Positions 1-64,000 of a stretch of 64,000 nt of DNA are shown here, in pieces (within the stretch, counting starts at the first letter, position 1; the number at the start of each line of letters is the position of its first letter). Below the pieces are notes generated by a model. The model saw only the letters and a program-made list of their open reading frames with translations. It was not told the origin of the DNA and made no database searches. The stretch covers positions 28,886 to 92,885 of the forward strand of contig CAZBWV010000088.1 in NCBI GenBank assembly GCA_964495805.1, in the 5' to 3' direction. The DNA is from an uncultured Calditrichaceae bacterium. Its GTDB lineage: Bacteria > Calditrichota > Calditrichia > RBG-13-44-9. The translations under genes and the position numbers were made by a program.

Positions 1-108
1 GTTAAAGCAAGAATAAAAAAAGTGGGGATACGACCGCACGTACCCCCATCTATCTTCTGGCTTACTGGAACCTGGCAGCGAACAGTGACTGCCGCCTACC
101 CACACTGG

Positions 109-480
109 TTAACTGGTGATTTTTTCTTCCGGAGTATTGGCCGACCGGGAAGCCTCTGCCGTTTCCGGTTCTTCCTTCGGCGGTGATTTTTCCTGCTGCG
201 CCCGACGCTCTTTTTCGTATTCATCCACATAATTCAATTTCAGGTCGGTCAGGGTCTGGGTCAACATACGTTCCTCTTCCGCCGTCAAATTCCCCCGTGT
301 TTTTTCCTTGAGCATATCCAGCATATCAATGCTCAGTTTGGCTAAGTCCAGATTTCGCTCAATTTTATCGGTATTCGGATTTTTCAGCTTCCCCAGACTA
401 ATCCAGGCCTGCATCTGATACTGCTGGACCAGGGTAATAAACAGATAGCTGTTTTTCTGCTCATGATTCATCTTATCCAT
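109..480 (-). CDS. hypothetical protein with an acidic/Lys-rich tail, DUF1844-like
   Basis: 123-aa ORF with no catalytic motifs. The LGKLKNP...DLAKLSIDMLDMLKEKTRGNL core resembles small conserved DUF1844-type proteins as I remember them. Confidence 0.35.
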   Translation of the reverse strand: MDKMNHEQKNSYLFITLVQQYQMQAWISLGKLKNPNTDKIERNLDLAKLSIDMLDMLKEKTRGNLTAEEERMLTQTLTDLKLNYVDEYEKERRAQQEKSPPKEEPETAEASRSANTPEEKITS

Positions 481-617
481 ACCGTTGCCTCCTGAAAAAT
501 TACCTTATTTGTATAACCGTCCCATTTGTGAAAAAGTTTCCAATTTGCTCCGGGAAACTTTTTCCGTAATTTTCCGTGAATGGTTGGGTAAACAAAACAA
601 GGTGGACCTGGAATCGA

Positions 618-1667
618 ATGGAAAAGATTTCTTTTGTCGGATTAACTCCGGAACAGATGGCCAGAGAGTTAGAGCCATTGGGTGAACCGGCGTATCGGGC
701 CAGGCAAATTTACAAATGGGTCCATCATCAGAATGTGGATTCGTTTCTGGAGATGACCAATATTCCCAAAACGTTGCGCCAGGAGCTGGAACAGCGGTTT
801 GCTTTAAAAACGCTGAAACTGGCCCGGCGCCAGATAGCCAGCGATGGAACAGAAAAATACCTGTGGCAGCTCCCGGATGGTCGGTATGTGGAAAGCGTGC
901 TCATCCCGGAAGCCCGCCGAAATACCATCTGCATTTCCTCTCAGGTCGGTTGCGCGTTAGGATGTAAGTTCTGTGCTACCGGTGCCATGGGTTTCATCCG
1001 GAACCTAACCACGGGAGAGATTGTAGAGCAGGTACTGCAGGTGCAAAAGCGAACACCGCGTCGCATAACCAATGTGGTTTTTATGGGTATGGGCGAACCG
1101 TTTCTGAACTATTCGCGCTCCGTTCAAGCCAGCCGCATTTTAGCCGACCCGGAGGGGGTGGCCATCGCCACCCGACGAATTACTTTTTCCACCAGCGGTA
1201 TTATTCCTAAAATCTACCAGTTCACCGACGAAGGTCACCCGTACAGCCTGGCAATCAGCCTGCATGCGCCCAACCAGCAGATTCGGGAATCCATTATGCC
1301 AATGGCAAAGAAATTTCCCATGGACGAACTGTTTAAAAGTGTGTACCATTATATGCGTGCCAAAAAACGCAATCGGGTGACTTTCGAATATGTGCTACTG
1401 GCTGGCATCAATGATTCGGTGGAACATGCCCGGGAACTGGTTCGACTGCTCTCTCCCATTCGCTGCAAGCTGAACGTGATTCCCTGCAATGAGAACTATC
1501 TGGGATTTAAACCGCCTACACCGGAGCAGGTTCAGCGATTTGTGGATGTACTGATGGACGCACCGTTCACGGTTACGGTACGGAAAAATCGGGGGGAGGA
1601 AATCACTGCCGCCTGCGGACAACTGGCAGTGGAGGTGAAAGAAGAGGTGAGGTTTATTCGGCTTTAA
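618..1667 (+). CDS. rlmN: 23S rRNA (adenine2503-C2) / tRNA m2A37 methyltransferase RlmN, radical SAM
   Basis: Radical-SAM motif CALGCKFCATG. The N-terminal GEPAYRARQIYKWVHHQ region is conserved in RlmN and the length of about 350 aa fits. I moved the start to the MEKISF Met, which has an AAGGTGGA SD upstream; the ORF track starts at 576. Confidence 0.9.
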   Translation: MEKISFVGLTPEQMARELEPLGEPAYRARQIYKWVHHQNVDSFLEMTNIPKTLRQELEQRFALKTLKLARRQIASDGTEKYLWQLPDGRYVESVLIPEARRNTICISSQVGCALGCKFCATGAMGFIRNLTTGEIVEQVLQVQKRTPRRITNVVFMGMGEPFLNYSRSVQASRILADPEGVAIATRRITFSTSGIIPKIYQFTDEGHPYSLAISLHAPNQQIRESIMPMAKKFPMDELFKSVYHYMRAKKRNRVTFEYVLLAGINDSVEHARELVRLLSPIRCKLNVIPCNENYLGFKPPTPEQVQRFVDVLMDAPFTVTVRKNRGEEITAACGQLAVEVKEEVRFIRL

Positions 1668-1765
1668 AAAAGATGCTCCTTTTTTACCTTTCCGCAAAAA
1701 AATTAACCGGTTCGACCTCTATCTTAGCACCTACCAATCTGTTTCCATTCCGTCTGCACACAATT

Positions 1766-2380
1766 TCAGGAGGAACCGTACCAATTGCGTAATGTTTGCT
1801 GTAATTGCTGAAAAGCCGGATCGGTACAATGGCGAAAACGAACACTCTGGGCAATTTCTTTATAAATAGAAGATGAGCGTGGAATGCCCTTTTCTTTTAA
1901 CAAACTCTCAAATGCCTCTTTGGGACGATCTGGTTTAAATTTGCCTTCCTTCCAGAAACCTTTTTGGATTAAAAAGCTTCGAATAGAAGACACATCCGGC
2001 CATTCAACGTGTTCCGCCAAATGGGGAGAATCCACCCAAGCCCATATTTCCAGTTCCGGATCGAAAACGATCACTTCAACGCGATTCCGCCATCCGTTAC
2101 GCTCTAAATCAGTTCGAATTTTCAGGGAAATTTCATCAGCTGTATCACTTTCGTGCCCACTTCCTTCCCGATCCAGAAAAACCAGGGCGTGGTGATAATC
2201 ACTGATAAATTCCCTTAAAAACTCCACAGACTCATTATACACCCCCGGATCCCGCTTTGGATGTATAAAAATTTTATACTGGATAGCGTGGATATTCAAT
2301 GCCTGATAACGTCCCAACAAACCATCCAGAGTAAACTTAGCATTCTTATCCGCAACTAACACGATCAGATCTTTCGGCAT
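1766..2380 (-). CDS. small partner protein of the AAA_21 ATPase; TOPRIM/DUF4276/RloB-like acidic motifs, candidate effector
   Basis: 204 aa, starting 18 nt downstream of the ATPase stop on the same strand. The N-terminal beta-strand LIVLVADKNAKF sits where OLD-family TOPRIM partners carry ilvEGxtE. Later acidic strands are ALVFLDREGSGHESD and VEVIVFDPELE. There is no HNH or Cys cluster. Confidence 0.5.
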   Translation of the reverse strand: MPKDLIVLVADKNAKFTLDGLLGRYQALNIHAIQYKIFIHPKRDPGVYNESVEFLREFISDYHHALVFLDREGSGHESDTADEISLKIRTDLERNGWRNRVEVIVFDPELEIWAWVDSPHLAEHVEWPDVSSIRSFLIQKGFWKEGKFKPDRPKEAFESLLKEKGIPRSSSIYKEIAQSVRFRHCTDPAFQQLQQTLRNWYGSS

Positions 2381-2398
2381 TCCCTCTTTCCCAATTTT

Positions 2399-3649
2399 TC
2401 ATTGCAAGATGCCCGCTGCATGAAGCGTTGCCAGATCGACCCCTTTTTTCCAGTTCTTCAACCCGGGATGCTCAGGCCCCCAAACCACATCAATTGCCCC
2501 GGATTCCGTTTTAGAAAAGCACAAAATATCTTTCGGCTCAGCCAATCGCAATATCACAGGAGAATGAGTGGCCAGAATGACCTGATTGTGATACACCGAG
2601 GAAAGAGATTGCATGACTGTTTCAATAGCCAGGGGATGCAACCCGTTTTCTGGTTCCTCAATTATGTAAATTCGATCCTGTTCCGGGAGGTAAGCAATGA
2701 TGGTATGGGCTAACAATCGCAAGGTACCATCGGATAACAACCACGAAGGAATATTACTATTTCGATAGCGAACGATTAAATACAGATATCGATCTTCCGG
2801 TCGTTCCTGCACTTGAATTTCCTGAACGTCGGGTAGCGCCGTTTGAATATGTTGAACCCAGCGTTTGAACATTTTCGGATAATTTTTTTGTAAAAACTGA
2901 ATTACTTTGGGCAGATTACTTCCGTCATGCTGAAGTGTAATTGAGGCATCGGGCCGACATGGCCATCTCATAGGAATGCTATTCAATTGAAGAAATTGCA
3001 CACCTTCCATTAACACCGTTTTAACCCACAACGATATAGGAAACCGATTTTCATCTTCCGGAATTCGTGCCAATGAAGCTTTGTGAGGTCCGAAACGATA
3101 GGTAATATTCCAATTTGTTTTTTCAGATCGAAAGTAATCATTTCCCTTAGCGCTTTTAGAAATGATTTTACGCCATCCGGAAGGAGTTCGGCTTCTTTGT
3201 GCCACAATATGTGACGGCGGAACAACTTCGCGGGGAAATAAATTTAACTGCTTTTGCGGAGCCCTATCACGATTCCGTAATTCCGGTTCCTTACGGATTA
3301 GCCAGAGGTTTTCATTCTCAATAATAATCCCTTCTTTTTCACTGGTACTTAAAGCAATTTCGTAGCGAGCAAACCGATAAGTTTTATTGAGTTTTGTCGG
3401 AATCTGGAATTCCACGGCAATTTCAAAATAGTCTCGTTCCTGGTTCCAGACCAGTTGCCGAAAACTACCACATCTTTTTTCAACCGCTGCGACAGGTCCA
3501 TTATTTAGCACATCCTTCAAAAAAAGCAAAATATCCAGCAAAGAGCTTTTTCCGCTGGCATTGGGACCTATCAGGATATTAAACGGTTGCAAATTGACAT
3601 GAATATATTTGAATCCTTTATAAAAAAGAGCTTCAATTCGGTGAATCAT
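2399..3649 (-). CDS. AAA_21/AAA_15 family ABC-like ATPase (OLD / RloA / AbiLi / AriA-type)
   Basis: Walker A GPNASGKSS, signature-like LSDGTLRLL, Walker B IYIIEEPENGLHP and the hallmark ATHSP motif. Length is 416 aa. Confidence 0.75.
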   Translation of the reverse strand: MIHRIEALFYKGFKYIHVNLQPFNILIGPNASGKSSLLDILLFLKDVLNNGPVAAVEKRCGSFRQLVWNQERDYFEIAVEFQIPTKLNKTYRFARYEIALSTSEKEGIIIENENLWLIRKEPELRNRDRAPQKQLNLFPREVVPPSHIVAQRSRTPSGWRKIISKSAKGNDYFRSEKTNWNITYRFGPHKASLARIPEDENRFPISLWVKTVLMEGVQFLQLNSIPMRWPCRPDASITLQHDGSNLPKVIQFLQKNYPKMFKRWVQHIQTALPDVQEIQVQERPEDRYLYLIVRYRNSNIPSWLLSDGTLRLLAHTIIAYLPEQDRIYIIEEPENGLHPLAIETVMQSLSSVYHNQVILATHSPVILRLAEPKDILCFSKTESGAIDVVWGPEHPGLKNWKKGVDLATLHAAGILQ

Positions 3650-3673
3650 AATTTACTCTCTCAAAATGTTCCA

Positions 3674-5014
3674 TCAATGTTCCAGTCCAAACCGTTCCAT
3701 CATGGAATACAACCGGCGGCGGGTGATTCCTAACAATTCCGCTGCCCGGGTTTTGTTGCCGCCAGTACGTTCCAATGCTTGCTGAATTAAAAATTTCTCA
3801 AATTCATCCAGTCGGAAGCCATCGTCCGGGATGCGAAAAGCATACGCCTCTTCCTGTTGTCCGTGCAAAGGCGGCAGGTCTTCCACCCGAATCACCGAAT
3901 CGGCCAGAATGGAGGCGCGCTCAATGACATTCTGCAGCTCCCGCACATTTCCCGGCCAGTCGTATTCCATCAGCCGACGCAATGCCCGGGGTTCAATGCC
4001 CACCACATCGCTCTCCTTCAAAAAATGATTCACCAGCTCAGGAATATCCTCCTTTCGCTCCCGAAGCGGAGGAATAACGATGGGAAACACATTGAGCCGG
4101 TAAAACAGGTCCTGGCGGAAACTGCCTTCCCGAACCATCTCTTCCAGATTGCGATTGGTGGCGGCAATTACCCGGGCATGCACCCGAATTCGTTCGTTGC
4201 CACCCAACCGATACAGTTCTTTGTTCTGAAGCACACGCAACAATTTGGATTGGAGCGCCAGACTCATGTCACCAATCTCGTCCAGAAAAATTGTGCCGTA
4301 CCCTGCTGATTCGAACTTCCCGATTTTCCGCTGGGTAGCGCCGGTAAATGCGCCTTTCTCATAGCCGAACAGTTCACTTTCCAGCAAGTTATCCGGGAGT
4401 GCAGCACAGTTGATTGCCACAAATGGGTGGTTCCTTCGTTTGCTTTGTTGATGGATGGTCTCCGCCACCAATTCCTTACCGGTGCCACTTTCCCCCAGAA
4501 TCAGCACCGTGGCATCCTTCTCCGCCGCCTTGCGAATCAGCTGATACACCTTGCGCATCTTCTCGCTGCGCCCAACAATGCGATTGAACAAAATCGGTTG
4601 TTCCGGTGCCGATTTGAGAGACCGATTTTCTTCCAGAATTCGCTTCTGTTCAATGATCCGGCGAATGCGCAGGATGAGCTCGTCCATTTCAAACGGCTTA
4701 ATCAGATAATCAAACGCTCCCTGCTTAAGCGCCTCCACTGCGGTTTTCTGGGTGGCAAAGGCAGTCATGATAATCACTTCCACATCCGGGTAACGGGATT
4801 TGATCTCTTTCAGTAATTCCAGTCCATCCATTCCGCCCATGCGCAGATCCGTTAGCACAATCTCCGCCCGATTTTGCTCCAGCCAGGTTAATGCTTCTTC
4901 GCCGGAGAGCACATAATCGGATTCAAAATTTTCCAGCTCCAGTGCCGCTTTAACCACCCGGCAGAATTTCTCTTCGTTGTCAACTATCAGTATGGGATAC
5001 ACGTCTCTGAACAA
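3674..5014 (-). CDS. sigma-54-dependent response regulator (NtrC/AtoC family): REC + AAA+ + Fis-type HTH
   Basis: Receiver domain with ILIVDNEE and the phospho-acceptor region VLTDLRMGGMDG. Sigma-54 activator motifs GESGTGKE and KGAFTGA. C-terminal HTH (RAAELLGITRRRLYSMM). Confidence 0.9.
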   Translation of the reverse strand: MFRDVYPILIVDNEEKFCRVVKAALELENFESDYVLSGEEALTWLEQNRAEIVLTDLRMGGMDGLELLKEIKSRYPDVEVIIMTAFATQKTAVEALKQGAFDYLIKPFEMDELILRIRRIIEQKRILEENRSLKSAPEQPILFNRIVGRSEKMRKVYQLIRKAAEKDATVLILGESGTGKELVAETIHQQSKRRNHPFVAINCAALPDNLLESELFGYEKGAFTGATQRKIGKFESAGYGTIFLDEIGDMSLALQSKLLRVLQNKELYRLGGNERIRVHARVIAATNRNLEEMVREGSFRQDLFYRLNVFPIVIPPLRERKEDIPELVNHFLKESDVVGIEPRALRRLMEYDWPGNVRELQNVIERASILADSVIRVEDLPPLHGQQEEAYAFRIPDDGFRLDEFEKFLIQQALERTGGNKTRAAELLGITRRRLYSMMERFGLEH

Positions 5015-5143
5015 CCTTTGGTTAAATGTGTCGATTTCCAGAAAATTGGTTTAAAATATCGCCAGACATTTAGAGGTCTTGTTTGAAAGGAAACACCGTT
5101 TAAGCTAATTGGTGACTTGCCAGATGATTAGCCGAAACGCCGC

Positions 5144-6289
5144 TTATTTTAAAATTGCCCGCAGAAGAATCATAAAACCTTTTTCGTTGCTCTTAATCAT
5201 GTCCCGATACCGTTTGGCCTCGTTGAAATTGGGAGAAAGCTCAATGGCTTTTTCAAACTCCGACAGCGCGCGCAGATACAGGCTACGGCTTTTGATTAAG
5301 TGAAACACTCCTAAATCGTTCCAGTAATCGGGATATTTCTGAATATTCCCGCCCTGGGCGTGGAAAAAAGCTTCATATTTCTCAATCGTTTCCGGGGTAA
5401 ACTCCTCTCCTCCAAACAGAAAACGCAGGTAAAATTCGTAAATTTTGTCTTTCTCCGAAGAGAAATCCACCAGCTTCAACTGAAAATTCTCAATTTCCGG
5501 AATAATCACATCGTGGTTATTATCTTTCAGTAATTCCAGCAACTGGTTGAATTCCTTCTGCCAGTGTTTCACCTGGTAACGTTCCAGATCGCGAACCTGT
5601 TTCAAATAAATAATCACCCGCGCCGGTACAGCGACAGCACGAGGATCTTTGACTCCCTCCAGGGCAGATTTGTAAAGGGCTACCCCCATATTGAACTGGC
5701 ATTCGTAATAATTGGGATTGATGTTAATGGCTTCTTTAAACAAAGTGGTGGCGCGGTGGTATTCCCCCAAAAACAGATAAGCTAACCCGGTGTAATTAAT
5801 CAGATCGGGAAATTTTTCTCCTAAAGTCAGTGCTTTTTCAAAAACTTTCAGGGCTTTGTCGTACATGCGAGATTTCAGATAGGAGATACCCAGACCAATG
5901 TAGGCACGGACATATTCCGGGTCCTGTTCAATGGCTTTGGTAAACTGCTTGATCGCTTCCGGATAAAGATTGCGTTTTAGAAATAAAGTGCCCAGATGAT
6001 AACGAGAAACCGGATGCTTAAATTTATCCAATTTCTCTTCAATCCGGTACAGAGCTTTCAGTTCCTCGATAACCGAGTTATGAAATTTTCGGGTAATGTC
6101 ATTCAGAAATTCATAGTTGACCTGGCGGGTTTCGCTGCGAAGTTCAATGGAATATTCGTGGGAGACCAAAAACATTCCCTGCTCAAATACTTCGGAAATG
6201 ATTTTCCGGTGTTCGGTAAGGGTTCCCGTGTGGATGTGAAATTCACGGCCGTCAATTTCAAGTTTATCGTGTAACCCAAAATCCTCCAA
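5144..6289 (-). CDS. TPR-repeat protein with a divergent N-terminal domain
   Basis: Several 34-aa TPR-like units, for example YPEAIKQFTKAIEQDPEYVRAYIGLGISYLKSRMYDKALKVFEKAL. It lies between the cytochrome gene and the NtrC-type regulator on the same strand. Confidence 0.5.
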   Translation of the reverse strand: MEDFGLHDKLEIDGREFHIHTGTLTEHRKIISEVFEQGMFLVSHEYSIELRSETRQVNYEFLNDITRKFHNSVIEELKALYRIEEKLDKFKHPVSRYHLGTLFLKRNLYPEAIKQFTKAIEQDPEYVRAYIGLGISYLKSRMYDKALKVFEKALTLGEKFPDLINYTGLAYLFLGEYHRATTLFKEAININPNYYECQFNMGVALYKSALEGVKDPRAVAVPARVIIYLKQVRDLERYQVKHWQKEFNQLLELLKDNNHDVIIPEIENFQLKLVDFSSEKDKIYEFYLRFLFGGEEFTPETIEKYEAFFHAQGGNIQKYPDYWNDLGVFHLIKSRSLYLRALSEFEKAIELSPNFNEAKRYRDMIKSNEKGFMILLRAILK

Positions 6290-6370
6290 AGGAGCCTCCT
6301 GAATGCATGGCCAGATATGAAAAAAGGGCTTATTAAGATAAGCCCTTTTTTCACCGAAATCAAAATTATT

Positions 6371-6922
6371 TTAATGTTGGGGAACCGGATGGGCGATTTT
6401 GCTCCAGAAAGTTTTGAAATCGAACTTTTTGTACGTGGGCGATTTTTCGTTGTGGCAGGTTTTGCAATGATTCTCATCCGGCATCATCAAACCGTAATCT
6501 TCCGCTTTCAGTTCCCCTTTGTAAATGCCCTTCATTACTTTCATGGATTTATACTCGCTACCAGGACCGTGGCATGCTTCGCAACCCACACCTTCTTCCA
6601 TTTTGAAAGAGCTGGCAAACATGGAAGCATCTTTTCCGTAGCCGGTTACATGGCAAACCAGACATTTGTCACTCTTCTGGGGATCCTCGATTCCCATCTT
6701 TTTGGCAATTGCTTTTGCCTCATCGGTGCCCAGGGTTTCGTAGGCTTTGGCGTGGGGAGAGGCTGCCCAGATTTTAAACTGCTCACCGCTCCGCTTGGAA
6801 TTGTGGCACATCTTGCACTTTTTCACACCAATGTACTGAGGCGTTTTGGCGAATCCAGCCATGTCCAGCGCAAAGAAAATCATGACTGTTAACGCCAGGA
6901 TGATGCTCAGGGATTTCTTCAT
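6371..6922 (-). CDS. tetraheme c-type cytochrome, secreted
   Basis: Signal peptide MKKSLSIILALTVMIFFA. Four CxxCH haem-binding motifs: CKMCH, CLVCH, CEACH and CKTCH. Confidence 0.8.
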   Translation of the reverse strand: MKKSLSIILALTVMIFFALDMAGFAKTPQYIGVKKCKMCHNSKRSGEQFKIWAASPHAKAYETLGTDEAKAIAKKMGIEDPQKSDKCLVCHVTGYGKDASMFASSFKMEEGVGCEACHGPGSEYKSMKVMKGIYKGELKAEDYGLMMPDENHCKTCHNEKSPTYKKFDFKTFWSKIAHPVPQH

Positions 6923-7124
6923 GGTTTAATACCTCCTCTGACTTTGATTAAAATTTCTTTTATTTTAACCTGCCGGACAAAAAAATGCAAGTTAAATCTA
7001 AATTTAGGAACAAATGAAAAAATCTGCAAAGTGCTATATTCACATATGAATTTCCTATTCCATAAAAATAAAAAAATCCATTTCAAATGGTAAACGTCCC
7101 TTTTCTTCAGAAGTTCAATCGTCG

Positions 7125-7454
7125 CTACGATTCCCCCAACTGATGTTTCGCCTGGCTTAAATCGTTCTGGAAGCGGAGATCATGTGCAAACATTTTCCGT
7201 AATGCGTCGTGGAGTTCGGCTGGTACATCGGGATGGATTCGGTAGTACACCCATTTGTCGCGTCGGCTGGAAGTCACCCAACCCGCCAGACGAAGCTGAG
7301 ACAGATGGTGGGAGACATTACTCTGAGGTAACCGAAGAATCTCGCACAACTCATTAACATTCAACGGTCGCAAATGGAGCAAAAGATTCAAAATTCGCTG
7401 CCTGGTCTCATCCGTGAGTCCTTTAAAGAAAGTAACCAGATCAATATTATTCAT
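7125..7454 (-). CDS. ArsR/SmtB-family metalloregulatory transcriptional repressor
   Basis: Winged-HTH signature ETRQRILNLLL...LNVNELCEILRLPQSNVSHHLSQLRLAGWV. Length is 109 aa. Confidence 0.8.
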   Translation of the reverse strand: MNNIDLVTFFKGLTDETRQRILNLLLHLRPLNVNELCEILRLPQSNVSHHLSQLRLAGWVTSSRRDKWVYYRIHPDVPAELHDALRKMFAHDLRFQNDLSQAKHQLGES

Positions 7455-7592
7455 TTGAACAGGAACCCTGCTTTATTTCAAATTTTTCAACAAATTATAT
7501 CCTGGTTTCGCCCGTTGCAAGATATTTTTTGAACCCATCAATTCGGCCTTACCTGCCTCTGCTGTTTTTTTCTGTTTCATTGAATAAAACAA

Positions 7593-7621
7593 TTGACACT
7601 TTCAGGAAAAAGCGATAAATT
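7593..7621 (+). promoter_or_regulatory. sigma-70-like promoter for the YHS lipoprotein gene (TTGACA, 17 nt spacer, TAAATT)
   Basis: TTGACA at 7593-7598, a 17-nt spacer, then TAAATT at 7616-7621, about 28 nt upstream of the GGAGG SD and the ATG at 7649. Confidence 0.4.
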
Positions 7622-7648
7622 TGTTCGGCAAAAAAAATTGGAGGTCCT

Positions 7649-8005
7649 ATGAAGAAGCTCGTCATTGTTTTGCTCGTCTTAACGGTTAGCCTTGGGATGC
7701 TTGTTTCCTGCGGTGGTGAGAAAAAAGCGGAAAAGGCCCAGCAACCCGCTGCTGAGAAAAAGATGAACATCACCACCGATATGCTCACCATTGCCAAAGA
7801 CCCGGTTTGCGGCATGGATCTTACCAACACCACCATCGCGGATACCGCTATTTACGAAGGACATCTCTACGGTTTCTGCAGTGCGGAATGTAAAGCGAAA
7901 TTCAAAGCCGATCCGGAGAAATATCTGGCAAATGTAGAAGGAACGGAAGAGCATGAAATGCACGAAGGTGCCGAGGAAGAAGCCGGGGAAGAACATCATC
8001 ATTAA
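7649..8005 (+). CDS. YHS-domain metal-binding lipoprotein with a His-rich C-terminus
   Basis: Lipobox LVSCGG. YHS/TRASH motif DPVCGMDL...YEGHLYGFCSAECKAKFKADPEKY. Tail HEMHEGAEEEAGEEHHH. Divergent from the ArsR gene. Confidence 0.7.
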   Translation: MKKLVIVLLVLTVSLGMLVSCGGEKKAEKAQQPAAEKKMNITTDMLTIAKDPVCGMDLTNTTIADTAIYEGHLYGFCSAECKAKFKADPEKYLANVEGTEEHEMHEGAEEEAGEEHHH

Positions 8006-8030
8006 TTGTCTCTTCCCGGTCGAAATTAGA

Positions 8031-8067
8031 AACGGGCTATTCCATGGAGGAAATAGCCCGTTTTTTT
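8031..8067. terminator. rho-independent terminator, probably bidirectional (after the YHS gene, before the pspC end)
   Basis: Stem AACGGGCTATT ... AATAGCCCGTT followed by TTTTTTT. Confidence 0.6.
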
Positions 8068-8112
8068 ATCCGACAGATCATCCCGAATCTTTCGGGGAAA
8101 ATGCGATACAGC

Positions 8113-8778
8113 CTATGCTGCTTCATTTTCTTCCGCTTCCGGGAAAACCAGAATCAGTAGCACATATACCAGAATTCCCAGACCAATGGAAGCCAGGGAA
8201 GCCAGCACCCAGAGAAGCCGCACAATGGCCGGATCGATATTGAGATACTCGGCGATACCACCGCAGACACCGGCAATCATCCGATTCTTCCGACTGCGAC
8301 GAATTTTATTGATATCCGGTAGCGCACTGGCTGTCTGTTTCTCCTCTCCTTCCACGTTTTTGGCTTTACTGGAAGAAAAAATCAGTAGCAAACCAATGGC
8401 AATTAAAAAGATTGCCCAGATGGTGGACCAGGGAATAGCCCAGATATTTAAATATCGGAATAATCCCAATTCCCGGAATAATAGTAAAAATCCCAGCACA
8501 ATAAATAACAACGCCCAGAAGAGCGTTTTATCTTCGGTTGTTTTACGCGGTTGCTCCACCTGATCCGGGTTTTCCGGGACGATGATGATGGCAATGACAT
8601 ATAGAATCAGACCGATGCCACCAATGAATGTAAATACCAGAAAGAGCAATCGAAAAATATTAGCATCCATCTGAAAATATTCACCCAATCCACCGCAAAC
8701 ACCGAACAAATAGCGATCGGCTTTCGAACGATACAACTTTTTCGTTACCTGTTTTTCTTCTTGTTTTGTCTCTGTCAT
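8113..8778 (-). CDS. PspC-domain membrane protein with two tandem PspC domains
   Basis: Two copies of the LYRS..R.L.GVCGGL..Y motif: LYRSKADRYLFGVCGGLGEYF and IRRSRKNRMIAGVCGGIAEYL. Each copy is followed by TM helices. Confidence 0.75.
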   Translation of the reverse strand: MTETKQEEKQVTKKLYRSKADRYLFGVCGGLGEYFQMDANIFRLLFLVFTFIGGIGLILYVIAIIIVPENPDQVEQPRKTTEDKTLFWALLFIVLGFLLLFRELGLFRYLNIWAIPWSTIWAIFLIAIGLLLIFSSSKAKNVEGEEKQTASALPDINKIRRSRKNRMIAGVCGGIAEYLNIDPAIVRLLWVLASLASIGLGILVYVLLILVFPEAEENEAA

Positions 8779-8883
8779 GGCGCCCCTCCAGGGTTATTGC
8801 CTCGTTTTATGAAAATCTTATGAACAAATAAACGAAATATCTTCCAGATTGTTGCACCAGTCACATCCCGGATATCCCCGGTA

Positions 8884-9363
8884 TTAAATGGTTAGTTTGA
8901 TATCCAGAATTTTATATTTTAATATTCCGGCGGGAACCTTAATCTCCACCACGTCACCCACTTCCTTTCCCAGCAGAGCTTTCCCCACCGGCGAGGTGGT
9001 GGAAATTTTATTCTGACTAAAATCGGATTCCTCGGGAGCCACCAGCGTATAGGTAAACTGCGTCCCACGATTTAAATCCTCGATGGTCACCTGAGAAAGG
9101 ATGGTGACTTTATTTTCGGCCATGTCTTCTTTTTTCAGAATTTTTGCACGGTGAAGGGTTTGTTCCAGCTGGGTAATCTTTGCCTCCAGAAGGGTCAGAG
9201 CTTCCTTGGCAGCATGGTATTCAGCATTCTCCCGCAAATCGCCAAAATCGCGCGCTTCGGATATTTTTTGCGACAGTTCCGGACGCTTTACCTGCTTCAG
9301 TTCCTCCAATTCCTTCTTTAATTTTTCATAACCTTCCCGCGATAAATAAACGTAGTCTGCCAT
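8884..9363 (-). CDS. greA: transcription elongation factor GreA
   Basis: The N-terminal coiled coil plus the DLRENAEYHAAKE motif is canonical GreA. I trimmed the start to MADYVYL. Confidence 0.9.
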   Translation of the reverse strand: MADYVYLSREGYEKLKKELEELKQVKRPELSQKISEARDFGDLRENAEYHAAKEALTLLEAKITQLEQTLHRAKILKKEDMAENKVTILSQVTIEDLNRGTQFTYTLVAPEESDFSQNKISTTSPVGKALLGKEVGDVVEIKVPAGILKYKILDIKLTI

Positions 9364-9389
9364 ACACATCCTCTCCTTTTTATTTTAAT

Positions 9390-11621
9390 TTAATTATGCA
9401 CTGCTTTCTTACGGACAAAATTTTCCACCCGTTCCACGCTGATCATTCCACGCACCTTATTGATTGCGTTGATTACCCGGGTAAGATGAGGTAAATTTTT
9501 TACTTCCACAATAATTTTCCCCATCATCAAACGGTCCTTTGCTTTTAAATCCACATGAATAATGTTGGTATTAGCCGAAGCAATGGCATTGGTAATATCC
9601 CGCAACAGATTTTTCCGATCCTCTCCCAATAGTTGTAACTGAACCTTAAAGCGCTCTTCCGCTTCCACTGTCCAGTTGACTTCGATGGTGCGGTCTTTTT
9701 TGTTTTTATCCAGCAAACGCTGGACGTTGGGACAGCTGGTGCGATGGATGGTTACCCCTTTTCCCTTGGTCACGTAACCAATGATTTCGTCCCCGGGAAC
9801 CGGCTGGCAGCACTTACCAATGTGCACCACCATGTTATCAATTCCCTCCACCTGAATGGCCGAGTGCTTTTTGCTCCGACGAAAAATTCGGTCGATGAGG
9901 GAGTCCCGGGATTCTTCGATTTTCTCTTCTGAAATGGCCGAAAATACTTTTTCGATGGTAATTTCTCCCCGACCGACCGCCGCTTTCAGGTTCTCGAAAT
10001 CATCGAAATGGAGTTTGCGCAGCATCTCAGCAATTTTCTGATCATCCAGTTTAATATGGTACCGCTTGAAGTATTTGTTCAGGATTTCCTCACCCAATTT
10101 TACGCTGTGTTGAAACTGCACCACCCGCAGGTATTTGCGAATATGATGCCTCGCTTTGCTGGTTTTCACAAAGGTAAGCCAATCCTGGCTGGGATGCTGA
10201 TTCTGACTGGTGATAATCTCCACCTGATCACCACTCATCAATTCGGACTTCAGTGGGACAATCCGTCCGTTCACTTTGGCACCGATACAATGCATCCCCA
10301 CATTGGTATGCACGGCGAAGGCAAAATCCACCGGTGTTGCCCCCTTGGGGAGCTTAATTACATCACCCTGAGGAGTAAAAACAAATACTTCATCCTGAAA
10401 GAGATTAATCTTCAGGCTATCCAGAAAATCTTTGGCGTCCACCGTCTCGCCATCTTCAAACTGTTCCAGTAACTGCCGCACCCATACCAGTTTCTGGTCG
10501 ATGTCGTCCTTGTTCTCCACTCCCCGACCTTCTTTGTACCGCCAGTGAGCTGCAATACCCATCTCGGCTATCCGGTGCATCTCCCGGGTGCGAATTTGCA
10601 CCTCCACCATGCGACCGGAGGGATCCACCACCGTGGTGTGCAGGGATTGGTATCCGTTAAATTTGGGCATGGCGATGTAATCCTTAAACCGTTCGTACAC
10701 CGGAATGAACAGATTGTGAATAATTCCCAGCACGTAATAACATTCTTCCACACTATCCACAATAATGCGAATGGCAAACAGATCATAAATTTCTTCTAAC
10801 GGTTTATTCCGGGTGCGCATCTTCCGGTAAATGCTGTAAAGGTGTTTGGGACGTCCCTGGACTTCCGCTTTTACATTGTGAGCATCCAGCTCTTTTTTAA
10901 TGGGTTCAATGATTTTACGGATGTAAGCTTCCCGCTCTTCTTTTTTCTCCCGCAGCCGCCGTGCCAGATCGGTGTACGCTTTGTTGTCGATAAACTTGAA
11001 CGCCAGGTCTTCTAACTCGCTTTTCACCTTTGCCATCCCGAAACGATGGGCCAGCGGAGCGTACACATCCCGGGTTTCCAGCGCAATGCGGAGCCGTTTC
11101 TTAGCCGCCACATGCTGAAGCGTACGCATGTTGTGCAGACGGTCGGCAAATTTAATGATTATCACCCGGATGTCCCTGGCCATGGAGAGCAACATCTTTC
11201 GGAAGGTTTCCGCCTGCCTGAGTTCCAGACTGATGGATTTGCGCCCGCTGATTTCGCTGATTTTGGTAACCCCATTTACCAGATTGGCAATATCCTTATT
11301 AAACAACTCTTTCAGGTCATCCAGAGTAAAACCAGTATCTTCCACCACATCGTGTAGTAATCCGGCGGCAATGGTGGTGCTATCCATACGCAATTCAGCC
11401 AGAATCTTCGCCACATTAATGCAATGCTCAAAATAAGGTTCACCGGAATACCGGTACTGATCGCGGTGTGCCCACAAGCCAAACCGAAAGGCTTTGTCCA
11501 GCAATTCCCGATTGCAATTGGCATTGTACTGGCACACCGAATCCACCAATTCCTGGAACTCCGGTTGGTATCTCTCTAAAAGTTCTCGATATCTTTTATC
11601 ATTTTCATCAATGCGAAACAT
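9390..11621 (-). CDS. rel: bifunctional (p)ppGpp synthetase/hydrolase RelA/SpoT (Rel)
   Basis: HD hydrolase motif HDVVEDT, synthetase domain, then TGS and ACT regions. Length is 743 aa. Confidence 0.9.
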   Translation of the reverse strand: MFRIDENDKRYRELLERYQPEFQELVDSVCQYNANCNRELLDKAFRFGLWAHRDQYRYSGEPYFEHCINVAKILAELRMDSTTIAAGLLHDVVEDTGFTLDDLKELFNKDIANLVNGVTKISEISGRKSISLELRQAETFRKMLLSMARDIRVIIIKFADRLHNMRTLQHVAAKKRLRIALETRDVYAPLAHRFGMAKVKSELEDLAFKFIDNKAYTDLARRLREKKEEREAYIRKIIEPIKKELDAHNVKAEVQGRPKHLYSIYRKMRTRNKPLEEIYDLFAIRIIVDSVEECYYVLGIIHNLFIPVYERFKDYIAMPKFNGYQSLHTTVVDPSGRMVEVQIRTREMHRIAEMGIAAHWRYKEGRGVENKDDIDQKLVWVRQLLEQFEDGETVDAKDFLDSLKINLFQDEVFVFTPQGDVIKLPKGATPVDFAFAVHTNVGMHCIGAKVNGRIVPLKSELMSGDQVEIITSQNQHPSQDWLTFVKTSKARHHIRKYLRVVQFQHSVKLGEEILNKYFKRYHIKLDDQKIAEMLRKLHFDDFENLKAAVGRGEITIEKVFSAISEEKIEESRDSLIDRIFRRSKKHSAIQVEGIDNMVVHIGKCCQPVPGDEIIGYVTKGKGVTIHRTSCPNVQRLLDKNKKDRTIEVNWTVEAEERFKVQLQLLGEDRKNLLRDITNAIASANTNIIHVDLKAKDRLMMGKIIVEVKNLPHLTRVINAINKVRGMISVERVENFVRKKAVHN

Positions 11622-11636
11622 AAAAAACCATTATTT

Positions 11637-11894
11637 CTAATTTTTCGATCCTACTCGAATCAATCCCCGCTCCCGTAAAACCCGGAAGAAGCGCGGAGTG
11701 TAAATTAATTCGAACTCCCGCTCCTTATCAGGAAACAGGAACAGAGCAAAATGGCGGACATTCTCGATGTATTGCAACGCTTCCGGTAAGGTCAGGTCGC
11801 GTACCTGGCTGAGCAACTGAAGGGTCATATCCACCATCAACTGCAAACGGCGAATCTTGCGATTCTCTTCCCGAATCAACTCATTTTTATTCAT
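11637..11894 (-). CDS. hypothetical small protein, first gene ahead of rel
   Basis: ORF on the same strand directly upstream of rel. I took the start at MNKNELIR. It does not match the RpoZ signature. Confidence 0.3.
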   Translation of the reverse strand: MNKNELIREENRKIRRLQLMVDMTLQLLSQVRDLTLPEALQYIENVRHFALFLFPDKEREFELIYTPRFFRVLRERGLIRVGSKN

Positions 11895-12141
11895 ATCCGC
11901 CCCATGTTTATTAAATAAAAAACTACGGAAACAATTCAGAAAATTCAAGCAGTTATTTCCAGTTTTTCAGACAATTCATGTTTTTATACCCAACCCATCC
12001 AATAAGTTTCCCCATCTCCCTCGCTTTCCTCTTTCATCTTTTCTCTTTTCTCTTTTTTTATTGGATACCCATAGATTTTCTCCTAAATTCGCACAACTTT
12101 TGCATTACAGCAAAATACATTTAACACAGGAGGAAATTCTC

Positions 12142-12666
12142 ATGCGATCTTTCATCATGTTTCTGGTTATCTTCTCGCTGGCCATGTTCGGTTGCGGGAA
12201 GAAAAAAAGCGAACAGACAGCCAAACCAACCGCCAGTAAACAACCAATGGCTACCCAACCGGAGGAACAAAAAGTGGGGGTAGCAGTGGATAAGCCTCAT
12301 GACATTCCGGAAGATCAGTTTACCACCACTGCCAGCGGTTTGAAATATGCAGATATTGTGGTGGGTCAGGGAGAACAGCCGGAAAAGGGTGATGTCGTGG
12401 TGGTGCACTACACGGGCTGGTTAACCGATGGCAAGCGGTTCGATAGTTCGGTTCTACGCGGCAAACCGTTTAAATTTCCGCTGGGAATGCACCGGGTAAT
12501 TGCCGGTTGGGACGAAGGTGTAGCCAGTATGCATGTGGGTGGTGTGCGCCAGTTGATTATTCCGCCGGAACTGGCCTATGGTGGTCGCGGCGCCGGTGGG
12601 GTGATTCCACCCAATGCCACCCTGATTTTTGAAGTCCAAATGCTCGGTATCGAAAAGGCCAAATAA
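12142..12666 (+). CDS. FKBP-type peptidyl-prolyl cis-trans isomerase, lipoprotein
   Basis: AGGAGG SD at 12128-12133. Lipobox FGCGKK. FKBP domain GDVVVVHYTGWLTDGKRFDSS...GWDEGVASMHVGGVRQLIIPPELAYG. The ORF-track start at 11857 is a spurious 5' extension. Confidence 0.85.
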   Translation: MRSFIMFLVIFSLAMFGCGKKKSEQTAKPTASKQPMATQPEEQKVGVAVDKPHDIPEDQFTTTASGLKYADIVVGQGEQPEKGDVVVVHYTGWLTDGKRFDSSVLRGKPFKFPLGMHRVIAGWDEGVASMHVGGVRQLIIPPELAYGGRGAGGVIPPNATLIFEVQMLGIEKAK

Positions 12667-12671
12667 TGAAA

Positions 12672-12699
12672 GGGCGAAATCCGTTTCGCCCTTTTTTTC
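12672..12699 (+). terminator. rho-independent terminator after the FKBP gene
   Basis: GGGCGAAAtccgTTTCGCCC followed by TTTTTTT. Confidence 0.7.
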
Positions 12700-12948
12700 T
12701 TTCATGATGATCTCACTTGCCACATATCAAGCAAAAACAAATTCTCCCTCTGCCATGGTTGAATAGTCAGAATTTCGTTATTTTCCGCATCTCAATCTCT
12801 CAAAGAGAACCGTCTGCCCCCTTTTCATCCAGATGGCTAAATTGTATTTATTCGGACAGAAGCATATAAGATTACACAAACTAACCACTATTCATATACA
12901 CACTTTTTCACACTAAATATGGAATATCTTTGCTTTCGCCATTACCCT

Positions 12949-13359
12949 TTACCCCAATCCTGTCTCATCCTTCCGCAGGAATAACATGAAAGCGTCGTTC
13001 ACGTCTTCGAATTCCAGCGCGTGGCGCTTGCAGCCGTTGCGGGAACAGATTTTAATCGTTCCACCATATTCCAGTTGCAAGCCAATCATGGGTGCTTTGC
13101 ATTCACATATCTGTAGAACCGGAAAAGGTTCGTGGCAGTGGGGACAGGAAAAAGCAGCAATGGCACCAACCACGTCTTTCACACCTTCAAATTTTTTTTC
13201 GTAGCTCCCGTAAATCTGACTTAAATAAATTTTCCCCAGTTTACCGCCCATCTTTGCTTCCAGCTCAATAGCCGGTAAACCATCCAGCTTCACTTTATCG
13301 GTCAGTAACGATTTGCCACAATTCGAACACTTAACTGGTATGTTAATCTGGTGGCCCAT
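12949..13359 (-). CDS. Cys-rich zinc-ribbon protein, last gene of the NuoEF-fusion operon
   Basis: Four Cys pairs: CSNCG, CPHCH, CEC and CSRNGC. It starts 88 nt downstream of the fusion gene on the same strand. Confidence 0.5.
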   Translation of the reverse strand: MGHQINIPVKCSNCGKSLLTDKVKLDGLPAIELEAKMGGKLGKIYLSQIYGSYEKKFEGVKDVVGAIAAFSCPHCHEPFPVLQICECKAPMIGLQLEYGGTIKICSRNGCKRHALEFEDVNDAFMLFLRKDETGLG

Positions 13360-13447
13360 ACCACCTCCCGGATTATTGATTTCGTATTTTTTTAAACTTC
13401 CCGGATTCCGGGAAGTTCTTCCCGATACAGTTATTTCAACGATTCCC

Positions 13448-16400
13448 TTATACTTTTAGCACAAAATGCAAATCGTCGGTTCGGTATTTCACATTTCGAG
13501 AGGCCGAAAACGAATCGAACCACTTGAGCAGGAAGTTTCCGCCATAAGGCACCGTCTGAATACGGGCTTTTTTCAGAAGCTCCGGTTTCGGGATGTACCC
13601 ATTCCGGAACAGAGCAATTTCCTGGCGATATTCCGGAATCATCTGCTCAATTTCTGCGGTTACTTCCTCTCCGCGTTGCAATTTAAATATTCGCCCCAGA
13701 GATGCGCTCAAATCCACCAGAATTTGCCAGTTCTCCCGACCAATCCTGGAGGGAAGGGCGGCTCGAAATCGTTGTACCCGACCTTCTGCATTGGTGATGG
13801 TTCCGCTGTTTTCCGCAAACGGTGCCAGAGGGAATACAACATCCGCCTGTTTTGCCGTTTCGGTCATAAACATATCTGCAACAATCAGGAATTGGTGGTC
13901 TGATTTTTTCCATTTCATCTCAGCGGTTCCCAGCGGATCCTGTGCCCAGAAGATGGCTGCAGGAATTCGACCCAATCGCCACTCTTTCAGCAGTGCTGCT
14001 GTGGAACGCCCCGGGCGTCGGGGTAACTCTGCTTCCCACTCCTGATTAAACCGCTCGATAACCTGGGGATTGTCCACCCGCTGGTAGCCGGGTAAATATT
14101 CCGGTAACATCCCCATATCCAGCATCCCCTGGAAGTTTACCTCTTCGGGAACCGAAAGCAGAATTTCGCTTTTACCCAGCACATAAGCCAGGGTATTCAA
14201 CCAGTGCACGGTTTCCGCATCTCTGCGCGAACGATGACACACAAAGAGAGGACGTTCCGCTTTCAGCAGTTTTCGGAAGAATTTTTTCAACTCACCGGTA
14301 CTCAAGCCAAAATCGCTCGCTTTCTTTTTACGCGAGATTTCTCCAAGCTCGTTGCGCAGCATCTCCAGGGTGGAAGCGGGAATATGGCGGGCATATTTCT
14401 CCTGTTCGATTACAGAATCCACCAGAAATTTAAGGAATTCCACCCGATGTTCTTCAGAAACGGGTAAATTCTCGCCCCAGCGCGCCAGACGGGAATCCGG
14501 TTGATTCAGGATGTAGAGCGGTTGCCCGCGTCGGGCGGCTTTGTGCAGTTTAATGTAAAGCACGGGATGCGTTTCCATGGGGTCGAAATTGCCCACCAGC
14601 AGGAAGTCGCTGCTTTCAATCTTCTCGAATGTAGCATTGGACATGGAAGCGCGGAGCAACTCCTCGGGTAGTTCATTGAGATTGGCCAGTGAGCCCACAT
14701 TGTTGGTGCCCAGCACCACACGGGCAAACTTTTGTAACAGATAGTTCTCCTCATTGGTTACCGTCGGAGAACCAAAGACTGCCCATTCGGTATCTTCTTT
14801 TTGCAGATCCATAATACGTCGCGCAGTAAACAGGTACGCCTCGTCCCAGCTCACCGGTTGCAACTCACCATCTTTGCGGATATGGGGTTGAGTGAGCCGT
14901 TCATCGCTATTCACATAGCGGAACCCATACCGTCCCTTCACGCACAGATTGCCAAATTCGTTAACCACTGCTTCGCGGTCGGCAGAAGTTTTCATCCAGC
15001 GGTCGTCCAGAATTTCCGCCTGCAGGCTGCAGCCCACACTACAATACTGGCAGATGGTTTTCTCCTTTTCCAGAATCCACGGACCGGGTTTTACGGCATC
15101 CGGTTTGTCCACCAGAGCACCGGTGGGACAGGTTTCCACGCACTGTCCGCAGGAGATGCACTGGCTCTCTGCCAGCGGAACTTCCAGCGTCGGTTTGACC
15201 TTGGTGTCGAATCCACGCTTCACAAACCCGAACACACCCAATCCCATCACCTCGTCGCAGATGCGCACACAGCGGCCGCAAAGGATGCACTTATTCAATT
15301 CAATCTTAATGAAAGGATGACTGTCATCGGGTGGCAGGTCATGGAATTCTCCCTGAAATGCAGTCTGGTCCGCCTGATAATCGGTGGAATGTTTCTGTAA
15401 GTCGCACTCGTAGAATGCCTGGCATCCACACTCCAGGCAGCGCAGGGATTCCTGATACACCTGCTCTTCACTGAAGCCCAGTTCCACTTCTTCCCAGCTG
15501 TGCGCCCGCTCCCGGGCATCCCGGACGGGCATCTTCTGACGCGGAATTTTTGGAACATCAGCAAAATCTTCCGGTTGCGGCGGTCTCAGATTTTCCCGAC
15601 GACTGATGAACGGCTTCCTGGGATAGGCCAGTTCCTCTCCGGTAATGTATTTGTGAATGGCCTGGGCAGCTTTTCCTCCCTGAGCGATGGCTTCGATGGC
15701 AGTGGCTGGTCCCAGCACTACATCTCCCCCGGCAAACACACCGGGAATGTTGGTTTCCATGATTTCCGGTTTGACTTCCAGAGTACCCCAGCGGGTGGTT
15801 TTAATCTCCAGCAGCTTGCCATCCTTCCCGGCATACTCCAGGTCCGGCTTCTGCCCGATGGCGGCAATGACCCAATCCACCTCAATAACATAGTTGGAAC
15901 CCTCGATGGGAATGGGACGGCGACGTCCACTGGCATCGGGTGGTCCAAGCTCCATTTTCACACACTCAATGCCGGTTACCCGATTGTTTTCGTCGGTAAG
16001 AATTTTCACCGGTGCGGTCAGAAAGGTGAATTTGACTCCTTCTTCCCGGGCTTCTTCGATTTCAATTTTATTGGCAGGCATTTCTTTGATGGTGCGCCGG
16101 TAAACGATGTTGACCTCATCGGCTCCCAGGCGCAGCGCAGTCCGGGCGGCATCCATGGCTGTGTTTCCACCACCAATTACAGCTACTTTGCCAGAAAGCT
16201 TTTTCACCTTGCCCAGCTTTACCTCTTCCAGAAACTCGATTCCAGCCAGCACTCCTTCGGCATCTTCATTCTCCACACGCATACTGGTGCTGGCTTGCGC
16301 ACCCAATCCCAGAAAAATAGCTTCGTAACCGTCGTCAAATAGCGAATCGATGGTGAAATCCCGTCCCAGAGCTTTATTGCAATAGATTTCCACCCCCAGT

Positions 16401-17164
16401 TTTGTGATGCCTTCAATTTCTTTATCCAGGATTTTTTCCGGAAGGCGGTATTCGGGAATTCCCCAGCGCAGCATGCCACCGGGTTTGGGCTTGGCATCGA
16501 AAATGTGCACAGTGTGGCCTTCCTGACGCAGGTAATAGGCAGCAGAAAGTCCCGCCGGACCGGCGCCGATTATGGCAATCCGATGACCGGTATCCGGTTT
16601 TACCTCGGGGAAGTAACGGTCGGGACTCTCCAGATCGTAGTCCGCCAAAAAACGTTTAACGTGGTCGATGGCTTCCGCTTCATCCACCAGATTTCGCCGA
16701 CATGCCAGCTCGCAAGGTCGCGTACACACCCGACCGCATACCGTGGGGAGCGGATTGGTTTGTTTGATGAGCGCAATGGCTTCCTTGTATTTGCCCAGGG
16801 CGGCCAGCGCCAGATATCCCTGTACATCCACCCCGGCAGGACAGGTTAGTTTACACGGTCCCAGACAATCTGCATAATGGTTGCTCAGCATCAGCTCCAG
16901 CGCCATTTTGCGCGCTTCGCGAATCGCCTCGCTGTTGGTGGTAATCTTCATCCCGGGGTTTACTTTAGTGGCACAGGACGGTACAAACGTTCGGGCACCC
17001 TCCACCTGCACCACACATAGAAAACAGGAGGTAAACGGTTCCAGCTGATCATCGTGGCAAAGTGTGGGAATGTGAATTCCCTGTTCCCGACACACCTGCA
17101 AAATCGTCTGACCGCTTTCGGCAATCACCGTCTTCCCGTCTATAAATACCTGCACTTTGCTCAT
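13448..17164 (-). CDS. multidomain FeS flavoprotein: 2Fe-2S ferredoxin + GltD-like NAD(P)H oxidoreductase + NuoG-type FeS clusters + degenerate formate-dehydrogenase-like (MopB) domain
   Basis: N-terminal 2Fe-2S fold (CHDD...C..C). GltD motifs CLGPCKLTCP...NPLPTVCGRVCTRPCELAC, FAD/NAD folds IAIIGAGPAGLSAA and VAVIGGGNTAMDAA. Cluster motifs CLECGCQAFYEC, CILCGRCVRIC and CISCGQCVETCP. MopB N-terminal cluster CQYCSVGC...LCVKG. The catalytic Cys/Sec-His region is replaced by SLANLNELPEEL. Confidence 0.8.
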   Translation of the reverse strand: MSKVQVFIDGKTVIAESGQTILQVCREQGIHIPTLCHDDQLEPFTSCFLCVVQVEGARTFVPSCATKVNPGMKITTNSEAIREARKMALELMLSNHYADCLGPCKLTCPAGVDVQGYLALAALGKYKEAIALIKQTNPLPTVCGRVCTRPCELACRRNLVDEAEAIDHVKRFLADYDLESPDRYFPEVKPDTGHRIAIIGAGPAGLSAAYYLRQEGHTVHIFDAKPKPGGMLRWGIPEYRLPEKILDKEIEGITKLGVEIYCNKALGRDFTIDSLFDDGYEAIFLGLGAQASTSMRVENEDAEGVLAGIEFLEEVKLGKVKKLSGKVAVIGGGNTAMDAARTALRLGADEVNIVYRRTIKEMPANKIEIEEAREEGVKFTFLTAPVKILTDENNRVTGIECVKMELGPPDASGRRRPIPIEGSNYVIEVDWVIAAIGQKPDLEYAGKDGKLLEIKTTRWGTLEVKPEIMETNIPGVFAGGDVVLGPATAIEAIAQGGKAAQAIHKYITGEELAYPRKPFISRRENLRPPQPEDFADVPKIPRQKMPVRDARERAHSWEEVELGFSEEQVYQESLRCLECGCQAFYECDLQKHSTDYQADQTAFQGEFHDLPPDDSHPFIKIELNKCILCGRCVRICDEVMGLGVFGFVKRGFDTKVKPTLEVPLAESQCISCGQCVETCPTGALVDKPDAVKPGPWILEKEKTICQYCSVGCSLQAEILDDRWMKTSADREAVVNEFGNLCVKGRYGFRYVNSDERLTQPHIRKDGELQPVSWDEAYLFTARRIMDLQKEDTEWAVFGSPTVTNEENYLLQKFARVVLGTNNVGSLANLNELPEELLRASMSNATFEKIESSDFLLVGNFDPMETHPVLYIKLHKAARRGQPLYILNQPDSRLARWGENLPVSEEHRVEFLKFLVDSVIEQEKYARHIPASTLEMLRNELGEISRKKKASDFGLSTGELKKFFRKLLKAERPLFVCHRSRRDAETVHWLNTLAYVLGKSEILLSVPEEVNFQGMLDMGMLPEYLPGYQRVDNPQVIERFNQEWEAELPRRPGRSTAALLKEWRLGRIPAAIFWAQDPLGTAEMKWKKSDHQFLIVADMFMTETAKQADVVFPLAPFAENSGTITNAEGRVQRFRAALPSRIGRENWQILVDLSASLGRIFKLQRGEEVTAEIEQMIPEYRQEIALFRNGYIPKPELLKKARIQTVPYGGNFLLKWFDSFSASRNVKYRTDDLHFVLKV

Positions 17165-17436
17165 TTCTTGCTCCCATTCTTTAAAAAATTCCCGACATTC
17201 ATCCCCTCACCTCCGCTTTTCCGTCTATCTCTCAAAGCCATAACTTGCTCGCAATTCATTTCCATGTAAAAACCACATGTGCACAAAAATGAAACAGCTT
17301 CACCCCATCATCCCGTTCATTTTTTCCTGATCCACAATTTCCAATTCCCCAACACCTGGACTCCCCCACTTCTTTCAACCCTTTAAACCCCCATTCCCTT
17401 ACATCCCTTTCATTTTACATTTTACATTTCAACACC

Positions 17437-17520
17437 TCCCCTATCCCCCCATTTCCCCTATTCCCCTTATATCCCTTATATCCCCTATATCCCCTACATC
17501 CCCTATATCCCGTATTTCCC
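17437..17520. repeat. tandem 9-bp repeat, about 9 copies of ATCCCCTAT on the top strand (GGGGATATA-type G-tracts on the operon mRNA strand)
   Basis: Direct read: tcccctatc cccccattt cccctattc cccttatat cccttatat cccctatat cccctacat cccctatat cccgtattt. It lies in a 385-bp pyrimidine-rich non-coding spacer between the nuoF-like gene and the fusion gene. Confidence 0.7.
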
Positions 17521-17550
17521 TTCTACCCCTCACCTCCCTCCAACCCTTCC

Positions 17551-19371
17551 TCACGCCTCTTCCACTTCCTCCTTCACACCGGTTAAAATTTCGATGGCAT
17601 CGAACTTACACACATCGTAACAGGCGCCGCAGCGGGTACACATCTCTTCGTTGATGTAGTGCGGTTTCAGTTTTTCGCCGGTGATGGCGCCCACGGGACA
17701 GGCACGCAGGCACACCATGCAGCCAGTACAGGCGTCGGCAATAACCCGATAGGTAATCAGCGCCCGACAGCTTTTGGCGGGACATTCCTTGCGATAGATA
17801 TGGGCTTCGTACTCTTCCCGGAAGTATTTCAGCGTGGTTAGCACCGGATTGGGAGCCGTTTGCCCCAGACCGCACAGCGAACTTTTTTTGACGTTCTCCG
17901 CCAGTTTTTCCAGCTTATCCAGATCTTCCGGTTTGCCTTCGCCATTGGTGATGCGTTCCAGAATTTCCAGCATTCGTTTGGTACCCAGGCGGCAGAAGGT
18001 GCATTTACCGCACGATTCTTCCTGGGTAAAATTCAGGAAGAACTTCGCCACATCCACCATACAGGTGCGATCGTCCATGACCACCATACCACCGGAGCCC
18101 ATGATGGCGCCGGTTTTATTCAGCGATTCATAATCCACCGGTGTATCCAGCAGCTCTGCCGGGACGCACCCGCCGGAGGGACCACCCAACTGCACCGCTT
18201 TGAACTGTCGGTCGTCCTTGATGCCACCACCAATATCGAAAATGACTTCTTTCAGGGTCATTCCCATTGGTACTTCCACCATACCGCCGCGTTTAATTTT
18301 ACCGGCCAGAGCAAACACTTTGGTGCCCTTGCTTTTTTCCGTACCATAGCGGGCGAACTGGTCGGCGCCGTTCAGGATAATCCATGGCACATTGGCGTAG
18401 GTTTCCACATTGTTGATATTGGTGGGCTTCCCCCACAATCCTTTCACGGCAGGGAACGGCGGACGCAGGCGGGGCATACCACGCTTGCCTTCCACACTGG
18501 CAATCAGTGCTGTTTCCTCGCCGCACACAAACGCACCCGCTCCCAGCTTCAGCGAAATATCGAAAGAGAAATCGCTTCCCAGAATCTTCTTCCCCAGGAA
18601 TCCCTTTTCCCGCGCTTGCTGGATGGCAATTTCCAGCCGTTGCACCGCCAGAGGATACTCCGCGCGCACATAAATAATCCCTTCCTGCGCACCGATCGCA
18701 TATCCGGCAATCAGCATCCCTTCCAGCACGCTATGCGGGTCACCTTCCATGACGCTGCGATCCATAAAAGCGCCGGGGTCTCCTTCGTCTCCGTTGCAGA
18801 TGATATACTTGGTTTTTCCCGGTGACTGGCGGGCAAATTGCCATTTGATACCGGTGGGGAAACCGGCACCACCGCGTCCGCGCAAACCGGACTGCTTAAT
18901 CTCTTCAATGACCTCCTGCGGACTCATCCGGAACAGCACCTTGCGCAGCGCCTGGTAACCTTTTTGTGCCAGATAATCGTCGATATGCTCGGGATTGATT
19001 TTCCCGGCATTGCGCAGCACAATGCGAACCTGCCGCTCGAATAGCTCATTTTCCGCCTGCTCAATCCCCTCGCCTTTCACCACCCAATCTTCAATAATTT
19101 CCCTGTTCCGGAGGTGTTTTTCCAGAATCTGGGGCAGTTTCTTGGGAGTCACATCCCCGTAAATTACCGGGGGCATATCGGGCATCTGGATTTCGATGAG
19201 CGGTTCGCGGTAGCAGGCACCGATACAGCCGGTTTTTTCCAGTTCAACGGGTAAATTTTCCTGAGCAATCTTTTTCTCCAGCGCAGCGTACACATCGGCT
19301 GCTCCGGCAGCAATGCCACAACTGGCCATTCCCACCAATATCTTTATTTTTCCGTTTTTCGGGGAATTCAT
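17551..19371 (-). CDS. NuoF-like NADH-binding FMN/FeS flavoprotein (HydB/HndC/StnB-type) with a C-terminal 2x[4Fe-4S] ferredoxin domain
   Basis: GAGGAGFPTGIKW, CGKCTFCRLGT, and C-terminal motifs CTGCMVCLRACP and CTRCGACYDVC. Length is 606 aa. Confidence 0.85.
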   Translation of the reverse strand: MNSPKNGKIKILVGMASCGIAAGAADVYAALEKKIAQENLPVELEKTGCIGACYREPLIEIQMPDMPPVIYGDVTPKKLPQILEKHLRNREIIEDWVVKGEGIEQAENELFERQVRIVLRNAGKINPEHIDDYLAQKGYQALRKVLFRMSPQEVIEEIKQSGLRGRGGAGFPTGIKWQFARQSPGKTKYIICNGDEGDPGAFMDRSVMEGDPHSVLEGMLIAGYAIGAQEGIIYVRAEYPLAVQRLEIAIQQAREKGFLGKKILGSDFSFDISLKLGAGAFVCGEETALIASVEGKRGMPRLRPPFPAVKGLWGKPTNINNVETYANVPWIILNGADQFARYGTEKSKGTKVFALAGKIKRGGMVEVPMGMTLKEVIFDIGGGIKDDRQFKAVQLGGPSGGCVPAELLDTPVDYESLNKTGAIMGSGGMVVMDDRTCMVDVAKFFLNFTQEESCGKCTFCRLGTKRMLEILERITNGEGKPEDLDKLEKLAENVKKSSLCGLGQTAPNPVLTTLKYFREEYEAHIYRKECPAKSCRALITYRVIADACTGCMVCLRACPVGAITGEKLKPHYINEEMCTRCGACYDVCKFDAIEILTGVKEEVEEA

Positions 19372-19383
19372 CGGAATCGTCCT

Positions 19384-19872
19384 TTATTTTTGGTATTTCT
19401 TGAGAATTCGTTTGGTTTCCCGGTCGGTTAAACGGCCGTAAGTGGTGTCGTCTATCATCATCACCGGGGCCAGACTACAACACCCCAGGCAGGCCACCGA
19501 TTCCAGGGTAAACATGCCATCCGGTGTGGTATCCCCATCGGAGATGCCCAGAAATTCCTCGCACGCTTCGGTGATGCGTTCCGCACCGCTTACATGGCAG
19601 GCCGTTCCGTGACACACTTTGATGATATGCTTACCTACCGGTTTCAGACGAAATTGAGAATAAAATGTGGCAACCCCATAAATCTGACTCACATCGGTTC
19701 GGGTGGCCTCGGCTATGCGTACAATGGCTTCTTTAGGCAGATAACCATAAATTTTCTGCGTTTCCTGCAAAAGCTGAATAATCGTACCCGGTTTTTTGGC
19801 CAATTTTTTAAGAATACGATTCAGGGGTTTCAAATCGATGGATTCGGCGGTTTGTGCCAGACTTTCTGCCAT
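19384..19872 (-). CDS. NuoE-like thioredoxin-fold 2Fe-2S protein (HndA/StnA-type)
   Basis: CHGTACHVSG ... CLGCCSLAPV motifs of the 24-kDa subunit family. It starts 12 nt upstream of the nuoF-like gene. Confidence 0.85.
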   Translation of the reverse strand: MAESLAQTAESIDLKPLNRILKKLAKKPGTIIQLLQETQKIYGYLPKEAIVRIAEATRTDVSQIYGVATFYSQFRLKPVGKHIIKVCHGTACHVSGAERITEACEEFLGISDGDTTPDGMFTLESVACLGCCSLAPVMMIDDTTYGRLTDRETKRILKKYQK

Positions 19873-19976
19873 GGATATGCCTCGATAATTTTAATTCGGA
19901 ATATTTGTTTTTACTGAAAATAGAACTCCTGCTAAATAGCTGTTTCACACTGCCTGGTTCAGAATATGTGTAAAAT

Positions 19977-19992
19977 TGCACAATTCACAGAT
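19977..19992. promoter_or_regulatory. candidate CRP/FNR-family site TGTGT-N6-GCACA upstream of the nuoE-like operon
   Basis: Imperfect palindrome TGTGTaaaattGCACA about 105 bp upstream of the nuoE start, in a 420-bp AT-rich leader. Confidence 0.25.
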
Positions 19993-20295
19993 GGAAAATA
20001 AAAAAGAAAAAGCAAATGTTTCAATAGAAAAAATATTTTTACCATTCGGGAGCAAAAATGGCCTGTTGTTCAAACGATATTAAAATATTTTTTCATTTTC
20101 TTATGATATTACACCATACTTACTGTGTTGTGAATGATGTTACTTTTACAAATCAATCTCAATAACAATTAATCCCGGGAATAGAATTCGACAAACCATG
20201 CATTCGCTCCGGCAAAGCCATTTCTATTCTCTGAGTCGGATTTTACGCAGGGGAGGAGAATTCAGTGAAGTGCCAGGATTTCACTCCGATTACCA

Positions 20296-21207
20296 TTAAT
20301 ACAGCTTCCGCCGCTTAATCAGATACCGCAGCAGGGCTCGATCGAATGGTTCATCTATGAAAATTTGCTGAAAGTCGATGCGAAACTTCAGGCACTCCCT
20401 TTGAAGCAACCCGTAGAATGCTTCCACTGCCTGGCGATATCGCTGCTGTAAAAAATAGGGTTGCGTTTTTATCCGTTCTCCGGTTTCCATATCCACAAAC
20501 ACCGCATCATCGGTAAAATTGAAATAACGGTCGTTGGGGTCCAGGATGTTAAACACCAGGATTTCGTGCTTGTAGTGCCGGAAGTGCTTTAGTCCCTGCA
20601 AGATTCGCTCCGGATCTTCAAACAAAAAATCGGTAAGCAGGACGATCAACCCGCGCCGTTTAATTTTTTCCGCCAGTTCGTGCAGGGTATCACTTACCAC
20701 GGTGCGCCGCTGTACCGGCTGAAGTCGGGCAAGTTCCTGTAAAATAAAATGGAGATATGCCTGCGACGATTTGGGTGGTAAAAATTTTTCGATCTTATCG
20801 GAAAAGGTCACCAATCCTACCGCATCCCGCTGTTTGACGAACAGATAACTAAACGCAGCAGCCAGATAGGTGGCATACTGCAGTTTGGTCATCTTGCCGC
20901 TGCCGTAGCCCATGGAGCCAGACACATCCATTAACAGGTAAGCGCGTAAATTGGTTTCCTCTTCGTACTGCTTGATGTAGTAGCGATTGGTACGGCCATA
21001 CACCTTCCAGTCGATATCCCGGATGTTGTCGCCGGGATTGTAGGGGCGATGCTCACTGAATTCCACGCTGAAACCGTGATAGGGACTTTTGTGCAATCCT
21101 ACCAGAAACCCTTCCACAATAAAGCGGGCAATCAGCTCCAGATTTTTCAGACTGGCTACCGCTTCCGGCAAAATGGCGGCAGCCGCAGATTTTTTTTCTT
21201 CTGGCAT
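20296..21207 (-). CDS. DUF58-family protein (vWA-like, MoxR-associated family), orphan copy
   Basis: DUF58 core YHGFSVEFSEHRPYNPGDNIRDIDWKVYGRTNRYYIKQYEEE. There is no MoxR gene adjacent. Confidence 0.7.
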   Translation of the reverse strand: MPEEKKSAAAAILPEAVASLKNLELIARFIVEGFLVGLHKSPYHGFSVEFSEHRPYNPGDNIRDIDWKVYGRTNRYYIKQYEEETNLRAYLLMDVSGSMGYGSGKMTKLQYATYLAAAFSYLFVKQRDAVGLVTFSDKIEKFLPPKSSQAYLHFILQELARLQPVQRRTVVSDTLHELAEKIKRRGLIVLLTDFLFEDPERILQGLKHFRHYKHEILVFNILDPNDRYFNFTDDAVFVDMETGERIKTQPYFLQQRYRQAVEAFYGLLQRECLKFRIDFQQIFIDEPFDRALLRYLIKRRKLY

Positions 21208-21367
21208 CGTGCCGTATTTCTCCTAAATTCTCCCACAAGAAATAATCTTTTTTTTGTGGAATCAAGACTTTATTTTTAAATTCCTGTTCTTGATTCCGGA
21301 TACCCTGTAACTTCTGGTTTCGGGAAAACATCACACATGCAGCGATTTTAACAAAGGAGAGAACTAT

Positions 21368-22327
21368 ATGGCAGAGACGAAGCACTACAAGGTGATTATC
21401 ATCGGTTCCGGCCCGGCCGGTTTAACGGCAGCCATTTACACCGCACGCGCCAATTTAAATCCCCTGGTTGTGGAAGGAACCCAGCCGGGTGGTCAGCTCA
21501 CCATTACCACCGAAGTGGAAAACTTCCCCGGCTTCCCTGAAGGCATTCAGGGTCCGGAGCTGATGGATAAAATGCACGAACAGGCAGAGAAGTTCGGTAC
21601 GGAATTCTATTACGGTACAGTCACTAAAGCGGATTTAAGCAAACGACCATTTGAACTGGAGGTGGAAGAGGTCAATTTTACCTGCGACACCTTAATTATT
21701 GCCTCCGGTGCGACCGCCCGGTTGCTGGGACTGGAATCGGAAAAGCGTTTGATGGGACACGGCGTGTCCGCCTGTGCCACCTGCGATGGTTTCTTCTTTA
21801 CCGGTAAAGAAGTGGTCGTGGTGGGCGGTGGCGATTCCGCCATGGAAGAAGCAACCTTCCTGACCAAATTTGCCTCCAGAGTAACCATCATCCATCGACG
21901 CGACAAATTGCGTGCTTCCAAAATCATGCAACAACGCGCATTCGATAATCCCAAAATCGATTTTCTGTGGAACAAGGTGGTGATCGACATTCTGGGAGAT
22001 GAGGAAACCGGTGTGACCGGGGTGCGCCTGAAAGACACCATTACCGGCGAAGAGAGCGAATTCAAATGCGACGGAGTGTTCCTGGCTATCGGCCATGTAC
22101 CCAATACACAAATTTTCCGGGGACAACTGGAAATGGATGACAAGGGTTACCTGATAACCAAACCGAAAAGTATGGCTACCAGTGTACCGGGAGTGTTTGC
22201 TGCCGGGGACGTGCAGGACCCCATTTACCGCCAGGCGATTTCCGCCGCAGGAAGCGGCTGTATGGCTGCCCTGGATGCCCAGCATTATCTGGAAGAACAG
22301 GAATATCGGGAGAAAGAAGGAAAGTAA
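21368..22327 (+). CDS. trxB: thioredoxin-disulfide reductase
   Basis: FAD fold [14 protein letters not shown], redox-active [14 protein letters not shown] fold [12 protein letters not shown]. Confidence 0.9.
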
Positions 22328-22352
22328 CGTACAACTGGTTGACGACGTTCAC

Positions 22353-22386
22353 GGCGTATCGATCTCTCAACGATACGCCGTTTTTT
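22353..22386 (+). terminator. rho-independent terminator after trxB
   Basis: GGCGTATCGatctctcaaCGATACGCC followed by TTTTTT. Confidence 0.65.
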
Positions 22387-22481
22387 GATTACTCTCCACT
22401 CCATCGCACGGGGTTGAGCAAACAACCAATTCACAAGATTTGTTCGGACCGCTTACCGCCTACTTTTTTATCTTTATGATC

Positions 22482-22715
22482 TTAAGCATCTTTTTTCTTT
22501 AGCATTTCCAGAATCTCCCCATGTTCCGGGAAGCGGAAAGCTTGCTTTTTGGAGAAGATTAGACGTCCATCTGCCCGAACATCGAAAACTCCGCCCCGGG
22601 AGGCGATGAGTTCCGGCTTGATGCCGGTTGCCCGTTCAATTGCTTCTGCCAGCCTGGCAGCTTGCGGATAGTAGTTTCACTCCGTGCAATATTCAATACT
22701 GACCTTTTTTACCAT
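22482..22715 (-). CDS. SelW/Rdx-family selenoprotein with an in-frame UGA (Sec) in a CxxU motif; absent from the ORF track
   Basis: Minus-strand translation is MVKKVSIEYCTE-U-NYYPQAARLAEAIERATGIKPELIASRGGVFDVRADGRLIFSKKQAFRFPEHGEILEMLKKKDA. The TGA is at 22679..22677. It matches the Rdx consensus IEYC..U ... GG.FEV..DG.LI.SK...G.FP. Confidence 0.75.
22646..22660 (-). other. candidate bacterial SECIS hairpin inside the selenoprotein mRNA
   Basis: CUGCC-AGGCU-GGCAG hairpin beginning 18 nt 3' of the UGA, which is the spacing expected for a bacterial SECIS. It is not validated. Confidence 0.3.
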
Positions 22716-22783
22716 TTCACCACTCCCCTTTTTGAATCATCCCATTGATATCACATCATTTTCGAATTGTCGCCTGTAGCACG

Positions 22784-23716
22784 TTAAACAATGATATTCA
22801 CACCGGTATGATAGTGCAAATAATCCCGGAAAACAACTGTAAAATTGTGCAGAAGTCCGTGGCGACTATTGATGATGTACACGTGGTGGTTCAAATGGAA
22901 AATCTGGTCTTTCACCCGCTCAATGGGCATGGTGTGCAGCGATTCAATACCTTTAAGCCGAATCAGCTCCTCTTCGAACATCAGCACAATTTTGTCTTTT
23001 ACTCGCAGATGGGTATCGTCCAAAAACACAGCCAGATCGGGAAGCAGAGCCCTCACCCGCTGGAAAAAGGCAGCCACCTCCGGATTGTGAATTCCCTTTG
23101 GCGGGGCAGTTTTGGTTTCCACAAAAAGTAACTTCCCCTGCCAGAGGGCAAGCACATCGTAATCTCCACCCGCATCGCCACCCTGCAGGGAAACACTACT
23201 GATTGCCGACATCCCCAATTCACGCTGCAAAAGCAACGCCACATAATGCTCCAGAACATCGCCGATGCGGGGTGTGCCCTGCTGACGGAGCCGAACCCCC
23301 TGCTCCACTTTTTCCACCACACCAATTTCCGCAAGGGTGGTTAACATTTCCCGAATGCTCCCCTCCGAAGCATAATGGCATAACTCTTCCGTACGTTTCG
23401 GAGTGGTCGGTTCCTGCAACAAATCGTGCAGCAACAGCCGAAAAGAATATTTCTGCAGAAGTCGATAGAAAACTTGCCGGTGTTGCGAATCGGTCAGTCC
23501 AAACAACCGAAACAGTTGCTCCGGGGATTCGTATTTTACCGGAGTCAACCCGCGTGGCTGTAGCGCTTCCTTCCAGAATGTTGCCAGTTCCGGTTCACTC
23601 ATTTCATCTCCCCGATTTTTTGCCCACCATCCCGAAATCATCTGCCATCTCACCATCCGATCAATATCTTTTGAATGAATGGCAATCTGCGGGGTATGAT
23701 TCACCGTAGATTTCAA
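22784..23716 (-). CDS. hypothetical protein with a winged-helix region plus a PD-(D/E)xK nuclease-like motif
   Basis: GSIREMLTTLAEIGVVEKV looks like a wHTH. GDYDVLALWQGKLLFVETK has D ... E-x-K spacing typical of restriction-endonuclease-fold proteins. Confidence 0.4.
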   Translation of the reverse strand: MKSTVNHTPQIAIHSKDIDRMVRWQMISGWWAKNRGDEMSEPELATFWKEALQPRGLTPVKYESPEQLFRLFGLTDSQHRQVFYRLLQKYSFRLLLHDLLQEPTTPKRTEELCHYASEGSIREMLTTLAEIGVVEKVEQGVRLRQQGTPRIGDVLEHYVALLLQRELGMSAISSVSLQGGDAGGDYDVLALWQGKLLFVETKTAPPKGIHNPEVAAFFQRVRALLPDLAVFLDDTHLRVKDKIVLMFEEELIRLKGIESLHTMPIERVKDQIFHLNHHVYIINSRHGLLHNFTVVFRDYLHYHTGVNIIV

Positions 23717-23934
23717 GGGATGAGTTGGAAACCGAATAAATGACCACTATATTCCATCGCACCTGCAGTTAAAGAAAGGAGGCAGACCATTCCTGCACAG
23801 ATAGATCTTTCCGAAAATGATTTTTCCGCGCTGAGCATCGCTGCCAGTATTTTACCCTTTTCGAACCTGCGGAGACGATGCACCCATCAAAAAATAAATG
23901 TTCTGTACCATAAAATCAACCAAGGAGGTTCAAC

Positions 23935-24915
23935 ATGGATCAGCAGGCACCATTTGATCTGAACCAGTTTCGTCCCCCACAGGTGAACAAACATTTGATT
24001 AAATGGGGACTTCTGGGGCTGATTGTGCTGGTGATACTCTATTCTTCGTTTTTCACGGTGGGTCCGGAGGAAGTGGGCGTCATTTTGCGCCTGGGAAAAT
24101 ACACCCGCACGGTTAATCCGGGATTAAATTTTAAACTTCCCCTGGGAATTGAGCAGGTGTACAAAGTACCGGTGGAACGGCAGCTAAAGGAGGAATTTGG
24201 CTTTCGCACTGCCCAGGCGGGCGTACGAACCCGCTACGAAGAACGTCCCTACAAGGAAGAGTCGCTGATGCTCACCGGCGATTTAAATGCGGCGGAAGTA
24301 GAATGGATTGTGCAGTTTCGCATCAAAGACCCGTACAAATTTCTTTTCCGCGTGCGCAATGCCATCAAAACGTTTCGGGATATTAACGAAGCGGTGATGC
24401 GCGAAGTGGTAGGCGACCGCACAGTGAACGAAGTGCTTACGGTAGGACGCCAGGAAATTTCCACCACTGTCATGGAAAAAGTACAGAAGCTGTGCGACCA
24501 GTACGAAACCGGACTAAAGGTGGAACAGGTGGTTCTGCAGGACGTAACGCCACCGGACCCGGTAAAACCGGCCTTCAATGAAGTAAACGAAGCCCAGCAG
24601 GAGAAAGAGAAGCTGATTAACCAGGCCTGGTCGGAGTACAACAAGGTGATTCCCAAAGCCAAAGGGGAGGCAGCCCGCACCATTGAGGCAGCCCGCGGAT
24701 ACGCTCTGGAACGGGTTAACCGGGCCAAAGGCGAGGTGGCACGTTTCAACGCCCTATTCCGGGAATATCGGAAAGCCAAACAGGTAACCAGGGATCGTAT
24801 CTATCTGGAAACCATGCAGAATGTTCTGAAACAGGTGGGACGGACCATCATTACCGACGAAAAAGCCACGGGCATTCTGCCGCTGTTCCAATTTAATCAG
24901 GAGGGCCAGAAATGA
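23935..24915 (+). CDS. hflK: protease modulator HflK (SPFH/band-7)
   Basis: N-terminal TM then SPFH domain (VGPEEVGVILRLGKY...). AAGGAGG SD. The stop overlaps the hflC start (ATGA). Confidence 0.85.
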   Translation: MDQQAPFDLNQFRPPQVNKHLIKWGLLGLIVLVILYSSFFTVGPEEVGVILRLGKYTRTVNPGLNFKLPLGIEQVYKVPVERQLKEEFGFRTAQAGVRTRYEERPYKEESLMLTGDLNAAEVEWIVQFRIKDPYKFLFRVRNAIKTFRDINEAVMREVVGDRTVNEVLTVGRQEISTTVMEKVQKLCDQYETGLKVEQVVLQDVTPPDPVKPAFNEVNEAQQEKEKLINQAWSEYNKVIPKAKGEAARTIEAARGYALERVNRAKGEVARFNALFREYRKAKQVTRDRIYLETMQNVLKQVGRTIITDEKATGILPLFQFNQEGQK

Positions 24916-25862
24916 AAAATACACGCACCATCATCATCGCCATCGTTTTGTTTGTTGTTCTGTTGCTCCTGAATTCCGCCGCTTTTGTGGTTAACGAGCG
25001 GGAACAGGCTATTATTACTCAGTTCGGCAAACCGGTGGGCAACCCCATCACCACACCCGGCATTCATTTTAAGATGCCGTTTGTGCAGCGAGTGCACTTT
25101 TTCGATAAACGATTTTTAGAATGGGATGGCGATCCCAATCAGATTCCCACCCGGGACAAGCGATTCATCTGGGTGGACACCTACGCGCGCTGGCGCATCA
25201 GCGATCCGTTGCTCTTTTTCCAGCGGGTACGGGATGAGCGCGGCGCCCAGAGTCGCCTGGATGACATTCTGGATGGCGAAACGCGTAATGCCATCGCCAG
25301 CCACGACCTGGTGGAGATTATCCGATCCACCAACCGGACACCACAGGTGGCCGAAGACCTGGTGGAAAAATTAGAGGACATCTTCCCCACCATCAGCGTG
25401 GGACGGGAAAAAATTACCCGCGCCATTATCGAAGCGGCTTCGCAGAAAACCCGGGAGCTGGGCATCGAGCTGCTGGATTTGCGCTTCAAACGAATTAATT
25501 ATGTGGAAGATGTGCAGCGGAAAATTTACGAACGCATGATCTCCGAACGAAAACGGATTGCCGAAAAGTTCCGCTCCGAGGGTCAGGGCGAGGCGTCGAA
25601 AATTTTAGGTGATAAAGAACGGGAACTAAAGCGGATTCAGTCCGAAGCTTACAAAACCGCCGAGGAAATCCGCGGAAAAGCCGATGCGGAAGCCACTGCA
25701 ATTTATGCCTCCGCCTACAATCGCAATGCAGAAACCCGGGAATTCTATCGCTTCCTGAAAACGATGGAAACCTACCAGAACACCCTATCGGAAAAAGACT
25801 GGCTGGTGCTTTCCACCCGTAGTGACTTCTACAAATATCTGCAGAAATACATCAATAAATAG
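24912..25862 (+). CDS. hflC: protease modulator HflC (SPFH/band-7)
   Basis: TM then SPFH domain FVVNEREQAIITQFGKPV. Translationally coupled to hflK. Confidence 0.85.
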   Translation: MKNTRTIIIAIVLFVVLLLLNSAAFVVNEREQAIITQFGKPVGNPITTPGIHFKMPFVQRVHFFDKRFLEWDGDPNQIPTRDKRFIWVDTYARWRISDPLLFFQRVRDERGAQSRLDDILDGETRNAIASHDLVEIIRSTNRTPQVAEDLVEKLEDIFPTISVGREKITRAIIEAASQKTRELGIELLDLRFKRINYVEDVQRKIYERMISERKRIAEKFRSEGQGEASKILGDKERELKRIQSEAYKTAEEIRGKADAEATAIYASAYNRNAETREFYRFLKTMETYQNTLSEKDWLVLSTRSDFYKYLQKYINK

Positions 25863-25910
25863 AACGTTGAGTTCTGAGGGAAACGATACGGAATGAACAT
25901 CCCCGGTAAT

Positions 25911-25940
25911 TTTATTGCCGGGGATTGTTTTACAGTACCT
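25911..25940. terminator. hairpin between the convergent hflC and parvulin genes (bidirectional terminator candidate)
   Basis: CCCCGGtaattttattGCCGGGG. Confidence 0.45.
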
Positions 25941-27336
25941 ACCACATGTACCGATTTTTCAGCACCACCGGAATGGGCGGATCGACCATGACGCTTTCCG
26001 GATGAGCAATGTGGCGGAACAATTGATCGCGGCGCACCTGCACAGGGAATTCTTCCTGCACCCGGAACCACACCTCCCGATACCGCTTCCACTCTTCCGG
26101 ATGCCAGGCGCGAAATTCGCCGGACAAACGGCTGGCAAACTGCCTGGCCAGGAAATACTTTTGCTGGCGATGGATGCTTTGTCGCACCTGAGGATCGCCG
26201 TCCAGCCCCTCCTTCCGCGCTGCCTGCACAATTAAATCCTCCCGAATAAAATTGATGATCGCCTGAACCAGTCGGGAGCGAGTGTTCAGGTAGGGGCGCT
26301 GCAGGGGCGGCGTCTGGCGCAACCGCTTGAGCAGTTCCCGCACGGTAACGGTTCGCCGACCAAAACGAACCAGTGGCTCATCCAGCACCTGGTGAACTCC
26401 CCGATGAATTTGCTCAATCTCTGCATCCTTCATGGGGGGCACGATTCCCTGATTGGTGCGGTAGTTCTCCCCCATCACCCGGAGGATACCCTCTTCCACC
26501 ACCTTCAGCACCCGGTTGTTCACTGCAATCCGGCGTTCACCGGCTAACCTTTTCAGATACGCACGGATATTCCGATCGGCACGGCGCTGCTTGATGATGT
26601 CCCGCACCTGTGCCATCACCGCAGCCGGGGGCAGGTACTGTGCAGCGGGATTCGTCACCACACTATCCACCTGCAAAATATGGTAGCCATGGGAGGAGCG
26701 CACCACCGGCGACACTTCGCCGGAATTTAACCGGTAAATTACCTGCTCCAGTTCCGGTTCCAGATCGCCAAATGTGACATATCCCAGATCGGTTGCGTGG
26801 ACGGTATCGTTGTGAACACCGGATAAGCGGGTAAACAGCACATCAAACGAGTGGCGGTGCATCTGCTGCTGAATCCTCCGAATTGCTGATTCATCCGGGG
26901 CAAAAATCTGTCGAACGCGTCGCTTCTCCCGGAAGCGAGTCAGTCCCCGGCGCAACTCCGCCTCCGGGACGGTCAGCGTATCCAGAAAATGGCGTTTGAT
27001 AAAGGCTTTAAAAAGCTCCTGCCGTTCGATAAAATTCAATTTATCCCGCACATCGGGTTGCTGATTCAGTTTGCTTTCCACGGCAGCCAGATACTGAAAA
27101 TTCCGCTGAATCAGATAATTCAATTGACTCTGGTACACCCGAGTTAGCGGTGCACGCACGTGGTATTGCGGTTCCAGAATCAAACTTTCCTGAAGTTCCT
27201 TCGCAGAGATGGTCTCCTGCCCTACCCGGGCAATCCAGTCCGATTCTTCGGTGTGGTGCTGGCAACCCATAAGTCCAGCAAGCCAGATTCCCCACCCGAG
27301 CACCAGCCAGCCGATATGAATTCCAAAGCACTTCAT
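25939..27336 (-). CDS. parvulin-type peptidyl-prolyl isomerase / periplasmic chaperone (SurA/PpiD-like)
   Basis: N-terminal signal/anchor, a long chaperone-like helical region, and a PpiC rotamase domain (VRSSHGYHILQVDSVV). Confidence 0.7.
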   Translation of the reverse strand: MKCFGIHIGWLVLGWGIWLAGLMGCQHHTEESDWIARVGQETISAKELQESLILEPQYHVRAPLTRVYQSQLNYLIQRNFQYLAAVESKLNQQPDVRDKLNFIERQELFKAFIKRHFLDTLTVPEAELRRGLTRFREKRRVRQIFAPDESAIRRIQQQMHRHSFDVLFTRLSGVHNDTVHATDLGYVTFGDLEPELEQVIYRLNSGEVSPVVRSSHGYHILQVDSVVTNPAAQYLPPAAVMAQVRDIIKQRRADRNIRAYLKRLAGERRIAVNNRVLKVVEEGILRVMGENYRTNQGIVPPMKDAEIEQIHRGVHQVLDEPLVRFGRRTVTVRELLKRLRQTPPLQRPYLNTRSRLVQAIINFIREDLIVQAARKEGLDGDPQVRQSIHRQQKYFLARQFASRLSGEFRAWHPEEWKRYREVWFRVQEEFPVQVRRDQLFRHIAHPESVMVDPPIPVVLKNRYMW

Positions 27337-27351
27337 TTTTTACACCGTTCC

Positions 27352-27387
27352 GGATAAAAATTCCCCGACCGTTGAAACAAGTCGGGG
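27352..27387 (-). terminator. rho-independent terminator after ccmF
   Basis: On the minus strand, CCCCGAC ... GTCGGGG is followed by AATTTTTAT. Confidence 0.5.
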
Positions 27388-27432
27388 AAGATTTCGTGCA
27401 TGATTCAGAGAAAAATGTTGGACATTTTTTTA

Positions 27433-29655
27433 TCACTCTTCCGGGTGAACATTGCGGTCTAACAGCGAAACAGCAATTCCCAGAAGCAACAGGATGGAGC
27501 CTATCCACAACACGCTGATGAGCGGTTTCTCACTCACTTCAATCGCTAAAATATCCCGCGGTTCCTGCTGACCCGGTGCCGGAGCATGCAACACCAGATT
27601 GACCCGGTGAGAGGAAGCGTCCAGCGACTCAATTTGAACCTTATATGGCGTTCCGGGTATATCCACCCGATCGGACTGAAGCTTGCCGTTTTCGTACCAC
27701 ATGGCTGGCTGAAGGGTGTATTCGTGGGCACCATCCTCCCCGGTTACCGAAACGGTCAGCTCCGCTTTTACCGTCATGGGGGCACTGGTGCTGTGTTCCC
27801 CCACAATAAACCGGTTAAAGGTAATAATCAGGTTATCGATGGTCTGGGTTTCTCCATGGGTCAGGCTAATTTTGCGCGAATTCCCGAATTTGGCAGGCAT
27901 AAACGAAATAGGCGAAATGTAAATGTCCTTTTTCAAGCCCACCTGCACGTGGGGAGAAATCATGTAGCTTTTGGTGTAATCGCTGTAGTAAAACTGAGGT
28001 TCTGCTTCGTACACCCGGTTTCCCTGTTTCACCAGCAGTTTCACCCGATCCTTGCCATCCGGTTTACGCACAAAGTTGACGAATTCCACCTCATAACCGA
28101 AGCGGGTTCGTACAAACTCCCCCGCTGGCAGGGTAACTTTTTCGCTGGTATCGTACCAGGAGGAAGTGATGATGCCAATAATCATAAAAGCCAGTCCGGC
28201 ATGGGCCAGATAAGCACCGGCTTTCACCGGAACTTTTCGCAGGTAGCGAAAAATCACCCATCCGTTGGTAAAAATGGTAAACAGAGCGAGAAAGGTAAGC
28301 AAAACAGACATGGGTTGGTTCATCCCCAACAGCACGGCCACCACGGTAATCACCAGTGCCAGGCCAGCACTCACGAGAATTACGTTCCATTCGCGCAGAC
28401 GGGCGACCCTCCAGGCCAGCAGGGGAGCCAGGGCCATGGAAAGCAGCAAAAAAATTGCTACCGGCTGGCTGATGGTATTGTAAAAACTGGTGGAAACGTT
28501 GGAGGGTTGCCCCAGCAATCGGGTGTAAATGGGTGAGGATGTGGCTATGAATACGATAATGCCGGTGAACAGCAGGGTTAACATACCAATCAGAATAAAG
28601 GTCTCCCGGCTGAAAAGCCCCTCAGCAAATTTGTTCCCTTCCATGTAGCGAAAGGTTTTAAAAAAGAGGTACAGAAAGAGTCCGGCAAAGAAGGTAACAA
28701 ACGCCACCAGATACAGGTTCAAATCGGTTTCGGCGAAGGAATGGACGGAAAAATCGCCCAACACTCCGGAGCGAGTCAGAAATGAGCCCCACAGCACGGC
28801 AATAAAGGACATGCCTGCCAGGAACAGATTGGTGCGTACCAGTCCCCGTTGCCGCTGCTGAATGATCAATCCGTGGAGCAATACGGCGGTAAACAACCAG
28901 GGCACCAGGGAGGCGTTTTCCACCGGGTCCCAGGCCCAGTAACCACCCCAGCCCAGAGTTACATAGGACCAGTAGCCGCCTAAAATAATCCCGGCACCTA
29001 ACATCAGGGTGGAGAAGATGACCCAGGGGCGCGCGTCACGAATCCAGCCGTAAAAATCGCGGATGGTCATGGCGTTCAGCGCCATGGCAAATCCCACCGC
29101 AGTGGCGCTGTATCCGATAAACATTACCGGGGGATGAATAATCATCCAGGGATTTTCCAGCAAAGGATTCAGTCCGGCTCCATCGGCCGGTGTGAAACCC
29201 ACCGGTACTTCCGCATGGGTGTGCCAGATGTATGCAAAAGGACTTTTTTTCATTAAAATAAGCAGCAAAAACAGATTCACCAGCATGAAGTAGAACATCA
29301 CCAGCGGCTTTTGTCGGGTGACGGTGGAAATCAAAATCATTCCGTAAACGGTCGCAAACACCAGCCACAGCAAAAAGGTTCCTTCCTGCCCGGCCCAGAA
29401 GGTGGAAATCAAATAATACGTGGAAAGCTGGGAGGAAGTATAACTGTACACATAATTCAATTGAAAATTGTGGGTAAAAATATTGAAATAAAGCAGTGCG
29501 GAGGCAATTATCACACCGATTCCCATAAAACTGAAACCGGTGTTGGCCAGCCGCAGAAACCGCTCATCTTTTTCCTGATAATACAGCCAATACGCCGCGG
29601 TAGAAACCGCCGCAGCAATAAACGCCAGAGAAATGGATAAAATACCGCTTATCAT
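27433..29655 (-). CDS. ccmF: cytochrome c-type biogenesis protein CcmF (haem lyase component)
   Basis: WWD domain WGGYWAWDPVENASLVPWL and a multi-TM protein of about 740 aa. I took the start at MISGIL, which overlaps the ccmE stop by 4 nt. Confidence 0.85.
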   Translation of the reverse strand: MISGILSISLAFIAAAVSTAAYWLYYQEKDERFLRLANTGFSFMGIGVIIASALLYFNIFTHNFQLNYVYSYTSSQLSTYYLISTFWAGQEGTFLLWLVFATVYGMILISTVTRQKPLVMFYFMLVNLFLLLILMKKSPFAYIWHTHAEVPVGFTPADGAGLNPLLENPWMIIHPPVMFIGYSATAVGFAMALNAMTIRDFYGWIRDARPWVIFSTLMLGAGIILGGYWSYVTLGWGGYWAWDPVENASLVPWLFTAVLLHGLIIQQRQRGLVRTNLFLAGMSFIAVLWGSFLTRSGVLGDFSVHSFAETDLNLYLVAFVTFFAGLFLYLFFKTFRYMEGNKFAEGLFSRETFILIGMLTLLFTGIIVFIATSSPIYTRLLGQPSNVSTSFYNTISQPVAIFLLLSMALAPLLAWRVARLREWNVILVSAGLALVITVVAVLLGMNQPMSVLLTFLALFTIFTNGWVIFRYLRKVPVKAGAYLAHAGLAFMIIGIITSSWYDTSEKVTLPAGEFVRTRFGYEVEFVNFVRKPDGKDRVKLLVKQGNRVYEAEPQFYYSDYTKSYMISPHVQVGLKKDIYISPISFMPAKFGNSRKISLTHGETQTIDNLIITFNRFIVGEHSTSAPMTVKAELTVSVTGEDGAHEYTLQPAMWYENGKLQSDRVDIPGTPYKVQIESLDASSHRVNLVLHAPAPGQQEPRDILAIEVSEKPLISVLWIGSILLLLGIAVSLLDRNVHPEE

Positions 29656-30026
29656 GAGGAGGCTCCTTCCGCTTGATATTTCGAAGGACATTTCACCAGT
29701 AGCTTATCCGCCAGAAATTTACCATCTTCGTACCGGCCAACTACCACCACTTCCGTGGCCTGTTCCAGATTGGCTGGTTTCACTCCGTGATACACCACTT
29801 CAAACTCTTCGCCCGAATCATCTTTCATGCGAAACATCAACACCTTCCGCTGTAAATCGTAAAATTCGCTGCCCTCAATCCGCTTCCCCTTCACCTGAAC
29901 CGTAGATTGACTCTTCTTAGCCTCTTCCAGAGAAACATACGGGGTTAACGACTTGCTCAAATTGATCGCAGCAAATATGATGAACACCAGAATAATCCCT
30001 ATTCCAATGATGTATTTCGGTTTCAT
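29652..30026 (-). CDS. ccmE: haem chaperone CcmE, CxxxY variant
   Basis: N-terminal anchor then OB-fold (FRMKDDSGEEFEVVYHGVKP...VVVGRY...FLADKLLVKCPSKY). The haem-binding position carries C-P-S-K-Y instead of the canonical H-x-x-x-Y. Confidence 0.8.
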   Translation of the reverse strand: MKPKYIIGIGIILVFIIFAAINLSKSLTPYVSLEEAKKSQSTVQVKGKRIEGSEFYDLQRKVLMFRMKDDSGEEFEVVYHGVKPANLEQATEVVVVGRYEDGKFLADKLLVKCPSKYQAEGASS

Positions 30027-30044
30027 TCACAGCACTCCGCTATT

Positions 30045-30188
30045 TTATGACTTTTCTTTTTCTTCTTCCTGCAGAAAATCCAGTTGAAGTTGCAGCTTCT
30101 TCAACTGGCGGTCCAGATAAAACAGATAGGAAAAGACCCCCGCCCAGATAATCAGGCAAACCACCAGAACCACGTAAATATCGCTCAT
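30045..30188 (-). CDS. ccmD: CcmD-like small membrane protein; not in the ORF track
   Basis: 47-aa ORF MSDIYVVLVVCLIIWAGVFSYLFYLDRQLKKLQLQLDFLQEEEKEKS between ccmC and ccmE. One TM helix followed by a charged tail, as in CcmD. Confidence 0.5.
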   Translation of the reverse strand: MSDIYVVLVVCLIIWAGVFSYLFYLDRQLKKLQLQLDFLQEEEKEKS

Positions 30189-30203
30189 TCCGGAACCCTT
30201 TCT

Positions 30204-30872
30204 TTATTCTTTCAATGCTTCCAGTTTGCGTTTCATGAATACCGCGTGTACCTTCAGGCGAAGCATCCAGTAAAACAGGACGGTAAATCCGGCCAGAGAG
30301 GCCAGAAACACCTGCAGCATGCGAGCATCCATGTTGATTTTTCCCTGCTGGTTAATTAACGGATCGGGATGCAGGGATTGGTACACCCGGGGAATGATAA
30401 ACACAAAAAACGGTACGGTAACAAAGGCGATGAGAGAATAGACCGCAGAAAGTCGTGCCTTTTGTTCTTCCGTTTCGATGGCGGAGCGCAGGGCAAAATA
30501 AGCTGCGTAAATAAGCAAGAGAATAAAAATGGAGGTTTCGCGCGGGTCCCAATTCCAGAACGAATGCCAGATTTTACTGGCCCAGATGGAACCGGTCACC
30601 GTGGCTAAAATGGTGAACATTAATCCGATTTGCGCCGAGGAGGCTGCCCAAACATCGTAGCTGGCCAGCGGATTCCGCAAATAGCGAAAAGAATAAACCG
30701 CTGAGATCAAAAAAGAGAGGGTAGCTACCCAGGCACAGGGTACGTGAAAGAAAATGATTCGGGAAGTTTGCCCCAGCCCCTTTGCCGGTGGTGCATACAA
30801 AAACGCCCCGGCAATCACCAGCATCATCCAGAATCCTGTCAGATATTTCCACCAATCTTTCCGCCAGCTCAT
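30204..30872 (-). CDS. ccmC: haem exporter protein CcmC
   Basis: WWD motif WHSFWNWDPRETS and 6 TM helices. Confidence 0.85.
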   Translation of the reverse strand: MSWRKDWWKYLTGFWMMLVIAGAFLYAPPAKGLGQTSRIIFFHVPCAWVATLSFLISAVYSFRYLRNPLASYDVWAASSAQIGLMFTILATVTGSIWASKIWHSFWNWDPRETSIFILLLIYAAYFALRSAIETEEQKARLSAVYSLIAFVTVPFFVFIIPRVYQSLHPDPLINQQGKINMDARMLQVFLASLAGFTVLFYWMLRLKVHAVFMKRKLEALKE

Positions 30873-31534
30873 TATTTTCTCCAGATGAACTCAAACAGAA
30901 TCAACGACAGCGTGATAATGACCACAGAAAAAGAAAATAACACCTGCAAATCGGATATACAATTAGAAAATGTTGTACCATCCATACTCAATCGGGTTCC
31001 GTGGATAGCGGAGATGAGAATGGGAAGCGCAATAGGGAACGAAAGCACGGCGAACAGAGCTCCCCGCGCACTGGCCTGGGAGATGATAGCCGCAATCAGG
31101 GTGGAAACCGATGCCAGCCCAATGCTCCCCAGCACCAGAAATAAAAAGAATAGCCCCACGCTCTCCACGGAAAGGTTCATCATAGCAAAAAACAGGGGAA
31201 TAATAATCAGCTCCAGAGCAAACAGCAGCAACACATTAAAGAACCACTTCCCCAAAAACACTGTGTTGGGGGTGGTAACCAGTCGCAACGTATCGGCGGT
31301 TTGCTGTTCCTCCTCCCGCACAAAAATGTGAGAAAGACCGGACATGGCCGAGAAGAAAAGAATAATCCACAGCAGCGGCGCCAGAATTTCGCTGCGCAAG
31401 CGTACCGGCCCCAACGAAAAACTGATCGCAGTCAGTGTGGTGATGGCGAACATGAGAATGGCGTTCATGGCATAGCGGGTACGGAATTCCAGATGCAAGT
31501 CCTTTAAAAACACAATGTACGCTTTACCCAGCAA
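30872..31534 (-). CDS. ccmB: haem exporter permease CcmB
   Basis: Aligns with CcmB from the IVFLKDLHLEFRTRY region onward. I propose a TTG start 7 nt after a GGGAGGTG SD, overlapping the ccmA stop. The ORF-track Met start at 31585 would overlap ccmA by 62 nt. Confidence 0.7.
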   Translation of the reverse strand: MLGKAYIVFLKDLHLEFRTRYAMNAILMFAITTLTAISFSLGPVRLRSEILAPLLWIILFFSAMSGLSHIFVREEEQQTADTLRLVTTPNTVFLGKWFFNVLLLFALELIIIPLFFAMMNLSVESVGLFFLFLVLGSIGLASVSTLIAAIISQASARGALFAVLSFPIALPILISAIHGTRLSMDGTTFSNCISDLQVLFSFSVVIITLSLILFEFIWRK

Positions 31535-32141
31535 GATGCACCTCCCGATCGCCAAAGCGGATTTCCTGCGGTTCGTTGGTGGCAAGAATCAGAATCTTTT
31601 CTTTCTTTTGCTCCTGCATAATTTCGTACACAGTGGCGGTGCCCTCTTCATCCAGATTGGAGGTGGGTTCGTCCAGTATCAAAATGTCCGGCTGATGGAA
31701 CAGCGCCATCACATATTTCACCCGTTGCAGCATGCCGGAGGAATATGTACGCAGTTCGTCCATTTCGCGCCCCTTCAGCCCTAACCGCTCCATCCAGCGG
31801 CGAAATAACGATACATCCACCGGAAGTCCGCGAATGCGTGCGAAAAATGTGTAATTTTCCAGTGCGGTTAAATTGTTGTACAGCTGAAGGTAAGGACCCA
31901 CCAATCCGATATGGGGATAGATTCTCTCATTGGGAATCGCCCGGTTATCGCGCAAAAAGCGCACCTGCCCGCGATAAGGTCGAATCAACTGGCAAATGAT
32001 ACGCACCAGTGTGGTCTTTCCCGAACCGTTATGACCGGTAAGCACCAGAGATTCCCCGCTGCTTACCCGAAAAGAAATGTCCCGAAAGATAATCCGGCGG
32101 TTAAACTGCTGAGTAATATGTTCCGCTTCAATTTGCCACAT
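31524..32141 (-). CDS. ccmA: haem exporter ATPase CcmA (ABC)
   Basis: Walker A GHNGSGKTT, signature YSSGMLQRV, Walker B ILILDEPTSNLD. Confidence 0.85.
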   Translation of the reverse strand: MWQIEAEHITQQFNRRIIFRDISFRVSSGESLVLTGHNGSGKTTLVRIICQLIRPYRGQVRFLRDNRAIPNERIYPHIGLVGPYLQLYNNLTALENYTFFARIRGLPVDVSLFRRWMERLGLKGREMDELRTYSSGMLQRVKYVMALFHQPDILILDEPTSNLDEEGTATVYEIMQEQKKEKILILATNEPQEIRFGDREVHLAG

Positions 32142-32439
32142 GGTGTACTTTCTGCTTGCTGGAACCGGTTCTCAATAAGGCCAAATATAATGTATTTCGG
32201 GGAATGAAAAAAGGGATTTCGGGGAAAGAAGGTTCAAGGGGTTTATCTGACCGGAATGCGTGAAAGACCCGTGGGAGCTGGTAATCGGGTATCCCCCATC
32301 AGGCCAAAATATTTTACCGTGAGGATGGTCGGATGCCAGAGGGTCAAACGAATCGGTGCAGAGGAAACACCTTCAACCCGGGAAAATCCCGAAAATCCGG
32401 TTCCCTCTGATGAACCCATCAGCAATCATCTCCCCTGCC

Positions 32440-32679
32440 CTACTTGCGAAACTTTTCCAGAATCAGCTCTTCTAACATTTCTTTGAGGTGCGGATTGTCT
32501 ATTTTGACCATGTCCACATATTTTCCGGTACGAGTACGTTCGGAGGGCATGCCCACAAACAGACCGTTTTCTCCTTCCACCACCCGAAATCCACGAATGA
32601 CGAATCCCTCACTGGTCCGAACATCCACCAGTGCTTTTACCTTCCCATAGTTTACTTTCCGAACACCAACAATTTCCAT
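32440..32679 (-). CDS. spoVG: SpoVG-family regulatory protein
   Basis: MEIVGVRKVN...FVIRGFRVVEGENGLFVGMPSERT matches the SpoVG core. I trimmed the start to MEIV. Confidence 0.8.
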   Translation of the reverse strand: MEIVGVRKVNYGKVKALVDVRTSEGFVIRGFRVVEGENGLFVGMPSERTRTGKYVDMVKIDNPHLKEMLEELILEKFRK

Positions 32680-32756
32680 TGCGTCCCACACATCCTTTTT
32701 AAATGATCAACGCCTCCGCAGAAAGGCAAAAACAGACCTTCCCCGGTGGTAATCCA

Positions 32757-33524
32757 TTAAATAATCCCCAGCACCTGCTGCTTCACCCAACCCACTTTGC
32801 CATCCGGCAGGCTAATCTCCGCCCATTCATCCCGTACCTCTTCGATATGCACTTTCACTCCTTCGTGCAGAACGAACACATCAGCGCTGTCTTCGTTAGG
32901 AGCGCTAAGGACGGTGACCGACGGAGTCAGCACAATGGCTTCGCGGTGGGTTTTTAGCTCATCGATGCGCAGGGAGTAAATGTACGCAGCAAACACAAAC
33001 AGAATTCCCAGCACCACAGCCACCGAAACCGCCAACCGGCGAATCCGATCGTTTCGAATAAATAGCCACAGAATTAAAAATGCCACCGCCAGTACAAAAA
33101 GGGTCGGAAGCAACCGGGTGAGCTGACGAATGGAGAAGAGATACTTGACCGCATCCCACCATTCCAACAGAAAGAAACGGGGCGGTTGGTCCACTTTATC
33201 CAGAATACGCAGGTTGGCCAGTTCCAGATTGTAGCGGATGTCCGGGTCGTTGGGTGCCAGTTTGCGCGCTTTTTCGTAATACAAAATGGCTTTGCCGATT
33301 TTGTTGAGCCGGTAGTAACAGTTGCCAATATTGTAGTAAAGTTCCGGGCTTTCGTACCCCTGCGCCAGAATCTGCTGATACGCCTGCAATGCCTGCTGGT
33401 AATCCTTTTGCTGGTACGCCAGGTTCCCCTGCCGATAGAGCTCCTCCACATTGCTGGCCAACAGAGGAAAGACCATCAGAAGCAACCAGAGCCACAGGTT
33501 TGTATGTTTTCCGTTCCGAATCAT
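32757..33524 (-). CDS. batE: BatE-like protein (TPR + TM + SH3b)
   Basis: Signal, TPR units (LYYNIGNCYYRLNKIGKAILYYEKARKLAPND), a TM segment and a C-terminal SH3-like region (GKVGWVKQQVL). Its size and its position last in the cluster fit BatE. Confidence 0.65.
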   Translation of the reverse strand: MIRNGKHTNLWLWLLLMVFPLLASNVEELYRQGNLAYQQKDYQQALQAYQQILAQGYESPELYYNIGNCYYRLNKIGKAILYYEKARKLAPNDPDIRYNLELANLRILDKVDQPPRFFLLEWWDAVKYLFSIRQLTRLLPTLFVLAVAFLILWLFIRNDRIRRLAVSVAVVLGILFVFAAYIYSLRIDELKTHREAIVLTPSVTVLSAPNEDSADVFVLHEGVKVHIEEVRDEWAEISLPDGKVGWVKQQVLGII

Positions 33525-33557
33525 GTTTCCCGCTTTTCTTTGGATTTTCCGTTTGAG

Positions 33558-35423
33558 TTAAAAATACTTTGCCATTTGCACCAGAATTTTTTCCGCTCGC
33601 CGGTAGAATTGTTCCATTTCTTCCCGGTTAGGTGTCCCCGGAGCAAAGCGGCGGAAGTCCGCTTCATCCAGGCATTTGAGAAATTCCCGGGTCAGTTCAT
33701 CGTCCACCTGTTTTTCGCGGAGCAGCTGAACCACCTGCTCCCTGAGCAACCCGGCAGCTGGCTGATTGGTTTTATCCGCCAGGTAACCAATCAGTGCCCG
33801 GGAAACTTCGCCATAAAAATCACTGGCAAGCTCAGGTTTGAGCAATCCGCGGGCTTTTTTCAGATGGGCACGTGCCTGCCGGTGCGCTTTGCGACTGCGT
33901 GCGTACCGCACATCCCGGCTCATCCGCTCCAGATGCATCCGGTAACTCCAGGCCATACCCAGCAGCATCAGAGAAAACAGGGGAATTCCCCAGAACCACC
34001 ACACCCGATATGGCATTTCGCCAATTTCGTAAAAAGCAGGTAGCCGATCCTTGATGAACCGAATATCCCGACCAAGCAATTTCACCGCTTCTTTTGCCAC
34101 ATATCCGTCGCCTGCCGGAGTTCCGGCAATGGTTTTACCCGGTAAAACGTGCACTACAAATTCCGGCACGGTTAAATCGTGGTACTGACGATCGTCGGGA
34201 TTAAAATAGCTCAAATGCATCTCATCAATTTTCAAATCGCCCGGTACCCGGGGAATGAGCACATATTCGAATTCCTTGTTGCTCACCACTACGGAGCCGC
34301 TTTTACTCACCGATTGGGTGATTTTCGGCTCGTACACTTCGAAATCCGGTGAATGTTTCAGCGGCAATTCATTCAGTAACTTCAGCAACCCCTTGCCAGA
34401 GAGTTTGACTTTGTAGGAAATCGCCTCGTTGGTTTTGCAGGTTTGCTTATCCAGGGAATAATGGATTTTAAAATCGCCCACCAGTCCGGTAAAATCGGCG
34501 GGTTTTCCTTCCTGAGGTAGTGGTAACACATTAAGCTGCAGGGCACCGGAGCTTACTTTTTTACGTACCACCTGCCCGAACGGATCGCTAAAGAACTGAT
34601 CGAAAATATCCATAGGATTGCGCCGCCGGGGCACTACCAACTCCAGCATCAGCTCCATAGGCGAAATGGTAATTTTGCCCGGTCGGGAGGGAAACAGGGC
34701 AATTTTGCGTACTTCCGCCACGTTGTACTGTTTTCCGTTCACCACTTCGGTGTGCACGCTTAACCGCTGCGGTTGGGGAAATTCCTCCACCCAGCAACCG
34801 ACCGCTTCGGGCAGTTTCAGCACTTTACTATCGTTAATATTCACCCGAAAGTAGATTTTGTAGCGCAGCAACACCTGCTGGTTAACGTAAACGGTTTTTT
34901 GCGATGGGATGACGCGCAGGAAGACCAGATCGCTCAAATTTCTGCTTTTGCTTCGGCGGGAGGTGCCTCCCGGAGCGGGAGCTGTGCTCCGTGGCCGGGC
35001 ACCGGATTTAACCACCTCCACGGTAACGGAGTTGGAACGAATGGTTTTCCCCTTGTATTTCGCCCGGGCAGGGGCAATGGTAAACCGCCCCACCGATTTG
35101 GGCATTAATATAAAGGAGTACGTCTTGCTGGCACTCATTTTAAAATTAATAATCTGGAAGGATGTGGAGACGTTGGGACCGGAAAGAATGTCGAACTGGC
35201 TTAAATCGGGGAATTCTACATCGGGTAGATTTTGCTGGGAACCGCTGATCTCCACCTCGTACACGAATTGCTCGTCTTCCGGTACAGGATTTTTATCCAC
35301 CCGGGCAATGAGCTGGATGTCGCCCGCTGAGGCACCCGGAGAAAACATGAATATCAGCAACAGGATTCCCCCAATCCAGGATGTGATTCCTACTCTGTTC
35401 ATATCACCAGTCCTTTTCCACAT
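33558..35423 (-). CDS. batD: BatD-like membrane protein
   Basis: 621 aa: N-terminal BatD-type secreted domain, a central TM segment, and a C-terminal helical domain. It follows batC. Confidence 0.65.
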   Translation of the reverse strand: MWKRTGDMNRVGITSWIGGILLLIFMFSPGASAGDIQLIARVDKNPVPEDEQFVYEVEISGSQQNLPDVEFPDLSQFDILSGPNVSTSFQIINFKMSASKTYSFILMPKSVGRFTIAPARAKYKGKTIRSNSVTVEVVKSGARPRSTAPAPGGTSRRSKSRNLSDLVFLRVIPSQKTVYVNQQVLLRYKIYFRVNINDSKVLKLPEAVGCWVEEFPQPQRLSVHTEVVNGKQYNVAEVRKIALFPSRPGKITISPMELMLELVVPRRRNPMDIFDQFFSDPFGQVVRKKVSSGALQLNVLPLPQEGKPADFTGLVGDFKIHYSLDKQTCKTNEAISYKVKLSGKGLLKLLNELPLKHSPDFEVYEPKITQSVSKSGSVVVSNKEFEYVLIPRVPGDLKIDEMHLSYFNPDDRQYHDLTVPEFVVHVLPGKTIAGTPAGDGYVAKEAVKLLGRDIRFIKDRLPAFYEIGEMPYRVWWFWGIPLFSLMLLGMAWSYRMHLERMSRDVRYARSRKAHRQARAHLKKARGLLKPELASDFYGEVSRALIGYLADKTNQPAAGLLREQVVQLLREKQVDDELTREFLKCLDEADFRRFAPGTPNREEMEQFYRRAEKILVQMAKYF

Positions 35424-36222
35424 GTCGTTTTCCTGCCGGTAATCGCATCCGGCGCAGTTTCTGGTTTTCTTTTTCCTTGCTACGCAGCGCCTGCAAAATG
35501 CGTTCGGCTTCCTCTTTGCTTAACGCTTTTTTCTTCCCATGCTGAGCTTGTTGCTGCTCCCCTTTTTTATTTTTCTGCTGCTGGTTGCCCTGCTGAGGTG
35601 TTTGCAAGCTATCCCGGCGTGTTTGATTCTGTTCTCCGCTTTGCGGATTGGGTTTATTTTTCTGCTGCTGTTTTTGCTGATCGTTCGGCTTTTGTCCGGA
35701 TTGTTGTTGCTGGTTCTGGCGGGAATTCTGCTGCGAATTGGACTGTTGTTGGGGCTGTTTTTGCGCCATTTCCTTCAGCCGGGCACGAACCAGCTCCAGA
35801 TTGTGTTTGGCGTCCAGGTCATCCGGATTTATTTCCAGCGCTTTTTTATAGCTCTGAATCGCTTCCTGAAATTTGTTCATGAAATAGTAAGTATTCCCCA
35901 TGTTGTAATATATTTGCTCGCGCAGTTGCGGGTCTTCCGTCGCCAGGGCTTTCTGGTATTCCTTCAGCGCATCCTGGTACCGCTTTTTCTTGTACAGGGC
36001 TTCGGCCAGATTATAGTGCCCGATCGGATCGGTGGGATCATCCAGCTGGGCATCCTGAAAGAACTTGAGCGCTTCGTCCCACTGCTCTTTCTGAAAAGCT
36101 TGAACCCCTCGATTGGTTTTTCCCCGATCCACATCCGCACGAAGGGTGCCCACTCCCGCCATCAAAAGCAGGCATACGGCCAAACTGTTACGAAGCCATC
36201 GATACATCACTGCTCCCTGCAA
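35404..36222 (-). CDS. batC: BatC-like TPR protein with a Q/N/K-rich low-complexity tail
   Basis: TPR units (HYNLAEALYKKKRYQDALKEYQKAL...) followed by about 90 aa of QQQ/NQQ/KNK repeats. Confidence 0.6.
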   Translation of the reverse strand: MQGAVMYRWLRNSLAVCLLLMAGVGTLRADVDRGKTNRGVQAFQKEQWDEALKFFQDAQLDDPTDPIGHYNLAEALYKKKRYQDALKEYQKALATEDPQLREQIYYNMGNTYYFMNKFQEAIQSYKKALEINPDDLDAKHNLELVRARLKEMAQKQPQQQSNSQQNSRQNQQQQSGQKPNDQQKQQQKNKPNPQSGEQNQTRRDSLQTPQQGNQQQKNKKGEQQQAQHGKKKALSKEEAERILQALRSKEKENQKLRRMRLPAGKRHVEKDW

Positions 36223-37243
36223 TTTTCATTTGACGGATTCGTTTTCGTTCGCTCAGTACGGATTCCAGCACCAGCACCAGCAGTGCCAGCAACAGAAAAA
36301 TCTGAAACCGGTCCTCGAACTGACTGAACTTCCGGGAGGCAAGCTCTTTTTTCTCCATGGCAGAAATTTCGCCGTAAATCTTTTCCAGCTCGCTTTCGCC
36401 AGTGCTACTAATATAGTATTTTCCTCCCGTTTCGAAAGCAATCTTTTCCAGTGTTAACACATCCAGTTTGGTCGTCACAATCTGCCCCTGACGATCCTTT
36501 TTGTAACCAATCCGATTGCCATAGCGGTCGTACTCCGGAATGGGAGCACCCTGCGGCGAACCGATTCCGATAGTATAGATGACAATTCCTTCCTGAGCAG
36601 CTTCCTTGGCGGCTTTCACCGGATCGCCTTCATGGTCCTCGCCATCGGTAATTAAAATGAGCACTTTGTGCTTGTATTCCTTGGTGACGAAGGATTTCAT
36701 CGCTGTGCGGATAGCGCTGGCTATGGCGGTGCCAGGCTGTGGAATGACATCGGTATCCACTGAGCTCAGAAACAGCTTGGCGGCGGAGTAATCCAGCGTC
36801 AGGGGGCACTGTACAAAAGCGATGCCAGCAAAACAGATGAGTCCAATGCGGTCGCCGTTCAGGTGATCGATAAACGTGGCAATTTCATGTTTGGCTTTCT
36901 CCAATCGGTTGGGTGGAACATCTTCTGCCAGCATGCTTTTGGATACATCCAGCGCCACAAAAATATCCACCCCTTTGCGTTTGACCTGCACCAGCCTGGT
37001 ACCAATTTGCGGATCGGCCAGCGCCAGAATCAGCAACGAAACAGCCAACACCACCAGCACACTTTTCCACACCTGCTTTTTACGGCTTACTGTACCCGTC
37101 AGCCTTGCCACCAATTCTTCGTCTCCAATCCGCTTCAGAAGGCGACGCTTTTCCCGGAAGCTCCACCAGAAAAACAGGATGAGCGCTGGCACCAGCCAGT
37201 ACAGATGAAAAAAATATGGATTGGCGAAACGCAACATAGTCAA
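36188..37243 (-). CDS. batB: BatB-like vWA-domain membrane protein
   Basis: N-terminal TM helices and a vWA domain with MIDAS (DVSKSM ... ITDGEDHEGD). Confidence 0.75.
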   Translation of the reverse strand: MTMLRFANPYFFHLYWLVPALILFFWWSFREKRRLLKRIGDEELVARLTGTVSRKKQVWKSVLVVLAVSLLILALADPQIGTRLVQVKRKGVDIFVALDVSKSMLAEDVPPNRLEKAKHEIATFIDHLNGDRIGLICFAGIAFVQCPLTLDYSAAKLFLSSVDTDVIPQPGTAIASAIRTAMKSFVTKEYKHKVLILITDGEDHEGDPVKAAKEAAQEGIVIYTIGIGSPQGAPIPEYDRYGNRIGYKKDRQGQIVTTKLDVLTLEKIAFETGGKYYISSTGESELEKIYGEISAMEKKELASRKFSQFEDRFQIFLLLALLVLVLESVLSERKRIRQMKIAGSSDVSMAS

Positions 37244-37309
37244 TCAACAAGTTTGAACTAAAAATTCTGAACTCATATAAAATCAGGCTCTCAATGAACC
37301 GGAAATTGC

Positions 37310-38305
37310 TCAGGGTAATTTGCGCAAATAGGTATGCGCCAGAGCAACTTCCAGCAACAGCAGCAGGAATCCGATGCCGGCATAGTTTACAAACAGTTCC
37401 CGATATCTGGTAAACTCTTTCACCTCGATTTTGGTCTTCTCCATCTGATTAATCTGCTTGTAAATTTCGCGCAGACTTTCCGTATCGGTGGCACGGAAAT
37501 ATTTCCCACCGGTTTGAGCTGCAATTCGTCGCAAAAGTTCCTCATCAATTTGCACGGGCATGGGCACATAGCGACGTCCGAAGATCGGACTATCGACCGG
37601 ATAAAGAGCTGTTCCCCGCTTTCCGGCACCGATGGTATAAATGCGGATGTTGAATGCCTGAGCAATCTGCGCAGCGGTCATGGGATCAATTTCACCGGCG
37701 TTGTTGCGCCCGTCTGTCAGTAAAATAATCACCTTACTTTTGGCTTTACTGCTTTTCAGGCGTTCCACCGCAGTGGCAATACCGTTTCCGATAGCTGTTC
37801 CGTCCCATTCCTGCGGCGCCACCTGCACTTTGTCCAGTAACTCAATCAGTACGCCGTAATCCAGCGTTAACGGACATTGAGTAAACGCCTCGCCCGCAAA
37901 AATCACCAGTCCAATGCGGTCGTTCGTGCGGCTTTCGATAAATTCTCTGGCGACAATTTTAGCGGCTTCCAGCCGGTCTTTCGGCTTAAAATCCACCGCA
38001 CGCATACTGGTGCTCACATCCAGCACCAGCATGATGTCAATTCCCTCGGTAATAATTTTCTGCTTACGAACACCGGACTGAGGCCGCGCCAATCCCAGAA
38101 TAATCAGGGTCAGAATCATCAGCCGCAGCACAAACAGATAGCGGCGCAAGCGCTGTTTCAGGCTCACCGGCACATTTCGGGCGAATTTCAATGTGGAAAA
38201 TTTGAAATTGCCCGAAAGCTTTTGCCCGTAACGCCAGTGGTACCAGCCTAACAGCGGCACAATGACCAGTAAAATCAAATATTCCGGGTTCGCAAAGCGA
38301 AACAA
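37310..38305 (-). CDS. batA: BatA-like vWA-domain membrane protein
   Basis: TM helices and a vWA MIDAS (LDVSTSM ... LLTDGRNNAGE). Confidence 0.75.
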   Translation of the reverse strand: MFRFANPEYLILLVIVPLLGWYHWRYGQKLSGNFKFSTLKFARNVPVSLKQRLRRYLFVLRLMILTLIILGLARPQSGVRKQKIITEGIDIMLVLDVSTSMRAVDFKPKDRLEAAKIVAREFIESRTNDRIGLVIFAGEAFTQCPLTLDYGVLIELLDKVQVAPQEWDGTAIGNGIATAVERLKSSKAKSKVIILLTDGRNNAGEIDPMTAAQIAQAFNIRIYTIGAGKRGTALYPVDSPIFGRRYVPMPVQIDEELLRRIAAQTGGKYFRATDTESLREIYKQINQMEKTKIEVKEFTRYRELFVNYAGIGFLLLLLEVALAHTYLRKLP

Positions 38306-38449
38306 CCGACCGTTCCTCCTGTTGCCTTTAGCTTATCATGAGCACATCGGTTTGTTCCCCCGATGCGCTTTTTAAAATTCGTTGGCGGAGGGAGCCGACA
38401 CGCAAAGTGTGCTCCGCCCCGCCAATGGACCCCTTCCCATTGAGAAGCA

Positions 38450-39841
38450 TTAGCTCACATTTTGTTTGTCCGAATTATTCGTTTTCGGTTGTTGCCCGGT
38501 CTGGGGCTTCTTCAAAATGTCATCCAATTTCAACTTCAGGCGATCCACATCATTTTTATCCACCAGATACACCGAATCGTTCTGATTGCTCCAGGCATAC
38601 AACTGATTTCCCTTCTGCTTACCGAACTTCATTTCCACCTGCAGATTTCCTTCCTTGTACAGGCAAATTCGGAGCACCGGTTTATCCAGTCCGTATCGCG
38701 CCTGGTTGATGTTTCCGTCCTGAACAAATTTTTTGGCCAGTGTAAACTCCATGTTGGAGAAAAAGTTGTCCATCTTACCATCTTTCAACGGCGTACGGGT
38801 ACTATCGCCGAGCAGCCAGCGTCGGTTAATCTTATCCTTGGTAAATGCCAGAGCAGTACCGTCGTATTCCAGGTACACGCTGTCGATGGCATCCCGTACA
38901 AAGCGGACGATCCGGTTACTGCGGAATTCATTTAACCTTTTGTCCAGCGTCTCCACCAGCCCGTTCCCAATTTCGAAAATTGGTTTGCGCGATTCGTCCT
39001 TCGCATAGTATTTGCCATTGATTTTCCGGCTGACGATGAGCTTCTTCATCCCTTTATCCGGACCCAGATTGAGCTCCACAAAATAAGCCGGATGACTCAA
39101 GCCGTATTTCTTCAGCTGCGTTCCGGTCTCGTCCACAAACTCTTTGGCTTGTTCCCAGCTCAATTTGTTTAAAATAGCCCGAATTTTCCCTTCATCAGCC
39201 AATCGTTTAATCGAAACAATCTGCCACTGATCCGGTCCGATCATCTCGAACTCAAACACACCGTGGGGATTTTTCACCCGAACGCGTTTGACATCGTTCA
39301 CGGTAAACGTGAGCAGATGTTTGTCCCGCAGATCAAACAGTTTCTTATCGAATTGATTGCGGATGTACTCGTTGACCGTAAATACCAGAGTATCCACTTT
39401 GTTGGCGAAGACAAATCCGCCGACCGGTGTTTTGTCGCCAAACCGGACGGAATCCTGTTCACCGCTACGGTCTTTCACCCGAACGGTGAGCGCATTTTCA
39501 CCCAGGCCGTACTCGGAGAGTTCATTCGGTTTAACAGAAAATTCATTGTTCTTTTTCGCCGTTTCCAGATTGCTCAGCATGGAGCGCACATTGTTTTTAT
39601 CCGCATCCGTTTCCACCGGCTGGACAATCTTCCAGCTACCGGCCCGGTTCTCCAGCACGAAATCGCCATACTGGTTGTGAATGGTAATGGTTTGCACGCT
39701 GTCCTTCTGAAAATGGAAAATCTTCTGGGCAACCGCCTTTTTCTGCTCCACCGCTTTCTGGTGCTTAATTTCCACAAAATAGACGTACGCGCCCAGAGCA
39801 ATCAGCAAAATCAGTAATATAAGTGTGCGACCTATTTTCAT
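38450..39841 (-). CDS. DUF4340-like secreted or anchored protein, downstream of the gldG-like gene
   Basis: N-terminal anchor then repeated beta-rich modules. Proteins with this architecture commonly follow GldG-type genes. Confidence 0.45.
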   Translation of the reverse strand: MKIGRTLILLILLIALGAYVYFVEIKHQKAVEQKKAVAQKIFHFQKDSVQTITIHNQYGDFVLENRAGSWKIVQPVETDADKNNVRSMLSNLETAKKNNEFSVKPNELSEYGLGENALTVRVKDRSGEQDSVRFGDKTPVGGFVFANKVDTLVFTVNEYIRNQFDKKLFDLRDKHLLTFTVNDVKRVRVKNPHGVFEFEMIGPDQWQIVSIKRLADEGKIRAILNKLSWEQAKEFVDETGTQLKKYGLSHPAYFVELNLGPDKGMKKLIVSRKINGKYYAKDESRKPIFEIGNGLVETLDKRLNEFRSNRIVRFVRDAIDSVYLEYDGTALAFTKDKINRRWLLGDSTRTPLKDGKMDNFFSNMEFTLAKKFVQDGNINQARYGLDKPVLRICLYKEGNLQVEMKFGKQKGNQLYAWSNQNDSVYLVDKNDVDRLKLKLDDILKKPQTGQQPKTNNSDKQNVS

Positions 39842-39918
39842 GTTCTCCTCCGGAATAATCGTTCTTCTCGTTCCATGAATCCGTTTCTGCCGGGATTCAT
39901 CCTTCCTATTCAGTTAAG

Positions 39919-41457
39919 TTAGCGACGTCGGTAATACACCACAATACCGGCAATGACAATGAGCAACGGCAAAGCAATGACGCTGGTGTAAAGGATGATC
40001 TTGCTATCCTTCATGGAGAGGTTCACCCGGCGATCGTCAATTTCCTTGGGACGGATGGTGATCATGTCTTCCTCTTCAGCCAGCCAGTTCACTATGTTCA
40101 AAAACAGGTCGTAATTCCCGGAATTGCGGATGTAAGCGTTTCCGGCAAAATCGGAATCGCCAATCACCAGAATGCGGGTTTTCTTGTTGCCATTCACCGT
40201 TTTGGTGGAGACCACCGCCAGCGGAACCGGTCCCTTCACATCCCGGTCCGGATCGAATTTCACTTTCGGATTGCGGTAATCGGTTTCTCCCCAGCTACTG
40301 GCAGTGGTTTTAAACAGTTCCAGAGCGGAGTAACCACTCTCCCCTTCGGTGGTGGCCTGCACCGAACAGGCAACCGGGAAGAAGGTCATAATGTTGAAAT
40401 CCTTAAATAACTCGTGTTTGGCATATTTGTTAACCAGCGGAATTTCCGGTCCCATTCCAAATAACTGCCCTACACCGCTGGCATCCACCACAATGTTGTC
40501 GCCCACTTTAATTTTGTACTTTTTCAGAAATTCCGGAAGTGAGGGCTTCCATTCCGGATCAATCATCACAAACAGTTTACCGCCGTTCTCCAGATATTTT
40601 TTTATGGTGTCCAGTTCAAAGGGGAAGAAGTCCGATTTCGGTCCGGCAATCACCAGCACCGCACAATCGTCCGGAATTTTTTTATCCTGAGCCAGATTGA
40701 GGGTTTTCACCACATAGTTCTCTTTTCGAATCCCCTCTGCGGCCTGCTTAAAACCCTGCGGATCGTCCGACTCGATATCCTTTTCGCCATGACCGGTGGT
40801 AAAATAAATCACCTTATCCAGGTCTCGGGTTACTTTGATGATGGCATTGGTCAAATTACTCTCGGTCAGCTCGTCGATGGTTTCTCGCTTACCACCGCAT
40901 TCCACCACGGTGGTGCCGTATTGGGTAATGCCATAACGGCGTGCCATCTGAGGTTTCTGGTTGGGATCAATAATTTCGTACTTAATGTAGCGGGAACGAT
41001 AGGCGTATTCTTCCAGCTTGTCCTTCACCGCCACTTCATCGGACTTCTTAAAAAATGCATAGATGGTCACCTCTTTGTCCAGCCCGTTCAGCACAGATTT
41101 GGTTTGTTCAGAAAGGCTGTACAGGCCTTTTTCAGTCAGGTCTGCCCGCACATGATGGCGGTTGGTAATGAATGCCAGCAGAATAACAATACCAGACACA
41201 ATCAGTGCGGTTAGTAAAGAATTGGCACCGTACTGCAGCGATTTTCGGCTGATTTCCTTCTTTCGAAACCGGGCGCGATAGTATATTCCCACCCCGGTGA
41301 TAAGAATCCCTAAAACCAGAGAAATGGTGGAAACCCAATCCCACAACTGATTCAGGGAAAAGTTCACAAAGCTGTAAAGAAACAGAACAATTCCCACAAT
41401 CAGGGTTATATTGGCATATCGTTTCATTGTTCTCTTCGCCTCCTTATGATTCCACAT
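39919..41457 (-). CDS. GldG-like auxiliary component of an ABC-type system
   Basis: 512 aa with TM segments at both the N- and C-termini flanking a large extracytoplasmic domain. It lies in an operon after an ABC ATPase and an ABC-2 permease, as in the GldA/GldF/GldG arrangement. Confidence 0.6.
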   Translation of the reverse strand: MWNHKEAKRTMKRYANITLIVGIVLFLYSFVNFSLNQLWDWVSTISLVLGILITGVGIYYRARFRKKEISRKSLQYGANSLLTALIVSGIVILLAFITNRHHVRADLTEKGLYSLSEQTKSVLNGLDKEVTIYAFFKKSDEVAVKDKLEEYAYRSRYIKYEIIDPNQKPQMARRYGITQYGTTVVECGGKRETIDELTESNLTNAIIKVTRDLDKVIYFTTGHGEKDIESDDPQGFKQAAEGIRKENYVVKTLNLAQDKKIPDDCAVLVIAGPKSDFFPFELDTIKKYLENGGKLFVMIDPEWKPSLPEFLKKYKIKVGDNIVVDASGVGQLFGMGPEIPLVNKYAKHELFKDFNIMTFFPVACSVQATTEGESGYSALELFKTTASSWGETDYRNPKVKFDPDRDVKGPVPLAVVSTKTVNGNKKTRILVIGDSDFAGNAYIRNSGNYDLFLNIVNWLAEEEDMITIRPKEIDDRRVNLSMKDSKIILYTSVIALPLLIVIAGIVVYYRRR

Positions 41458-41484
41458 TTATTGGCCATTGTGTTTGGTCACTAA

Positions 41485-42267
41485 TCAGGCTTTCCACTTC
41501 ACCGAATCCACAGACTTCATGGTGAAATACACCCCCAGTGTAACAAACAACAGATAGTAGAACACATGTTTGGTGTCGATGACACCCTGGGCGAAATCTT
41601 CGAAATGGTTGATGATGGAAAGATAGTTCAGCAAACCGGCCAGTCCCGGTCCGGAGAAATTCGCTGCCCATCCGATAATCCACAGGAACAGGGAGAAACC
41701 AAATCCGGCCACTGCGGCAATAATCTGATTCTCGGTCATGGACGAAATGAACAGCCCACCGGAAATGAAAGCAGCACCCAGAAGAATCAGTCCGATATAC
41801 CCGCTAATTACCGGCCCGATTTCCGGATTGCCATAAATGAACAGCAACGCCATAAACACCACCGTGGGTAGCAGCATGATAATGTAAAACACCAGTCCGG
41901 CCAGAAATTTGCCCAATACCAGCTGCCACACCTGAATGGGTGAGGTGTACAGCAGCTCCACCGTTCCGGCGCGTTTTTCTTCCGAATACAGACGCATGGT
42001 GACCAGCGGAAGAATGAATAAAGAAATCAGCGCCAGATTCCAGAAATATGGCCGAATCACCTGCAGATTAACATTAAATTTCGGTTGCGGTTGATGAAAT
42101 TGCTGCGCACGAATCATGGCCATGAAGGCGGCTTCCACAAAACTGCTCAGATACAGATAAAAGAAGATTCCCGCAATGACGGTAAATGCCGCAATGACGA
42201 TGTAAGCAATGGGAGAATAAAAGAAATGCTTCAACTCTTTCTGAAAAATGGCCAGTGTCTTCTTCAT
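41485..42267 (-). CDS. ABC-2 family permease (GldF-like)
   Basis: 6-TM ABC-2 architecture, 260 aa. Confidence 0.7.
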   Translation of the reverse strand: MKKTLAIFQKELKHFFYSPIAYIVIAAFTVIAGIFFYLYLSSFVEAAFMAMIRAQQFHQPQPKFNVNLQVIRPYFWNLALISLFILPLVTMRLYSEEKRAGTVELLYTSPIQVWQLVLGKFLAGLVFYIIMLLPTVVFMALLFIYGNPEIGPVISGYIGLILLGAAFISGGLFISSMTENQIIAAVAGFGFSLFLWIIGWAANFSGPGLAGLLNYLSIINHFEDFAQGVIDTKHVFYYLLFVTLGVYFTMKSVDSVKWKA

Positions 42268-42268
42268 T

Positions 42269-43222
42269 TTACGCCACCTCCTCTTTTGTGGTCAGATGCA
42301 GGAAGATATCTTCCAGAGAGTAGGCTTCTTTGCGTAATTCGTACAGATTAAATCCGCGTTCAATCAGAGCTCGGGCAATATCCTTACGAATATCCTGACT
42401 CAGTTCCACCGAAACCTGTAGATGGTTGTTTTCCGGGAGTTTTTCGATGGTGGACGATACGATTTCCGGGAAGCCACTCAGCACGGCATTCAAATCGGTT
42501 TCGTTCCCATCCACTTCGATGATGGTGCGTTCGGTACCGCGCAACCGGCGGGTCAGATTAGCCGGAGTGTCTTCAGCCACCACTTCCCCCTGATTGATGA
42601 TGACTACCCGACCGCAGGTTTGCTCTACTTCGGGCAGGATATGGGTGGAAAGGATAACCGTGTGCTCACCGCCCAGATTTTTAATCAGTTCCCGGATCTC
42701 GATAATCTGGCGTGGGTCCAGCCCCACAGTGGGTTCATCCAGAATCAGAATTTCCGGATCGCTCAACAACGCCTGAGCCAGTCCCACACGCTGCCGATAT
42801 CCCTTGGAAAGGCTGCCGATGACCTGCCGACGCACTTCGCCCAATCCGGCCTTTTCGATCGCCTCATTAATGGCCTGTTTGCGCCGATTTCCGGGAATCT
42901 CTTTAATTTTACTGACAAAATCCAGATATTCAATCACCCGCAAATCGTTGTACAACGGGGGATTCTCCGGCAAATACCCGATTCGTTTCTTTACCTCCAT
43001 AGGCTGCTCCCAGATGTCGTACCCCGCTACGCGCGCCTCTCCGGAAGTCGGTGGCATGTAACAGGTGAGGATTTTCATGGTGGTGGTTTTTCCCGCTGCA
43101 TTGGGACCCAATAACCCCAGCACCTCACCCTTCTTCACATCGAATGTCACATTGTGAATGGCGCGCTTCTCACCGTAATATCTGGTTAAATCCCTTACCT
43201 CAATCACCTTTCTCTCCTCCAT
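42269..43222 (-). CDS. ABC transporter ATP-binding protein (GldA-like)
   Basis: Walker A GLLGPNAAGKTT, signature LSKGYRQRVGLA, Walker B ILILDEPTVGLD. Confidence 0.9.
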   Translation of the reverse strand: MEERKVIEVRDLTRYYGEKRAIHNVTFDVKKGEVLGLLGPNAAGKTTTMKILTCYMPPTSGEARVAGYDIWEQPMEVKKRIGYLPENPPLYNDLRVIEYLDFVSKIKEIPGNRRKQAINEAIEKAGLGEVRRQVIGSLSKGYRQRVGLAQALLSDPEILILDEPTVGLDPRQIIEIRELIKNLGGEHTVILSTHILPEVEQTCGRVVIINQGEVVAEDTPANLTRRLRGTERTIIEVDGNETDLNAVLSGFPEIVSSTIEKLPENNHLQVSVELSQDIRKDIARALIERGFNLYELRKEAYSLEDIFLHLTTKEEVA

Positions 43223-44303
43223 CGCTTTGGTTCAACGTCCAGCTATTTTCTGAGGTAGCTTGTAGTTGATTCTGTGAATTCACCGGTTCCGGAGCAACGG
43301 TTTCTCCGGTCACCCGGGTTGCTTCCGTCTGTTCCGGTGTCTGTTCCAGAATCAATCTGGTGTGATGAATAAACTGCTCTAATTGTTCCAGCGCCTGATC
43401 CAGCTCTTCCCCTTCGGGGATGTATCGGGCAAATTTTACCCGATCAGCCAGCTCCAGAACCGCCATGGCCAGCCGAAAATCCTGCTCGGGTAAATTTAGC
43501 TCCCGAAGCGACTGCTCGATCTCAAACGTCGTTTCTTCCATTGCGGTCATAAAATAACGGTTTTCCAGATATCGACGAAGAATACCGGAAATTTCGGTGA
43601 AAATGATTTTGTATTTCCCCTGCTCCCGGAGCTCCGGCAAAGCGCGCTTCAACTGCTCCAGCTCTTCCAGAGCAATCTCGTGAGCCGGACGAACCGTCTC
43701 GCGCTTCAAAAAAGGAATCATCTGTTTGCGATATTTCCGGAAGTAGTATCCACCCAGCACAGCCGCCACAATTCCTAACACCAGTGCCAGGTAAAGCCCG
43801 TATCGGAAGTACGGAAAGGGAATGCGAACAGGAGGCTTAATATCCTTCAACGTCTGGTTTTTATCGGACAACACACTTCTGACGAAAATGGTCAGCGGTT
43901 CGGAGCGAATGATTTGATACTTCGTGGCGGTATCGGACAGGGCAAATGCCACCGGAAACGGTGGAATCACATACTTTCCGGTATCGAACACAGAAATCTG
44001 ATACTCGTACTTTTCGGAAATTAAGGTATCGGTTTTTTGCGGCGGGTAAATTTTAAAATCTTTGATTTCGAACTGCCCTAAATTGGCTCCCGGTCCGGGT
44101 TGCTGAATATGGATCCCCGGAGCATATTGAATGACCAGCGTGTACGTAATTCGATCGCCGATGGTAATGTTGGACTTATCCACGCTGGCGCGAACCCGAA
44201 TCAGTGAATTACCGGTTCCCCACATCCAGTTAGATAGTACCAGAATAAGCCCGATTCCAATAACGATACTCGTTTTTCCGATGCTAATGAAACTTCTCCT
44301 CAT
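43200..44303 (-). CDS. BatD-domain paralog (short form): secreted N-domain + TM + helical C-domain
   Basis: Signal/anchor, a beta-rich domain sharing the pattern of the BatD N-terminus (SVDKSNITIGDRITYTLVIQ ... KYVIPPFPVAF), one TM segment, and a C-terminal coiled-coil region. Confidence 0.5.
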   Translation of the reverse strand: MRRSFISIGKTSIVIGIGLILVLSNWMWGTGNSLIRVRASVDKSNITIGDRITYTLVIQYAPGIHIQQPGPGANLGQFEIKDFKIYPPQKTDTLISEKYEYQISVFDTGKYVIPPFPVAFALSDTATKYQIIRSEPLTIFVRSVLSDKNQTLKDIKPPVRIPFPYFRYGLYLALVLGIVAAVLGGYYFRKYRKQMIPFLKRETVRPAHEIALEELEQLKRALPELREQGKYKIIFTEISGILRRYLENRYFMTAMEETTFEIEQSLRELNLPEQDFRLAMAVLELADRVKFARYIPEGEELDQALEQLEQFIHHTRLILEQTPEQTEATRVTGETVAPEPVNSQNQLQATSENSWTLNQSDGGEKGD

Positions 44304-45225
44304 ATATCACAACCTGCTCCGCTTTCATTAACCGTTCCATCAGTCGCTGATAGGCTTCCTGTTGCTTTTCCTGAAGAAAATCTTTTGCCACCCTCTCTTT
44401 TATTTCGCTAAACGGGGGAATTCGTTTGATGTTCCCGTTTTTATCTTTCTCTGCGTACTTCTCTTTATTGGCTTTGTAATAAAGTTCAATATCCGCTTCG
44501 GAATATTTATTTAAATTCACTTCCTTTTGGATTTCCTGTTCCAGGAGTTTCTGGGTCATCAGTGCTTTTTCCGCTCGCAGAACCCCTTCGCGTACATCTT
44601 TATCCCTGTCCAGCCCCTTGCGTTTGGCAGATTGGTACAGTAACTCCTGAACGATGTAATTTTTCAGGAATTCCAGTTTTTGCTGCGGGGTTCGAATTTG
44701 CTGTCGAACATAATCCGGTAGTTGATTCAGCTCGTATTCCAGATCGCCGGTGGTAATCTCCCGTTTGCCAATCCGGGCAATCACCTCCCCCGGCCGGGTT
44801 TTTGGCTTCTGGGATTCGTCCAGAGCGGCGGTTTCTTCCATTACCTGCTGGGCATCGGTGGAGCGCTTGAGCCGTTCCAGACATTCCACTATGCGGCGAC
44901 TCACCTCTTTTTGCAGATGACTCTCCGGGTAGAGATACTGGATACGCAGATAATAAGCCAGTGCATTTTCGTAATCGTGCAGCCGTTCGAAGTAGATGTT
45001 GGCAATCATATAAGAAATATTCGCCTGCTCCTTTTCGCTGAGGGGGTAATTCTGTAAATAATCTTTGTACACCTGGATGGCCTGCTGGTACAACTGCTGG
45101 TTGTACAGCACATTAGCCAGTTCCCGTTGCTTTTCGGCAGAAATATTGGGCGTTGCCGAACGCTGGCATCCCATCCCGATGAGTAAAAGCCCTAACAACA
45201 AAATTCCCGGAATCGTTTTGTTCAT
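44284..45225 (-). CDS. lipoprotein with TPR-like region and SurA-N-like chaperone region
   Basis: Lipobox LLIGMGCQ. TPR-like YQQAIQVYKDYLQNYP...YENALAYYLRIQYLYPES. The C-terminal region resembles SurA/PpiD N-terminal chaperone domains. The ORF-track 5' extension to 45459 would overlap the DUF58 gene. Confidence 0.45.
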   Translation of the reverse strand: MNKTIPGILLLGLLLIGMGCQRSATPNISAEKQRELANVLYNQQLYQQAIQVYKDYLQNYPLSEKEQANISYMIANIYFERLHDYENALAYYLRIQYLYPESHLQKEVSRRIVECLERLKRSTDAQQVMEETAALDESQKPKTRPGEVIARIGKREITTGDLEYELNQLPDYVRQQIRTPQQKLEFLKNYIVQELLYQSAKRKGLDRDKDVREGVLRAEKALMTQKLLEQEIQKEVNLNKYSEADIELYYKANKEKYAEKDKNGNIKRIPPFSEIKERVAKDFLQEKQQEAYQRLMERLMKAEQVVIYEEKFH

Positions 45226-45322
45226 TGATCCGTTCCCGATACTTTGAAAAATTGTGTTTCCTGCCTTACAAAACTTCTCAACCCATCTAACCGGTGAAAC
45301 CGGTACCACCATCTTCCTGAGT

Positions 45323-46216
45323 TTAATGGAACCGCTTCTCCCGCATCCGGAAAAAGCGGGTAAGCGGTGGCACATAAGATTTGTTGGTATAAATATCCAC
45401 ATAATCCACGCCAATGGACTTAAAAAGTTTCTCCAGACGGGTACGTTCCCGCAGAGCATTTTCGGAATACGTCTGGCGAATATCCAGCTGGGAAGTGTCC
45501 AGCAACATCACCTCGCCCGTTTCCAGGTCTTCCAGTTCAATGAGTCCCACCTCGGGTAGTTTTTCTTCCAGCACATCCATGATATGAATCGCCACCAGAT
45601 CGTGTCGTTTATTGGCGATCTGCAAATCTCGTTCAAACCCTTCACTCAAAAAATCGCTAATCACAAACACGGTAGCACGACGTTTCAGAATCTGGTTCAG
45701 GTATTCCAGGGCTCGGGAGAGATTGGTGGTACCTGCCCGGGGAACCTGATCGCGTGTAGCAAAGAACAGCAATTCCCGAATGATGCGTAGCATATGCTGG
45801 CGCCCCTTGTGCGGTGGGACAAATTTCTCAATCTCGTCGCTGAAAATGATTAATCCGACTTTATCGTTATTGCGAATGGCTGAGGAAGCCAGCAGAGCCG
45901 CAATTTCCACCGCCATCTCGCCTTTCATCTGATTCCGGCTACCAAAATGTTCCGACGCACTGGCATCGAACAGCAACATCACGGTTAACTCGCGTTCTTC
46001 TTCAAAAATCTTCACATAGGGATGATTCATGCGCGCGGAAACGTTCCAATCGATGGTGCGAACATCATCACCGGGCAGGTATTCGCGCACTTCGGCGAAT
46101 TCCATTCCCCGCCCTTTGAATACCGAATGGTATTCACCGGCAAACACTTCGTTTACCACACCGCGAATGCTGATTTCGATTTGCCGAACTTTTTTCAGTA
46201 GCTCTTTGGTATCCAT
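45323..46216 (-). CDS. DUF58-family protein (MoxR partner)
   Basis: DUF58 core VFKGRGMEFAEVREYLPGDDVRTIDWNVSARMNHPYVK, immediately downstream of the MoxR gene. Confidence 0.75.
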   Translation of the reverse strand: MDTKELLKKVRQIEISIRGVVNEVFAGEYHSVFKGRGMEFAEVREYLPGDDVRTIDWNVSARMNHPYVKIFEEERELTVMLLFDASASEHFGSRNQMKGEMAVEIAALLASSAIRNNDKVGLIIFSDEIEKFVPPHKGRQHMLRIIRELLFFATRDQVPRAGTTNLSRALEYLNQILKRRATVFVISDFLSEGFERDLQIANKRHDLVAIHIMDVLEEKLPEVGLIELEDLETGEVMLLDTSQLDIRQTYSENALRERTRLEKLFKSIGVDYVDIYTNKSYVPPLTRFFRMREKRFH

Positions 46217-46306
46217 TTCCGCTTTTCCAGTCGTCTCGTCCGATTCCTTCTACAAAACGGCTCTTTAAGCCTCACTTTCTGGGGATTCGATAGCTTCCGT
46301 CTTTTA

Positions 46307-47296
46307 TTATGGCACTTCAATCTGATTCAGCACCCGGCGCACCACATCCTCCGGACGCACTTCTTCGGCTTCCGCTTCGTAAGTTACGATGATGCGATGG
46401 CGCAACACGTCCATGCCAATGGCTTTCACATCCTCCGGGGTTACATAGCCCCGCCGACGCAGAAAAGCGTGGGCTTTTGCTGCCAGCTTCAAATTGATCG
46501 AAGCACGGGGAGATGCTCCATACGCAATGAGCGGTTGCAAATCCTTTAAACCGTACTCTTCGGGATTTCGGGTAGCAAAAACGATATCCACAATGTAGCG
46601 GTCAATTTTTTCGTCCATATACACTTCGTTGACCACCTGGCGGGCGCGAATGATATCCTGCGGCGTTACCACCGGATTAACCTGAATTTCCTGACCGGTG
46701 GTCATACGCTGCATGATTTGCAATTCTTCTTCTTTGTTTGGGTAAGTTACCTCTAATTTGAGCATAAAGCGATCCACCTGGGCTTCGGGTAAAGGATAGG
46801 TTCCCTCCTGCTCAATGGGGTTTTGTGTGGCCATTACCAGAAACGGTTCTTCCAGCGGGTAGGTGGTATCGCCAATGGTGACCTGACGTTCCTGCATGGC
46901 TTCCAGCAGGGCACTCTGTACCTTGGCCGGAGAGCGGTTAATTTCGTCCGCCAGAATCAGATTAGCGAAGATAGGACCTTTGCGGACGGTAAACTCCCCG
47001 GTTCGCTGGTTGTAAATCAACGTACCAATCAGGTCTGCCGGTAACAGGTCCGGGGTAAACTGAATCCGTTGAAATTTGGTTTGAATAACTGAGGAAAGGG
47101 TTTTCACCGTCATGGTTTTGGCCAGTCCCGGAACACCTTCCAGCAAAATATGCCCGTTACTCAACAGGCCAATCAGCAACCGTTCCACCATGTACGTCTG
47201 GCCTACAATAACTTTGCCCACCTCGGCGGTAATTTTTTCGACGAATTCACTTTCCTGCTGGATTTTTTCATGAATCGCTTGAATATCGACACTCAT
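46307..47296 (-). CDS. moxR: MoxR-family AAA+ ATPase
   Basis: Walker A GVPGLAKT and Walker B LILADEINR. AAA_3 architecture, 329 aa. Confidence 0.9.
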   Translation of the reverse strand: MSVDIQAIHEKIQQESEFVEKITAEVGKVIVGQTYMVERLLIGLLSNGHILLEGVPGLAKTMTVKTLSSVIQTKFQRIQFTPDLLPADLIGTLIYNQRTGEFTVRKGPIFANLILADEINRSPAKVQSALLEAMQERQVTIGDTTYPLEEPFLVMATQNPIEQEGTYPLPEAQVDRFMLKLEVTYPNKEEELQIMQRMTTGQEIQVNPVVTPQDIIRARQVVNEVYMDEKIDRYIVDIVFATRNPEEYGLKDLQPLIAYGASPRASINLKLAAKAHAFLRRRGYVTPEDVKAIGMDVLRHRIIVTYEAEAEEVRPEDVVRRVLNQIEVP

Positions 47297-48261
47297 TTCG
47301 CCTCCTGTGCTTGAACCGAATCCATTTTTGTTTGCGCTTTACGTTTCAATAAGAAGTTTTCGATCGCTCCATAAATGCCGGTAAATTCTGCCGGATCGAC
47401 ATTTTTTCCGGCAAATTTTATTAAATCCAGACGCTGAAGCACATCTTTCAGTTTGGTCAGTTCCGAATCTTCCAGCCCCAATTTTTCCAGTTCCCTTAAT
47501 AACTCCCGGGTACTTAATTCCCGGGCGGGAATTCCGAAATCCTGATCCAGATATTCCCGAAAGATACGGGAAAGACGCTGGGTCATTTCTGCCAGATTGG
47601 TGCCGCGGGGATCGACCTCCTGGGATAGGCGGGTGAGGAATTTCTCCGGAATGCTAATCACCGGTGCTTCCGGAGAGGACGCTTCTTTTCTTTTGCGGAA
47701 ATACATGACCACACCGTACAGAAGTAAGGCAAAAAACAGAAGCAACAGCACCGAATAAATTATTGCCTTCCCGTGCCCGCTACCGGCTTCGTCCACCGGT
47801 TCGGTAATTTCAATCATGATGCGCTGGGATTTTAACTCATTCTCCTGACCGGTTACCCGATCGGTATATTTCACCACCAGCCCATCGATGTACGCCATCC
47901 CCATTTCCAGCGGTTTAAAACGATAGGTAATGGATTTTACGGCGCGGTGTTCGCCATTGGGCAAAGGTTCCAACCGATTTTCCGCCCCGCTGCCTTCCAG
48001 CAATAAGTTGGTTAAAATTGGTTGGGTGGTTAAATCAATCTGATAATCGCTCAAATCGCCCAGCCAGGACACCTCCAGATGAAAAATAACCGGACGATTC
48101 AGAGGAACACGGCTCTCCTCCACATACGTGCGAAGTTGAATTTGATGAACTCCTTGCCGGGACGAATCGGCTGCAGTCAGAGAATCGGAATGAGTCCGGG
48201 CAACCAATCCCAAAGGAACCAGACCAAGCACCACAAGCGCAATGAATAGTTTCCTCTTCAT
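47293..48261 (-). CDS. BatD-domain paralog (short form) upstream of moxR
   Basis: Signal, BatD-N-like beta domain (HQIQLRTYVEESRVPLNRPVIFHLEV ... AYIDGLVV), one TM segment and a helical C-domain. Its stop overlaps the moxR start. Confidence 0.5.
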   Translation of the reverse strand: MKRKLFIALVVLGLVPLGLVARTHSDSLTAADSSRQGVHQIQLRTYVEESRVPLNRPVIFHLEVSWLGDLSDYQIDLTTQPILTNLLLEGSGAENRLEPLPNGEHRAVKSITYRFKPLEMGMAYIDGLVVKYTDRVTGQENELKSQRIMIEITEPVDEAGSGHGKAIIYSVLLLLFFALLLYGVVMYFRKRKEASSPEAPVISIPEKFLTRLSQEVDPRGTNLAEMTQRLSRIFREYLDQDFGIPARELSTRELLRELEKLGLEDSELTKLKDVLQRLDLIKFAGKNVDPAEFTGIYGAIENFLLKRKAQTKMDSVQAQEAK

Positions 48262-48330
48262 AGGGCCCCATCAATTATCAGTAAGAAATAAAAAAAATTT
48301 AACTCATCTTTTTTCGGAAAGTTTCCATCA

Positions 48331-48363
48331 AACAAAAACCCTGTTTCCGGAAAAACAGGGTTT
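48331..48363 (-). terminator. rho-independent terminator after the TPR lipoprotein gene
   Basis: On the minus strand, AACCCTGTTTttccggAAACAGGGTT is followed by TTTTGTT. Confidence 0.55.
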
Positions 48364-48402
48364 AGCGGATTCAGAAAAAAACACCTTTATCCTGATGCTG
48401 AG

Positions 48403-48828
48403 TTACTTCGAGGTCACCTGTTGCTGAGCATTATTTCCACTCTGTTCACCGGTATCACTATCCTTCAGGAACGGCAAATCGTCGATATTTTTGCCCAGAT
48501 TTTCTAATTCGTAACGGGCATCATCGGCCAGATCGTGATTGGGATATTTCTTCAGGAATTCCGTATAGTATTTCTTTGCCTTGTCATAATTCTTTAAATA
48601 ATTTGCATTGATGAATCCCACCATAAAAAGAGCTTTGGAAGAATACACCCCGTTGGGATATTCATCTAAAATCTTCTGGAAATATTTCTCCGCATCACTC
48701 CACTTCTCTTTACCCATGTATTGATAGGCTAAATCGAAATACTCTTTTTCCCCCACCTTTTTACTACAACCGGTACTCAACATCCACAGAACAGAAATGC
48801 TCAGGAACAATAACACAACTTTTTTCAT
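48403..48828 (-). CDS. TPR-like lipoprotein (YbgF/CpoB- or BamD-like)
   Basis: Lipobox LSTGCSKK. TPR-like YFQKILDEYPNGVYSSKALFMVGFI and YYTEFLKKYPNHDLADDARYEL. Confidence 0.55.
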   Translation of the reverse strand: MKKVVLLFLSISVLWMLSTGCSKKVGEKEYFDLAYQYMGKEKWSDAEKYFQKILDEYPNGVYSSKALFMVGFINANYLKNYDKAKKYYTEFLKKYPNHDLADDARYELENLGKNIDDLPFLKDSDTGEQSGNNAQQQVTSK

Positions 48829-49020
48829 AAGACCTCCAGATTCTTTGATACCGAATTTGCGCCCAAATTTATGGGCATTCCTTAAAAAAATCAAGTTAAT
48901 CCCAAAAATGTTCCATGGAATGAGCAGCCGGAGCGATGGGATATCCTGTCGCGGTGCGATATTGCTCCTTTCGCTCTCCGGTACAGGTGTACATATATTC
49001 CCTATTTTTTCAAAAACTTC

Positions 49021-49049
49021 TTGACAGGAGAAGTGAAATTTGCTAAAAT
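49021..49049 (+). promoter_or_regulatory. sigma-70 promoter of lexA (TTGACA, 17 nt spacer, TAAAAT)
   Basis: TTGACA at 49021-49026 and TAAAAT at 49044-49049 with a 17-nt spacer, about 35 nt upstream of the lexA ATG. Confidence 0.55.
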
Positions 49050-49053
49050 ATAG

Positions 49054-49067
49054 GTGTACGTTTGTTC
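49054..49067. promoter_or_regulatory. candidate LexA operator (GTAC-N3-tGTTC-like) just downstream of the -10 element
   Basis: TGTACgttTGTTCA resembles the GTAC-N3-GTWC class of LexA boxes. Its position is right for autoregulation. Confidence 0.3.
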
Positions 49068-49084
49068 AACACAGGAGAACACGC

Positions 49085-49702
49085 ATGAAAGGGTTAACCC
49101 GTCGGCAGCAAGAAATTTTGCAGTACATTTCGGATTACATTAGCCGTCACCACTATCCCCCTTCGTATCAGGAGATTGCCGATGCGTTTCACATCACCTC
49201 CAAACACGGGGTAGCGCGGCATCTGGAAGCGCTGGAACGGAAAGGTTACATCGAGCGCCACACCACCCGGGCACGTAGCATTCAGATTGTTCATCCGGAA
49301 TTTCAGCCTGCTTCCGGGACGGTGCAACTACCGGTGATCGGGCGGGTCGCAGCCGGTTATCCCGTGCTGGCGGAGGAAAACATTGAGGGATATGTGGAGC
49401 TTCCCCGGGGGATGATTCGTCAGGAGGGGCGCTATTTTGCCCTGCGGGTTCAGGGAGACAGTATGGTTAATGCCGGGATTCTGGACGGAGATCTGGTGAT
49501 TGTTCAGTCCGCTCGCACGGCTCGTCCCCGCGATATTGTAGTGGCGCTGGTGGGCGACGAAGTAACGGTTAAACGCCTGATGCAACAGGACGGACAAACT
49601 TACTTAAAAGCAGAAAATCCTGATTATCCGGATATCTTTCCGGAAGGGGAATGGAGTATTCAGGGGAAAGTAATTGGCCTGATCCGCGAAACGGTGCAAT
49701 AA
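49085..49702 (+). CDS. lexA: SOS repressor LexA
   Basis: N-terminal wHTH (YPPSYQEIADAFHITSKHGVARHLEALERKGYI). Ala-Gly cleavage site VAAGYP. S24 Ser-Lys dyad motifs GDSMVNAGI and TVKRL. Confidence 0.9.
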   Translation: MKGLTRRQQEILQYISDYISRHHYPPSYQEIADAFHITSKHGVARHLEALERKGYIERHTTRARSIQIVHPEFQPASGTVQLPVIGRVAAGYPVLAEENIEGYVELPRGMIRQEGRYFALRVQGDSMVNAGILDGDLVIVQSARTARPRDIVVALVGDEVTVKRLMQQDGQTYLKAENPDYPDIFPEGEWSIQGKVIGLIRETVQ

Positions 49703-49735
49703 CGCGGACCGCCGCCATATCCACAGGAGTCGCAT

Positions 49736-50182
49736 ATGATGAAATTAGTCAGTCAATCTCGAAAGGCATCTTCTTCGCCCTCCCGGGAGGCGGGGGAGGA
49801 ATTTGTTCGGCTGCCCCGGGGAGAGGATTTGCTCAGCGTTTCGCGCGAAATGGAGGTGGACCACCTGGAGGGTTTCATTACCAACACCACCGTGCGCTTG
49901 CCGGAACGGCGCACGCTGCAGGTCACCGACAACTCCATGAGTGGTGCCGACATTCGCGCAGGCGACTTTGTCATCGTGCAAAATCGGAAGGACTACTCGA
50001 ACGGTACCATCGTCGCTGTGCAACTGGGAGAACAGCAGCTTGTCCGGCGCTACTTCTACCGCAGCGGACGCATCCACCTGGAATGCGATCCGCCCCAAAA
50101 ACAATTGCTCATCCTGGAAAAAAATACCCCGGACTTCCAGATTCTGGGGCAGGTGATTCAAATCATCCGGGAAATTAAATAG
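49736..50182 (+). CDS. LexA/UmuD-like S24 peptidase-domain paralog, predicted non-cleavable
   Basis: AGGAG SD. S24 core DNSMSGADIRAGDFVIV retains the Ser. The cleavage-site position has EG in place of AG, and the general-base Lys is Arg (LVRRY where LexA has TVKRL). There is no HTH domain. Confidence 0.65.
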   Translation: MMKLVSQSRKASSSPSREAGEEFVRLPRGEDLLSVSREMEVDHLEGFITNTTVRLPERRTLQVTDNSMSGADIRAGDFVIVQNRKDYSNGTIVAVQLGEQQLVRRYFYRSGRIHLECDPPQKQLLILEKNTPDFQILGQVIQIIREIK

Positions 50183-50265
50183 TTGCCATGGCGACTGAGC
50201 CCTGTAGTCCTTTTCCGCCATGTTTTCCGAATTGTTCGTGATGCTTTAACCAGGGAGGTGTGCCC

Positions 50266-50520
50266 ATGTATTACGAAGAATTATTCGAACCCATCGAGGT
50301 GATCACCTATTTTCGAAACGGGCAGATCATTCCCTTGAAATTTCGCTGGAACGGCCGAGTATATAAAATAAAGCAGGTTGTGGGACACTGGAAGGAGAAC
50401 CAGGGATATGCCCAGCAGCATCACTTTTCCGTTCAGGTGGACAATTCGGATAATTTTGAACTGCTCTTCGATTCGGCCGATTTTTCCTGGCAACTGGCCC
50501 GGGTATGCCTGGAAGGCTGA
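50266..50520 (+). CDS. hypothetical 84-aa protein in the lexA cassette
   Basis: GGGAGG SD 7 nt upstream of the ATG. No recognisable motif. Confidence 0.45.
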   Translation: MYYEELFEPIEVITYFRNGQIIPLKFRWNGRVYKIKQVVGHWKENQGYAQQHHFSVQVDNSDNFELLFDSADFSWQLARVCLEG

Positions 50521-50589
50521 TGTTCCCCTCTTCCGCGGGAAACCCGGTTCTCCGTTAGGGAAACAAATTTAAATCAAGGAGGACGCATC

Positions 50590-50898
50590 ATGAATACAAC
50601 ATTGCAACTTCCTTTGCGCCGAACGCGCCAGCATACCCGGCATGCCGGTCATATCGATTTGAATCCGGACCTGGTGCTTCAACTGTATGAGCTGTTAGAA
50701 GGGGAACGGGACACCATTCGCCTGTACAGCAAAGCGCTGAATGGTGAAGTGCTCTTTGTGAATCCCGAGCGGGTGAATCCGGATCTGTTGGCTCACGATT
50801 GTCCGGTGTACACCACCCGCGAGCTGGCTTACGTGCTTTCCCTGTCGGAAGAGGAATTTCGCCGTTTCCACTACCTGAAAACAAAACTGGTGGGCTAA
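50590..50898 (+). CDS. hypothetical 102-aa protein in the lexA cassette
   Basis: AGGAGG SD. Basic N-terminus (LPLRRTRQHTRHAGH). No recognisable motif. Confidence 0.45.
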   Translation: MNTTLQLPLRRTRQHTRHAGHIDLNPDLVLQLYELLEGERDTIRLYSKALNGEVLFVNPERVNPDLLAHDCPVYTTRELAYVLSLSEEEFRRFHYLKTKLVG

Positions 50899-50989
50899 TC
50901 CGTTACCGGCCGAAATCAATCACTTTTTTGGTTAATCAATTTATTGAAATTCTTATCATCATCGGTAAACCTAAAAGGCATTTTTCCGG

Positions 50990-51709
50990 ATGAAAAACCA
51001 GCTTCTCATTGTGCAAAATATTTCCCGGGAAACGCCAGGTTATTTTCTGGACAGACTGAAGGCGTGGTCGGTTCCCCATTTTATTGTGGATTTGAGCCGC
51101 GGAGAACAATTTCCTGACCTTTCGGACTACCGCGCTCTGGTGGTATTTGGCGGACCGGACAGTGCAAACGATTCTTCCCCTAAAATTCGCTCCGAACTGG
51201 AACACATTGCCCGGGTGGTGGAGAACGAAATGCCGTATCTGGGAATTTGTCTGGGAATGCAATTGCTGGTGAAAACAACCGGCGGGAGCGTCGTTCCATG
51301 TCCGGTGAAAGAGATTGGATTCCGCAATGAACAGGGAACCTGGTTCCGCATTTCCCTGACCGAAGCAGGTCGGAACGATCCTTTATTCCGCGGAATTTCG
51401 TCCCCCTTTCCCATCTTTCATCTCCATGGCGAAACGGTTGTACCATCCCATTCCACTGTTCTTCTGGGCACCTCGCCCGATTGTCCCATGCAAATTGTCC
51501 GGGTGGGTAAAAACGCCTACGGTTTTCAGGGGCATCTGGAACTCACCGAATCTTTGTTAAAACGGTGGTTACAGGAAGACCCCGATTTGCAGCGTCTTTC
51601 TCCGACCCGGGTGGTAAACGACTTTCACTTCCTGTTGGCTGACTATCGGAATACCGCGGAAACCATTTTTCGGAACTTCCTGACCATTTCCGGATTTTTA
51701 TCCGGTTAA
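50990..51709 (+). CDS. class I glutamine amidotransferase-like protein (GMP-synthase-type GATase1, stand-alone)
   Basis: Nucleophile elbow GICLGMQLL and His/Glu region GHLELTE. 239 aa with no synthetase domain. Confidence 0.7.
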   Translation: MKNQLLIVQNISRETPGYFLDRLKAWSVPHFIVDLSRGEQFPDLSDYRALVVFGGPDSANDSSPKIRSELEHIARVVENEMPYLGICLGMQLLVKTTGGSVVPCPVKEIGFRNEQGTWFRISLTEAGRNDPLFRGISSPFPIFHLHGETVVPSHSTVLLGTSPDCPMQIVRVGKNAYGFQGHLELTESLLKRWLQEDPDLQRLSPTRVVNDFHFLLADYRNTAETIFRNFLTISGFLSG

Positions 51710-51754
51710 TCTGCCAATCTTGCACTTCGACATAAAAACATAAGGAGGAGCCCT

Positions 51755-52267
51755 ATGAAACCGTCCGTGCAACTGTATGTCGATGGACTGGAGGCTTACC
51801 CCATCGGTCGAATCGTTCTGGCCAACATCATCATGATACTCTGGATCGCTCTGGGGAGTCTGGCCAGTGCCACCGTCTGGCCTGTAGCGGGCTGGATATT
51901 TTTGATTTACGCAGTGTTCATGGTTTATTTTGTGATGCGTAAACTGGTTTGTACCAACTGTTACTACTACGACAAATGGTGCAACATTGGCTGGGGAAAA
52001 CTGGCAGCCCGCTTGTTTCGACAGGGGAATATTGAACATTTTGCCAGTTGCCGTGGAATAAAAATCGCACCTTTCTTTTACGCCTCCCTGACGGTGATTC
52101 CGCTCATTTTACTGGTCATTGCCCTGATTCAACAATTTACTTTTACCCGATTGCTGATTCTCATTCTGTTGGTGGGAATCGGTTTTTATAGTGGCGCGGT
52201 TAGTCGTGCACGCGCCTGTGCGCAGTGCAAAATGCGTTTCATTTGCCCGGGAAGTGCGGCAAAATAA
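51755..52267 (+). CDS. hypothetical 4-TM membrane protein with Cys motifs
   Basis: AAGGAGG SD. TM helices. CTNCYYYDKWC and CAQCKMRFIC motifs. Confidence 0.5.
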   Translation: MKPSVQLYVDGLEAYPIGRIVLANIIMILWIALGSLASATVWPVAGWIFLIYAVFMVYFVMRKLVCTNCYYYDKWCNIGWGKLAARLFRQGNIEHFASCRGIKIAPFFYASLTVIPLILLVIALIQQFTFTRLLILILLVGIGFYSGAVSRARACAQCKMRFICPGSAAK

Positions 52268-52486
52268 ATCATTTATCGTCCCCAGGATTGGGTGGGAGGT
52301 ACTCAATTTTTCCCTTGCATTTTTAAACAAAATGATTATATTCAATTCAAAGAATAGATTAAGAGGAATCTTTCTATCGCCCGTCTGTTACCATAATTTT
52401 GGCTTCAAAAAAAATAAGGAGAGGAGTCTCGAGTTTTTTGTTACCACGCACTGGGGCAACAACAACCATAAACTGCGGAGGATATC

Positions 52487-52732
52487 ATGCGTGGTAACCC
52501 GTTGCGGGAATTCATTCCCGACGAGCTCTTCTACAAACTGCAAGAAAAGGGATTTTTAAACGAACGCGCTGTACGCGATTATTACATGAAAAAGCAGTTC
52601 GAGAAGCTGCGCAAACACCACCAGCCCAAACGTATTTTCGAAATGTTGCAACAGGAATTCCCCTATCTTTCCGTGGATACCGTGCGGAAGATCATCTACA
52701 GCCGGGAGGTCCTTCCGTTCTGGGGGGAATAA
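52487..52732 (+). CDS. hypothetical 81-aa protein
   Basis: GGAGG SD. Charged helical protein. A candidate promoter, TTGCAT then 16-17 nt then TATATT, lies near 52314-52342. Confidence 0.4.
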   Translation: MRGNPLREFIPDELFYKLQEKGFLNERAVRDYYMKKQFEKLRKHHQPKRIFEMLQQEFPYLSVDTVRKIIYSREVLPFWGE

Positions 52733-52831
52733 AAAGGGACGTCCGGAAAAACCCCGCAAGAAATCCGGTCAGAAATCCCGGAAGAAATCCCGGCGGAAAA
52801 AGAAAAGTAAGTGAATTAATTTTTACTGAGC

Positions 52832-53989
52832 TCACGTTTCTGGTTGGGGAGACAAATCTAAAAAATTGACAATTTTCTCCGCCGCCCGCCGGGATGCCCC
52901 GGGCGTCCCTAAAATGTCGGGGATGCGCTTGAGCTCCCCTGCTACCTTGTGGTAATATTCGGAATCGTTCAGCATGCTCCAGAACCATTCCACAATACAC
53001 TCAGCGCGGGCATCCTGCTGGATCAGTTCCGGCACCACTTTTTTGCCCAGCACGATATTGGCCAGGGCAATTTGGTCAATTTTAACCAGCCGTTTTCCGA
53101 TGAAATAGGTAAGCGGCGAAACACGATAAAGTACAATCATAGGTGTGCCCAGATACCCGGTTTCTAACGTAGCGGTGCCACTGGCTACCACCGCCAGATG
53201 CGCATGCTTCATCAACGCATAGGTATCCCGGGCGATTAATCGAAGGTTTTCCTCCCCCTGCACAATTTCCCGATAAACCGACTCTTCCACCGCATCGGAC
53301 ATTCCCACCACCCATTGGTACCGGTGACTCAAACAAAATTCCTGTTTTGCCTGAACCATCAGGGGCAGCAGTTGCCTTACCTCGTTCATCCTGGAACCCG
53401 GTAACAGCGCAATGATTGGTTTTTCCTTCCCCAGCGAATGGCGCTTCAGAAAAGCCTCCTTCCCGTTTACCTGCTGAAGCTGATCCACCAGCGGGTGTCC
53501 CACAAAATGAGCGACGATTCCGTGCTTTCGGTAGAATGCTTCTTCAAAGCGAAAAATGACCAGAGGTAAATCCACATACCGCCGGATTTTTTCCACTCTT
53601 CTCTCGCCCCATGCCCACAGTTGCGGGCAGATGTAGTACACTACCGGAATCCCCATTTTTTTAGCCAGGCGTGCCAGCTTCAGATTAAATCCGGGGTAAT
53701 CCACTAAAATCACGGCTACCGGTCGATGAGATTTAATCCACTGCCGCAGGTGTCGGAAAACCCGCCGAATAAAGGGCAGATGCCGGATCACCTCCGCCAG
53801 TCCTAAAAAAGCCATCTGCCGAATGTGGTAAAGTAACTCCACCCCTTCTGCGGCCATCCGATCGCCACCAATTCCGGTAAACCGCAGAGCCGGGTGCCGT
53901 TGCTTCAGTGCCTGCACCAGGTCTGCTGCATGCCGATCGCCAGAAGGCTCACCGGCGACAATCAATATTTCCGGTCCGGATTCACTCAT
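52832..53989 (-). CDS. lpxB: lipid-A-disaccharide synthase
   Basis: N-terminal ILIVAGEPSGDRHAADL motif and GT19 architecture, 385 aa. Confidence 0.85.
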   Translation of the reverse strand: MSESGPEILIVAGEPSGDRHAADLVQALKQRHPALRFTGIGGDRMAAEGVELLYHIRQMAFLGLAEVIRHLPFIRRVFRHLRQWIKSHRPVAVILVDYPGFNLKLARLAKKMGIPVVYYICPQLWAWGERRVEKIRRYVDLPLVIFRFEEAFYRKHGIVAHFVGHPLVDQLQQVNGKEAFLKRHSLGKEKPIIALLPGSRMNEVRQLLPLMVQAKQEFCLSHRYQWVVGMSDAVEESVYREIVQGEENLRLIARDTYALMKHAHLAVVASGTATLETGYLGTPMIVLYRVSPLTYFIGKRLVKIDQIALANIVLGKKVVPELIQQDARAECIVEWFWSMLNDSEYYHKVAGELKRIPDILGTPGASRRAAEKIVNFLDLSPQPET

Positions 53990-54145
53990 CTGCCTGTTTT
54001 CCCACTTCCAATCGGTTCTCTAAAAAAATAGCGAGCCGGAGCTCGCTAATCTACCTGAAAAAAGATTGATGAAATCAACCCATCATTTCCCGGAATTATT
54101 TCGAATTCATATTTCTCACCATGGGTTCGGCTGAACCCGTTTCCA

Positions 54146-54706
54146 TTAATCTTCCAGGATTTCCTTTTCTTTCATCTTAAAGAGTTCATCGACTTCTTCA
54201 ATAAATTCGTTGGTGAGTTTCTGGATTTCGTCCAGTTTCAGGTGGCTTTCGTCTTCAGAAATTTCGTGTGCTTTTTCCAGCTTTTTCACATGCTCATTGG
54301 CATCCCGTCGAATGTTCCGGATGGCAATACGGGTTTCTTCACAGAACTTTTTCACCAGCTTCAGCAGGTCCTGACGTCGTTCTTCGCTAAGCTCGGGAAT
54401 GGGAATTCTGACCACGTTGCCATCGTTGGTGGGGTTTAGTCCCAGATCGGACTGCATGATGGCTTTTTCGATTTCGGCAATCATCCGTTTTTCCCACGGC
54501 TGGACCACCAACAGGCGCGGTTCCGGTGCGGTAATAGTCGCCACCTGATTTAACGGCACCTTCTGACCATAATACTCCACTTTGACCACATCTAACAGCG
54601 CCGGTGTCGCACGGCCGGTGCGAATCCGGGCCAGTTCATGCTGCAAATGCTCAATGGATTTTTGCATACGGTTTTTGGCATCCTGATAGATTTCTTTTGT
54701 GGTCAT
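54146..54706 (-). CDS. frr: ribosome recycling factor
   Basis: 186 aa with the typical RRF sequence ([34 protein letters not shown]). Confidence 0.9.
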
Positions 54707-54708
54707 AA

Positions 54709-56023
<1,315 letters not shown>

Positions 56024-56098
56024 TCCTTTGTCTCCTGTTCAAATGGTTTACCACAACTTTCTGTTGCGAATCATTCCTGTATGGGTTCAGGCCAGGCG

Positions 56099-56848
56099 TT
56101 ATCCGCCTGCCACTTCAGCTTTCTGTTTATTTTCCATTTCCGCTTCTTCCGCCGCGCGGGCTTGCATCACCTCGCGCCCTTCAATTACCGCATCGGCAAT
56201 AATGCGGGAAATCAGCGCAATGGATTTGGTGGAATCGTCGTTCCCGGGAATGGGATAATCCACCTCGTCGGGATCGCAGTTGGTGTCCACAATCGCCACA
56301 ATGGGAATGCCCAATTTGCGCGCTTCTTTTACTGCAATATCTTCCTTTTTAATATCCACGACAAAGAGCATGCCGGGCAAACGCTTCATCTCCTGAATAC
56401 CGGCAAATACTTTCTTCATTTTAGCGATTTCGCGTTCGATGCGCAGACGCTCTTTTTTGGTATATTTCTCGATGGTACCATCCAGCACCATTTTTTCCAG
56501 GCCTTCCAGATGTCGGATACTCTTTTTAATGGTGGCGAAATTGGTTAGCGTGCCACCCAACCAGCGTTCCACAATATAGGGTTGTCCGCAACGGATGGCT
56601 TCGTCGCGCACTACATCCTTAGCCTGGTTTTTGGTTCCCACAAACAGAATGGGTTCGTTCTGCATGGCAATTTCTTTTACGGCATCGTAGGCGCGCTGCA
56701 AACTTTTCAGGGTTTTCTGCAAATCGATGATGTGAATCCCGTTCCGTTCCATAAAAATGTACGGTTTCATTTTGGGATTCCAGCGGCGGGTGAGATGGCC
56801 GAAATGGACACCGGCCTTCAGTAGATCTTCCAGTGTTACCTTAAACAT
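56099..56848 (-). CDS. rpsB: 30S ribosomal protein S2
   Basis: LKAGVHFGHLTRRWNPKMKPYIF is a canonical S2 N-terminus. Confidence 0.9.
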   Translation of the reverse strand: MFKVTLEDLLKAGVHFGHLTRRWNPKMKPYIFMERNGIHIIDLQKTLKSLQRAYDAVKEIAMQNEPILFVGTKNQAKDVVRDEAIRCGQPYIVERWLGGTLTNFATIKKSIRHLEGLEKMVLDGTIEKYTKKERLRIEREIAKMKKVFAGIQEMKRLPGMLFVVDIKKEDIAVKEARKLGIPIVAIVDTNCDPDEVDYPIPGNDDSTKSIALISRIIADAVIEGREVMQARAAEEAEMENKQKAEVAGG

Positions 56849-56954
56849 AGCAAACTCCTTGATTTTGGGTTAAACCTCCACCGCCCCATGGCTTTTACCA
56901 TCCGGCGCCTGCCGGACACCCCGTAAAAGCGGCGACGGTGTGTGTGATTTTTAG

Positions 56955-56987
56955 AACAAAAAACCCTTCCATGGTGGTGCAGGAAGG
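56955..56987 (-). terminator. rho-independent terminator after rpsI
   Basis: On the minus strand, CCCTTCCtgcaccaccatGGAAGGG is followed by TTTTTTGTT. Confidence 0.6.
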
Positions 56988-57003
56988 GCGAAATCGTGCC
57001 AGA

Positions 57004-57390
57004 TTAACGTTTGGAGAACTGGAAACGTTTCCGGGCTTTGGGGCGACCGTACTTTTTGCGTTCCACCTCGCGGGGATCGCGGGTCAGGAAGCCGCCAGCG
57101 CGCAGCTCGGGACGCAACTCCTCGTTCCACTTCAGCAATGCCCGGGCAATGCCATGGCGCAGTGCTTCCGCCTGACCGGAGAGCCCACCACCTACAATGG
57201 TGGCTTTCACGTCAAACTTCCCCAGCGTCTCGGTGGCCGCAAAAGGCTGCTCAATCACCATCTTCAAAATAGGACGTTTAAAATAATCTTCCACACTACG
57301 GCCGTTTACAATGATTTCCCCTTTCCCGGGATACAAGCGAACTCTCGCTGTTGCCGTTTTCCTTCTACCGGTTGCGTAATAAACTTCCAT
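57004..57390 (-). CDS. rpsI: 30S ribosomal protein S9
   Basis: [19 protein letters not shown] and a C-terminal [16 protein letters not shown] tail. Confidence 0.9.
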
Positions 57391-57406
57391 GGACAGTTTC
57401 CTCTAT

Positions 57407-57841
57407 TTAAAACTTTAACGGTTCCGGTTGTTGTGCCTGATGCGGATGTTCCGGACCGGCATAGACTTTCAGTTTTTTGAACATTTTGCGACCCAGCGCG
57501 TTCTTGGGCAACATCAGCCGCACGGCATGTTCAATAATTCGCTCGGGATGTTTCTCCAGCATGCGGCGATAAGGAATGTGCTTCTCGCCACCGGGATAAC
57601 CGGAATGGGTAAAATAGGTTTTCTGTTCAGCCTTCCGACCGGTCACCTTCACCTTTTCCGCATTGATAACAATCACAAAATCACCCACATCCTGATGGGG
57701 CGCAAAATTGGGTTTATGTTTTCCCCGTAAAATTCGAGCAATATGGGATGCCAATCGACCCAGTACGTAATCCTGTGCATCCACTACATACCATTTTCGG
57801 TCTTGAGCAATTTCCTCAGGTTTCGAATAATCCGTTCTCAA
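57407..57841 (-). CDS. rplM: 50S ribosomal protein L13
   Basis: [20 protein letters not shown] is a canonical L13 N-terminus. Confidence 0.9.
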
Positions 57842-58155
57842 AGTAATATCCTCCTAAAAAATTTTATAGCCCGCAAATATACGGTTAATGCATAAGTCTG
57901 TCAAGCTTATTTAAATTTTTTAAGGGAACCCGGGAACGAGCAGAGCGCTCATTTTTTCTTGATCTTTTCCGAGCATCCGCTCATTTTCAGGCCGCTAATG
58001 TAAGCAAGAAATAGGATGAATCCAATGATAGAATGGAAAAAATCGATAAATTCATAAAGCATCCATGCAATTGAACAAACGAATAAATCAGAACTTTAAC
58101 GAATTTTTCTCCACTTCTCCATAGTTATCCATCCACCAGTTCAACTTGTAACTCA

Positions 58156-58171
58156 TGGTACCCGGAATGCA
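58156..58171 (+). promoter_or_regulatory. candidate sigma-54 (-24/-12) element TGGTAC-N5-ATGCA upstream of etfBA
   Basis: The GG and GC dinucleotides have correct 10-bp spacing, matching 5/6 and 4/5 to TGGCAC-N5-TTGCA. It lies about 380 nt upstream of the etfB ATG. Confidence 0.25.
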
Positions 58172-58285
58172 GCGCCATTACTCAGCGCCCAACAGCCTTT
58201 CCGGTAATATGATTTTACTTTCCTGCCTAAAATCAGACAAAAATCATTTAGGGCTCACCGTTCGGAATGCAACATTGCCAAAACA

Positions 58286-58320
58286 ATCCCCCCTATATCC
58301 CCTATGTCCCTACTCCCCTT
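58286..58320. repeat. second locus of the 9-bp CCCCTAT(A/G)T G-tract repeat, about 4 copies
   Basis: atcccccct atatcccct atgtccct actcccct lies in the divergent rplM/etfB intergenic region. The G-rich strand is again the minus strand, upstream of rplM. Confidence 0.5.
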
Positions 58321-58550
58321 GCATCCTCCTTCCCCATCACCAAATTTTAAGAAGGTTTGCATTCCGGATTTCGAGTTATTATTATAGAAATGCGTAAGTT
58401 TATCGGGAAAATTTTCGGAAAAATCACCATCAGGAGTCGTTTAGGATTCCGCACACTTTTTTATTTACGAAAAACGATGGTTTTTCCTTGAATCCCGAGT
58501 AAAAAGCTCAGATCAACAACAACCTTTAATTAATTGAAGGAGGTAAGGCA

Positions 58551-59300
58551 GTGAATATTGCAGTGTGCATTAAACAGGTTCCCGATACGGAGACCCGGCC
58601 GAAGATTGCCGAGAACGGGAAAGAAATGGACAAAACCGGGGTGAAATGGATTGTCAATCCCTATGACGAATTTGCTATCGAAGAGGGATTGCAGCTTACC
58701 GAGAAAAACGGTGGTGAGGTCACCATCATTTCACTGGGATCGAAAGAGATTGAACCCACCATCCGGGCGGCACTGGCTATGGGTGCCAAAAAAGCCATTC
58801 GGATTGAGGGACCGGATAATATCACCGATCCCATGGTAACCGCTCGCGCACTGGCCGAAGTGCTGAAACAGGGCAATTACGACCTGATTCTGTTTGGCAA
58901 ACAGGCTATTGATGACGACATGGCTCAGGTTCCGCAGATGGTAGCAGAATTGCTGGAACTACCCTGTGCCACTGTGGTGGTAAAGCTGGAAATTACCGAC
59001 GGAAAAGCCACCGCCGAACGCGAGGTGGAAGGTGGCAAGGAACGGCTATCGTTCTCCCTGCCGGCAGTTATTTCTGCCCAGAAAGGATTGAACGAACCCC
59101 GTTATCGTTCCCTGAAGGGCATTATGCAGGCCAAGAAAATTCCCATTCAGGTGGTGGAAGCCAATCTGGACCAGTCCAGAATTGAAGTGCTGCAATTGAA
59201 GTATCCTCCCCAGAAGCAACCGGGTAAAATTGTCGGCGAAGGTGCCGACGCAGTACCCGAACTGGTGCGTCTGCTTCACGAAGAGGCAAAAGTCATTTAA
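58551..59300 (+). CDS. etfB: electron transfer flavoprotein beta subunit
   Basis: MNIAVCIKQVPDTE start and EtfB AMP-binding architecture. GGAGG SD. Confidence 0.85.
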   Translation: MNIAVCIKQVPDTETRPKIAENGKEMDKTGVKWIVNPYDEFAIEEGLQLTEKNGGEVTIISLGSKEIEPTIRAALAMGAKKAIRIEGPDNITDPMVTARALAEVLKQGNYDLILFGKQAIDDDMAQVPQMVAELLELPCATVVVKLEITDGKATAEREVEGGKERLSFSLPAVISAQKGLNEPRYRSLKGIMQAKKIPIQVVEANLDQSRIEVLQLKYPPQKQPGKIVGEGADAVPELVRLLHEEAKVI

Positions 59301-59333
59301 TTTCAATTTAGAAAATGAAAGGAGGATACCAAC

Positions 59334-60305
59334 ATGGCAAATGTGTGTGTTGTTTACGAAATTCGCGATCATCAAATAAAAAAAGTGTCGTACGAAGCCA
59401 CCAGTGCTGCGGTTAACGTGGCAGATCAGTTAGGAGGTACCGTCAGTGCACTGCTGATTGGTTCGGGCGTATCGGACCTGGCCAGCGAAGCGGGAAAGTA
59501 CGGAGCCAGCAAAGCGTACGTGGTGGACTCACCGGATTTAGCCACCTATAGTCCCGATGTATTCGCCCGACTCATTGCCAGTGCTGCCCGGGAAATGGGT
59601 GCCACCCACATCTTTATGGGGGCAACTGCCACCGGAAAAGATGTGATGCCCCGTGTCGCGCTGCACCTGAACAGCGCACTGGCTCAGGATATCATCGCTC
59701 TGAACGTGCAGGACGGTAATGTAGTGTACACCCGTCCCATTATTGCCGGTAAATTACACTCGGACATTCAGTTGAACTCGGAGGTTCAACTGGCCACAGT
59801 ACGACCCAACGTGTTTACCGCCACTGAGAAACCCACCGAAACGGAAGTGGTAACGCTGTCCCCGGATGTTCCCTCTCCCCGCGCAGTGGTGGAAGAAGTG
59901 GTCACAGAAGCGGGCGGGAAGTTAGACGTTACCGAAGCGGACATCATCGTGTCCGGTGGTCGGGGAATGAAGGGGCCGGAAAACTGGCATCTTATTGAAA
60001 GCCTGGCCGAAGTGCTGGGAGCTGCCACCGGGGCTTCCCGTGCAGCGGTGGATGCCGGCTGGCGCCCACATGCCGAGCAGGTGGGACAAACAGGAAAAAC
60101 CGTCTCCCCCAGCCTCTACATCGCCTGCGGTATTTCCGGTGCCATTCAACATCTGGCGGGAATGTCTTCCTCCAAATACATCGTTGCCATTAACAAAGAC
60201 CCGGAAGCCCCCATTTTTAAAGTGGCCGATTACGGAATTGTGGGCGATGTGATGGAGGTGCTCCCTCGCCTGACCGAAGAAATCAAAAAATTAAAAGCCG
60301 AATAG
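59334..60305 (+). CDS. etfA: electron transfer flavoprotein alpha subunit
   Basis: C-terminal FAD-binding region ([11 protein letters not shown] ... [17 protein letters not shown]). Confidence 0.85.
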
Positions 60306-60331
60306 TTAACTCTTTCAACCGGAAAAGAAAA

Positions 60332-60358
60332 GGGCGGAAAATTTTCCGCCCTTTTTTA
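60332..60358 (+). terminator. rho-independent terminator after etfA
   Basis: GGGCGGaaaattttCCGCCC followed by TTTTTT. Confidence 0.7.
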
Positions 60359-60428
60359 TTGACCGCCTGTCAGTCAGATTGCTAATCAACCCGCCCAGAA
60401 CGTTTCACCGTGCCCTTTTAAATCAATT

Positions 60429-61688
60429 TTACTCCCACGCTTCAAACTTCTCCACCAGATAATCTTTTTGTTGCTCAAAGATCCGGGCCTGCTGCTGGAT
60501 CACTGCTTCAGCTTCGGAATCACTCAGTTCGGCAACCTCCCGACAATACGAACCAACCCGACCGAAATATAGCGGTGTGATAATATCCACCAATCGCCGC
60601 CGGTTTCGCGACCAGGTCTGGTAAATAAACGCAAAATCGTACAAAATGCGCGCCCACAATTCAGACTGAAATTCCAGCACGTGCTCCTTCTTTGCCTTCT
60701 GATACACAGTTTCCAGACCCTCCAGGTTCTCCCGGGTCAGCACGTTTTCGTACAACGGCCGGAACTGCTCGTAGCCTTCGCAAAACTCCCGTTCCATCTT
60801 GCTTAAAGTGACCGCCACCGGCGGAATTTTCGGAATTTTTTTCAGCTCGTTCCAGATGGGTACCGCACTGTACGGCACATGGTCGCGCCATTTGTTTTCG
60901 TAGGTTCCCATTAAATAAAACATGGTGCTCACAACCTGCTGAAACATCGGTCCCAGGTCTTCGGCCGGGTCTTTGGGATCGTGGATTTTTGCACCCAGGT
61001 TGGCCTGTGTCAGCCGGTAACCTTCCGCAATGGCGGAGGTGGTCATCCAGATGTCGATGCCAAAGCGGGCAACATCGGTTAGCCATACATCCTGCCGGGC
61101 GTAAAAAGCCGCCAGCGTGCCGGAAAAACCAAAATCCCCGCCAATGGGCTGACGAATATCTTTACCATACAATGCGCGCGTCATGGGATACACAATGTGG
61201 TTGGTGATGGTGCCATCGTACTTGTGCCGGGTGTAATACGGGGCGACAAAGTCTGCTTTGCCTTCCAGAACAGGATGTACCAGAAAATGCACCCAATCCG
61301 GTTCGATGCTGCGCAAATCGGCATCCAGAACCGCACAGGCATCCGCTTTGGTGAGTACCGCAAATTCGAATACTGCCCGAAAAGAGGTGCCTTTGCCGGG
61401 AATTCCCCGGTAAATGCTCACCCGCCGGTGTATTTTCTCCGGAATCTTTGCCGCCTCCGCCTCTTCGCGGGTGTCATCCAGCGACCCACCGTCAGAAACC
61501 AGAATCGCCGACCGTTTATCCGGATAAAATTCGGCCAGCCCTTCTCCCACCATCTCCAGCACATGCCGAATGGTATCTTCATTATTAAAAGAAGGAATTC
61601 CAATTAAAATGTCAATCTCCCCCAACTCCTTTCCCCATTCCACCACACTTTTTCGTAAAGCAGAACTGTAATATTTCAGCTTTTTCAT
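60429..61688 (-). CDS. family-2-like glycosyltransferase resembling glucosyl/mannosyl-3-phosphoglycerate synthases
   Basis: GT-A fold markers (ILIGIPSFNNEDTI, DxD-like VLDADL). The overall layout resembles GpgS/MpgS-type enzymes. The assignment is tentative. Confidence 0.5.
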   Translation of the reverse strand: MKKLKYYSSALRKSVVEWGKELGEIDILIGIPSFNNEDTIRHVLEMVGEGLAEFYPDKRSAILVSDGGSLDDTREEAEAAKIPEKIHRRVSIYRGIPGKGTSFRAVFEFAVLTKADACAVLDADLRSIEPDWVHFLVHPVLEGKADFVAPYYTRHKYDGTITNHIVYPMTRALYGKDIRQPIGGDFGFSGTLAAFYARQDVWLTDVARFGIDIWMTTSAIAEGYRLTQANLGAKIHDPKDPAEDLGPMFQQVVSTMFYLMGTYENKWRDHVPYSAVPIWNELKKIPKIPPVAVTLSKMEREFCEGYEQFRPLYENVLTRENLEGLETVYQKAKKEHVLEFQSELWARILYDFAFIYQTWSRNRRRLVDIITPLYFGRVGSYCREVAELSDSEAEAVIQQQARIFEQQKDYLVEKFEAWE

Positions 61689-61864
61689 TGTGCCTCCCGT
61701 TCGAATTCTTTTTTCACGTTACAGTATAGCCTTTTTCGATCGAAAATTCAACGGTTTCTGCGGAAAATTCATTTTTAGTCCCCCATCTGCACGGACAGAG
61801 GGATGAAAAAGAAATTGCCTTACCCGGAAGATTTTCGCTATTTTGAAAATAAAAACAATTTTTC

Positions 61865-62374
61865 ATGAAAACTGACACCATCATCATTGACGGATATAAT
61901 TTAATCAAGCTAAACCTTCAGCACTTTCCGGAGAATCTTTCCCTGGAACAGCAGCGGGAACATTTACTTCGTTTGTTGCACTCTTCTTCCCTGTCGCGCA
62001 ACCACCGCATTCTGGTGGTATTCGATGGTTCGCAGCCGGTGCTACCAGGCAACCGCTTCCGTTACCGGGGGATTCAGGTGCTTTTTTCCGGGTCAGGGAA
62101 AACAGCAGACGACCGCATTCGCCAGTACATTCTGAACTCTCCGCAACCCGAATCCATCGAAGTGGTGACCTCCGACCGGGAAATCCAACACACTGCGCGG
62201 AACCTGGGTTGTCAGATCATCTCTTCTTCCGATTTCTGGAAACAGTTAACTCGCTCGGCGGAACCAGAGAAGCATTCCCGGGAAGTGGGTGAGTCCGATC
62301 GGGAACTCTCTGACCGGGAGGTAAAAGAATGGTTAAACCTGTTCCAGCAACGCGGGGCAGATGATGAAGACTAA
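61865..62374 (+). CDS. YacP-like NYN (PIN-like) domain protein
   Basis: IIIDGYNLI ... ILVVFDG ... VVTSDREIQ are the conserved acidic positions of NYN/YacP. Confidence 0.6.
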   Translation: MKTDTIIIDGYNLIKLNLQHFPENLSLEQQREHLLRLLHSSSLSRNHRILVVFDGSQPVLPGNRFRYRGIQVLFSGSGKTADDRIRQYILNSPQPESIEVVTSDREIQHTARNLGCQIISSSDFWKQLTRSAEPEKHSREVGESDRELSDREVKEWLNLFQQRGADDED

Positions 62375-63683
62375 ACCGGCTTTTTCGCGGAAATTGGTGT
62401 ACGGATTGATTGTGCTGGGCTTTGTCGCCGTGGCACTGATTAATTTTCTGTCCTGGTTTTTCCTGCAGGGACTGAAGACGGAAATCACCGGGGAACTCAA
62501 ATCACAGATCAAACACCTGGGCAACATCTCCACGCGACTGATTAACGGAAACGATCTGGAAAAAATCGTTCCGGGGATGGAAAGCCATCCTCTGGTAATT
62601 TATTACCAGCAATTACTTTACGAACTGAAGCTGCAAAACAACCTGGAAAACATCTTGCTGCTGGACCCGGCCGGTCATCTGTTAGTGGACTTTCGGGTCA
62701 ATTTCCGTATTGGCGATAGCCTGCTGGCTTTCCCCATCCAGCCGGAACTCCTTCGGCAGGCTTCGCTGGGGAAAATTCCTGAGCCCCACCTGCTGCACTG
62801 GAAAGGACAATATTTCCTGACCGCTTACTTCCCTATTTTCAATGATTTAGAGGAACCCACCGGGGTGCTGGTGGTGGATGCACCCATGGAGTTTTTCCGC
62901 ACCCTGTACAAGTTTGAACGCGGTAGTTTATTGTTAGGTGCCAGCGGACTGCTGGTTACCTTCTTGTTCGCCGTACTGGTGATCTGGGCAACCCATCGCC
63001 AGTTACTTGCCGAAGCACGCCTGCGGGAGCAGGAACGGCTGGCACAACTGGGACAGATGGCAGCAACCGTCGCCCACGAAATTCGTAATCCCCTGAGCAT
63101 CATGAAAGGCTCTGCAGAGGTGCTGGCACGGAAATTTGGCCAGCAGGGGCAGGAGATGGTCTCCTTCATCATCGAAGAAATTGATCGACTTAACCGCCTG
63201 GTGGACAATTTTTTGCGCTTTGCCCGGCAACCCCAGCTCAATATGGCGCCCATTTCGCTCCCGGAATTTTTCCAGGAGCTGCTTGCACCCATGCAACCGG
63301 ACGGCGTTCGGGCAGAGATACCGGAAGGCCTGCCCCCGGTTCTGGCGGACCGTGACGCTCTGCAGCAAATTCTGCTAAACCTGATTCGCAATGCCCGGGA
63401 GGCCTGCCAGAAGGATTGTACCATTATCATCACCGCGCAAAGTGTCCGGCGTCCCGGGCGCGGGGTGTTGATTCGGGTTGCAGACACCGGTCCGGGAATT
63501 CCCCCGGAAGTGCTCTCCCGGGTGTTCGAACCGTTTTTTTCCACCCGCGCTACCGGCAGTGGGCTGGGCCTTGCCATCTGCAAACAGCTAACCGAAGCCA
63601 TGGGCGGAACCATCCACATCTCCAGTGAGCCTGGCAAAGGAACCACGGTGAGCGTGTGGTTACCGGAGGGAAAAGCCGCATGA
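62361..63683 (+). CDS. sensor histidine kinase (2 TM + periplasmic domain + HisKA + HATPase_c)
   Basis: H-box ATVAHEIRNPLS, N-box LLNLIRNAREA, G-boxes DTGPGIPPE and GSGLGLAI. It overlaps the NYN gene end by 14 nt. Confidence 0.85.
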   Translation: MMKTKPAFSRKLVYGLIVLGFVAVALINFLSWFFLQGLKTEITGELKSQIKHLGNISTRLINGNDLEKIVPGMESHPLVIYYQQLLYELKLQNNLENILLLDPAGHLLVDFRVNFRIGDSLLAFPIQPELLRQASLGKIPEPHLLHWKGQYFLTAYFPIFNDLEEPTGVLVVDAPMEFFRTLYKFERGSLLLGASGLLVTFLFAVLVIWATHRQLLAEARLREQERLAQLGQMAATVAHEIRNPLSIMKGSAEVLARKFGQQGQEMVSFIIEEIDRLNRLVDNFLRFARQPQLNMAPISLPEFFQELLAPMQPDGVRAEIPEGLPPVLADRDALQQILLNLIRNAREACQKDCTIIITAQSVRRPGRGVLIRVADTGPGIPPEVLSRVFEPFFSTRATGSGLGLAICKQLTEAMGGTIHISSEPGKGTTVSVWLPEGKAA

Positions 63684-63724
63684 ACCACATCATCCACACT
63701 TCATAAATCGAATGCGGAGTTTGT

Positions 63725-64000
63725 ATGATAGAGCTTGCCCGGATTAGTGAAATCTCGTTCTCTCTCAAACCCCTTCTGATGCTGGGAGCATTGATTTTTC
63801 TGGCTTATGCGGAAATTCACTTTCGCTATCCGCATCTGCCCAGCCTGATTTTCCGCAAAGAACCGGAAATTTTGTTCGACCTGCCTTTGCGCAGCCTCCA
63901 CGGAGAAGAAGTGCTTCTTTTCCTGCTGGTCAAAGATGCCGATCGCTTTCCCGTTACACTGATCGACGGAACGGTTAGCGTGTCTGCTGACGCAACAGGT
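63725..64000 (+). CDS. hypothetical membrane protein, 5' part only (runs off the window)
   Basis: ATG at 63725 followed by a hydrophobic segment. Incomplete. Confidence 0.3.
   Translation, partial: MIELARISEISFSLKPLLMLGALIFLAYAEIHFRYPHLPSLIFRKEPEILFDLPLRSLHGEEVLLFLLVKDADRFPVTLIDGTVSVSADATG

Follow-up and report, generated by a model that had tools for sequence, protein, structure and literature searches.

A stand-alone MAD3-MAD4 gene pair of the HEC-01 kind, a candidate split defence nuclease, in an uncultured Calditrichaceae bacterium

The locus between rlmN and a sigma-54 regulator

We analysed a stretch of 64,000 nucleotides (64 kb) from an uncultured Calditrichaceae bacterium, called the window below, around a pair of adjacent genes on its minus strand. 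A previous sequence-only reading had described two open reading frames, of 416 aa and then 204 aa and 18 nt apart, lying between a housekeeping gene and a regulator; the coordinates were confirmed in the list of open reading frames, and rlmN and a sigma-54 response regulator were found on the flanks. The features of the locus are as follows.

576/618-1667, plus strand: rlmN, with RlmN_N and Radical_SAM domains (Pfam)
1766-2380, minus strand: MAD4-family gene, 204 aa; divergent DUF4276/HEC-01B relative and presumed nuclease effector; the protein has a Toprim-like alpha/beta core and then a C-terminal helical domain
2381-2398, minus strand: MAD3-MAD4 spacer of 18 nt, with the purine-rich Shine-Dalgarno-like tract AAGAGGGA directly 5' of the MAD4 ATG
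2399-3649, minus strand: MAD3-family ABC-type ATPase gene, 416 aa; AAA_21/AAA_15, HEC-01A-like
3650-3673, minus strand: regulator-MAD3 spacer of 24 nt, from the regulator stop codon to the MAD3 ATG, with a GAGAGAG Shine-Dalgarno-like tract
3674-5014, minus strand: NtrC-type sigma-54 response regulator (Pfam)

The rlmN gene is convergent with the pair across a gap of 98 nt. The regulator, previously taken for an orphan and a mere neighbour, does adjoin the pair; however, it lies on the same strand with its stop codon only 24 nt upstream of MAD3, so co-transcription is possible. A separate promoter would not fit into this spacer, and promoter and terminator scans of the locus gave signal at chance level only. 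The GC content of the pair is 42.5% against a window mean of 48.9 +/- 2.7% (0.3rd percentile), and the GC3 of its genes is 0.39-0.40 against 0.46-0.62 in adjacent genes; the pair is a low-GC islet between rlmN and the sigma-54 response regulator, compositionally foreign to its surroundings. No tRNA genes and no Rfam families were found, and neither direct nor inverted repeats delimit the pair, so that the border of a mobile element could not be recognised; no integrase marks such an element at the pair. The sampled neighbours in the window are housekeeping genes, and the neighbours include, besides rlmN and the NtrC-type regulator, a TPR protein, cytochrome c, ArsR, PspC and RelA. A pair-free rlmN/regulator junction was sought among rlmN relatives from metagenomes, the nearest of which is only 66% identical and lies in a different context. 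No identical MAD3 protein is on record.

Two proteins of catalogued families

By their sequence matches, both proteins belong to catalogued families, MAD3 and MAD4 of the Methylation-Associated Defence System (MADS) and the PADLOC candidate HEC-01. The 416-aa protein is an AAA_21 ATPase, as had been read from its motifs (Pfam, 2.2e-30; AAA_15, 2.3e-21), and it scores 484.3 bits against a cutoff of 420 with the NCBIfam MAD3 model (NF047739), residues 1-415 corresponding to profile positions 1-427. Its top matches in PADLOC are HEC-01A models (1.9e-47); the AbiLi model comes well below (5.5e-22), and the OLD and GajA models match weakly, at about 1e-14. All motifs quoted previously for the ATPase and its partner were recovered on re-translation with exact coordinates. 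Those of the ATPase are given below, with the residues that are invariant among 46 homologues.

3545-3568, minus strand: Walker A/P-loop GPNASGKS (aa 28-35), re-translated; G28, P29, N30, S32, G33, K34 and S35 invariant
2711-2737, minus strand: ABC signature-like LSDGTLRLL (aa 305-313), re-translated; S306, D307, G308, T309 and L310 invariant
2633-2671, minus strand: Walker B/D-loop IYIIEEPENGLHP (aa 327-339), re-translated; E331, P333, E334, N335, G336, L337, H338 and P339 invariant
2558-2572, minus strand: H-loop ATHSP (aa 360-364), re-translated; A360, H362 and S363 invariant

The structure model of MAD3 has the fold of an ABC ATPase and resembles the ATPases of PtuA, AriA, GajA and OLD; the C-terminal end of the 416-aa protein consists of the ABC terminal strands, with no Toprim domain. 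The protein is an ABC ATPase head of the SMC/Rad50 kind, with neither a long coiled coil nor a nuclease domain.

The 204-aa partner had been proposed as a possible new effector variant. This proposal does not stand, for the protein belongs, over its full length, to the curated MAD4 family (NCBIfam NF047734, 231.6 bits where the cutoff is 160) and is also matched by PADLOC mad4 at 3.8e-10. All 51 aligned MAD4 relatives match PADLOC mad4, 17 of them match HEC-01B too, and 11 match DUF4276 (PF14103; best 9.7e-08). On the window partner itself, Pfam gave nothing at E<=1, PF14103 gave no match at E<=1 or at E<=10, the HEC-01B models of PADLOC gave none at E<=1, and RloB, matched by only 2 of the 51 relatives (E 0.048), gave none. 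The suggested likeness to RloB, DUF4276 and AriB partners held in part: relatives match DUF4276 and the model has an AriB-like fold, while RloB did not match the window protein. The missing PF14103 match of the window protein suggests that MAD4 is a divergent sister or sub-branch of DUF4276 and not a core member; the published HHpred value for P. aeruginosa Mad4 against DUF4276 is 99.78%. The conserved elements of MAD4 are as follows.

2333-2368, minus strand: strand 1 with D11, LIVLVADKNAKF; D11 invariant, at the position of the Toprim Glu
2156-2185, minus strand: strand 3 with D70-R-E72-G-S-G, LVFLDREGSG, at the Toprim DxD position; D70, G73 and G75 invariant across the family
2042-2074, minus strand: strand 4 with D-P-E109-L-E111-I-W, VIVFDPELEIW, re-translated; P108 and W113 invariant, E109 and E111 kept in at least 90% of sequences
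1871-1936, minus strand: conserved basic/polar residues of the helical domain, K149-P-x-x-P-K154-E and R168-S169-S170

D11, D44 and D70 are invariant and E109/E111 nearly so, and all of them stand at strand C-termini according to the alignment and the model. The canonical E and DxD residues had previously been read as substituted, but the catalytic residues appear to be kept: D11 and D70-x-E72 correspond, acid for acid, to the Toprim Glu and DxD. E72 varies to A, S or D in some relatives, and a true MADS MAD4 reads D-C-D where the window MAD4 reads D-R-E. The metal-binding acids of the Toprim domain in OLD and Gabija are a Glu after strand 1, a DxD after strand 3 and one more acidic residue; the candidate counterparts in MAD4 are D11 after strand 1, D70-R-E72 after strand 3 and E109/E111 after strand 4. 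The K149-K154 and R168-S170 residues of the helical domain may have a role in substrate binding or catalysis. The structure model of MAD4 (pLDDT 94) is similar to the Toprim and helical region of BpOLD and to AriB over about 160 of the 204 residues. Foldseek with this model against the PDB returned nothing at E<=0.001 and generic alpha/beta folds only, with TM about 0.3, and searching PDB sequences with MAD4 relatives, by profile or by single sequence, gave nothing meaningful. MAD4 is probably a small protein with a Toprim fold, from the DUF4276 lineage, that ends in a helical domain.

Gene linkage, genomic context and known systems

Homologues of each protein number from hundreds to thousands, with about 1,700 cluster representatives in the family, and their two-gene pairing is far beyond chance. 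Gene-neighbourhood conservation had been suggested as a check on the pair, and the order is kept: 85 of the 86 non-redundant loci, from many phyla, have MAD4 directly downstream of MAD3; the commonest junction in relatives is a 4-nt overlap. The pairwise identities of MAD3 and MAD4 correlate with r = 0.70, and none of 999 permutations gave a value as high. MAD3 and MAD4 are strictly linked and co-evolve.

We counted a locus as fully flanked when at least 4 kb was available on both sides, which 49 of the 86 loci satisfied. Stand-alone pairs in varied contexts make up 40 of these 49, 8 are Hma-embedded and 1 lies in MADS. The Hma-embedded state, between HmaA, HmaB and HmaC, occurs in 16 of the 86 loci overall, including relatives at 45-59% identity, and in a similarity comparison the Hma-embedded and stand-alone pairs are interspersed. 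At 56 non-Hma loci the 97 immediate neighbours represent 134 Pfam families, none of them found more than three times. A conserved third partner was rejected: unbiased clustering of 1,120 neighbour open reading frames gave Hma genes alone, in a minority of loci. One neighbour cluster (F463) that included the window regulator was disregarded as heterogeneous, single linkage having joined kinases with AAA+ proteins in it.

MADS consists of eight genes (Maestri et al., bioRxiv 10.1101/2023.03.30.534895; Cell Host Microbe 2024). Defence by the P. aeruginosa system needs mad3 and mad4, each, and other genes of the operon too; deleting mad5 is lethal, which deletion of mad3 rescues (strain SMC4386). 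MAD6, MAD7 and MAD8, no more than a few genes away, are mandatory in the MacSyFinder model of its authors; the restriction mechanism is still unknown according to a 2026 review. The window proteins resemble those of MADS in that both pass the NCBIfam equivalog cutoffs over their full length, in the same gene order and with tight linkage. A Piscinibacter plasmid among the relatives (L012) carries a verified complete MADS operon in which MAD1-8 all exceed their cutoffs, and its MAD3 and MAD4 are 32% and 39% identical to those of the window, with the same motifs. However, the window lacks MAD1 (HTH), MAD2 (N6-methylase), MAD5 (S subunit), MAD6 (kinase), MAD7 (DptG-like) and MAD8, for none of which a reference-protein search found a homologue in the 64-kb window or in 80 genome loci. 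A tblastn search of the 64-kb window with MAD6, MAD7 and MAD8 of the plasmid (one reference sequence per protein) found nothing, MAD2 and MAD5 gave no tblastn match there, and clustering placed no window protein with HmaB or with the other methylases of related loci. Weak MAD6 matches in two relatives (L052 and L014) were rejected as a generic kinase domain only. The true MADS pair is an outlier with at most 41% identity to any of 56 other pairs, whereas the window pair reaches 63% identity with stand-alone pairs. The NF047734 model is blind to this context, scoring 233.2 bits for the MADS MAD4, 234.3 for an Hma-embedded one and 231.6 for that of the window.

HEC-01 is Hma-embedded candidate 01 of PADLOC-DB v2; a conserved OLD-like metal site has been reported for HEC-01B, and the sole HEC-01 representative assayed gave protection against none of the phages used (Payne et al., bioRxiv 10.1101/2024.01.29.577857). 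The window pair shares with it an ABC ATPase and a separate Toprim-like protein, and the window ATPase matches HEC-01A. The two differ in that the window copy lies outside any Hma system, none of the genes for HmaA (helicase), HmaB (methylase) and HmaC (ATPase) being found in the window, and HEC-01 is itself an unvalidated candidate. In PARIS, the trigger (Ocr), the stoichiometry and the tRNA target are established. MAD4 resembles its AriB at fold level only, with 13% identity; MAD4 is of the DUF4276 lineage and about 100 residues shorter, whereas AriB (about 300 aa) is of DUF4435. The OLD family comprises P2 Old, Burkholderia and Thermus OLD, Gabija GajA and the retron Eco8 effector; OLD and GajA each combine both domains, ATPase and Toprim, in a single chain of about 520-740 aa, whereas the window pair consists of two genes. 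Septu was rejected, since the PtuA model gives 47 bits where its cutoff is 500, and the partner has, in agreement with the sequence-only reading, no HNH or Cys cluster (its sole conserved Cys is C185). AbiL (AbiLi-AbiLii/RloB) was rejected because the window protein does not match its RloB-type partner. The locus reveals no new kind of system.

Interpretation of the cassette

The locus is probably a horizontally acquired stand-alone MAD3-MAD4 cassette of the HEC-01 kind, likely a split OLD- or PARIS-type defence nuclease. MAD3 and MAD4 together would form a complex, a split machine of the OLD or PARIS type, in which the ATPase may act as sensor and regulator through ATP binding or hydrolysis and through its variable insert at roughly aa 73-283. 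MAD4 would be a metal-dependent nuclease that, when activated by a trigger, damages invader or host nucleic acid. In MADS and Hma systems the same cassette lies beside a DNA methylase. Neither a methylase, kinase or helicase nor any further gene of MADS or Hma turned up in the window, which is annotated in part; telling self from non-self would then be up to the trigger, as in PARIS and Gabija, or to a system encoded at another, unlinked site of the genome.

One alternative is that the pair is a plug-in effector, inert alone, which needs, elsewhere in the genome, a system based on methylation such as Hma, MADS or type I R-M, or is a spare part awaiting recombination into such a system. The sole genetic evidence of function comes from within the eight-gene MADS operon with its other required genes, the cassette recurs inside Hma systems, the isolated HEC-01 representative gave no defence and our view is limited to 64 kb of the genome, all of which would fit this alternative. 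We nevertheless regard it as unlikely, because the stand-alone state is the majority among the fully flanked closest-relative loci, stand-alone loci span many phyla, and they are interspersed by similarity with the Hma-embedded ones. The stand-alone majority across many phyla, with both open reading frames intact and carrying the invariant motifs, argues for selection on an autonomous function. It is highly improbable that the pair is a decaying leftover, without function, of what was once a MADS or Hma island. A metagenome contig (L001; JGI sample 3300028908) that is 99.4-99.7% identical has a 633-bp in-frame deletion inside MAD3, which suggests that loss-of-function variants may circulate; yet neither open reading frame of the window is shortened, every ATPase motif and every family-invariant MAD4 residue is present, the flanks hold no fragments of MAD1, 2, 5-8 or HmaA, B or C, and the flanking genes lie close by, the regulator at 24 nt and rlmN at 98 nt.

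The combination of an ABC ATPase and a Toprim protein is shared with RecF/RecR, and a housekeeping or regulon function could be envisaged, either as a DNA-repair mediator of that type or as the output of the adjacent sigma-54 regulator; we hold this to be very unlikely. A type IV toxin-antitoxin pair would draw only on the Pfam wording for AAA_21, 'putative AbiEii toxin'. This label is generic for this ATPase family, neither an AbiEi-type antitoxin nor a nucleotidyltransferase toxin domain was detected in the two proteins, and the MAD3 fold is that of an ABC ATPase head, which makes a toxin-antitoxin the least credible of these alternatives and one that we practically discount.

Returning to the stand-alone cassette, we tentatively propose that MAD3-MAD4 is a self-contained and portable Toprim nuclease cassette, regulated by ATP, that supplies two or more unrelated immune systems based on methylation, MADS and Hma among them, with their restriction or effector arm, and that its stand-alone form, the commoner one and the one seen here, is autonomous and PARIS-like, directed against phages or plasmids and set off by a trigger other than the methylation status of DNA. 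If this is true, the name 'methylation-associated' would be misleading for most members of the family. The NCBIfam MAD3 and MAD4 models score stand-alone, Hma-embedded and MADS copies alike and thereby place a methylation-associated label on genomes without a methylase. At 1.9 kb the pair is small and would make a tractable construct for a test of autonomy. Most copies among the closest relatives stand alone, and the cassette moves between contexts; this makes it a candidate for an autonomous immune module of ABC ATPase and Toprim protein. It is a candidate, too, for the role of restriction effector in MADS.

Family assignment and fold of the two proteins

The two-gene observation of the sequence-only reading was confirmed, with ORFs, spacing, motifs (re-translated at exact coordinates) and flanks as it had described them. 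The two ORFs, as given in the ORF list, and the gene directly upstream of them are:

1766..2380, minus strand: MAD4-type partner, 204 aa
2399..3649, minus strand: MAD3-type ATPase, 416 aa
3674-5014, minus strand: NtrC-type sigma-54 response regulator, directly upstream of MAD3

The ORFs of the pair are 18 nt apart, and all quoted motifs were recovered, both in the ATPase (GPNASGKS, LSDGTLRLL, IYIIEEPENGLHP, ATHSP) and in the partner (LIVLVADKNAKF, LVFLDREGSG, VIVFDPELEIW). In Pfam, the ATPase matches AAA_21 (2.2e-30) and AAA_15, and the partner has no match at E<=1. In NCBIfam, both proteins belong, over their full length, to families of the Methylation-Associated Defence System (MADS): the ATPase to MAD3 (NF047739, 484.3 bits, cutoff 420) and the partner to MAD4 (NF047734, 231.6 bits, cutoff 160). 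The partner is thus a member of a curated family and not the new effector variant proposed earlier. Against PADLOC, the partner matches the mad4 model, which spans the N-terminal 110 residues only, at 3.8e-10; the ATPase matches mad3 at 6e-29, and its top matches are the HEC-01A models (1.9e-47).

The NCBIfam models cannot separate the contexts in which the pair occurs. The MAD4 model gives 231.6 bits for the window pair (1766-3649), 233.2 for a true MADS on a Piscinibacter plasmid (L012, 13508-15489) and 234.3 for a pair embedded in Hma genes (L017, 8745-10630), and the MAD3 'equivalog' model is likewise near-equal for true MADS, Hma-embedded and stand-alone copies. The label 'methylation-associated defense system' is therefore applied automatically even with no methylase nearby, as with proteins P0034/P0185 of related locus L005.

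For the partner, AlphaFold gave a confident model from 51 homologues (pLDDT 94.1, pTM 0.88), in which helices flank a sheet of four parallel strands and a helical domain forms the C-terminus. The fold matches of this model beyond BpOLD and AriB are generic Rossmann-like domains with ~110 residues aligned. In the family alignment D11, D44, D70, G73, G75, K149, K154, R168 and S169 are invariant and E109 and E111 nearly so. Strands 1, 3 and 4 carry D11, D70-x-E72 and E109/E111, respectively, at their C-terminal ends, where a Toprim domain has its Glu, its DxD and its further acidic residues; at the second of these sites a genuine MADS MAD4 reads D-C-D. The residues earlier called 'substituted' are therefore best read as conservative acid-for-acid variants rather than as a lost site.

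Genomic setting in the window

The pair is flanked by rlmN (plus strand, convergent) and, on the other side, by the regulator, whose stop codon lies only 24 nt from the ATPase start on the same strand; with so short a gap, transcription of the regulator may extend into the acquired pair. No histidine kinase adjoins the regulator, and its upstream neighbour encodes a 381-aa TPR protein (5144-6289, minus). Between that gene and a small multihaem cytochrome c gene (6371-6922) lies a perfect 16-nt inverted repeat with a 4-nt loop (6318-6353; TGAAAAAAGGGCTTAT/ATAAGCCCTTTTTTCA), probably a bidirectional terminator.

The pair is a compositional islet, foreign in the window. Its GC content is 42.5% vs 48.9 ± 2.7% in equally sized windows (0.3rd percentile), and its GC3 is 0.39-0.40 vs 0.46-0.62 in neighbouring genes. 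Searches for tRNA genes, Rfam elements and repeats bounding the pair found none. The sampled window genes are all housekeeping, among them rlmN, the regulator, the TPR protein, cytochrome c, ArsR, PspC, RelA/SpoT, FKBP, Nuo-like subunits, the Bat cluster, GldG-like genes and LpxB. MAD1, 2, 5, 6, 7 and 8 of the plasmid MADS gave no tblastn match in the 64-kb window; with MAD2 and MAD5-8 absent, the locus is not a MADS system.

Elsewhere in the window, in a cluster at 13448-19872 (minus), a 1,238-aa fusion joins a GltD-like NAD(P)H oxidoreductase to a NuoG/formate-dehydrogenase-like molybdopterin domain and is adjoined by a NuoF-like 606-aa protein and a NuoE-like 2Fe-2S thioredoxin-like ferredoxin. 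Together these genes resemble a soluble NAD(P)H-linked oxidoreductase module, possibly bifurcating. Divergent from rlmN lies an acidic, lysine-rich ORF of 123 aa (109-480, minus) with no NCBIfam or PADLOC match, and a 310-aa ORF near the DUF58/vWA-BatD cluster (22784-23716, minus) has no Pfam match.

Relatives of the cassette

The partner family comprises ~1,700 cluster representatives at 50% identity. A one-genome-per-species scan found 400 relatives, of which the closest 80 span many phyla, the nearest being from Calditrichaceae (59% identity). The linkage of MAD3 to MAD4 is obligate, with co-evolution: the two genes are directly adjacent on one strand, MAD3 first, in 85 of the 86 non-redundant loci and usually overlap by 4 nt, and pairwise identities of the two proteins covary (r = 0.70, matched by 0 of 999 permutations). 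In two loci, two MAD3-like ATPase genes precede one MAD4 (L014, ~2397-10612, with a 2,088-aa ORF between both ATPase genes; L083, ~8600-10600); both may represent variant forms of the cassette.

When 1,120 neighbouring ORFs were clustered without bias, the Hma genes were the sole recurrent partner set, in 16 of 86 loci (HmaB, DUF1156 methylase, 3.9e-125; HmaC, DUF499, 5e-73; HmaA, helicase, 4e-78). Among the 49 loci with >=4 kb on each side, the pair is embedded in Hma at 8, belongs to the plasmid MADS at 1 and is free of both at the other 40. At non-Hma loci, 97 immediate neighbours fall into 134 Pfam families, none recurring more than 3 times, with individual settings such as acyl-CoA metabolism, sugar metabolism, an aspartyl-tRNA synthetase gene and ABC transporters. 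DUF4340 and ABC_transp_aux/DUF7088 (GldG-like) genes, which the window carries ~35 kb away from the pair (38450-41457), also lie directly downstream of it in an unrelated locus (L008, 11924-16525), probably by coincidence.

Stand-alone and Hma-embedded pairs intermingle when compared by similarity, and the cassette therefore seems to switch context frequently. The Hma slots also vary, being HmaA-[MAD3-MAD4]-HmaB-HmaC in some loci and HmaB-[MAD3-MAD4]-HmaC in others (L015, L017, L018, L020, L034, L038, L064, L067, L072, L073, L080, L092 and others), which suggests repeated, independent insertions into Hma systems.

A 2,040-bp metagenome contig (L001; JGI 3300028908, Ga0256914_1043723) matches window 1650-4322 over its positions 1-2040 at 99.4-99.7% identity and carries a 633-bp in-frame deletion inside MAD3, flanked by CAGGAACGA, a 9-bp repeat present at window 3434-3442 and again at 2801-2809. 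What remains encodes a 205-aa 'mini-MAD3' that has lost residues 73-283, the whole insert region, and retains Walker A, signature motif, Walker B and H-loop; its MAD4 equals that of the window at the protein level. This is probably a real microhomology-mediated deletion variant, possibly with function lost or modulated in some of the population.

Known systems and proposed function

Part of the family is associated with two methylation-based defence systems. MADS is an eight-gene, ~22-kb operon in P. aeruginosa that includes the N6-methylase gene mad2. Phage defence requires each of mad2-4 and mad6-8, mad5 is deletable only jointly with mad2 or mad3, and mad3 deletion relieves the lethality of mad5 loss; the authors' detection model holds MAD6, 7 and 8 mandatory and MAD3 and MAD4 accessory (Maestri et al., bioRxiv 10.1101/2023.03.30.534895). 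In the MADS supplementary notes, Mad3 is already classed as an AAA_21-type ATPase, and Mad4 is said to resemble DUF4276 (HHpred 99.78%). The requirement for mad3 and mad4, together with the mad3-deletion rescue, fits a place for MAD3, and through linkage also for MAD4, in the toxic restriction arm of MADS. On the Piscinibacter plasmid the MADS operon was verified as complete, all eight proteins scoring above NCBIfam cutoffs; its pair is an outlier, <=41% identical to other pairs and 32-39% to the window proteins. HEC-01 is a PADLOC candidate in which an ABC ATPase pairs with a TOPRIM-like protein inside Hma systems (helicase, methylase, ATPase); a metal site conserved between it and Burkholderia OLD is reported (Payne et al., bioRxiv 10.1101/2024.01.29.577857). 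The window locus is of the same kind, but without Hma embedding.

The earlier proposal of an OLD/AbiL/PARIS-like module stands as a likeness to PARIS and OLD in the parts list and fails as membership: the pair has no DUF4435 (PARIS) and no RloB (AbiL), and its ATPase and Toprim are unfused, unlike OLD and GajA. The exclusion of Septu PtuB was correct, HNH being absent.

The evidence best supports a split OLD/PARIS-type module, in which MAD3 would act as ATP-dependent sensor and regulator and MAD4 as a metal-dependent Toprim nuclease. The two would form a physical complex with nuclease activity on some substrate, and the stand-alone form would provide autonomous defence with some non-methylation trigger. 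Against this reading, the single HEC-01 representative protected against none of the phages tested (bioRxiv 10.1101/2024.01.29.577857), and a 2026 review still lists the MADS restriction mechanism as unknown. It is also plausible that the pair is an effector dependent on an unlinked methylation system beyond the 64 kb analysed. A decaying remnant is unlikely, since ORFs and motifs are intact and a search for flanking fragments found none; the sporadic, foreign, defence-embedded distribution likewise makes a RecF/RecR-like repair role, or membership in the regulator's regulon, unlikely. That the two genes are a toxin-antitoxin pair is suggested only by a Pfam label.

Stand-alone copies were implicitly already known; they are the majority state among the closest relatives of the window pair, the database name is misleading for them, and the cassette is a compact candidate for the MADS effector.

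What the first reader, a model, noticed from the sequence alone, without database searches (positions are those of the whole stretch)
12949..19872. NuoE-NuoF operon continuing into a 1238-aa fusion of Fd, GltD, NuoG-FeS and FdhA-like domains plus a zinc-ribbon protein: Stn/Sfr-like candidate electron-bifurcating NADH/NADPH/ferredoxin module in an unusual fused architecture
Four co-directional genes. The first is a NuoE-like 2Fe-2S protein. The second is a NuoF-like FMN/NADH protein with an extra 2x[4Fe-4S] domain. The third is a single polypeptide that joins an N-terminal 2Fe-2S fold, a complete GltD-like NAD(P)H-binding flavoprotein, NuoG-type His/Cys clusters and a molybdopterin-oxidoreductase fold. 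The fourth is a 136-aa protein with four Cys pairs. NuoEF plus a GltD-containing partner is the composition of the Sporomusa-type Nfn (StnABC) and Geobacter SfrAB families. Here the SfrB-like and SfrA-like parts are fused in one protein, with GltD inserted after the 2Fe-2S domain. The conserved Cys-rich fourth gene is not part of the described complexes.
Basis: partly seen in the sequence, partly recalled or inferred. Interest (0 to 1): 0.7.

Follow-up and report, generated by a model that had tools for sequence, protein, structure and literature searches.

The report
Stn transhydrogenase operon plus Cys-rich partner
This is an ordinary member of a known family of electron-splitting enzymes that balance NADH, NADPH and ferredoxin in anaerobes; the only new part is the small cysteine-rich fourth gene, whose domain is fused to a core subunit of related enzymes in other bacteria.

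Summary
The four co-directional genes exist exactly as described, on the minus strand at 12949-19872. The first three are a clear StnABC / NfnABC-Bfu operon, the electron-bifurcating NADH-dependent ferredoxin:NADP+ oxidoreductase. Their best solved-structure matches are Sporomusa ovata StnABC (8OH5), Caldicellulosiruptor NfnABC (9BOV) and Thermococcus NfnABC (9N5U), with E-values from 1e-50 to 1e-273.

The 1238-aa "unusual fusion" is the standard StnC/NfnA architecture: 2Fe-2S, GltD, NuoG clusters and a dead Fdh-like domain. S. ovata StnC (1172 aa) has the same layout. At least 8000 homologues in many phyla matched at E <= 1e-50, and the 116 long hits examined share the architecture. It is not a frameshift artefact and not a formate dehydrogenase: Sec140, His141 and Arg333 are replaced and the cofactor cap domain is missing.

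The 136-aa gene is the interesting part. It belongs to an unannotated family with eight invariant Cys and no Pfam or fold match. It follows stnC in all 14 Calditrichota genomes examined. In 29 genomes of other phyla it lies away from stn genes. Its domain is fused to the C-terminus of NuoE-like (BfuC) subunits in 79 of 80 fetched metagenome loci, each beside a NuoF-like gene wherever downstream sequence was available. It is therefore probably an accessory module of Bfu-type enzymes. Its function is unproven.

The parts
19384..19872 (-). stnA (BfuC/NfnC). NuoE-like thioredoxin-fold [2Fe-2S] subunit, 162 aa. Cluster Cys are C87, C92, C128 and C132.
   Evidence: PF01257, E 4e-54. The best PDB hits are 9n5u_C NfnC, 8oh5_A StnA and 9bov_C, at E 4e-50 to 6e-51, ahead of HydC.
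17551..19371 (-). stnB (BfuB/NfnB). NuoF-like FMN/NAD(H) subunit, 606 aa. Domains: N-terminal thioredoxin-like domain (5-85), FMN domain (158-329), SLBB (353-401), NuoF [4Fe-4S] (440-524) and C-terminal 2x[4Fe-4S] (540-595).
   Evidence: It is 64% identical to 8oh5_B and 66% identical to 9bov_B. All 21 Cys are conserved in both. PDB bit scores are 911, 896 and 872 for the Nfn/Stn B subunits, against 783 or less for hydrogenase HydB.
17165..17550 (-). 386-nt stnB-stnC spacer. On the sense strand it is 40% G and 4% C. It holds the 9-nt tandem repeat TATAGGGGA x9.4 (17437-17520) and four canonical G-quadruplex motifs. It appears to be a strain-specific insertion within the operon.
   Evidence: The closest relative, L016 (StnB 93% identical), has a plain 67-nt spacer. 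Rfam found nothing.
13448..17164 (-). stnC (BfuA/NfnA), 1238 aa. Nucleotide ranges of its parts: [2Fe-2S] Fer2_4 domain 16931-17158; GltD-like FAD/NADPH module with two [4Fe-4S] 15635-16861; linker with the Cx2CxCx5C cluster 15317-15634; NuoG-type His/Cys plus 2x[4Fe-4S] 15095-15316; Molybdop_Fe4S4 14906-15064; catalytically dead Fdh-like domain 13703-14899.
   Evidence: Identity to S. ovata StnC is 43% overall and 53% over residues 1-388. The Cys motifs account for one [2Fe-2S] and six [4Fe-4S], the cluster count of StnC. K170, R240 (equivalent to StnC R239), FAD motif GAGPAG (200) and NADP motif GGGNTA (331) are present. FdhH Sec140/His141/Arg333 align to N830/E831/P1006, and there is no PF01568 cap domain.
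13397..13415 (-). Hairpin CTTCCCGG-AAT-CCGGGAAG in the 88-nt stnC to gene-4 spacer. It is followed by TTTAAAAAAA, which is not a good intrinsic terminator. A GGAGGT ribosome-binding site lies at 13363-13368.
   Evidence: Read directly from the sequence. The terminator scan found no terminator in this spacer.
12949..13359 (-). Fourth gene, a 136-aa Cys8(His) protein. The model is all-beta with a C-terminal helix. Invariant residues are C11, C14, C72, C75, C85, C87, C105, C110 and H113. It is a stand-alone member of an unannotated domain family that is fused to NuoE-like subunits elsewhere.
12668..12695 (.). Bidirectional GC-rich hairpin (12-bp stem) with T-runs. It lies between the convergent FKBP gene (+ strand, ends 12666) and the stn operon, and is the likely end of the transcript.

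Best explanation
Genes 1-3 encode a StnABC / NfnABC-Bfu complex of an uncultured Calditrichia bacterium. [quoted passage not shown]

The mechanism below is inferred by homology to the solved S. ovata and C. saccharolyticus enzymes.
1. NADP(H) binds the GltD-like module of StnC and exchanges a hydride with FAD.
2. Electrons move one at a time through the two GltD [4Fe-4S] clusters, the Cx2CxCx5C cluster, the N-terminal [2Fe-2S] and a NuoG-type [4Fe-4S] to the [4Fe-4S] next to the FMN of StnB.
3. The FMN, that cluster and the [2Fe-2S] of StnA act together as the bifurcation site.
4. One branch reduces NAD+ at the FMN.
5. The other branch sends low-potential electrons through the mobile C-terminal domain of StnA to the two C-terminal [4Fe-4S] clusters of StnB and on to ferredoxin.

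The Fdh-like C-terminal domain of StnC has lost its catalytic residues and its cofactor cap. It acts as a scaffold, as in S. ovata.

Gene 4 encodes a small protein with eight invariant Cys, probably binding two metal ions. I infer that it is a detachable version of a domain that other lineages carry fused to the C-terminus of the NuoE-like subunit. In Calditrichota it would then be an accessory partner of the StnAB core, not a chance neighbour. This last step is inference from gene fusion and synteny, not from any assay.
For: Identity of the enzyme:
- The top PDB matches for all three subunits are 8OH5 (StnABC), 9BOV (Csac NfnABC) and 9N5U (NfnABC), at E 1e-50 to 1e-273. They rank above the HydABC, Hox and Fdh complexes.
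- The gene order nuoE-nuoF-gltD/nuoG matches SOV_1c07740-60.
- All 21 Cys of StnB are conserved.
- The StnC motifs give one [2Fe-2S] and six [4Fe-4S], as in the structure.
- K170, R239 and the FAD and NADP motifs are conserved.
- The Fdh catalytic triad is lost and the cap domain is absent.
- The Bfu-defining domains are present.

Fourth gene:
- It lies directly downstream of stnC in 13 of 13 genome loci that are Calditrichota by title (12) or by 64% StnC identity (1).
- It also does so in a deep-branching Calditrichia (StnC 46% identical, gene-4 product 50% identical), with a 15-nt gap and entirely different flanks on both sides.
- A profile search finds 353 representative clusters. Of the top 150, 14 are C-terminal fusions to PF01257 NuoE-like proteins, and one more is joined to a NuoF N-terminus.
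- All eight Cys are invariant between the free and fused forms.
- In 79 of 80 metagenome loci the domain is in frame behind NuoE. A NuoF-like gene follows in every locus with enough downstream sequence.
Against: - No biochemical data exist for this lineage.
- Identity to characterised StnC is only 43%.
- The protein sits in a subclade that differs at a cluster-ligand region. Here and in all 115 closest long homologues position 143 is Cys and position 114 is Ile/Val. The three solved enzymes have I/I/L at 143 and C/C/V at 114.

Against the fourth gene as a partner:
- Purified S. ovata and C. saccharolyticus enzymes have three subunits.
- Two non-Calditrichota stnABC loci lack the gene.
- None of 29 non-Calditrichota genomes carrying a free homologue has stn or nuoEF within 10 kb, and these loci share no common neighbour.
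- The domain is also fused to CBS pairs, an adenylate cyclase and a response regulator. This fits a general metal-binding or sensory module as well as a dedicated Bfu subunit.
- The metagenome scan used a pattern taken from the fused forms, so its 79/80 figure is not an unbiased frequency.
Confidence: 0.8

Rival explanations
1. The fourth gene is functionally unrelated to Stn. It is a small zinc-ribbon protein that is a conserved neighbour in Calditrichota only through inherited gene order. Its fusions to NuoE reflect a promiscuous metal-binding or sensory domain.
For: None of 29 non-Calditrichota genomes shows linkage, and those loci share no common neighbour. Several Calditrichia also share the downstream genes plsY-gcvT-ftsK-lolA, which shows inherited synteny. 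The domain is also fused to CBS, cyclase and response-regulator domains. Characterised Stn/Nfn-Bfu complexes are heterotrimers.
Against: The pair stnC plus gene 4 survives where both flanks have changed. This holds in the window, where FKBP/RelA lie downstream and DUF58 upstream, and in L059, where cytochrome bd/Rrf2 lie upstream and a radical-SAM gene and ruvCAB downstream. The intergenic gaps are 15-101 nt. NuoE is by far the most frequent heterologous fusion partner (14 of 150 clusters). The fused genes always sit in nuoF-containing operons.
Confidence: 0.4
2. The complex is not a bifurcating transhydrogenase. It is instead a non-bifurcating NAD(P)H oxidoreductase of the SfrAB or Nso kind, for example an NADPH-dependent metal, sulfur or ferredoxin reductase.
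For: The N-terminal 639 residues score 706 bits against NF009454/PRK12814, an SfrB-like model. Kremp et al. note StnC's similarity to SfrB, SfrA and NsoC. The Cys143 subclade has never been assayed.
Against: SfrAB has no NuoE/NuoF partners. Here the partners carry every feature of the bifurcating BfuBC core: the N-terminal thioredoxin-like domain, the C-terminal 2x[4Fe-4S] and all conserved Cys. Identity to bifurcating NfnB/StnB is 64-66%. The PRK12814 score is below that model's cut-off of 916.
Confidence: 0.1
3. The large protein is a formate dehydrogenase alpha subunit, making this an NAD(P)/ferredoxin-linked Fdh-Bfu complex. Several databases annotate its homologues this way.
For: JGI and NCBI label many homologues 'formate dehydrogenase major subunit' or 'formate dehydrogenase subunit alpha'. 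PF00384 and PF04879 are present.
Against: TIGR01591 scores 255 against a cut-off of 666 and covers only profile positions 1-502 of 672. FdhH Sec140, His141 and Arg333 align to Asn, Glu and Pro. The alignment ends at FdhF residue 512 of 715. PF01568 is absent. The same domain is inactive in the solved StnC.
Confidence: 0.02

Closest known systems
StnABC of Sporomusa ovata (Sporomusa-type Nfn; PDB 8OH5/8OH9; Kremp 2020 PMC7483475; Kumar 2023 PMC10482914)
   Same: The gene order is the same: nuoE-like, nuoF-like, then the gltD/nuoG fusion. StnC has the same domain order and the same count of clusters (one [2Fe-2S], six [4Fe-4S]). K170 and R239 are conserved, and the Fdh-like domain is inactive. 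Every Cys of StnB is conserved.
   Different: StnC is 43% identical and 66 residues longer here, mostly through loops in the Fdh-like domain that resemble true FdhF. Position 114 is Val rather than Cys. An extra GltD-type Cys is present at 143. The organism belongs to a phylum not listed among Stn carriers in those papers. A conserved fourth gene follows stnC.
NfnABC-Bfu of Caldicellulosiruptor saccharolyticus (PDB 9BOV/9BP5; PMC11829005) and the NfnABC of PDB 9N5U/9N5V (probably the archaeal Thermococcus sibiricus enzyme of PMC12018979; I did not verify that link)
   Same: These are the best overall PDB matches (StnC E 3e-265; StnB 66% identical). They are Type 1 Bfu enzymes with the NADPH module inside BfuA and a flavobicluster core made of the B1 cluster, FMN and the C1 cluster.
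   Different: In Csac the B5 site holds Zn. Which metal occupies that site here cannot be told from sequence. The 9N5U NfnA is shorter (963 aa). None of these has an associated Cys8 protein.
SfrAB of Geobacter sulfurreducens
   Same: SfrB resembles the 2Fe-2S plus GltD part of StnC, and SfrA resembles the NuoG/Fdh-like part.
   Different: SfrAB consists of two separate polypeptides and has no NuoE/NuoF bifurcating module.
NfnAB (NfnSL), the classical bifurcating transhydrogenase
   Same: It catalyses the same overall reaction, and NfnB/NfnL is homologous to the GltD module.
   Different: It has no NuoEF core, and bifurcation occurs at the FAD of NfnB. In Stn that FAD does not bifurcate.
Uncharacterised Bfu-like operons in Phycisphaerae, LCP-89 and other environmental bacteria, with the gene order [NuoE-Cys8 domain]-[NuoF-GltD]-[Fer2_4/2x4Fe4S]-[Glu_synthase-like] (found here: L062, L081, L142)
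   Same: They contain the same modules (NuoE, NuoF, GltD, NuoG N-terminal clusters and the Cys8 domain), joined in a different way.
   Different: In these operons the Cys8 domain is fused to NuoE and GltD is usually fused to NuoF. There is no Fdh-like domain. A PF01645 (GltB-like) protein is added.

Membership tests
Stn / Nfn-Bfu (Type 1 BfuABC) | Three consecutive co-directional genes: nuoE-like, nuoF-like and a gltD/nuoG fusion. | tested here: met
   Compare SOV_1c07740-60 in PMC7483475.
Stn / Nfn-Bfu (Type 1 BfuABC) | BfuB carries the FMN domain (IPR011538/PF01512), SLBB (IPR019554/PF10531), the NuoF 4Fe-4S domain (IPR019575/PF10589) and a ferredoxin-type 4Fe-4S domain (IPR017896). BfuC carries IPR002023/PF01257 (Schut 2022). 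| tested here: met
   PF01512 scores 171 bits, PF10589 124 bits, Fer4 49 bits and PF01257 183 bits. SLBB scores 25.0 bits, just under its 27-bit cut-off.
Stn / Nfn-Bfu (Type 1 BfuABC) | The bifurcating-type BfuB extras are present: an N-terminal thioredoxin-like domain (B5 site), a Cys/His B2 site and a C-terminal 2x[4Fe-4S] (B3, B4). | tested here: met
   All 21 Cys align with Cys in 8oh5_B and 9bov_B. PF01257 matches residues 5-85 and Fer4 matches 540-595.
Stn / Nfn-Bfu (Type 1 BfuABC) | StnC/NfnA has one [2Fe-2S] and six [4Fe-4S], an FAD motif and a GxGxxA NADP(H) motif. | tested here: met
   Cys at 36/47/50/64; 100/104/108 plus 143/147/151/155; 576/579/581/587; 626-636; 669-679; 705/708/712/741. 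GAGPAG at 200 and GGGNTA at 331. Cluster count is from PMC10482914.
Stn / Nfn-Bfu (Type 1 BfuABC) | StnC residues shown by mutagenesis to matter: K170 (strictly conserved ligand of cluster C7), R239 and C114. | tested here: inconclusive
   K170 and R240 (equivalent to R239) are conserved. C114 is Val here, as in the NfnA of 9N5U. An extra Cys143 is present, here and in all 115 closest homologues.
Stn / Nfn-Bfu (Type 1 BfuABC) | The Fdh-like domain is catalytically inactive. | tested here: met
   Alignment to E. coli FdhF gives U140 to N830, H141 to E831 and R333 to P1006. The alignment ends at FdhF residue 512 of 715, and there is no PF01568.
Stn / Nfn-Bfu (Type 1 BfuABC) | The subunits are closer to Stn/Nfn-Bfu subunits than to hydrogenase or Fdh Bfu subunits. 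| tested here: met
   Ranking of PDB hits for all three subunits. No formal phylogeny was built.
Stn / Nfn-Bfu (Type 1 BfuABC) | The enzyme shows Fd- and NAD+-dependent NADPH oxidation, and it assembles as a tetramer of heterotrimers. | not testable with these tools
   This needs purified enzyme.
Formate dehydrogenase alpha (TIGR01591 / FdhF) | Catalytic Sec/Cys-His pair and Arg, the bis-MGD cap domain (PF01568), and a score above the model cut-off. | tested here: not met
   TIGR01591 scores 255 against a cut-off of 666, covering positions 1-502 of 672. Catalytic residues are replaced. PF01568 is absent.
SfrAB | Two separate subunits (SfrB GltD-like and SfrA NuoG/Fdh-like), with no NuoEF partners. 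| tested here: not met
   Here there is a single 1238-aa polypeptide preceded by nuoE/nuoF homologues.
NfnAB (NfnSL) | An NfnA/NfnS FNR-like small subunit next to the GltD-like subunit. | tested here: not met
   The locus holds no such gene. The neighbours are a DUF58 protein, a thioredoxin-reductase-like protein and an FKBP protein.
Known zinc-ribbon or Fe-S families (for the 136-aa protein) | A score above the gathering threshold of a Pfam/NCBIfam family, or a fold match to a solved structure. | tested here: not met

The most novel reading that the evidence does not exclude
The 136-aa Cys8 protein is a genuine fourth, dissociable subunit of the Calditrichota Stn complex. It would represent an undescribed metal-binding accessory domain of the Bfu family. 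Other lineages have this domain welded to the C-terminus of BfuC, next to the mobile [2Fe-2S] domain that gates low-potential electron flow. It could tune or regulate bifurcation, ferredoxin docking or complex assembly.
Probability: 0.3. Interest if true: 0.65.

Novelty: new variant of a known kind. Interest (0 to 1): 0.42.

Why it matters
The enzyme itself only extends the known Stn/Nfn-Bfu family to Calditrichota, where a 2017 genome paper on Caldithrix abyssi (PMC5317091) did not mention it. It also corrects database labels that call these proteins formate dehydrogenases.

The useful lead is the Cys8 domain. It is conserved, absent from Pfam, and has no structural relative. It is attached, by fusion or by operon, to the NuoE-like subunit of many Bfu-type operons. 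The C-terminal domain of that subunit is the moving part in current models of Bfu bifurcation. An extra conserved metal-binding domain attached there is therefore a concrete, testable candidate for a regulatory or structural element that the solved complexes lack.

Tried and rejected
- Rfam scan of the whole window at gathering thresholds found nothing, so the G-rich spacer is not a known RNA.
- A Rex-type operator (TGTGA-N6-TCACA, up to 1 mismatch) is absent from the window.
- Promoter and terminator scans of the operon were at chance level, apart from the hairpin at 12668-12695.
- Clustering the neighbours of the free 136-aa homologues outside Calditrichota found no shared neighbour in more than 6 of 32 loci.
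- Alignment A2, which mixes free and fused domains, was too divergent for a locus scan. I replaced it with A3, which holds fused forms only.
- I considered a sequencing-frameshift fusion and rejected it, because full-length homologues are abundant.
- I considered a true formate dehydrogenase and rejected it.


Full report
**The observation**

The window holds four co-directional ORFs on the minus strand, at exactly the reported outer coordinates:
- 19872..19384, 162 aa
- 19371..17551, 606 aa
- 17164..13448, 1238 aa
- 13359..12949, 136 aa

- Gene 1 is a NuoE-type thioredoxin-like [2Fe-2S] protein.
- Gene 2 is NuoF-like, with a C-terminal 2x[4Fe-4S] domain.
- Gene 3 joins Fer2_4, a complete GltD-like module, NuoG-type clusters, Molybdop_Fe4S4 and a Molybdopterin domain.
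- Gene 4 has four Cys pairs.

The 1238-codon frame is uninterrupted. Its nearest homologues are 1218-1278 aa long and cover 93-100% of it, so there is no frameshift merger.

**What genes 1-3 are**

A sequence search of the Protein Data Bank gives the same three complexes at the top for all three proteins:
- 9BOV/9BP5, Caldicellulosiruptor saccharolyticus NfnABC
- 8OH5/8OH9, Sporomusa ovata StnABC
- 9N5U/9N5V, NfnABC

E-values are about 1e-50 for the small subunit, 1e-261 to 1e-273 for the NuoF-like subunit and 1e-200 to 1e-265 for the large one. Bifurcating hydrogenases, Hox and formate dehydrogenases rank lower.

S. ovata StnC is 1172 aa. It has a [2Fe-2S] domain at 1-101, a GltD fold at 102-565, NuoG clusters, and an FdhF-like domain at 683-1172 that is catalytically inactive. 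It holds six [4Fe-4S] clusters and one [2Fe-2S] (PMC10482914). Csac NfnA is 1178 aa with the same three parts (PMC11829005). Kremp et al. had already noted that StnC resembles SfrB at its N-terminus and SfrA at its C-terminus, and that the three genes are consecutive (PMC7483475). The fusion is therefore the family's normal state.

It is also very common. The 120 listed hits carry the same Pfam set, and most are 1218-1278 aa long. The few that carry source names come from Calditrichia, Deltaproteobacteria, Thermoanaerobaculaceae, Vicinamibacterales and other groups.

**Residue-level tests**

StnB:
- It is 64% identical to S. ovata StnB and 66% identical to Csac NfnB.
- All 21 of its Cys align with Cys in both.

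StnC:
- It is 43% identical to S. ovata StnC. Identity is 53% over residues 1-388 and 32% in the Fdh-like part. This lies inside the 31-49% range that Kremp et al. list for candidate Stn proteins.
- Its Cys motifs account for one [2Fe-2S] and six [4Fe-4S] clusters.
- The FAD motif (GAGPAG, 200) and the NADP-type GxGxxA motif (GGGNTA, 331) are present.
- K170 is conserved. It is the strictly conserved ligand of the FAD-proximal cluster. R239 is conserved as R240.

The Fdh-like domain was aligned to E. coli FdhF, fetched from NC_000913.3:
- Sec140, His141 and Arg333 align to N830, E831 and P1006.
- The alignment stops at FdhF residue 512 of 715.
- The cofactor-cap domain PF01568 is absent.
- TIGR01591 scores 255 against a cut-off of 666.

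The many database labels of "formate dehydrogenase major subunit" are therefore wrong for this protein.

One difference from the solved enzymes is consistent. The window protein and all 115 closest long homologues have Cys at position 143, which matches what I recall (from memory, not checked with the tools) as the ancestral GltD motif VCGRVC, and Ile/Val at position 114. The three solved enzymes have I/I/L at 143 and C/C/V at 114. This marks an unassayed subclade. It may give the FAD-proximal cluster a different ligand set. I treat this as a minor variant.

**Organism and context**

The nearest genome representative is a Calditrichia MAG (JALWDQ01), with 84-93% amino-acid identity across the four proteins.

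The neighbours are housekeeping genes: a DUF58 protein, a thioredoxin-reductase-like protein, an FKBP protein, RelA/SpoT and GreA.

The 2017 Caldithrix abyssi genome paper predates Stn and does not mention this operon. The Stn and Bfu papers list Firmicutes, Proteobacteria, Synergistetes and Euryarchaeota as carriers.

**The fourth gene**

The 136-aa protein belongs to a conserved family with nine invariant residues: C11, C14, C72, C75, C85, C87, C105, C110 and H113.
- It reaches no Pfam or NCBIfam threshold.
- It has no PDB sequence relative.

Synteny within Calditrichota is consistent.
- One scan of species-representative genomes returned 42 loci.
- Thirteen of them have stnC immediately upstream of the gene. 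Twelve of these are named Calditrichota and one is unnamed, with StnC 64% identical.
- A deep-branching Calditrichia (StnC only 46% identical, gene-4 product 50% identical) keeps the gene 15 nt after stnC, with completely different genes on both sides.
- In the window too, both flanks differ from those of other Calditrichia.

Synteny outside Calditrichota is absent.
- The 29 genomes from Desulfobacterales, Syntrophaceae, Fermentibacteria and Eisenbacteria have no stn or nuoEF gene within 10 kb. Twenty-seven of them have at least 1 kb of upstream sequence.
- They share no common neighbour.
- Two non-Calditrichota stnABC loci lack the gene.
- The characterised enzymes purify as heterotrimers.

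**The fusion evidence**

I searched a profile of the family against 1.84 billion representative proteins. It found 353 clusters. The best 150 divide as follows:

| Form | Clusters |
|---|---|
| Free-standing | 97 |
| Tandem duplicate | 12 |
| Fused to the C-terminus of a full NuoE-like protein (PF01257) | 14 |
| Joined to a NuoF N-terminus | 1 |
| Other longer forms (including CBS pairs, an adenylate cyclase with AAA_16, and a response regulator) | 26 |

All eight Cys are invariant between the free and fused forms.

A metagenome scan with a pattern from the fused forms found 303 loci. Of the 80 fetched, 79 carry the domain in frame behind NuoE. Every locus with enough downstream sequence has a nuoF-like gene next.

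Two loci were annotated in detail, along with one LCP-89 genome. They show the operon [NuoE-Cys8]-[NuoF or NuoF-GltD]-[Fer2_4 + 2x4Fe4S]-[PF01645 Glu_synthase-like]. In 35 of the 46 loci that extended past nuoF, GltD follows directly on NuoF, read as a NuoF-GltD fusion; the shared frame was confirmed only in L062 and L142.

Databases call the fused proteins simply NuoE or "NAD(P)H-dependent oxidoreductase subunit E". The listed Pfam hits give no family for the C-terminal extension, apart from a zinc-ribbon-type hit in a few entries. They occur in Phycisphaerae, Sedimentisphaerales and LCP-89.

I found no paper in the searchable library that mentions such a domain on BfuC, HydC or NuoE-like subunits.

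**Interpretation of the fourth gene**

Two independent lines link the Cys8 domain to the NuoE/NuoF core of Bfu-type enzymes: gene fusion in other phyla, and invariant adjacency across deep divergence in Calditrichota.

The free Calditrichota form has an extra C-terminal helix that the fused forms lack. That helix could serve as a docking element. This is speculation.

Two points weaken the case for a dedicated role:
- Free homologues in other phyla are unlinked to Bfu genes.
- The domain is also fused to signalling domains.

The metal is unknown. Eight Cys in four knuckles, together with weak double-zinc-ribbon hits, suggest two Zn sites. Rubredoxin-like Fe is not excluded.

I put the accessory-subunit reading at roughly 0.3 as a specific claim. 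I put "functionally linked in some way" somewhat higher.

**Other features of the locus**

The stnB-stnC spacer is 386 nt, 40% G and 4% C on the sense strand. It carries a 9-nt tandem repeat and four of the window's five canonical G-quadruplex motifs. The closest relative has a plain 67-nt spacer, so this is a strain-specific insertion of unknown effect. A related short repeat lies at 58278-58335.

The 88-nt stnC to gene-4 spacer holds an 8-bp hairpin without a proper T-tract, and a strong ribosome-binding site. A bidirectional terminator-like hairpin lies at 12668-12695.

**Verdict**

The Stn assignment is right. The "unusual fused architecture" is the known StnC/NfnA design and is very common.

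The locus is a new phylum-level member of a known enzyme family, within an unassayed Cys143 subclade. It is worth a modest follow-up because of the Cys8 partner gene, which points to an undescribed accessory domain of Bfu-type bifurcating enzymes.

Noticed in passing
window 17165-17550 (sense strand is minus); related copy at 58278-58335: A 386-nt G-rich, C-poor spacer lies inside the operon. It carries the 9-nt tandem repeat TATAGGGGA x9.4 and four of the window's five canonical G-quadruplex motifs. The fifth motif is in a related intergenic repeat near 58.3 kb. The spacer is absent from the closest relative, L016, which has 67 nt there.
   Followed up: partly
L062 7395-13934; L081 7389-12529; L142 9001-15399; loci L062-L141 in general: An apparently uncharacterised Bfu-like operon type, with gene order [NuoE fused to Cys8 domain]-[NuoF, usually fused to GltD; about 1060-1080 aa in L062 and L142]-[HoxU-like Fer2_4 + 2x4Fe4S, about 225 aa]-[PF01645 Glu_synthase-like, about 530 aa]. 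In L062 a sigma-54 two-component pair lies upstream. The metagenome scan found 303 loci. Named relatives come from Phycisphaerae, Sedimentisphaerales and LCP-89.
   Followed up: partly
window 13448-17164, residues 114 and 143 of the 1238-aa protein: Subclade marker. This protein and all 115 closest long homologues have Cys143 and Ile/Val114. The three structurally solved StnC/NfnA proteins have I/I/L at 143 and C/C/V at 114. This may change the ligands of the FAD-proximal [4Fe-4S] cluster.
   Followed up: partly
L060 757-3692 and L061 651-3630: The stnABC-like operons of a Deltaproteobacteria MAG and of a JGI metagenome contig whose StnC cluster is named Thermoanaerobaculaceae are preceded by DRTGG, HATPase_c and HydA-like (Fe_hyd_lg_C) genes. 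This looks like a putative sensory or regulatory set. It is absent from the Calditrichota loci.
   Followed up: no
window 1766-3649 (minus strand): An AAA_15/AAA_21 (AbiEii-like/OLD-type) ATPase of 416 aa is followed by a 204-aa protein with no Pfam hit. This may be a two-gene defence-like pair. It sits next to a sigma-54 response regulator (3674-5014).
   Followed up: no
window 33558-38305 and 43200-47296; also 20296-21207: Two Bat/MoxR-type sets (BatA/VWA, BatD, TPR, MoxR AAA_3) are present. A lone DUF58 gene lies directly upstream of stnA. Cytochrome c maturation genes (CcmF-like, 27433-29691 and 30204-30872) and a multihaem c554-like cytochrome (6371-6922) are also in the window.
   Followed up: no
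window 21368-22327 (+): A thioredoxin-reductase-like pyridine nucleotide-disulfide oxidoreductase (319 aa) lies about 1.5 kb upstream of the stn operon on the opposite strand. It is another NADPH consumer, and there is no evidence of linkage.
   Followed up: no

What the first reader, a model, noticed from the sequence alone, without database searches (positions are those of the whole stretch)
14650..14712. Molybdopterin (FdhA-like) domain of the fusion protein lacks the Cys/Sec-His catalytic segment
In catalytic formate dehydrogenases the segment after KFAR.V.GTNN reads roughly ...CxRVCHGPSVAG with the Mo-ligating Cys or Sec. Here it reads VLGTNNVGSLANLNELPEELL. Neither Cys, Sec, nor the following His-Gly-Pro is present. 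The domain is therefore a non-catalytic electron-transfer or structural module, as in NuoG and SfrA, and not a formate-oxidising site. That argues the complex is an NAD(P)H/ferredoxin oxidoreductase and not a formate dehydrogenase.
Basis: seen in the sequence. Interest (0 to 1): 0.5.

Follow-up and report, generated by a model that had tools for sequence, protein, structure and literature searches.

The report
Inactive formate-dehydrogenase-like domain of NfnA/StnC
The formate-dehydrogenase-like end of this 1238-residue fusion protein has lost its metal-binding cysteine, its catalytic residues and its cofactor cap, which is the normal, already published state of the large subunit of the NfnABC/StnABC electron-bifurcating NADPH/NADH/ferredoxin transhydrogenase, so the finding is correct but ordinary.

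Summary
The peptide VLGTNNVGSLANLNELPEELL is residues 817-837 of the ORF at 13448..17164 (-).

Aligned to E. coli FdhF (E 9e-56):
- Sec140 is Asn830 and His141 is Glu831, in a loop 5-6 residues shorter.
- Arg333 is Pro1006.
- The ORF has no in-frame TGA.
- The C-terminal cofactor cap domain (PF01568) is missing from the protein and from the whole window.

The fusion and the NuoF-like and NuoE-like genes upstream all match best the three solved NfnABC/StnABC complexes (9bov, 8oh5, 9n5u; E 1e-265, 1e-273, 1e-51). For those complexes, papers report no pterin density, no formate activity, and a dead-end Fe-S branch that serves assembly.

None of 117 family members has a Cys at the ligand column, and all lack the cap. 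Same-architecture fusions that keep Cys-His, Arg-Gly-Gln and the cap do exist, and they serve as an internal control.

Verdict: a new Calditrichia-type member of a known enzyme family, often mis-annotated as "formate dehydrogenase major subunit". Interest is low.

Side observations:
- A conserved 8-Cys small protein is a fourth gene of this clade's cluster.
- A Cys114/Cys143 ligand swap separates this clade from the solved bacterial enzymes.
- An odd purine-rich repeat spacer lies inside the operon.

The parts
13448..17164 (-). nfnA/stnC-like gene: 1238-aa fusion of an N-terminal [2Fe-2S] domain, a GltD/NfnL-like FAD-NADPH module, NuoG-type Fe-S clusters and a cofactor-less Fdh-like domain
   Evidence: ORF. 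Pfam architecture. Best PDB matches are 9bov_A (E 2.6e-265) and 8oh5_C (E 2.4e-254), both full length.
14654..14716 (-). Former metal-ligand loop, residues 817-837 (VLGTNNVGSLANLNELPEELL); this is the corrected range for the finding
   Evidence: Searches give the coordinates. Searches give the alignments to FdhF, FdsA and the intact fusions.
14672..14677 (-). Asn830-Glu831, at the positions of FdhF Sec140-His141 (FdsA Cys386-His387)
   Evidence: phmmer alignment, MAFFT alignment, codons checked.
14141..14149 (-). Pro1006-Glu-Glu, at the positions of FdhF Arg333-Gly-Gln (catalytic Arg; FdsA Arg587)
   Evidence: The role of the Arg in catalysis is taken from PMC7171172.
13451..15073 (-). Fdh-like domain (residues 698-1238): FdhF domains I-III only, with a 59-residue helical or disordered tail in place of cap domain IV
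   Evidence: Pfam finds Molybdop_Fe4S4 and Molybdopterin but no Molydop_binding. The AF2 model has pLDDT 92. Foldseek TMq is 0.76-0.81 to real FDHs.
14906..15064 (-). Retained [4Fe-4S] site of the Fdh-like domain (Cys705, Cys708, Cys712, Cys741) plus Lys743 (FdhF Lys44)
   Evidence: The four Cys are invariant in 117 of 117 family members; Lys is present in 90 of 117.
15635..16879 (-). NfnL/GltD-like NADPH module: HxxxCxxxCxxxCP (96-109), CGRVCx3Cx3C (143-155), Lys170, FAD motif GAGPAG (200-205), NADPH motif GGGNTA (331-336)
   Evidence: The motifs and the Lys ligand are described in PMC7483475, PMC10482914 and PMC12018979.
17551..19371 (-). nfnB/stnB-like gene (606 aa): NuoF-type FMN/NAD module with an N-terminal thioredoxin-like domain, a His/Cys hinge site and a C-terminal 2x[4Fe-4S] ferredoxin domain
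   Evidence: Pfam. PDB matches: 9bov_B E 2.3e-273, 9n5u_B E 7.7e-269, 8oh5_B E 2.2e-261, with aligned motifs.
19384..19872 (-). nfnC/stnA-like gene (162 aa): NuoE-type thioredoxin-like [2Fe-2S] subunit
   Evidence: Pfam. PDB matches: 9n5u_C, 8oh5_A and 9bov_C, E about 1e-50 to 1e-51.
12949..13359 (-). Conserved 136-aa all-beta protein with 8 invariant Cys and 1 invariant His. It is always adjacent to this clade's nfnCBA cluster and may be a fourth component (function unknown).
17165..17550 (.). 386-bp intercistronic spacer between nfnB and nfnA. It is almost free of C on the coding strand and carries degenerate 9-mer (TATAGGGGA) and 7-mer repeats.
   Evidence: Most relatives have a spacer of about 30-70 bp (L007: 245 bp).

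Best explanation

Mechanism, inferred from the solved homologues and not tested here:
- NADPH is oxidised at the FAD of the GltD/NfnL-like module of the large subunit.
- Electrons pass one at a time along a chain of Fe-S clusters to the FMN of the NuoF-like subunit.
- There, together with the neighbouring clusters of the NuoF-like and NuoE-like subunits, they are bifurcated to NAD+ and ferredoxin, or run in reverse to make NADPH.

The C-terminal formate-dehydrogenase-like domain is an evolutionary remnant.
- It keeps the fold of FDH domains I-III and its [4Fe-4S] cluster.
- It has lost the Sec/Cys ligand, the His and Arg catalytic residues, part of the guanine-dinucleotide contacts and the entire cap domain.
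- It therefore binds no Mo/W-bis-MGD and does not oxidise formate.
- In the homologues its clusters form a dead-end branch and the domain serves folding and oligomer assembly. The same is the most likely role here.
For: Shown here:
- Loss of Sec/Cys-His: Asn830-Glu831, in a loop 5-6 residues shorter.
- Arg333 is Pro1006 and Asp-Pro-Arg is Asn-Gln-Pro.
- No in-frame TGA.
- No PF01568 domain in the protein, and no cap-domain-like sequence anywhere in the 64-kb window by tblastn (best E 0.02, which is noise).
- An intact fusion, P0182, aligns over its residues 12-1191 and the alignment stops just before its cap domain.
- NCBIfam Fdh-alpha scores 255 bits against a cut-off of 666.
- All three subunits have the solved NfnABC/StnABC complexes as their best PDB matches, over full length.
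- The family's characteristic residues are present: Lys170, HxxxCxxxCxxxCP, CxxCxCx5C, the GxGxxA NADPH motif, and in NfnB the His/Cys hinge site and the two CxxCxxCxxxC(P/K) motifs.
- The gene order nfnC-nfnB-nfnA is conserved in about 30 related loci.
- 117 of 117 family members lack a Cys at the ligand column and lack the cap domain.
- No FDH accessory, molybdopterin-synthesis or selenocysteine genes were seen among the 13 ORFs flanking the cluster that were read or scanned.

From the literature:
- StnC shows no formate:methyl viologen activity (PMC7483475).
- The FdhF-like domain is catalytically inactive, and it and its clusters are needed for tetramer assembly (PMC10482914).
- The pterin site is incomplete, there is no pterin density, and A2-A4-A5 form a dead-end branch (PMC11829005).
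- NfnA lacks the beta-barrel domain that Nqo3 and FdsA carry (PMC12018979).
Against: - No biochemistry exists for this protein or its clade. The activity and its direction are inferred from orthologues that are roughly 45-55% identical in the N-terminal 700 residues and only about 22% identical in the Fdh-like domain.
- The Fdh-like domain of this clade is better preserved than in the solved enzymes. It resembles real FDHs slightly more (TMq 0.76-0.81, 26-28% identity) than it resembles 9bov_A or 8oh5_C (TMq 0.74 and 0.69, 22% identity).
- Several FDH motifs are still strongly conserved across the family: TNEE, QKFAR, GEDP and Asp1097. A residual ligand- or partner-binding role is therefore not excluded.
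- A conserved fourth gene, absent from the characterised systems, sits next to the cluster.
- Related enzymes were first described as NADPH:sulfur (Nso) or NADPH:Fe(III) (Sfr) reductases, so the physiological acceptor may differ.
Confidence: 0.88

Rival explanations
1. The domain is still a catalytic Mo/W formate dehydrogenase that uses a non-canonical metal ligand (for example Asn830 or Glu831, or the lone Cys976), making the complex an NADP-linked bifurcating FDH.
For: - The fold of FDH domains I-III is well preserved, and Pfam Molybdopterin matches at E 8e-35.
- Lys743 (FdhF Lys44) and the proximal [4Fe-4S] site are kept.
- Asp/Ser-ligated members of the wider DMSO-reductase superfamily exist (general knowledge).
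- Same-architecture fusions with an intact site exist in nature.
Against: - The ligand, His, Arg, Gly-Gln and the Asp-Pro-Arg contacts are all lost, and the whole cap domain that shields and binds both MGDs is absent.
- The ligand column is not conserved in the family (gap, N, L, G, P, A, V, K...).
- The intact fusions score 252-281 bits on Pfam Molybdopterin against 121 bits here.
- The characterised orthologues have no pterin and no formate activity.
Confidence: 0.02
2. The complex is built like NfnABC, but its physiological reaction is different. It could be an NADPH-dependent reductase of another acceptor (polysulfide or oxygen as proposed for Nso, Fe(III) as for SfrAB, or the adjacent 8-Cys protein), with or without bifurcation.
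For: - Homologous enzymes were first isolated as NsoABC (NADPH:sulfur) and SfrAB (NADPH:Fe(III)) (PMC7483475).
- This clade carries an extra conserved small Cys-rich gene.
- It also has a different ligand set at the FAD-proximal cluster: Cys143 instead of Cys114.
Against: - The NfnB and NfnC subunits are about 70% identical to proven bifurcating enzymes, and all cofactor sites are conserved, including the ferredoxin-binding C-terminal dicluster domain.
Confidence: 0.08
3. The gene is a decaying pseudogene, or the missing catalytic segment is an assembly or frameshift artefact.
For: One relative (L011) has the gene split by a frameshift into 910-aa and 353-aa ORFs.
Against: - The window ORF is intact over 1238 codons.
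- It is identical in an independent JGI assembly (L001).
- It is 60-84% identical to many full-length orthologues that share the same shortened loop and the same end point.
- The domain is under clear constraint: invariant residues and a confident model with pLDDT 92.
Confidence: 0.01

Closest known systems
StnABC of Sporomusa ovata (PDB 8oh5/8oh9) and NfnABC of Caldicellulosiruptor saccharolyticus (PDB 9bov/9bp5): bacterial Nfn-Bfu transhydrogenases
   Same: - A three-gene cluster, with all three subunits homologous over full length (E 1e-254 to 1e-273 for the two large subunits).
- The same domain order in the large subunit.
- The Lys170 cluster ligand and the Cys motifs created where the GltD module is inserted.
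- A cofactor-less Fdh-like C-terminal domain without the cap domain.
   Different: - The Fdh-like domain is only about 22% identical. Here it keeps the FDH motif QKFARVVLGTNN, which the solved enzymes have lost.
- The Cys that is the candidate (possible) fourth ligand sits at position 143 (canonical GltD CGRVC) instead of 114.
- An extra conserved 8-Cys gene is adjacent.
- The host phylum is Calditrichota rather than Firmicutes.
Archaeal Nfn-BfuABC of Thermococcus sibiricus (PDB 9n5u/9n5v) and NsoABC of T. litoralis
   Same: The same enzyme family. NfnB matches at E 7.7e-269, NfnC at E 5.5e-51, and NfnA at E 1e-200 over residues 4-830.
   Different: The archaeal NfnA (963 aa) has only a partial Fdh-like domain, lacks one cluster and is monomeric (PMC12018979). 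The window protein has the full domains I-III.
Catalytic Mo/W formate dehydrogenases (E. coli FdhF 1aa6/1fdo; R. capsulatus FdsA 6tg9; HDCR FdhF 7qv7)
   Same: - The fold of domains I-III (TMq 0.76-0.81).
- The proximal [4Fe-4S] Cys motif and Lys44.
- The motifs QKFAR.V.GTNN, N.QG, ADVV.P and E..GT.TN.E.R.Q.
   Different: - No Sec/Cys, His141, Arg333-Gly-Gln or Asp202-Pro-Arg, and no cap domain IV.
- Below the NCBIfam Fdh-alpha cut-off.
Same-architecture fusions that keep the FDH active site (P0162, P0182, P0228, P0241, P0200; 1365-1409 aa, uncharacterised)
   Same: - The domain order 2Fe-2S, GltD/NfnL, Fe-S, Fdh is identical.
- They are 39-46% identical in the N-terminal 690 residues and 30-32% identical in the Fdh domain.
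   Different: They retain CAR[LV]CH, Arg-Gly-Gln, Gln-Asp and a 170-179-residue tail containing PF01568. The window protein has lost all of these.
NuoG/Nqo3/NDUFS1 (complex I 75-kDa subunit) and Geobacter SfrA
   Same: - These are other FDH-derived domains that have lost the cofactor.
- The motif ADV.LP...TN.EGR.Q is retained. The mammalian 75-kDa subunit matches query residues 1104-1179 at E about 4e-15.
   Different: - NuoG keeps a C-terminal beta-barrel domain (PMC12018979), has no GltD insertion and sits in a nuo operon. NCBIfam NuoG scores 333 bits against a cut-off of 470.
- SfrAB is a two-subunit enzyme with GltD (SfrB) separate and no NuoE/F partners (PMC7483475, plus my own recollection of Coppi et al. 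2007).

Membership tests
Catalytic Mo/W-bis-MGD formate dehydrogenase (FdhF/FdsA/FdhA) | Cys or Sec metal ligand in the C-A-R-[VL]-[CU]-H loop after KFAR.V.GTNN | tested here: not met
   Asn830 sits at the Sec140/Cys386 position. No Cys occurs between residues 742 and 975, and there is no in-frame TGA.
Catalytic Mo/W-bis-MGD formate dehydrogenase (FdhF/FdsA/FdhA) | Catalytic His next to the ligand, and catalytic Arg (FdhF His141/Arg333; FdsA His387/Arg587) | tested here: not met
   These positions are Glu831 and Pro1006. The roles of the residues are taken from PMC7171172.
Catalytic Mo/W-bis-MGD formate dehydrogenase (FdhF/FdsA/FdhA) | C-terminal MGD-binding cap domain (domain IV, Pfam PF01568) | tested here: not met
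   There is no PF01568 hit. The tail after the FdhF-512 column is 59 residues, against 170-180 in the intact enzymes. No cap-like sequence occurs elsewhere in the window.
Catalytic Mo/W-bis-MGD formate dehydrogenase (FdhF/FdsA/FdhA) | Proximal [4Fe-4S] cluster motif and the Lys that bridges to the pterin | tested here: met
   Cys705, Cys708, Cys712, Cys741 and Lys743 are present.
Catalytic Mo/W-bis-MGD formate dehydrogenase (FdhF/FdsA/FdhA) | Score above the curated cut-off of NCBIfam TIGR01591 (Fdh-alpha) | tested here: not met
   255 bits against a cut-off of 666.
Catalytic Mo/W-bis-MGD formate dehydrogenase (FdhF/FdsA/FdhA) | Bound Mo/W-pterin and formate oxidation activity | not testable with these tools
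   This needs metal analysis and enzyme assays. The orthologue StnC is negative (PMC7483475).
Nfn-Bfu transhydrogenase (NfnABC / StnABC) | Cluster of NuoE-like, NuoF-like and GltD-in-NuoG fusion genes | tested here: met
   The genes lie at 19384-19872, 17551-19371 and 13448-17164, all on the - strand. The same order is found in related loci.
Nfn-Bfu transhydrogenase (NfnABC / StnABC) | Full-length homology of each subunit to the structurally and biochemically characterised enzymes | tested here: met
   A subunit: E 2.6e-265 and 2.4e-254. B subunit: E 2.3e-273, 7.7e-269 and 2.2e-261. C subunit: about 1e-50 to 1e-51.
Nfn-Bfu transhydrogenase (NfnABC / StnABC) | NfnL/GltD module with FAD and GxGxxA NADPH motifs, and the conserved Lys ligand of the FAD-proximal cluster | tested here: met
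   GAGPAG at 200-205, GGGNTA at 331-336, and Lys170, which is invariant in 116 of 116 homologues.
Nfn-Bfu transhydrogenase (NfnABC / StnABC) | Junction motifs HxxxCxxxCxxxCP and CxxCxCx5C created by insertion of GltD into the NuoG-like protein | tested here: met
   HYADCLGPCKLTCP at 96-109 and CLECGCQAFYEC at 576-587. The motifs are named in PMC7483475.
Nfn-Bfu transhydrogenase (NfnABC / StnABC) | Bifurcation-type B subunit: N-terminal thioredoxin-like domain, His/Cys hinge site, and a C-terminal 2x[4Fe-4S] ferredoxin-binding domain | tested here: met
   Pfam domains. The alignments show SCG...GCIG.C, AHI...CPAKSC, and two CxxCxxCxxxC(P/K) motifs conserved with 9bov_B, 9n5u_B and 8oh5_B.
Nfn-Bfu transhydrogenase (NfnABC / StnABC) | Fdh-like domain without a pterin site | tested here: met
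   See the FDH rows above.
Nfn-Bfu transhydrogenase (NfnABC / StnABC) | NADPH oxidation tightly coupled to the reduction of both NAD+ and ferredoxin | not testable with these tools
   This requires the purified enzyme.
NuoG of respiratory complex I | NCBIfam NuoG equivalog score, and a nuo operon context | tested here: not met
   TIGR01973 scores 333 bits against a cut-off of 470. No nuoA-D or nuoH-N genes were seen among the flanking ORFs that were read or scanned.
SfrAB (Geobacter soluble NADPH oxidoreductase) | Two separate subunits (FdhA/NuoG-like SfrA and GltD-like SfrB) without NuoE/F-like partners | tested here: not met
   Here the GltD module is fused into the large subunit, and NuoE/F-like genes are co-transcribed. 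No SfrA sequence was available, so direct sequence comparison with SfrA was not done.

The most novel reading that the evidence does not exclude
In this widespread, uncharacterised clade of Nfn-Bfu enzymes (Calditrichota, Acidobacteriota, Myxococcota/Deltaproteobacteria, Bacteroidota, Alphaproteobacteria), the cofactor-less Fdh-like domain may not be a mere fossil. It is unusually well conserved, and the cluster always carries a fourth gene for an all-beta protein with 8 invariant Cys and 1 invariant His and no known fold relative. That protein could dock on the uncapped Fdh-like domain, where the lost cap domain used to sit. The 'dead-end' Fe-S branch would then become a real entry or exit for electrons, making a four-component enzyme with an additional redox partner.
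Probability: 0.08. Interest if true: 0.55.

Novelty: new member of a known kind. Interest (0 to 1): 0.2.

Why it matters
The main value is for annotation. Proteins of this family are widely labelled "formate dehydrogenase major subunit" or "molybdopterin-dependent oxidoreductase" in public databases. Reading them that way would wrongly give Calditrichota, Acidobacteriota and other MAGs a capacity to oxidise formate or reduce CO2.

Three features separate real NADP-linked FDH fusions from transhydrogenases of identical architecture: the Cys/Sec-His loop, Arg-Gly-Gln, and the PF01568 cap domain. They make a simple, checkable rule. For the organism, the cluster indicates a ferredoxin-dependent link between the NADH and NADPH pools.

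The biology of the inactive domain itself is already published for StnC and NfnA, so a specialist would not be surprised by it.

Tried and rejected
The range was corrected.
- I looked for a Cys or Sec elsewhere in the loop or the domain. There is none in the window protein. A conserved Cys about 8 residues downstream exists only in the 44-47%-identity clade, not here.
- I looked for a split or separately encoded cap domain. The downstream ORF is unrelated to PF01568, and tblastn with six cap domains found only noise in the window.
- Rfam on the whole window found no hits at gathering thresholds, so no riboswitch or SECIS-type element was detected.
- I considered NuoG and SfrA as the best family assignment. 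Both were rejected on architecture, context and NCBIfam scores.
- I asked whether retained FDH motifs (ADVV.P...TN.EGR.Q, GEDP) imply a retained cofactor. This was rejected because cofactor-less complex I 75-kDa subunits match the same stretch.
- I had no authoritative list of FdhF MGD-contact residues in the paper library. The positions tabulated (Lys44, Thr112, Asp202-Arg204, Gly402-Pro405, Gln428-Asp429, Ser445) come from my recollection of the FdhF structure literature and should be treated as approximate.
- I checked whether the 8-Cys gene was hidden in the loci that lacked it. L025 upstream encodes Ndk and L011 downstream encodes Hpt.
- No proper phylogeny was made. Only pairwise identities were compared.
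Full report
**Observation.** The fusion protein is the 1238-codon ORF at window 13448..17164 on the minus strand. The quoted peptide VLGTNNVGSLANLNELPEELL is residues 817-837, encoded at 14654..14716. The ORF has no internal stop of any kind, so selenocysteine read-through is not an option. After the fourth ligand of the Fdh-type [4Fe-4S] site (Cys741), the protein contains a single cysteine, Cys976.

**Alignment to catalytic formate dehydrogenases.** A phmmer search of residues 668-1238 against all PDB chains puts E. coli FdhH first (E 8.9e-56; query 699-1179 aligned to FdhF 2-512). It is followed by HDCR FdhF, R. capsulatus FdsA and B. subtilis YjgC. The loop is anchored by QKFAR.V.GTNNV before it and (A/S)MSNA after it.

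| FdhF position | Window residue |
|---|---|
| Sec140 | Asn830 |
| His141 | Glu831 |
| Arg333-Gly-Gln | Pro1006-Glu-Glu |
| Asp202-Pro-Arg | Asn887-Gln-Pro |
| Gly402-Glu-Asp-Pro | Ala-Gln-Asp-Pro |
| Gln428-Asp | Ala1096-Asp |

- The loop is 5-6 residues shorter than in FdhF.
- The four Fe4S4 cysteines and Lys743 (FdhF Lys44) are retained.
- The roles of the Cys ligand, His and Arg in catalysis, and of the C-terminal cap domain in shielding the bis-MGD, are taken from the R. capsulatus FDH paper (PMC7171172).

**Missing cap domain.**
- Pfam finds Molybdop_Fe4S4 (701-753) and Molybdopterin (756-1154; 121 bits) but no Molydop_binding domain.
- After the column of FdhF residue 512 only 59 residues remain. 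In the AlphaFold model they are helical and then disordered.
- tblastn with six cap domains against the whole 64-kb window gives only noise.
- NCBIfam's Fdh-alpha equivalog scores 255 bits against a cut-off of 666, and NuoG scores 333 against 470.

**What the protein is.** Over its full length the best solved relatives are the large subunits of three complexes:
- C. saccharolyticus NfnABC (9bov_A, E 2.6e-265)
- S. ovata StnABC (8oh5_C, E 2.4e-254)
- the archaeal Nfn-Bfu NfnA (9n5u_A, E 1e-200)

The two genes upstream on the same strand match the partner subunits of exactly these complexes.
- The 606-aa NuoF-like protein matches 9bov_B, 9n5u_B and 8oh5_B at E 1e-261 to 1e-273. [quoted passage not shown]
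- The 162-aa NuoE-like protein matches 9n5u_C, 8oh5_A and 9bov_C at E about 1e-50 to 1e-51.

The large subunit carries the features the literature describes for StnC/NfnA (PMC7483475, PMC10482914, PMC12018979):
- HxxxCxxxCxxxCP (residues 96-109)
- CxxCxCx5C (residues 576-587)
- the FAD motif GAGPAG
- the NADPH motif GGGNTA
- the Lys170 ligand of the FAD-proximal cluster

The 13 flanking ORFs that were read or scanned are housekeeping or unassigned; I saw no FDH accessory, molybdopterin or selenocysteine genes among them.

**What is already published about this domain.**
- Kremp et al. tested StnABC for formate:methyl viologen activity, because StnC was annotated as a formate dehydrogenase, and found none (PMC7483475).
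- The StnABC structure paper calls the FdhF-like domain catalytically inactive. Deleting it, or its two clusters, abolishes correct tetramer assembly (PMC10482914).
- The C. saccharolyticus structure shows an incomplete pterin site, no pterin density, and a dead-end A2-A4-A5 cluster branch. The authors describe it as an evolutionary remnant or possibly an electron overflow pool (PMC11829005).
- The archaeal paper notes that Nqo3 and FdsA have an extra C-terminal beta-barrel domain that NfnA lacks (PMC12018979).

The only refinement is that the domain is structural and off the main electron path, not an electron-transfer module.

**Family census and internal control.** A search of 5.8 billion proteins returned at least 120 clusters of 1220-1270 residues with the same Pfam architecture, none of them with PF01568. 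Sources name them "formate dehydrogenase major subunit", "FAD-dependent oxidoreductase" or "molybdopterin-dependent oxidoreductase".
- In an alignment of 117 members, no sequence has Cys at the ligand column, and the next three FdhF columns are gaps in all. Every tail is 37-95 residues long. The Fe4S4 cysteines are invariant.
- An exhaustive HMMER search with the Fdh-like domain alone also found fusions of identical architecture, 1365-1409 residues long, that keep CAR[LV]CH, Arg-Gly-Gln, Gln-Asp and a 170-179-residue tail containing PF01568. These are P0162, P0182, P0228, P0241 and P0200. They score 252-281 bits on Pfam Molybdopterin.
- One protein, P0187, has lost the cap and the Cys-His but not yet the loop residues.

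These proteins act as a natural control. Within a single architecture, the three features the window protein lacks are exactly the ones that go together in the presumably catalytic forms.

By pairwise identity, the window's N-terminal 690 residues group with the degenerate fusions (48-58%) rather than the intact ones (39-46%). Its Fdh-like domain is about equally distant from both (28-34%). This fits a loss followed by relaxed, divergent evolution, but no tree was built.

**Structure.** An AlphaFold2 model of residues 691-1238 is confident (pLDDT 92, pTM 0.92). Foldseek against the PDB ranks real FDHs first: 7bkb_D, 9ktl_A, 1aa6, 7xqw_A and 6tg9_A, with TMq 0.76-0.81 and 23-27% identity. They come slightly ahead of 9bov_A (TMq 0.74) and 8oh5_C (0.69), both at 22% identity, and ahead of NuoG chains (0.63-0.71). 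This clade's remnant is therefore better preserved than those of the solved enzymes.

Several FDH motifs remain strongly conserved across the family (TNEE, QKFAR, GEDP, Asp1097, ADVV.P, E..GT.TN.E.R.Q). The cofactor-less mitochondrial 75-kDa subunit also matches the last of these stretches (query residues 1104-1179, E about 4e-15). Motif retention alone therefore does not argue for a cofactor.

**Mechanism (inferred by homology).**
1. NADPH reduces the FAD of the NfnL-like module.
2. Electrons move through the two [4Fe-4S] clusters of that module and the NuoG-type clusters to the FMN of NfnB.
3. At the B1-FMN-C1 'flavobicluster', one electron path leads to NAD+. The other leads, through the mobile NfnC domain and the C-terminal dicluster domain of NfnB, to ferredoxin.
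4. The reaction is reversible.

The Fdh-like domain, with its [4Fe-4S] site (Cys705/708/712/741), most likely acts as a scaffold.

**Source and distribution.** The protein is identical to one in a JGI metagenome contig. The nearest species-level genomes are Calditrichia/Calditrichaceae MAGs (84%, 69%, 67% identity...). Relatives at 44-47% identity occur in Deltaproteobacteria/Myxococcota, Bacteroidota, Terriglobia/Acidobacteria and Alphaproteobacteria MAGs. This is wider than the Firmicutes, Proteobacteria, Synergistetes and Euryarchaeota distribution stated in the papers. It is not surprising.

**Things noticed in passing.**

*A conserved fourth gene.* The 136-aa ORF immediately downstream (12949..13359, -) has eight invariant Cys and one invariant His, and no Pfam or NCBIfam family.
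- Its homologue sits directly after nfnA in the Calditrichia-type loci that have enough downstream flank, except L011, and directly before nfnC in the distant loci of other phyla.
- It is absent from the two loci whose NfnA has Ile at position 143 (L025, L026) and from L011, whose nfnA is frameshifted.

*A ligand swap.* All 116 homologues and the window have Cys143 (canonical GltD CGRVC) and Val/Ile114. StnC and Csac NfnA have Cys114 and Ile143. Lys170 is invariant.

*An unusual spacer.* The nfnB-nfnA spacer is 386 bp here. It is nearly free of C on the coding strand (GC skew down to -0.9 on the + strand) and carries 9-mer and 7-mer repeats, whose copy number differs in the second assembly. 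Most relatives have about 30-70 bp; L007 has 245 bp.

*An upstream sensor-like set.* In the distant clade, the cluster is preceded by genes of the HATPase and [FeFe]-hydrogenase-like sensor type.

**Verdict.** The thing itself is a new, uncharacterised member of the known Nfn-Bfu/Stn transhydrogenase family, and its inactive Fdh-like domain is a published property of that family. Interest is low. The practical value is in correcting annotation. The conserved fourth gene is the only lead here that goes beyond what is known.

Noticed in passing
[not shown]
   Followed up: partly
window 16823..16825 (Val114), 16736..16738 (Cys143) and 16655..16657 (Lys170), all (-): Ligand swap at the FAD-proximal [4Fe-4S] cluster. 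The window protein and all 116 full-length homologues have Cys143 and Val/Ile114. The solved bacterial StnC and Csac NfnA have Cys114 and Ile143. Lys170 is invariant in both groups. The two fetched loci with Ile143 (L025, L026) also lack the 8-Cys gene.
   Followed up: partly
window 17165..17550 (between the nfnB-like and nfnA-like genes): A 386-bp intercistronic spacer that is almost devoid of C on the coding strand (GC skew to -0.9 on the + strand). It has about 9 degenerate copies of TATAGGGGA and a TAAAATG repeat whose copy number differs in the independent assembly L001. The runs of GGGG could form G-quadruplexes in the mRNA. There is no ORF and no Rfam match. Most related loci have only about 30-70 bp here; L007 has 245 bp.
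   Followed up: partly
proteins P0162, P0182, P0228, P0241, P0200 (1365-1409 aa) and P0187 (1231 aa); not in the window: Fusions with the same architecture as the window protein exist that keep the CAR[LV]CH Cys-His loop, Arg-Gly-Gln and the PF01568 cap domain. In other words, a BfuA-type subunit carrying both an NADPH/FAD module and an apparently intact formate-dehydrogenase site. P0187 looks like an intermediate: the cap domain is lost, Cys is Ala and His is Tyr, but the loop is not shortened. I did not find these described in the papers I read.
   Followed up: partly
homologues P0042-P0120 (44-47% identity clade), alignment: In the Acidobacteriota/Deltaproteobacteria-type clade, a conserved Cys lies about 8 residues after the former ligand position (VNRDLxCPEVVSTA), and the Arg333 column is Arg or His in 71 of 117 sequences. 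The window's clade has neither. The significance is unknown.
   Followed up: no
L004 1-2692 and L005 1-2630: In the distant clade the cluster is preceded by genes for DRTGG, a HATPase_c-type protein and a 430-aa Fe_hyd_lg_C/FeS protein. This is the sensor-like gene set often found next to bifurcating [FeFe]-hydrogenase operons. It is absent from the window.
   Followed up: no
L011 3001..6772 (MAG chromosome CP070707.1): In this relative the nfnA orthologue is split by a frameshift into 910-aa and 353-aa ORFs, and no 8-Cys gene follows; a hypoxanthine phosphoribosyltransferase gene sits there instead.
   Followed up: partly
database annotations of the family: Sources name these cofactor-less proteins 'formate dehydrogenase major subunit' (JGI), 'formate dehydrogenase subunit alpha' or 'molybdopterin-dependent oxidoreductase' (NCBI). 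No NCBIfam equivalog exists for StnC/NfnA. Only the generic NF009410 'NAD(P)-binding protein' model passes its cut-off.
   Followed up: yes
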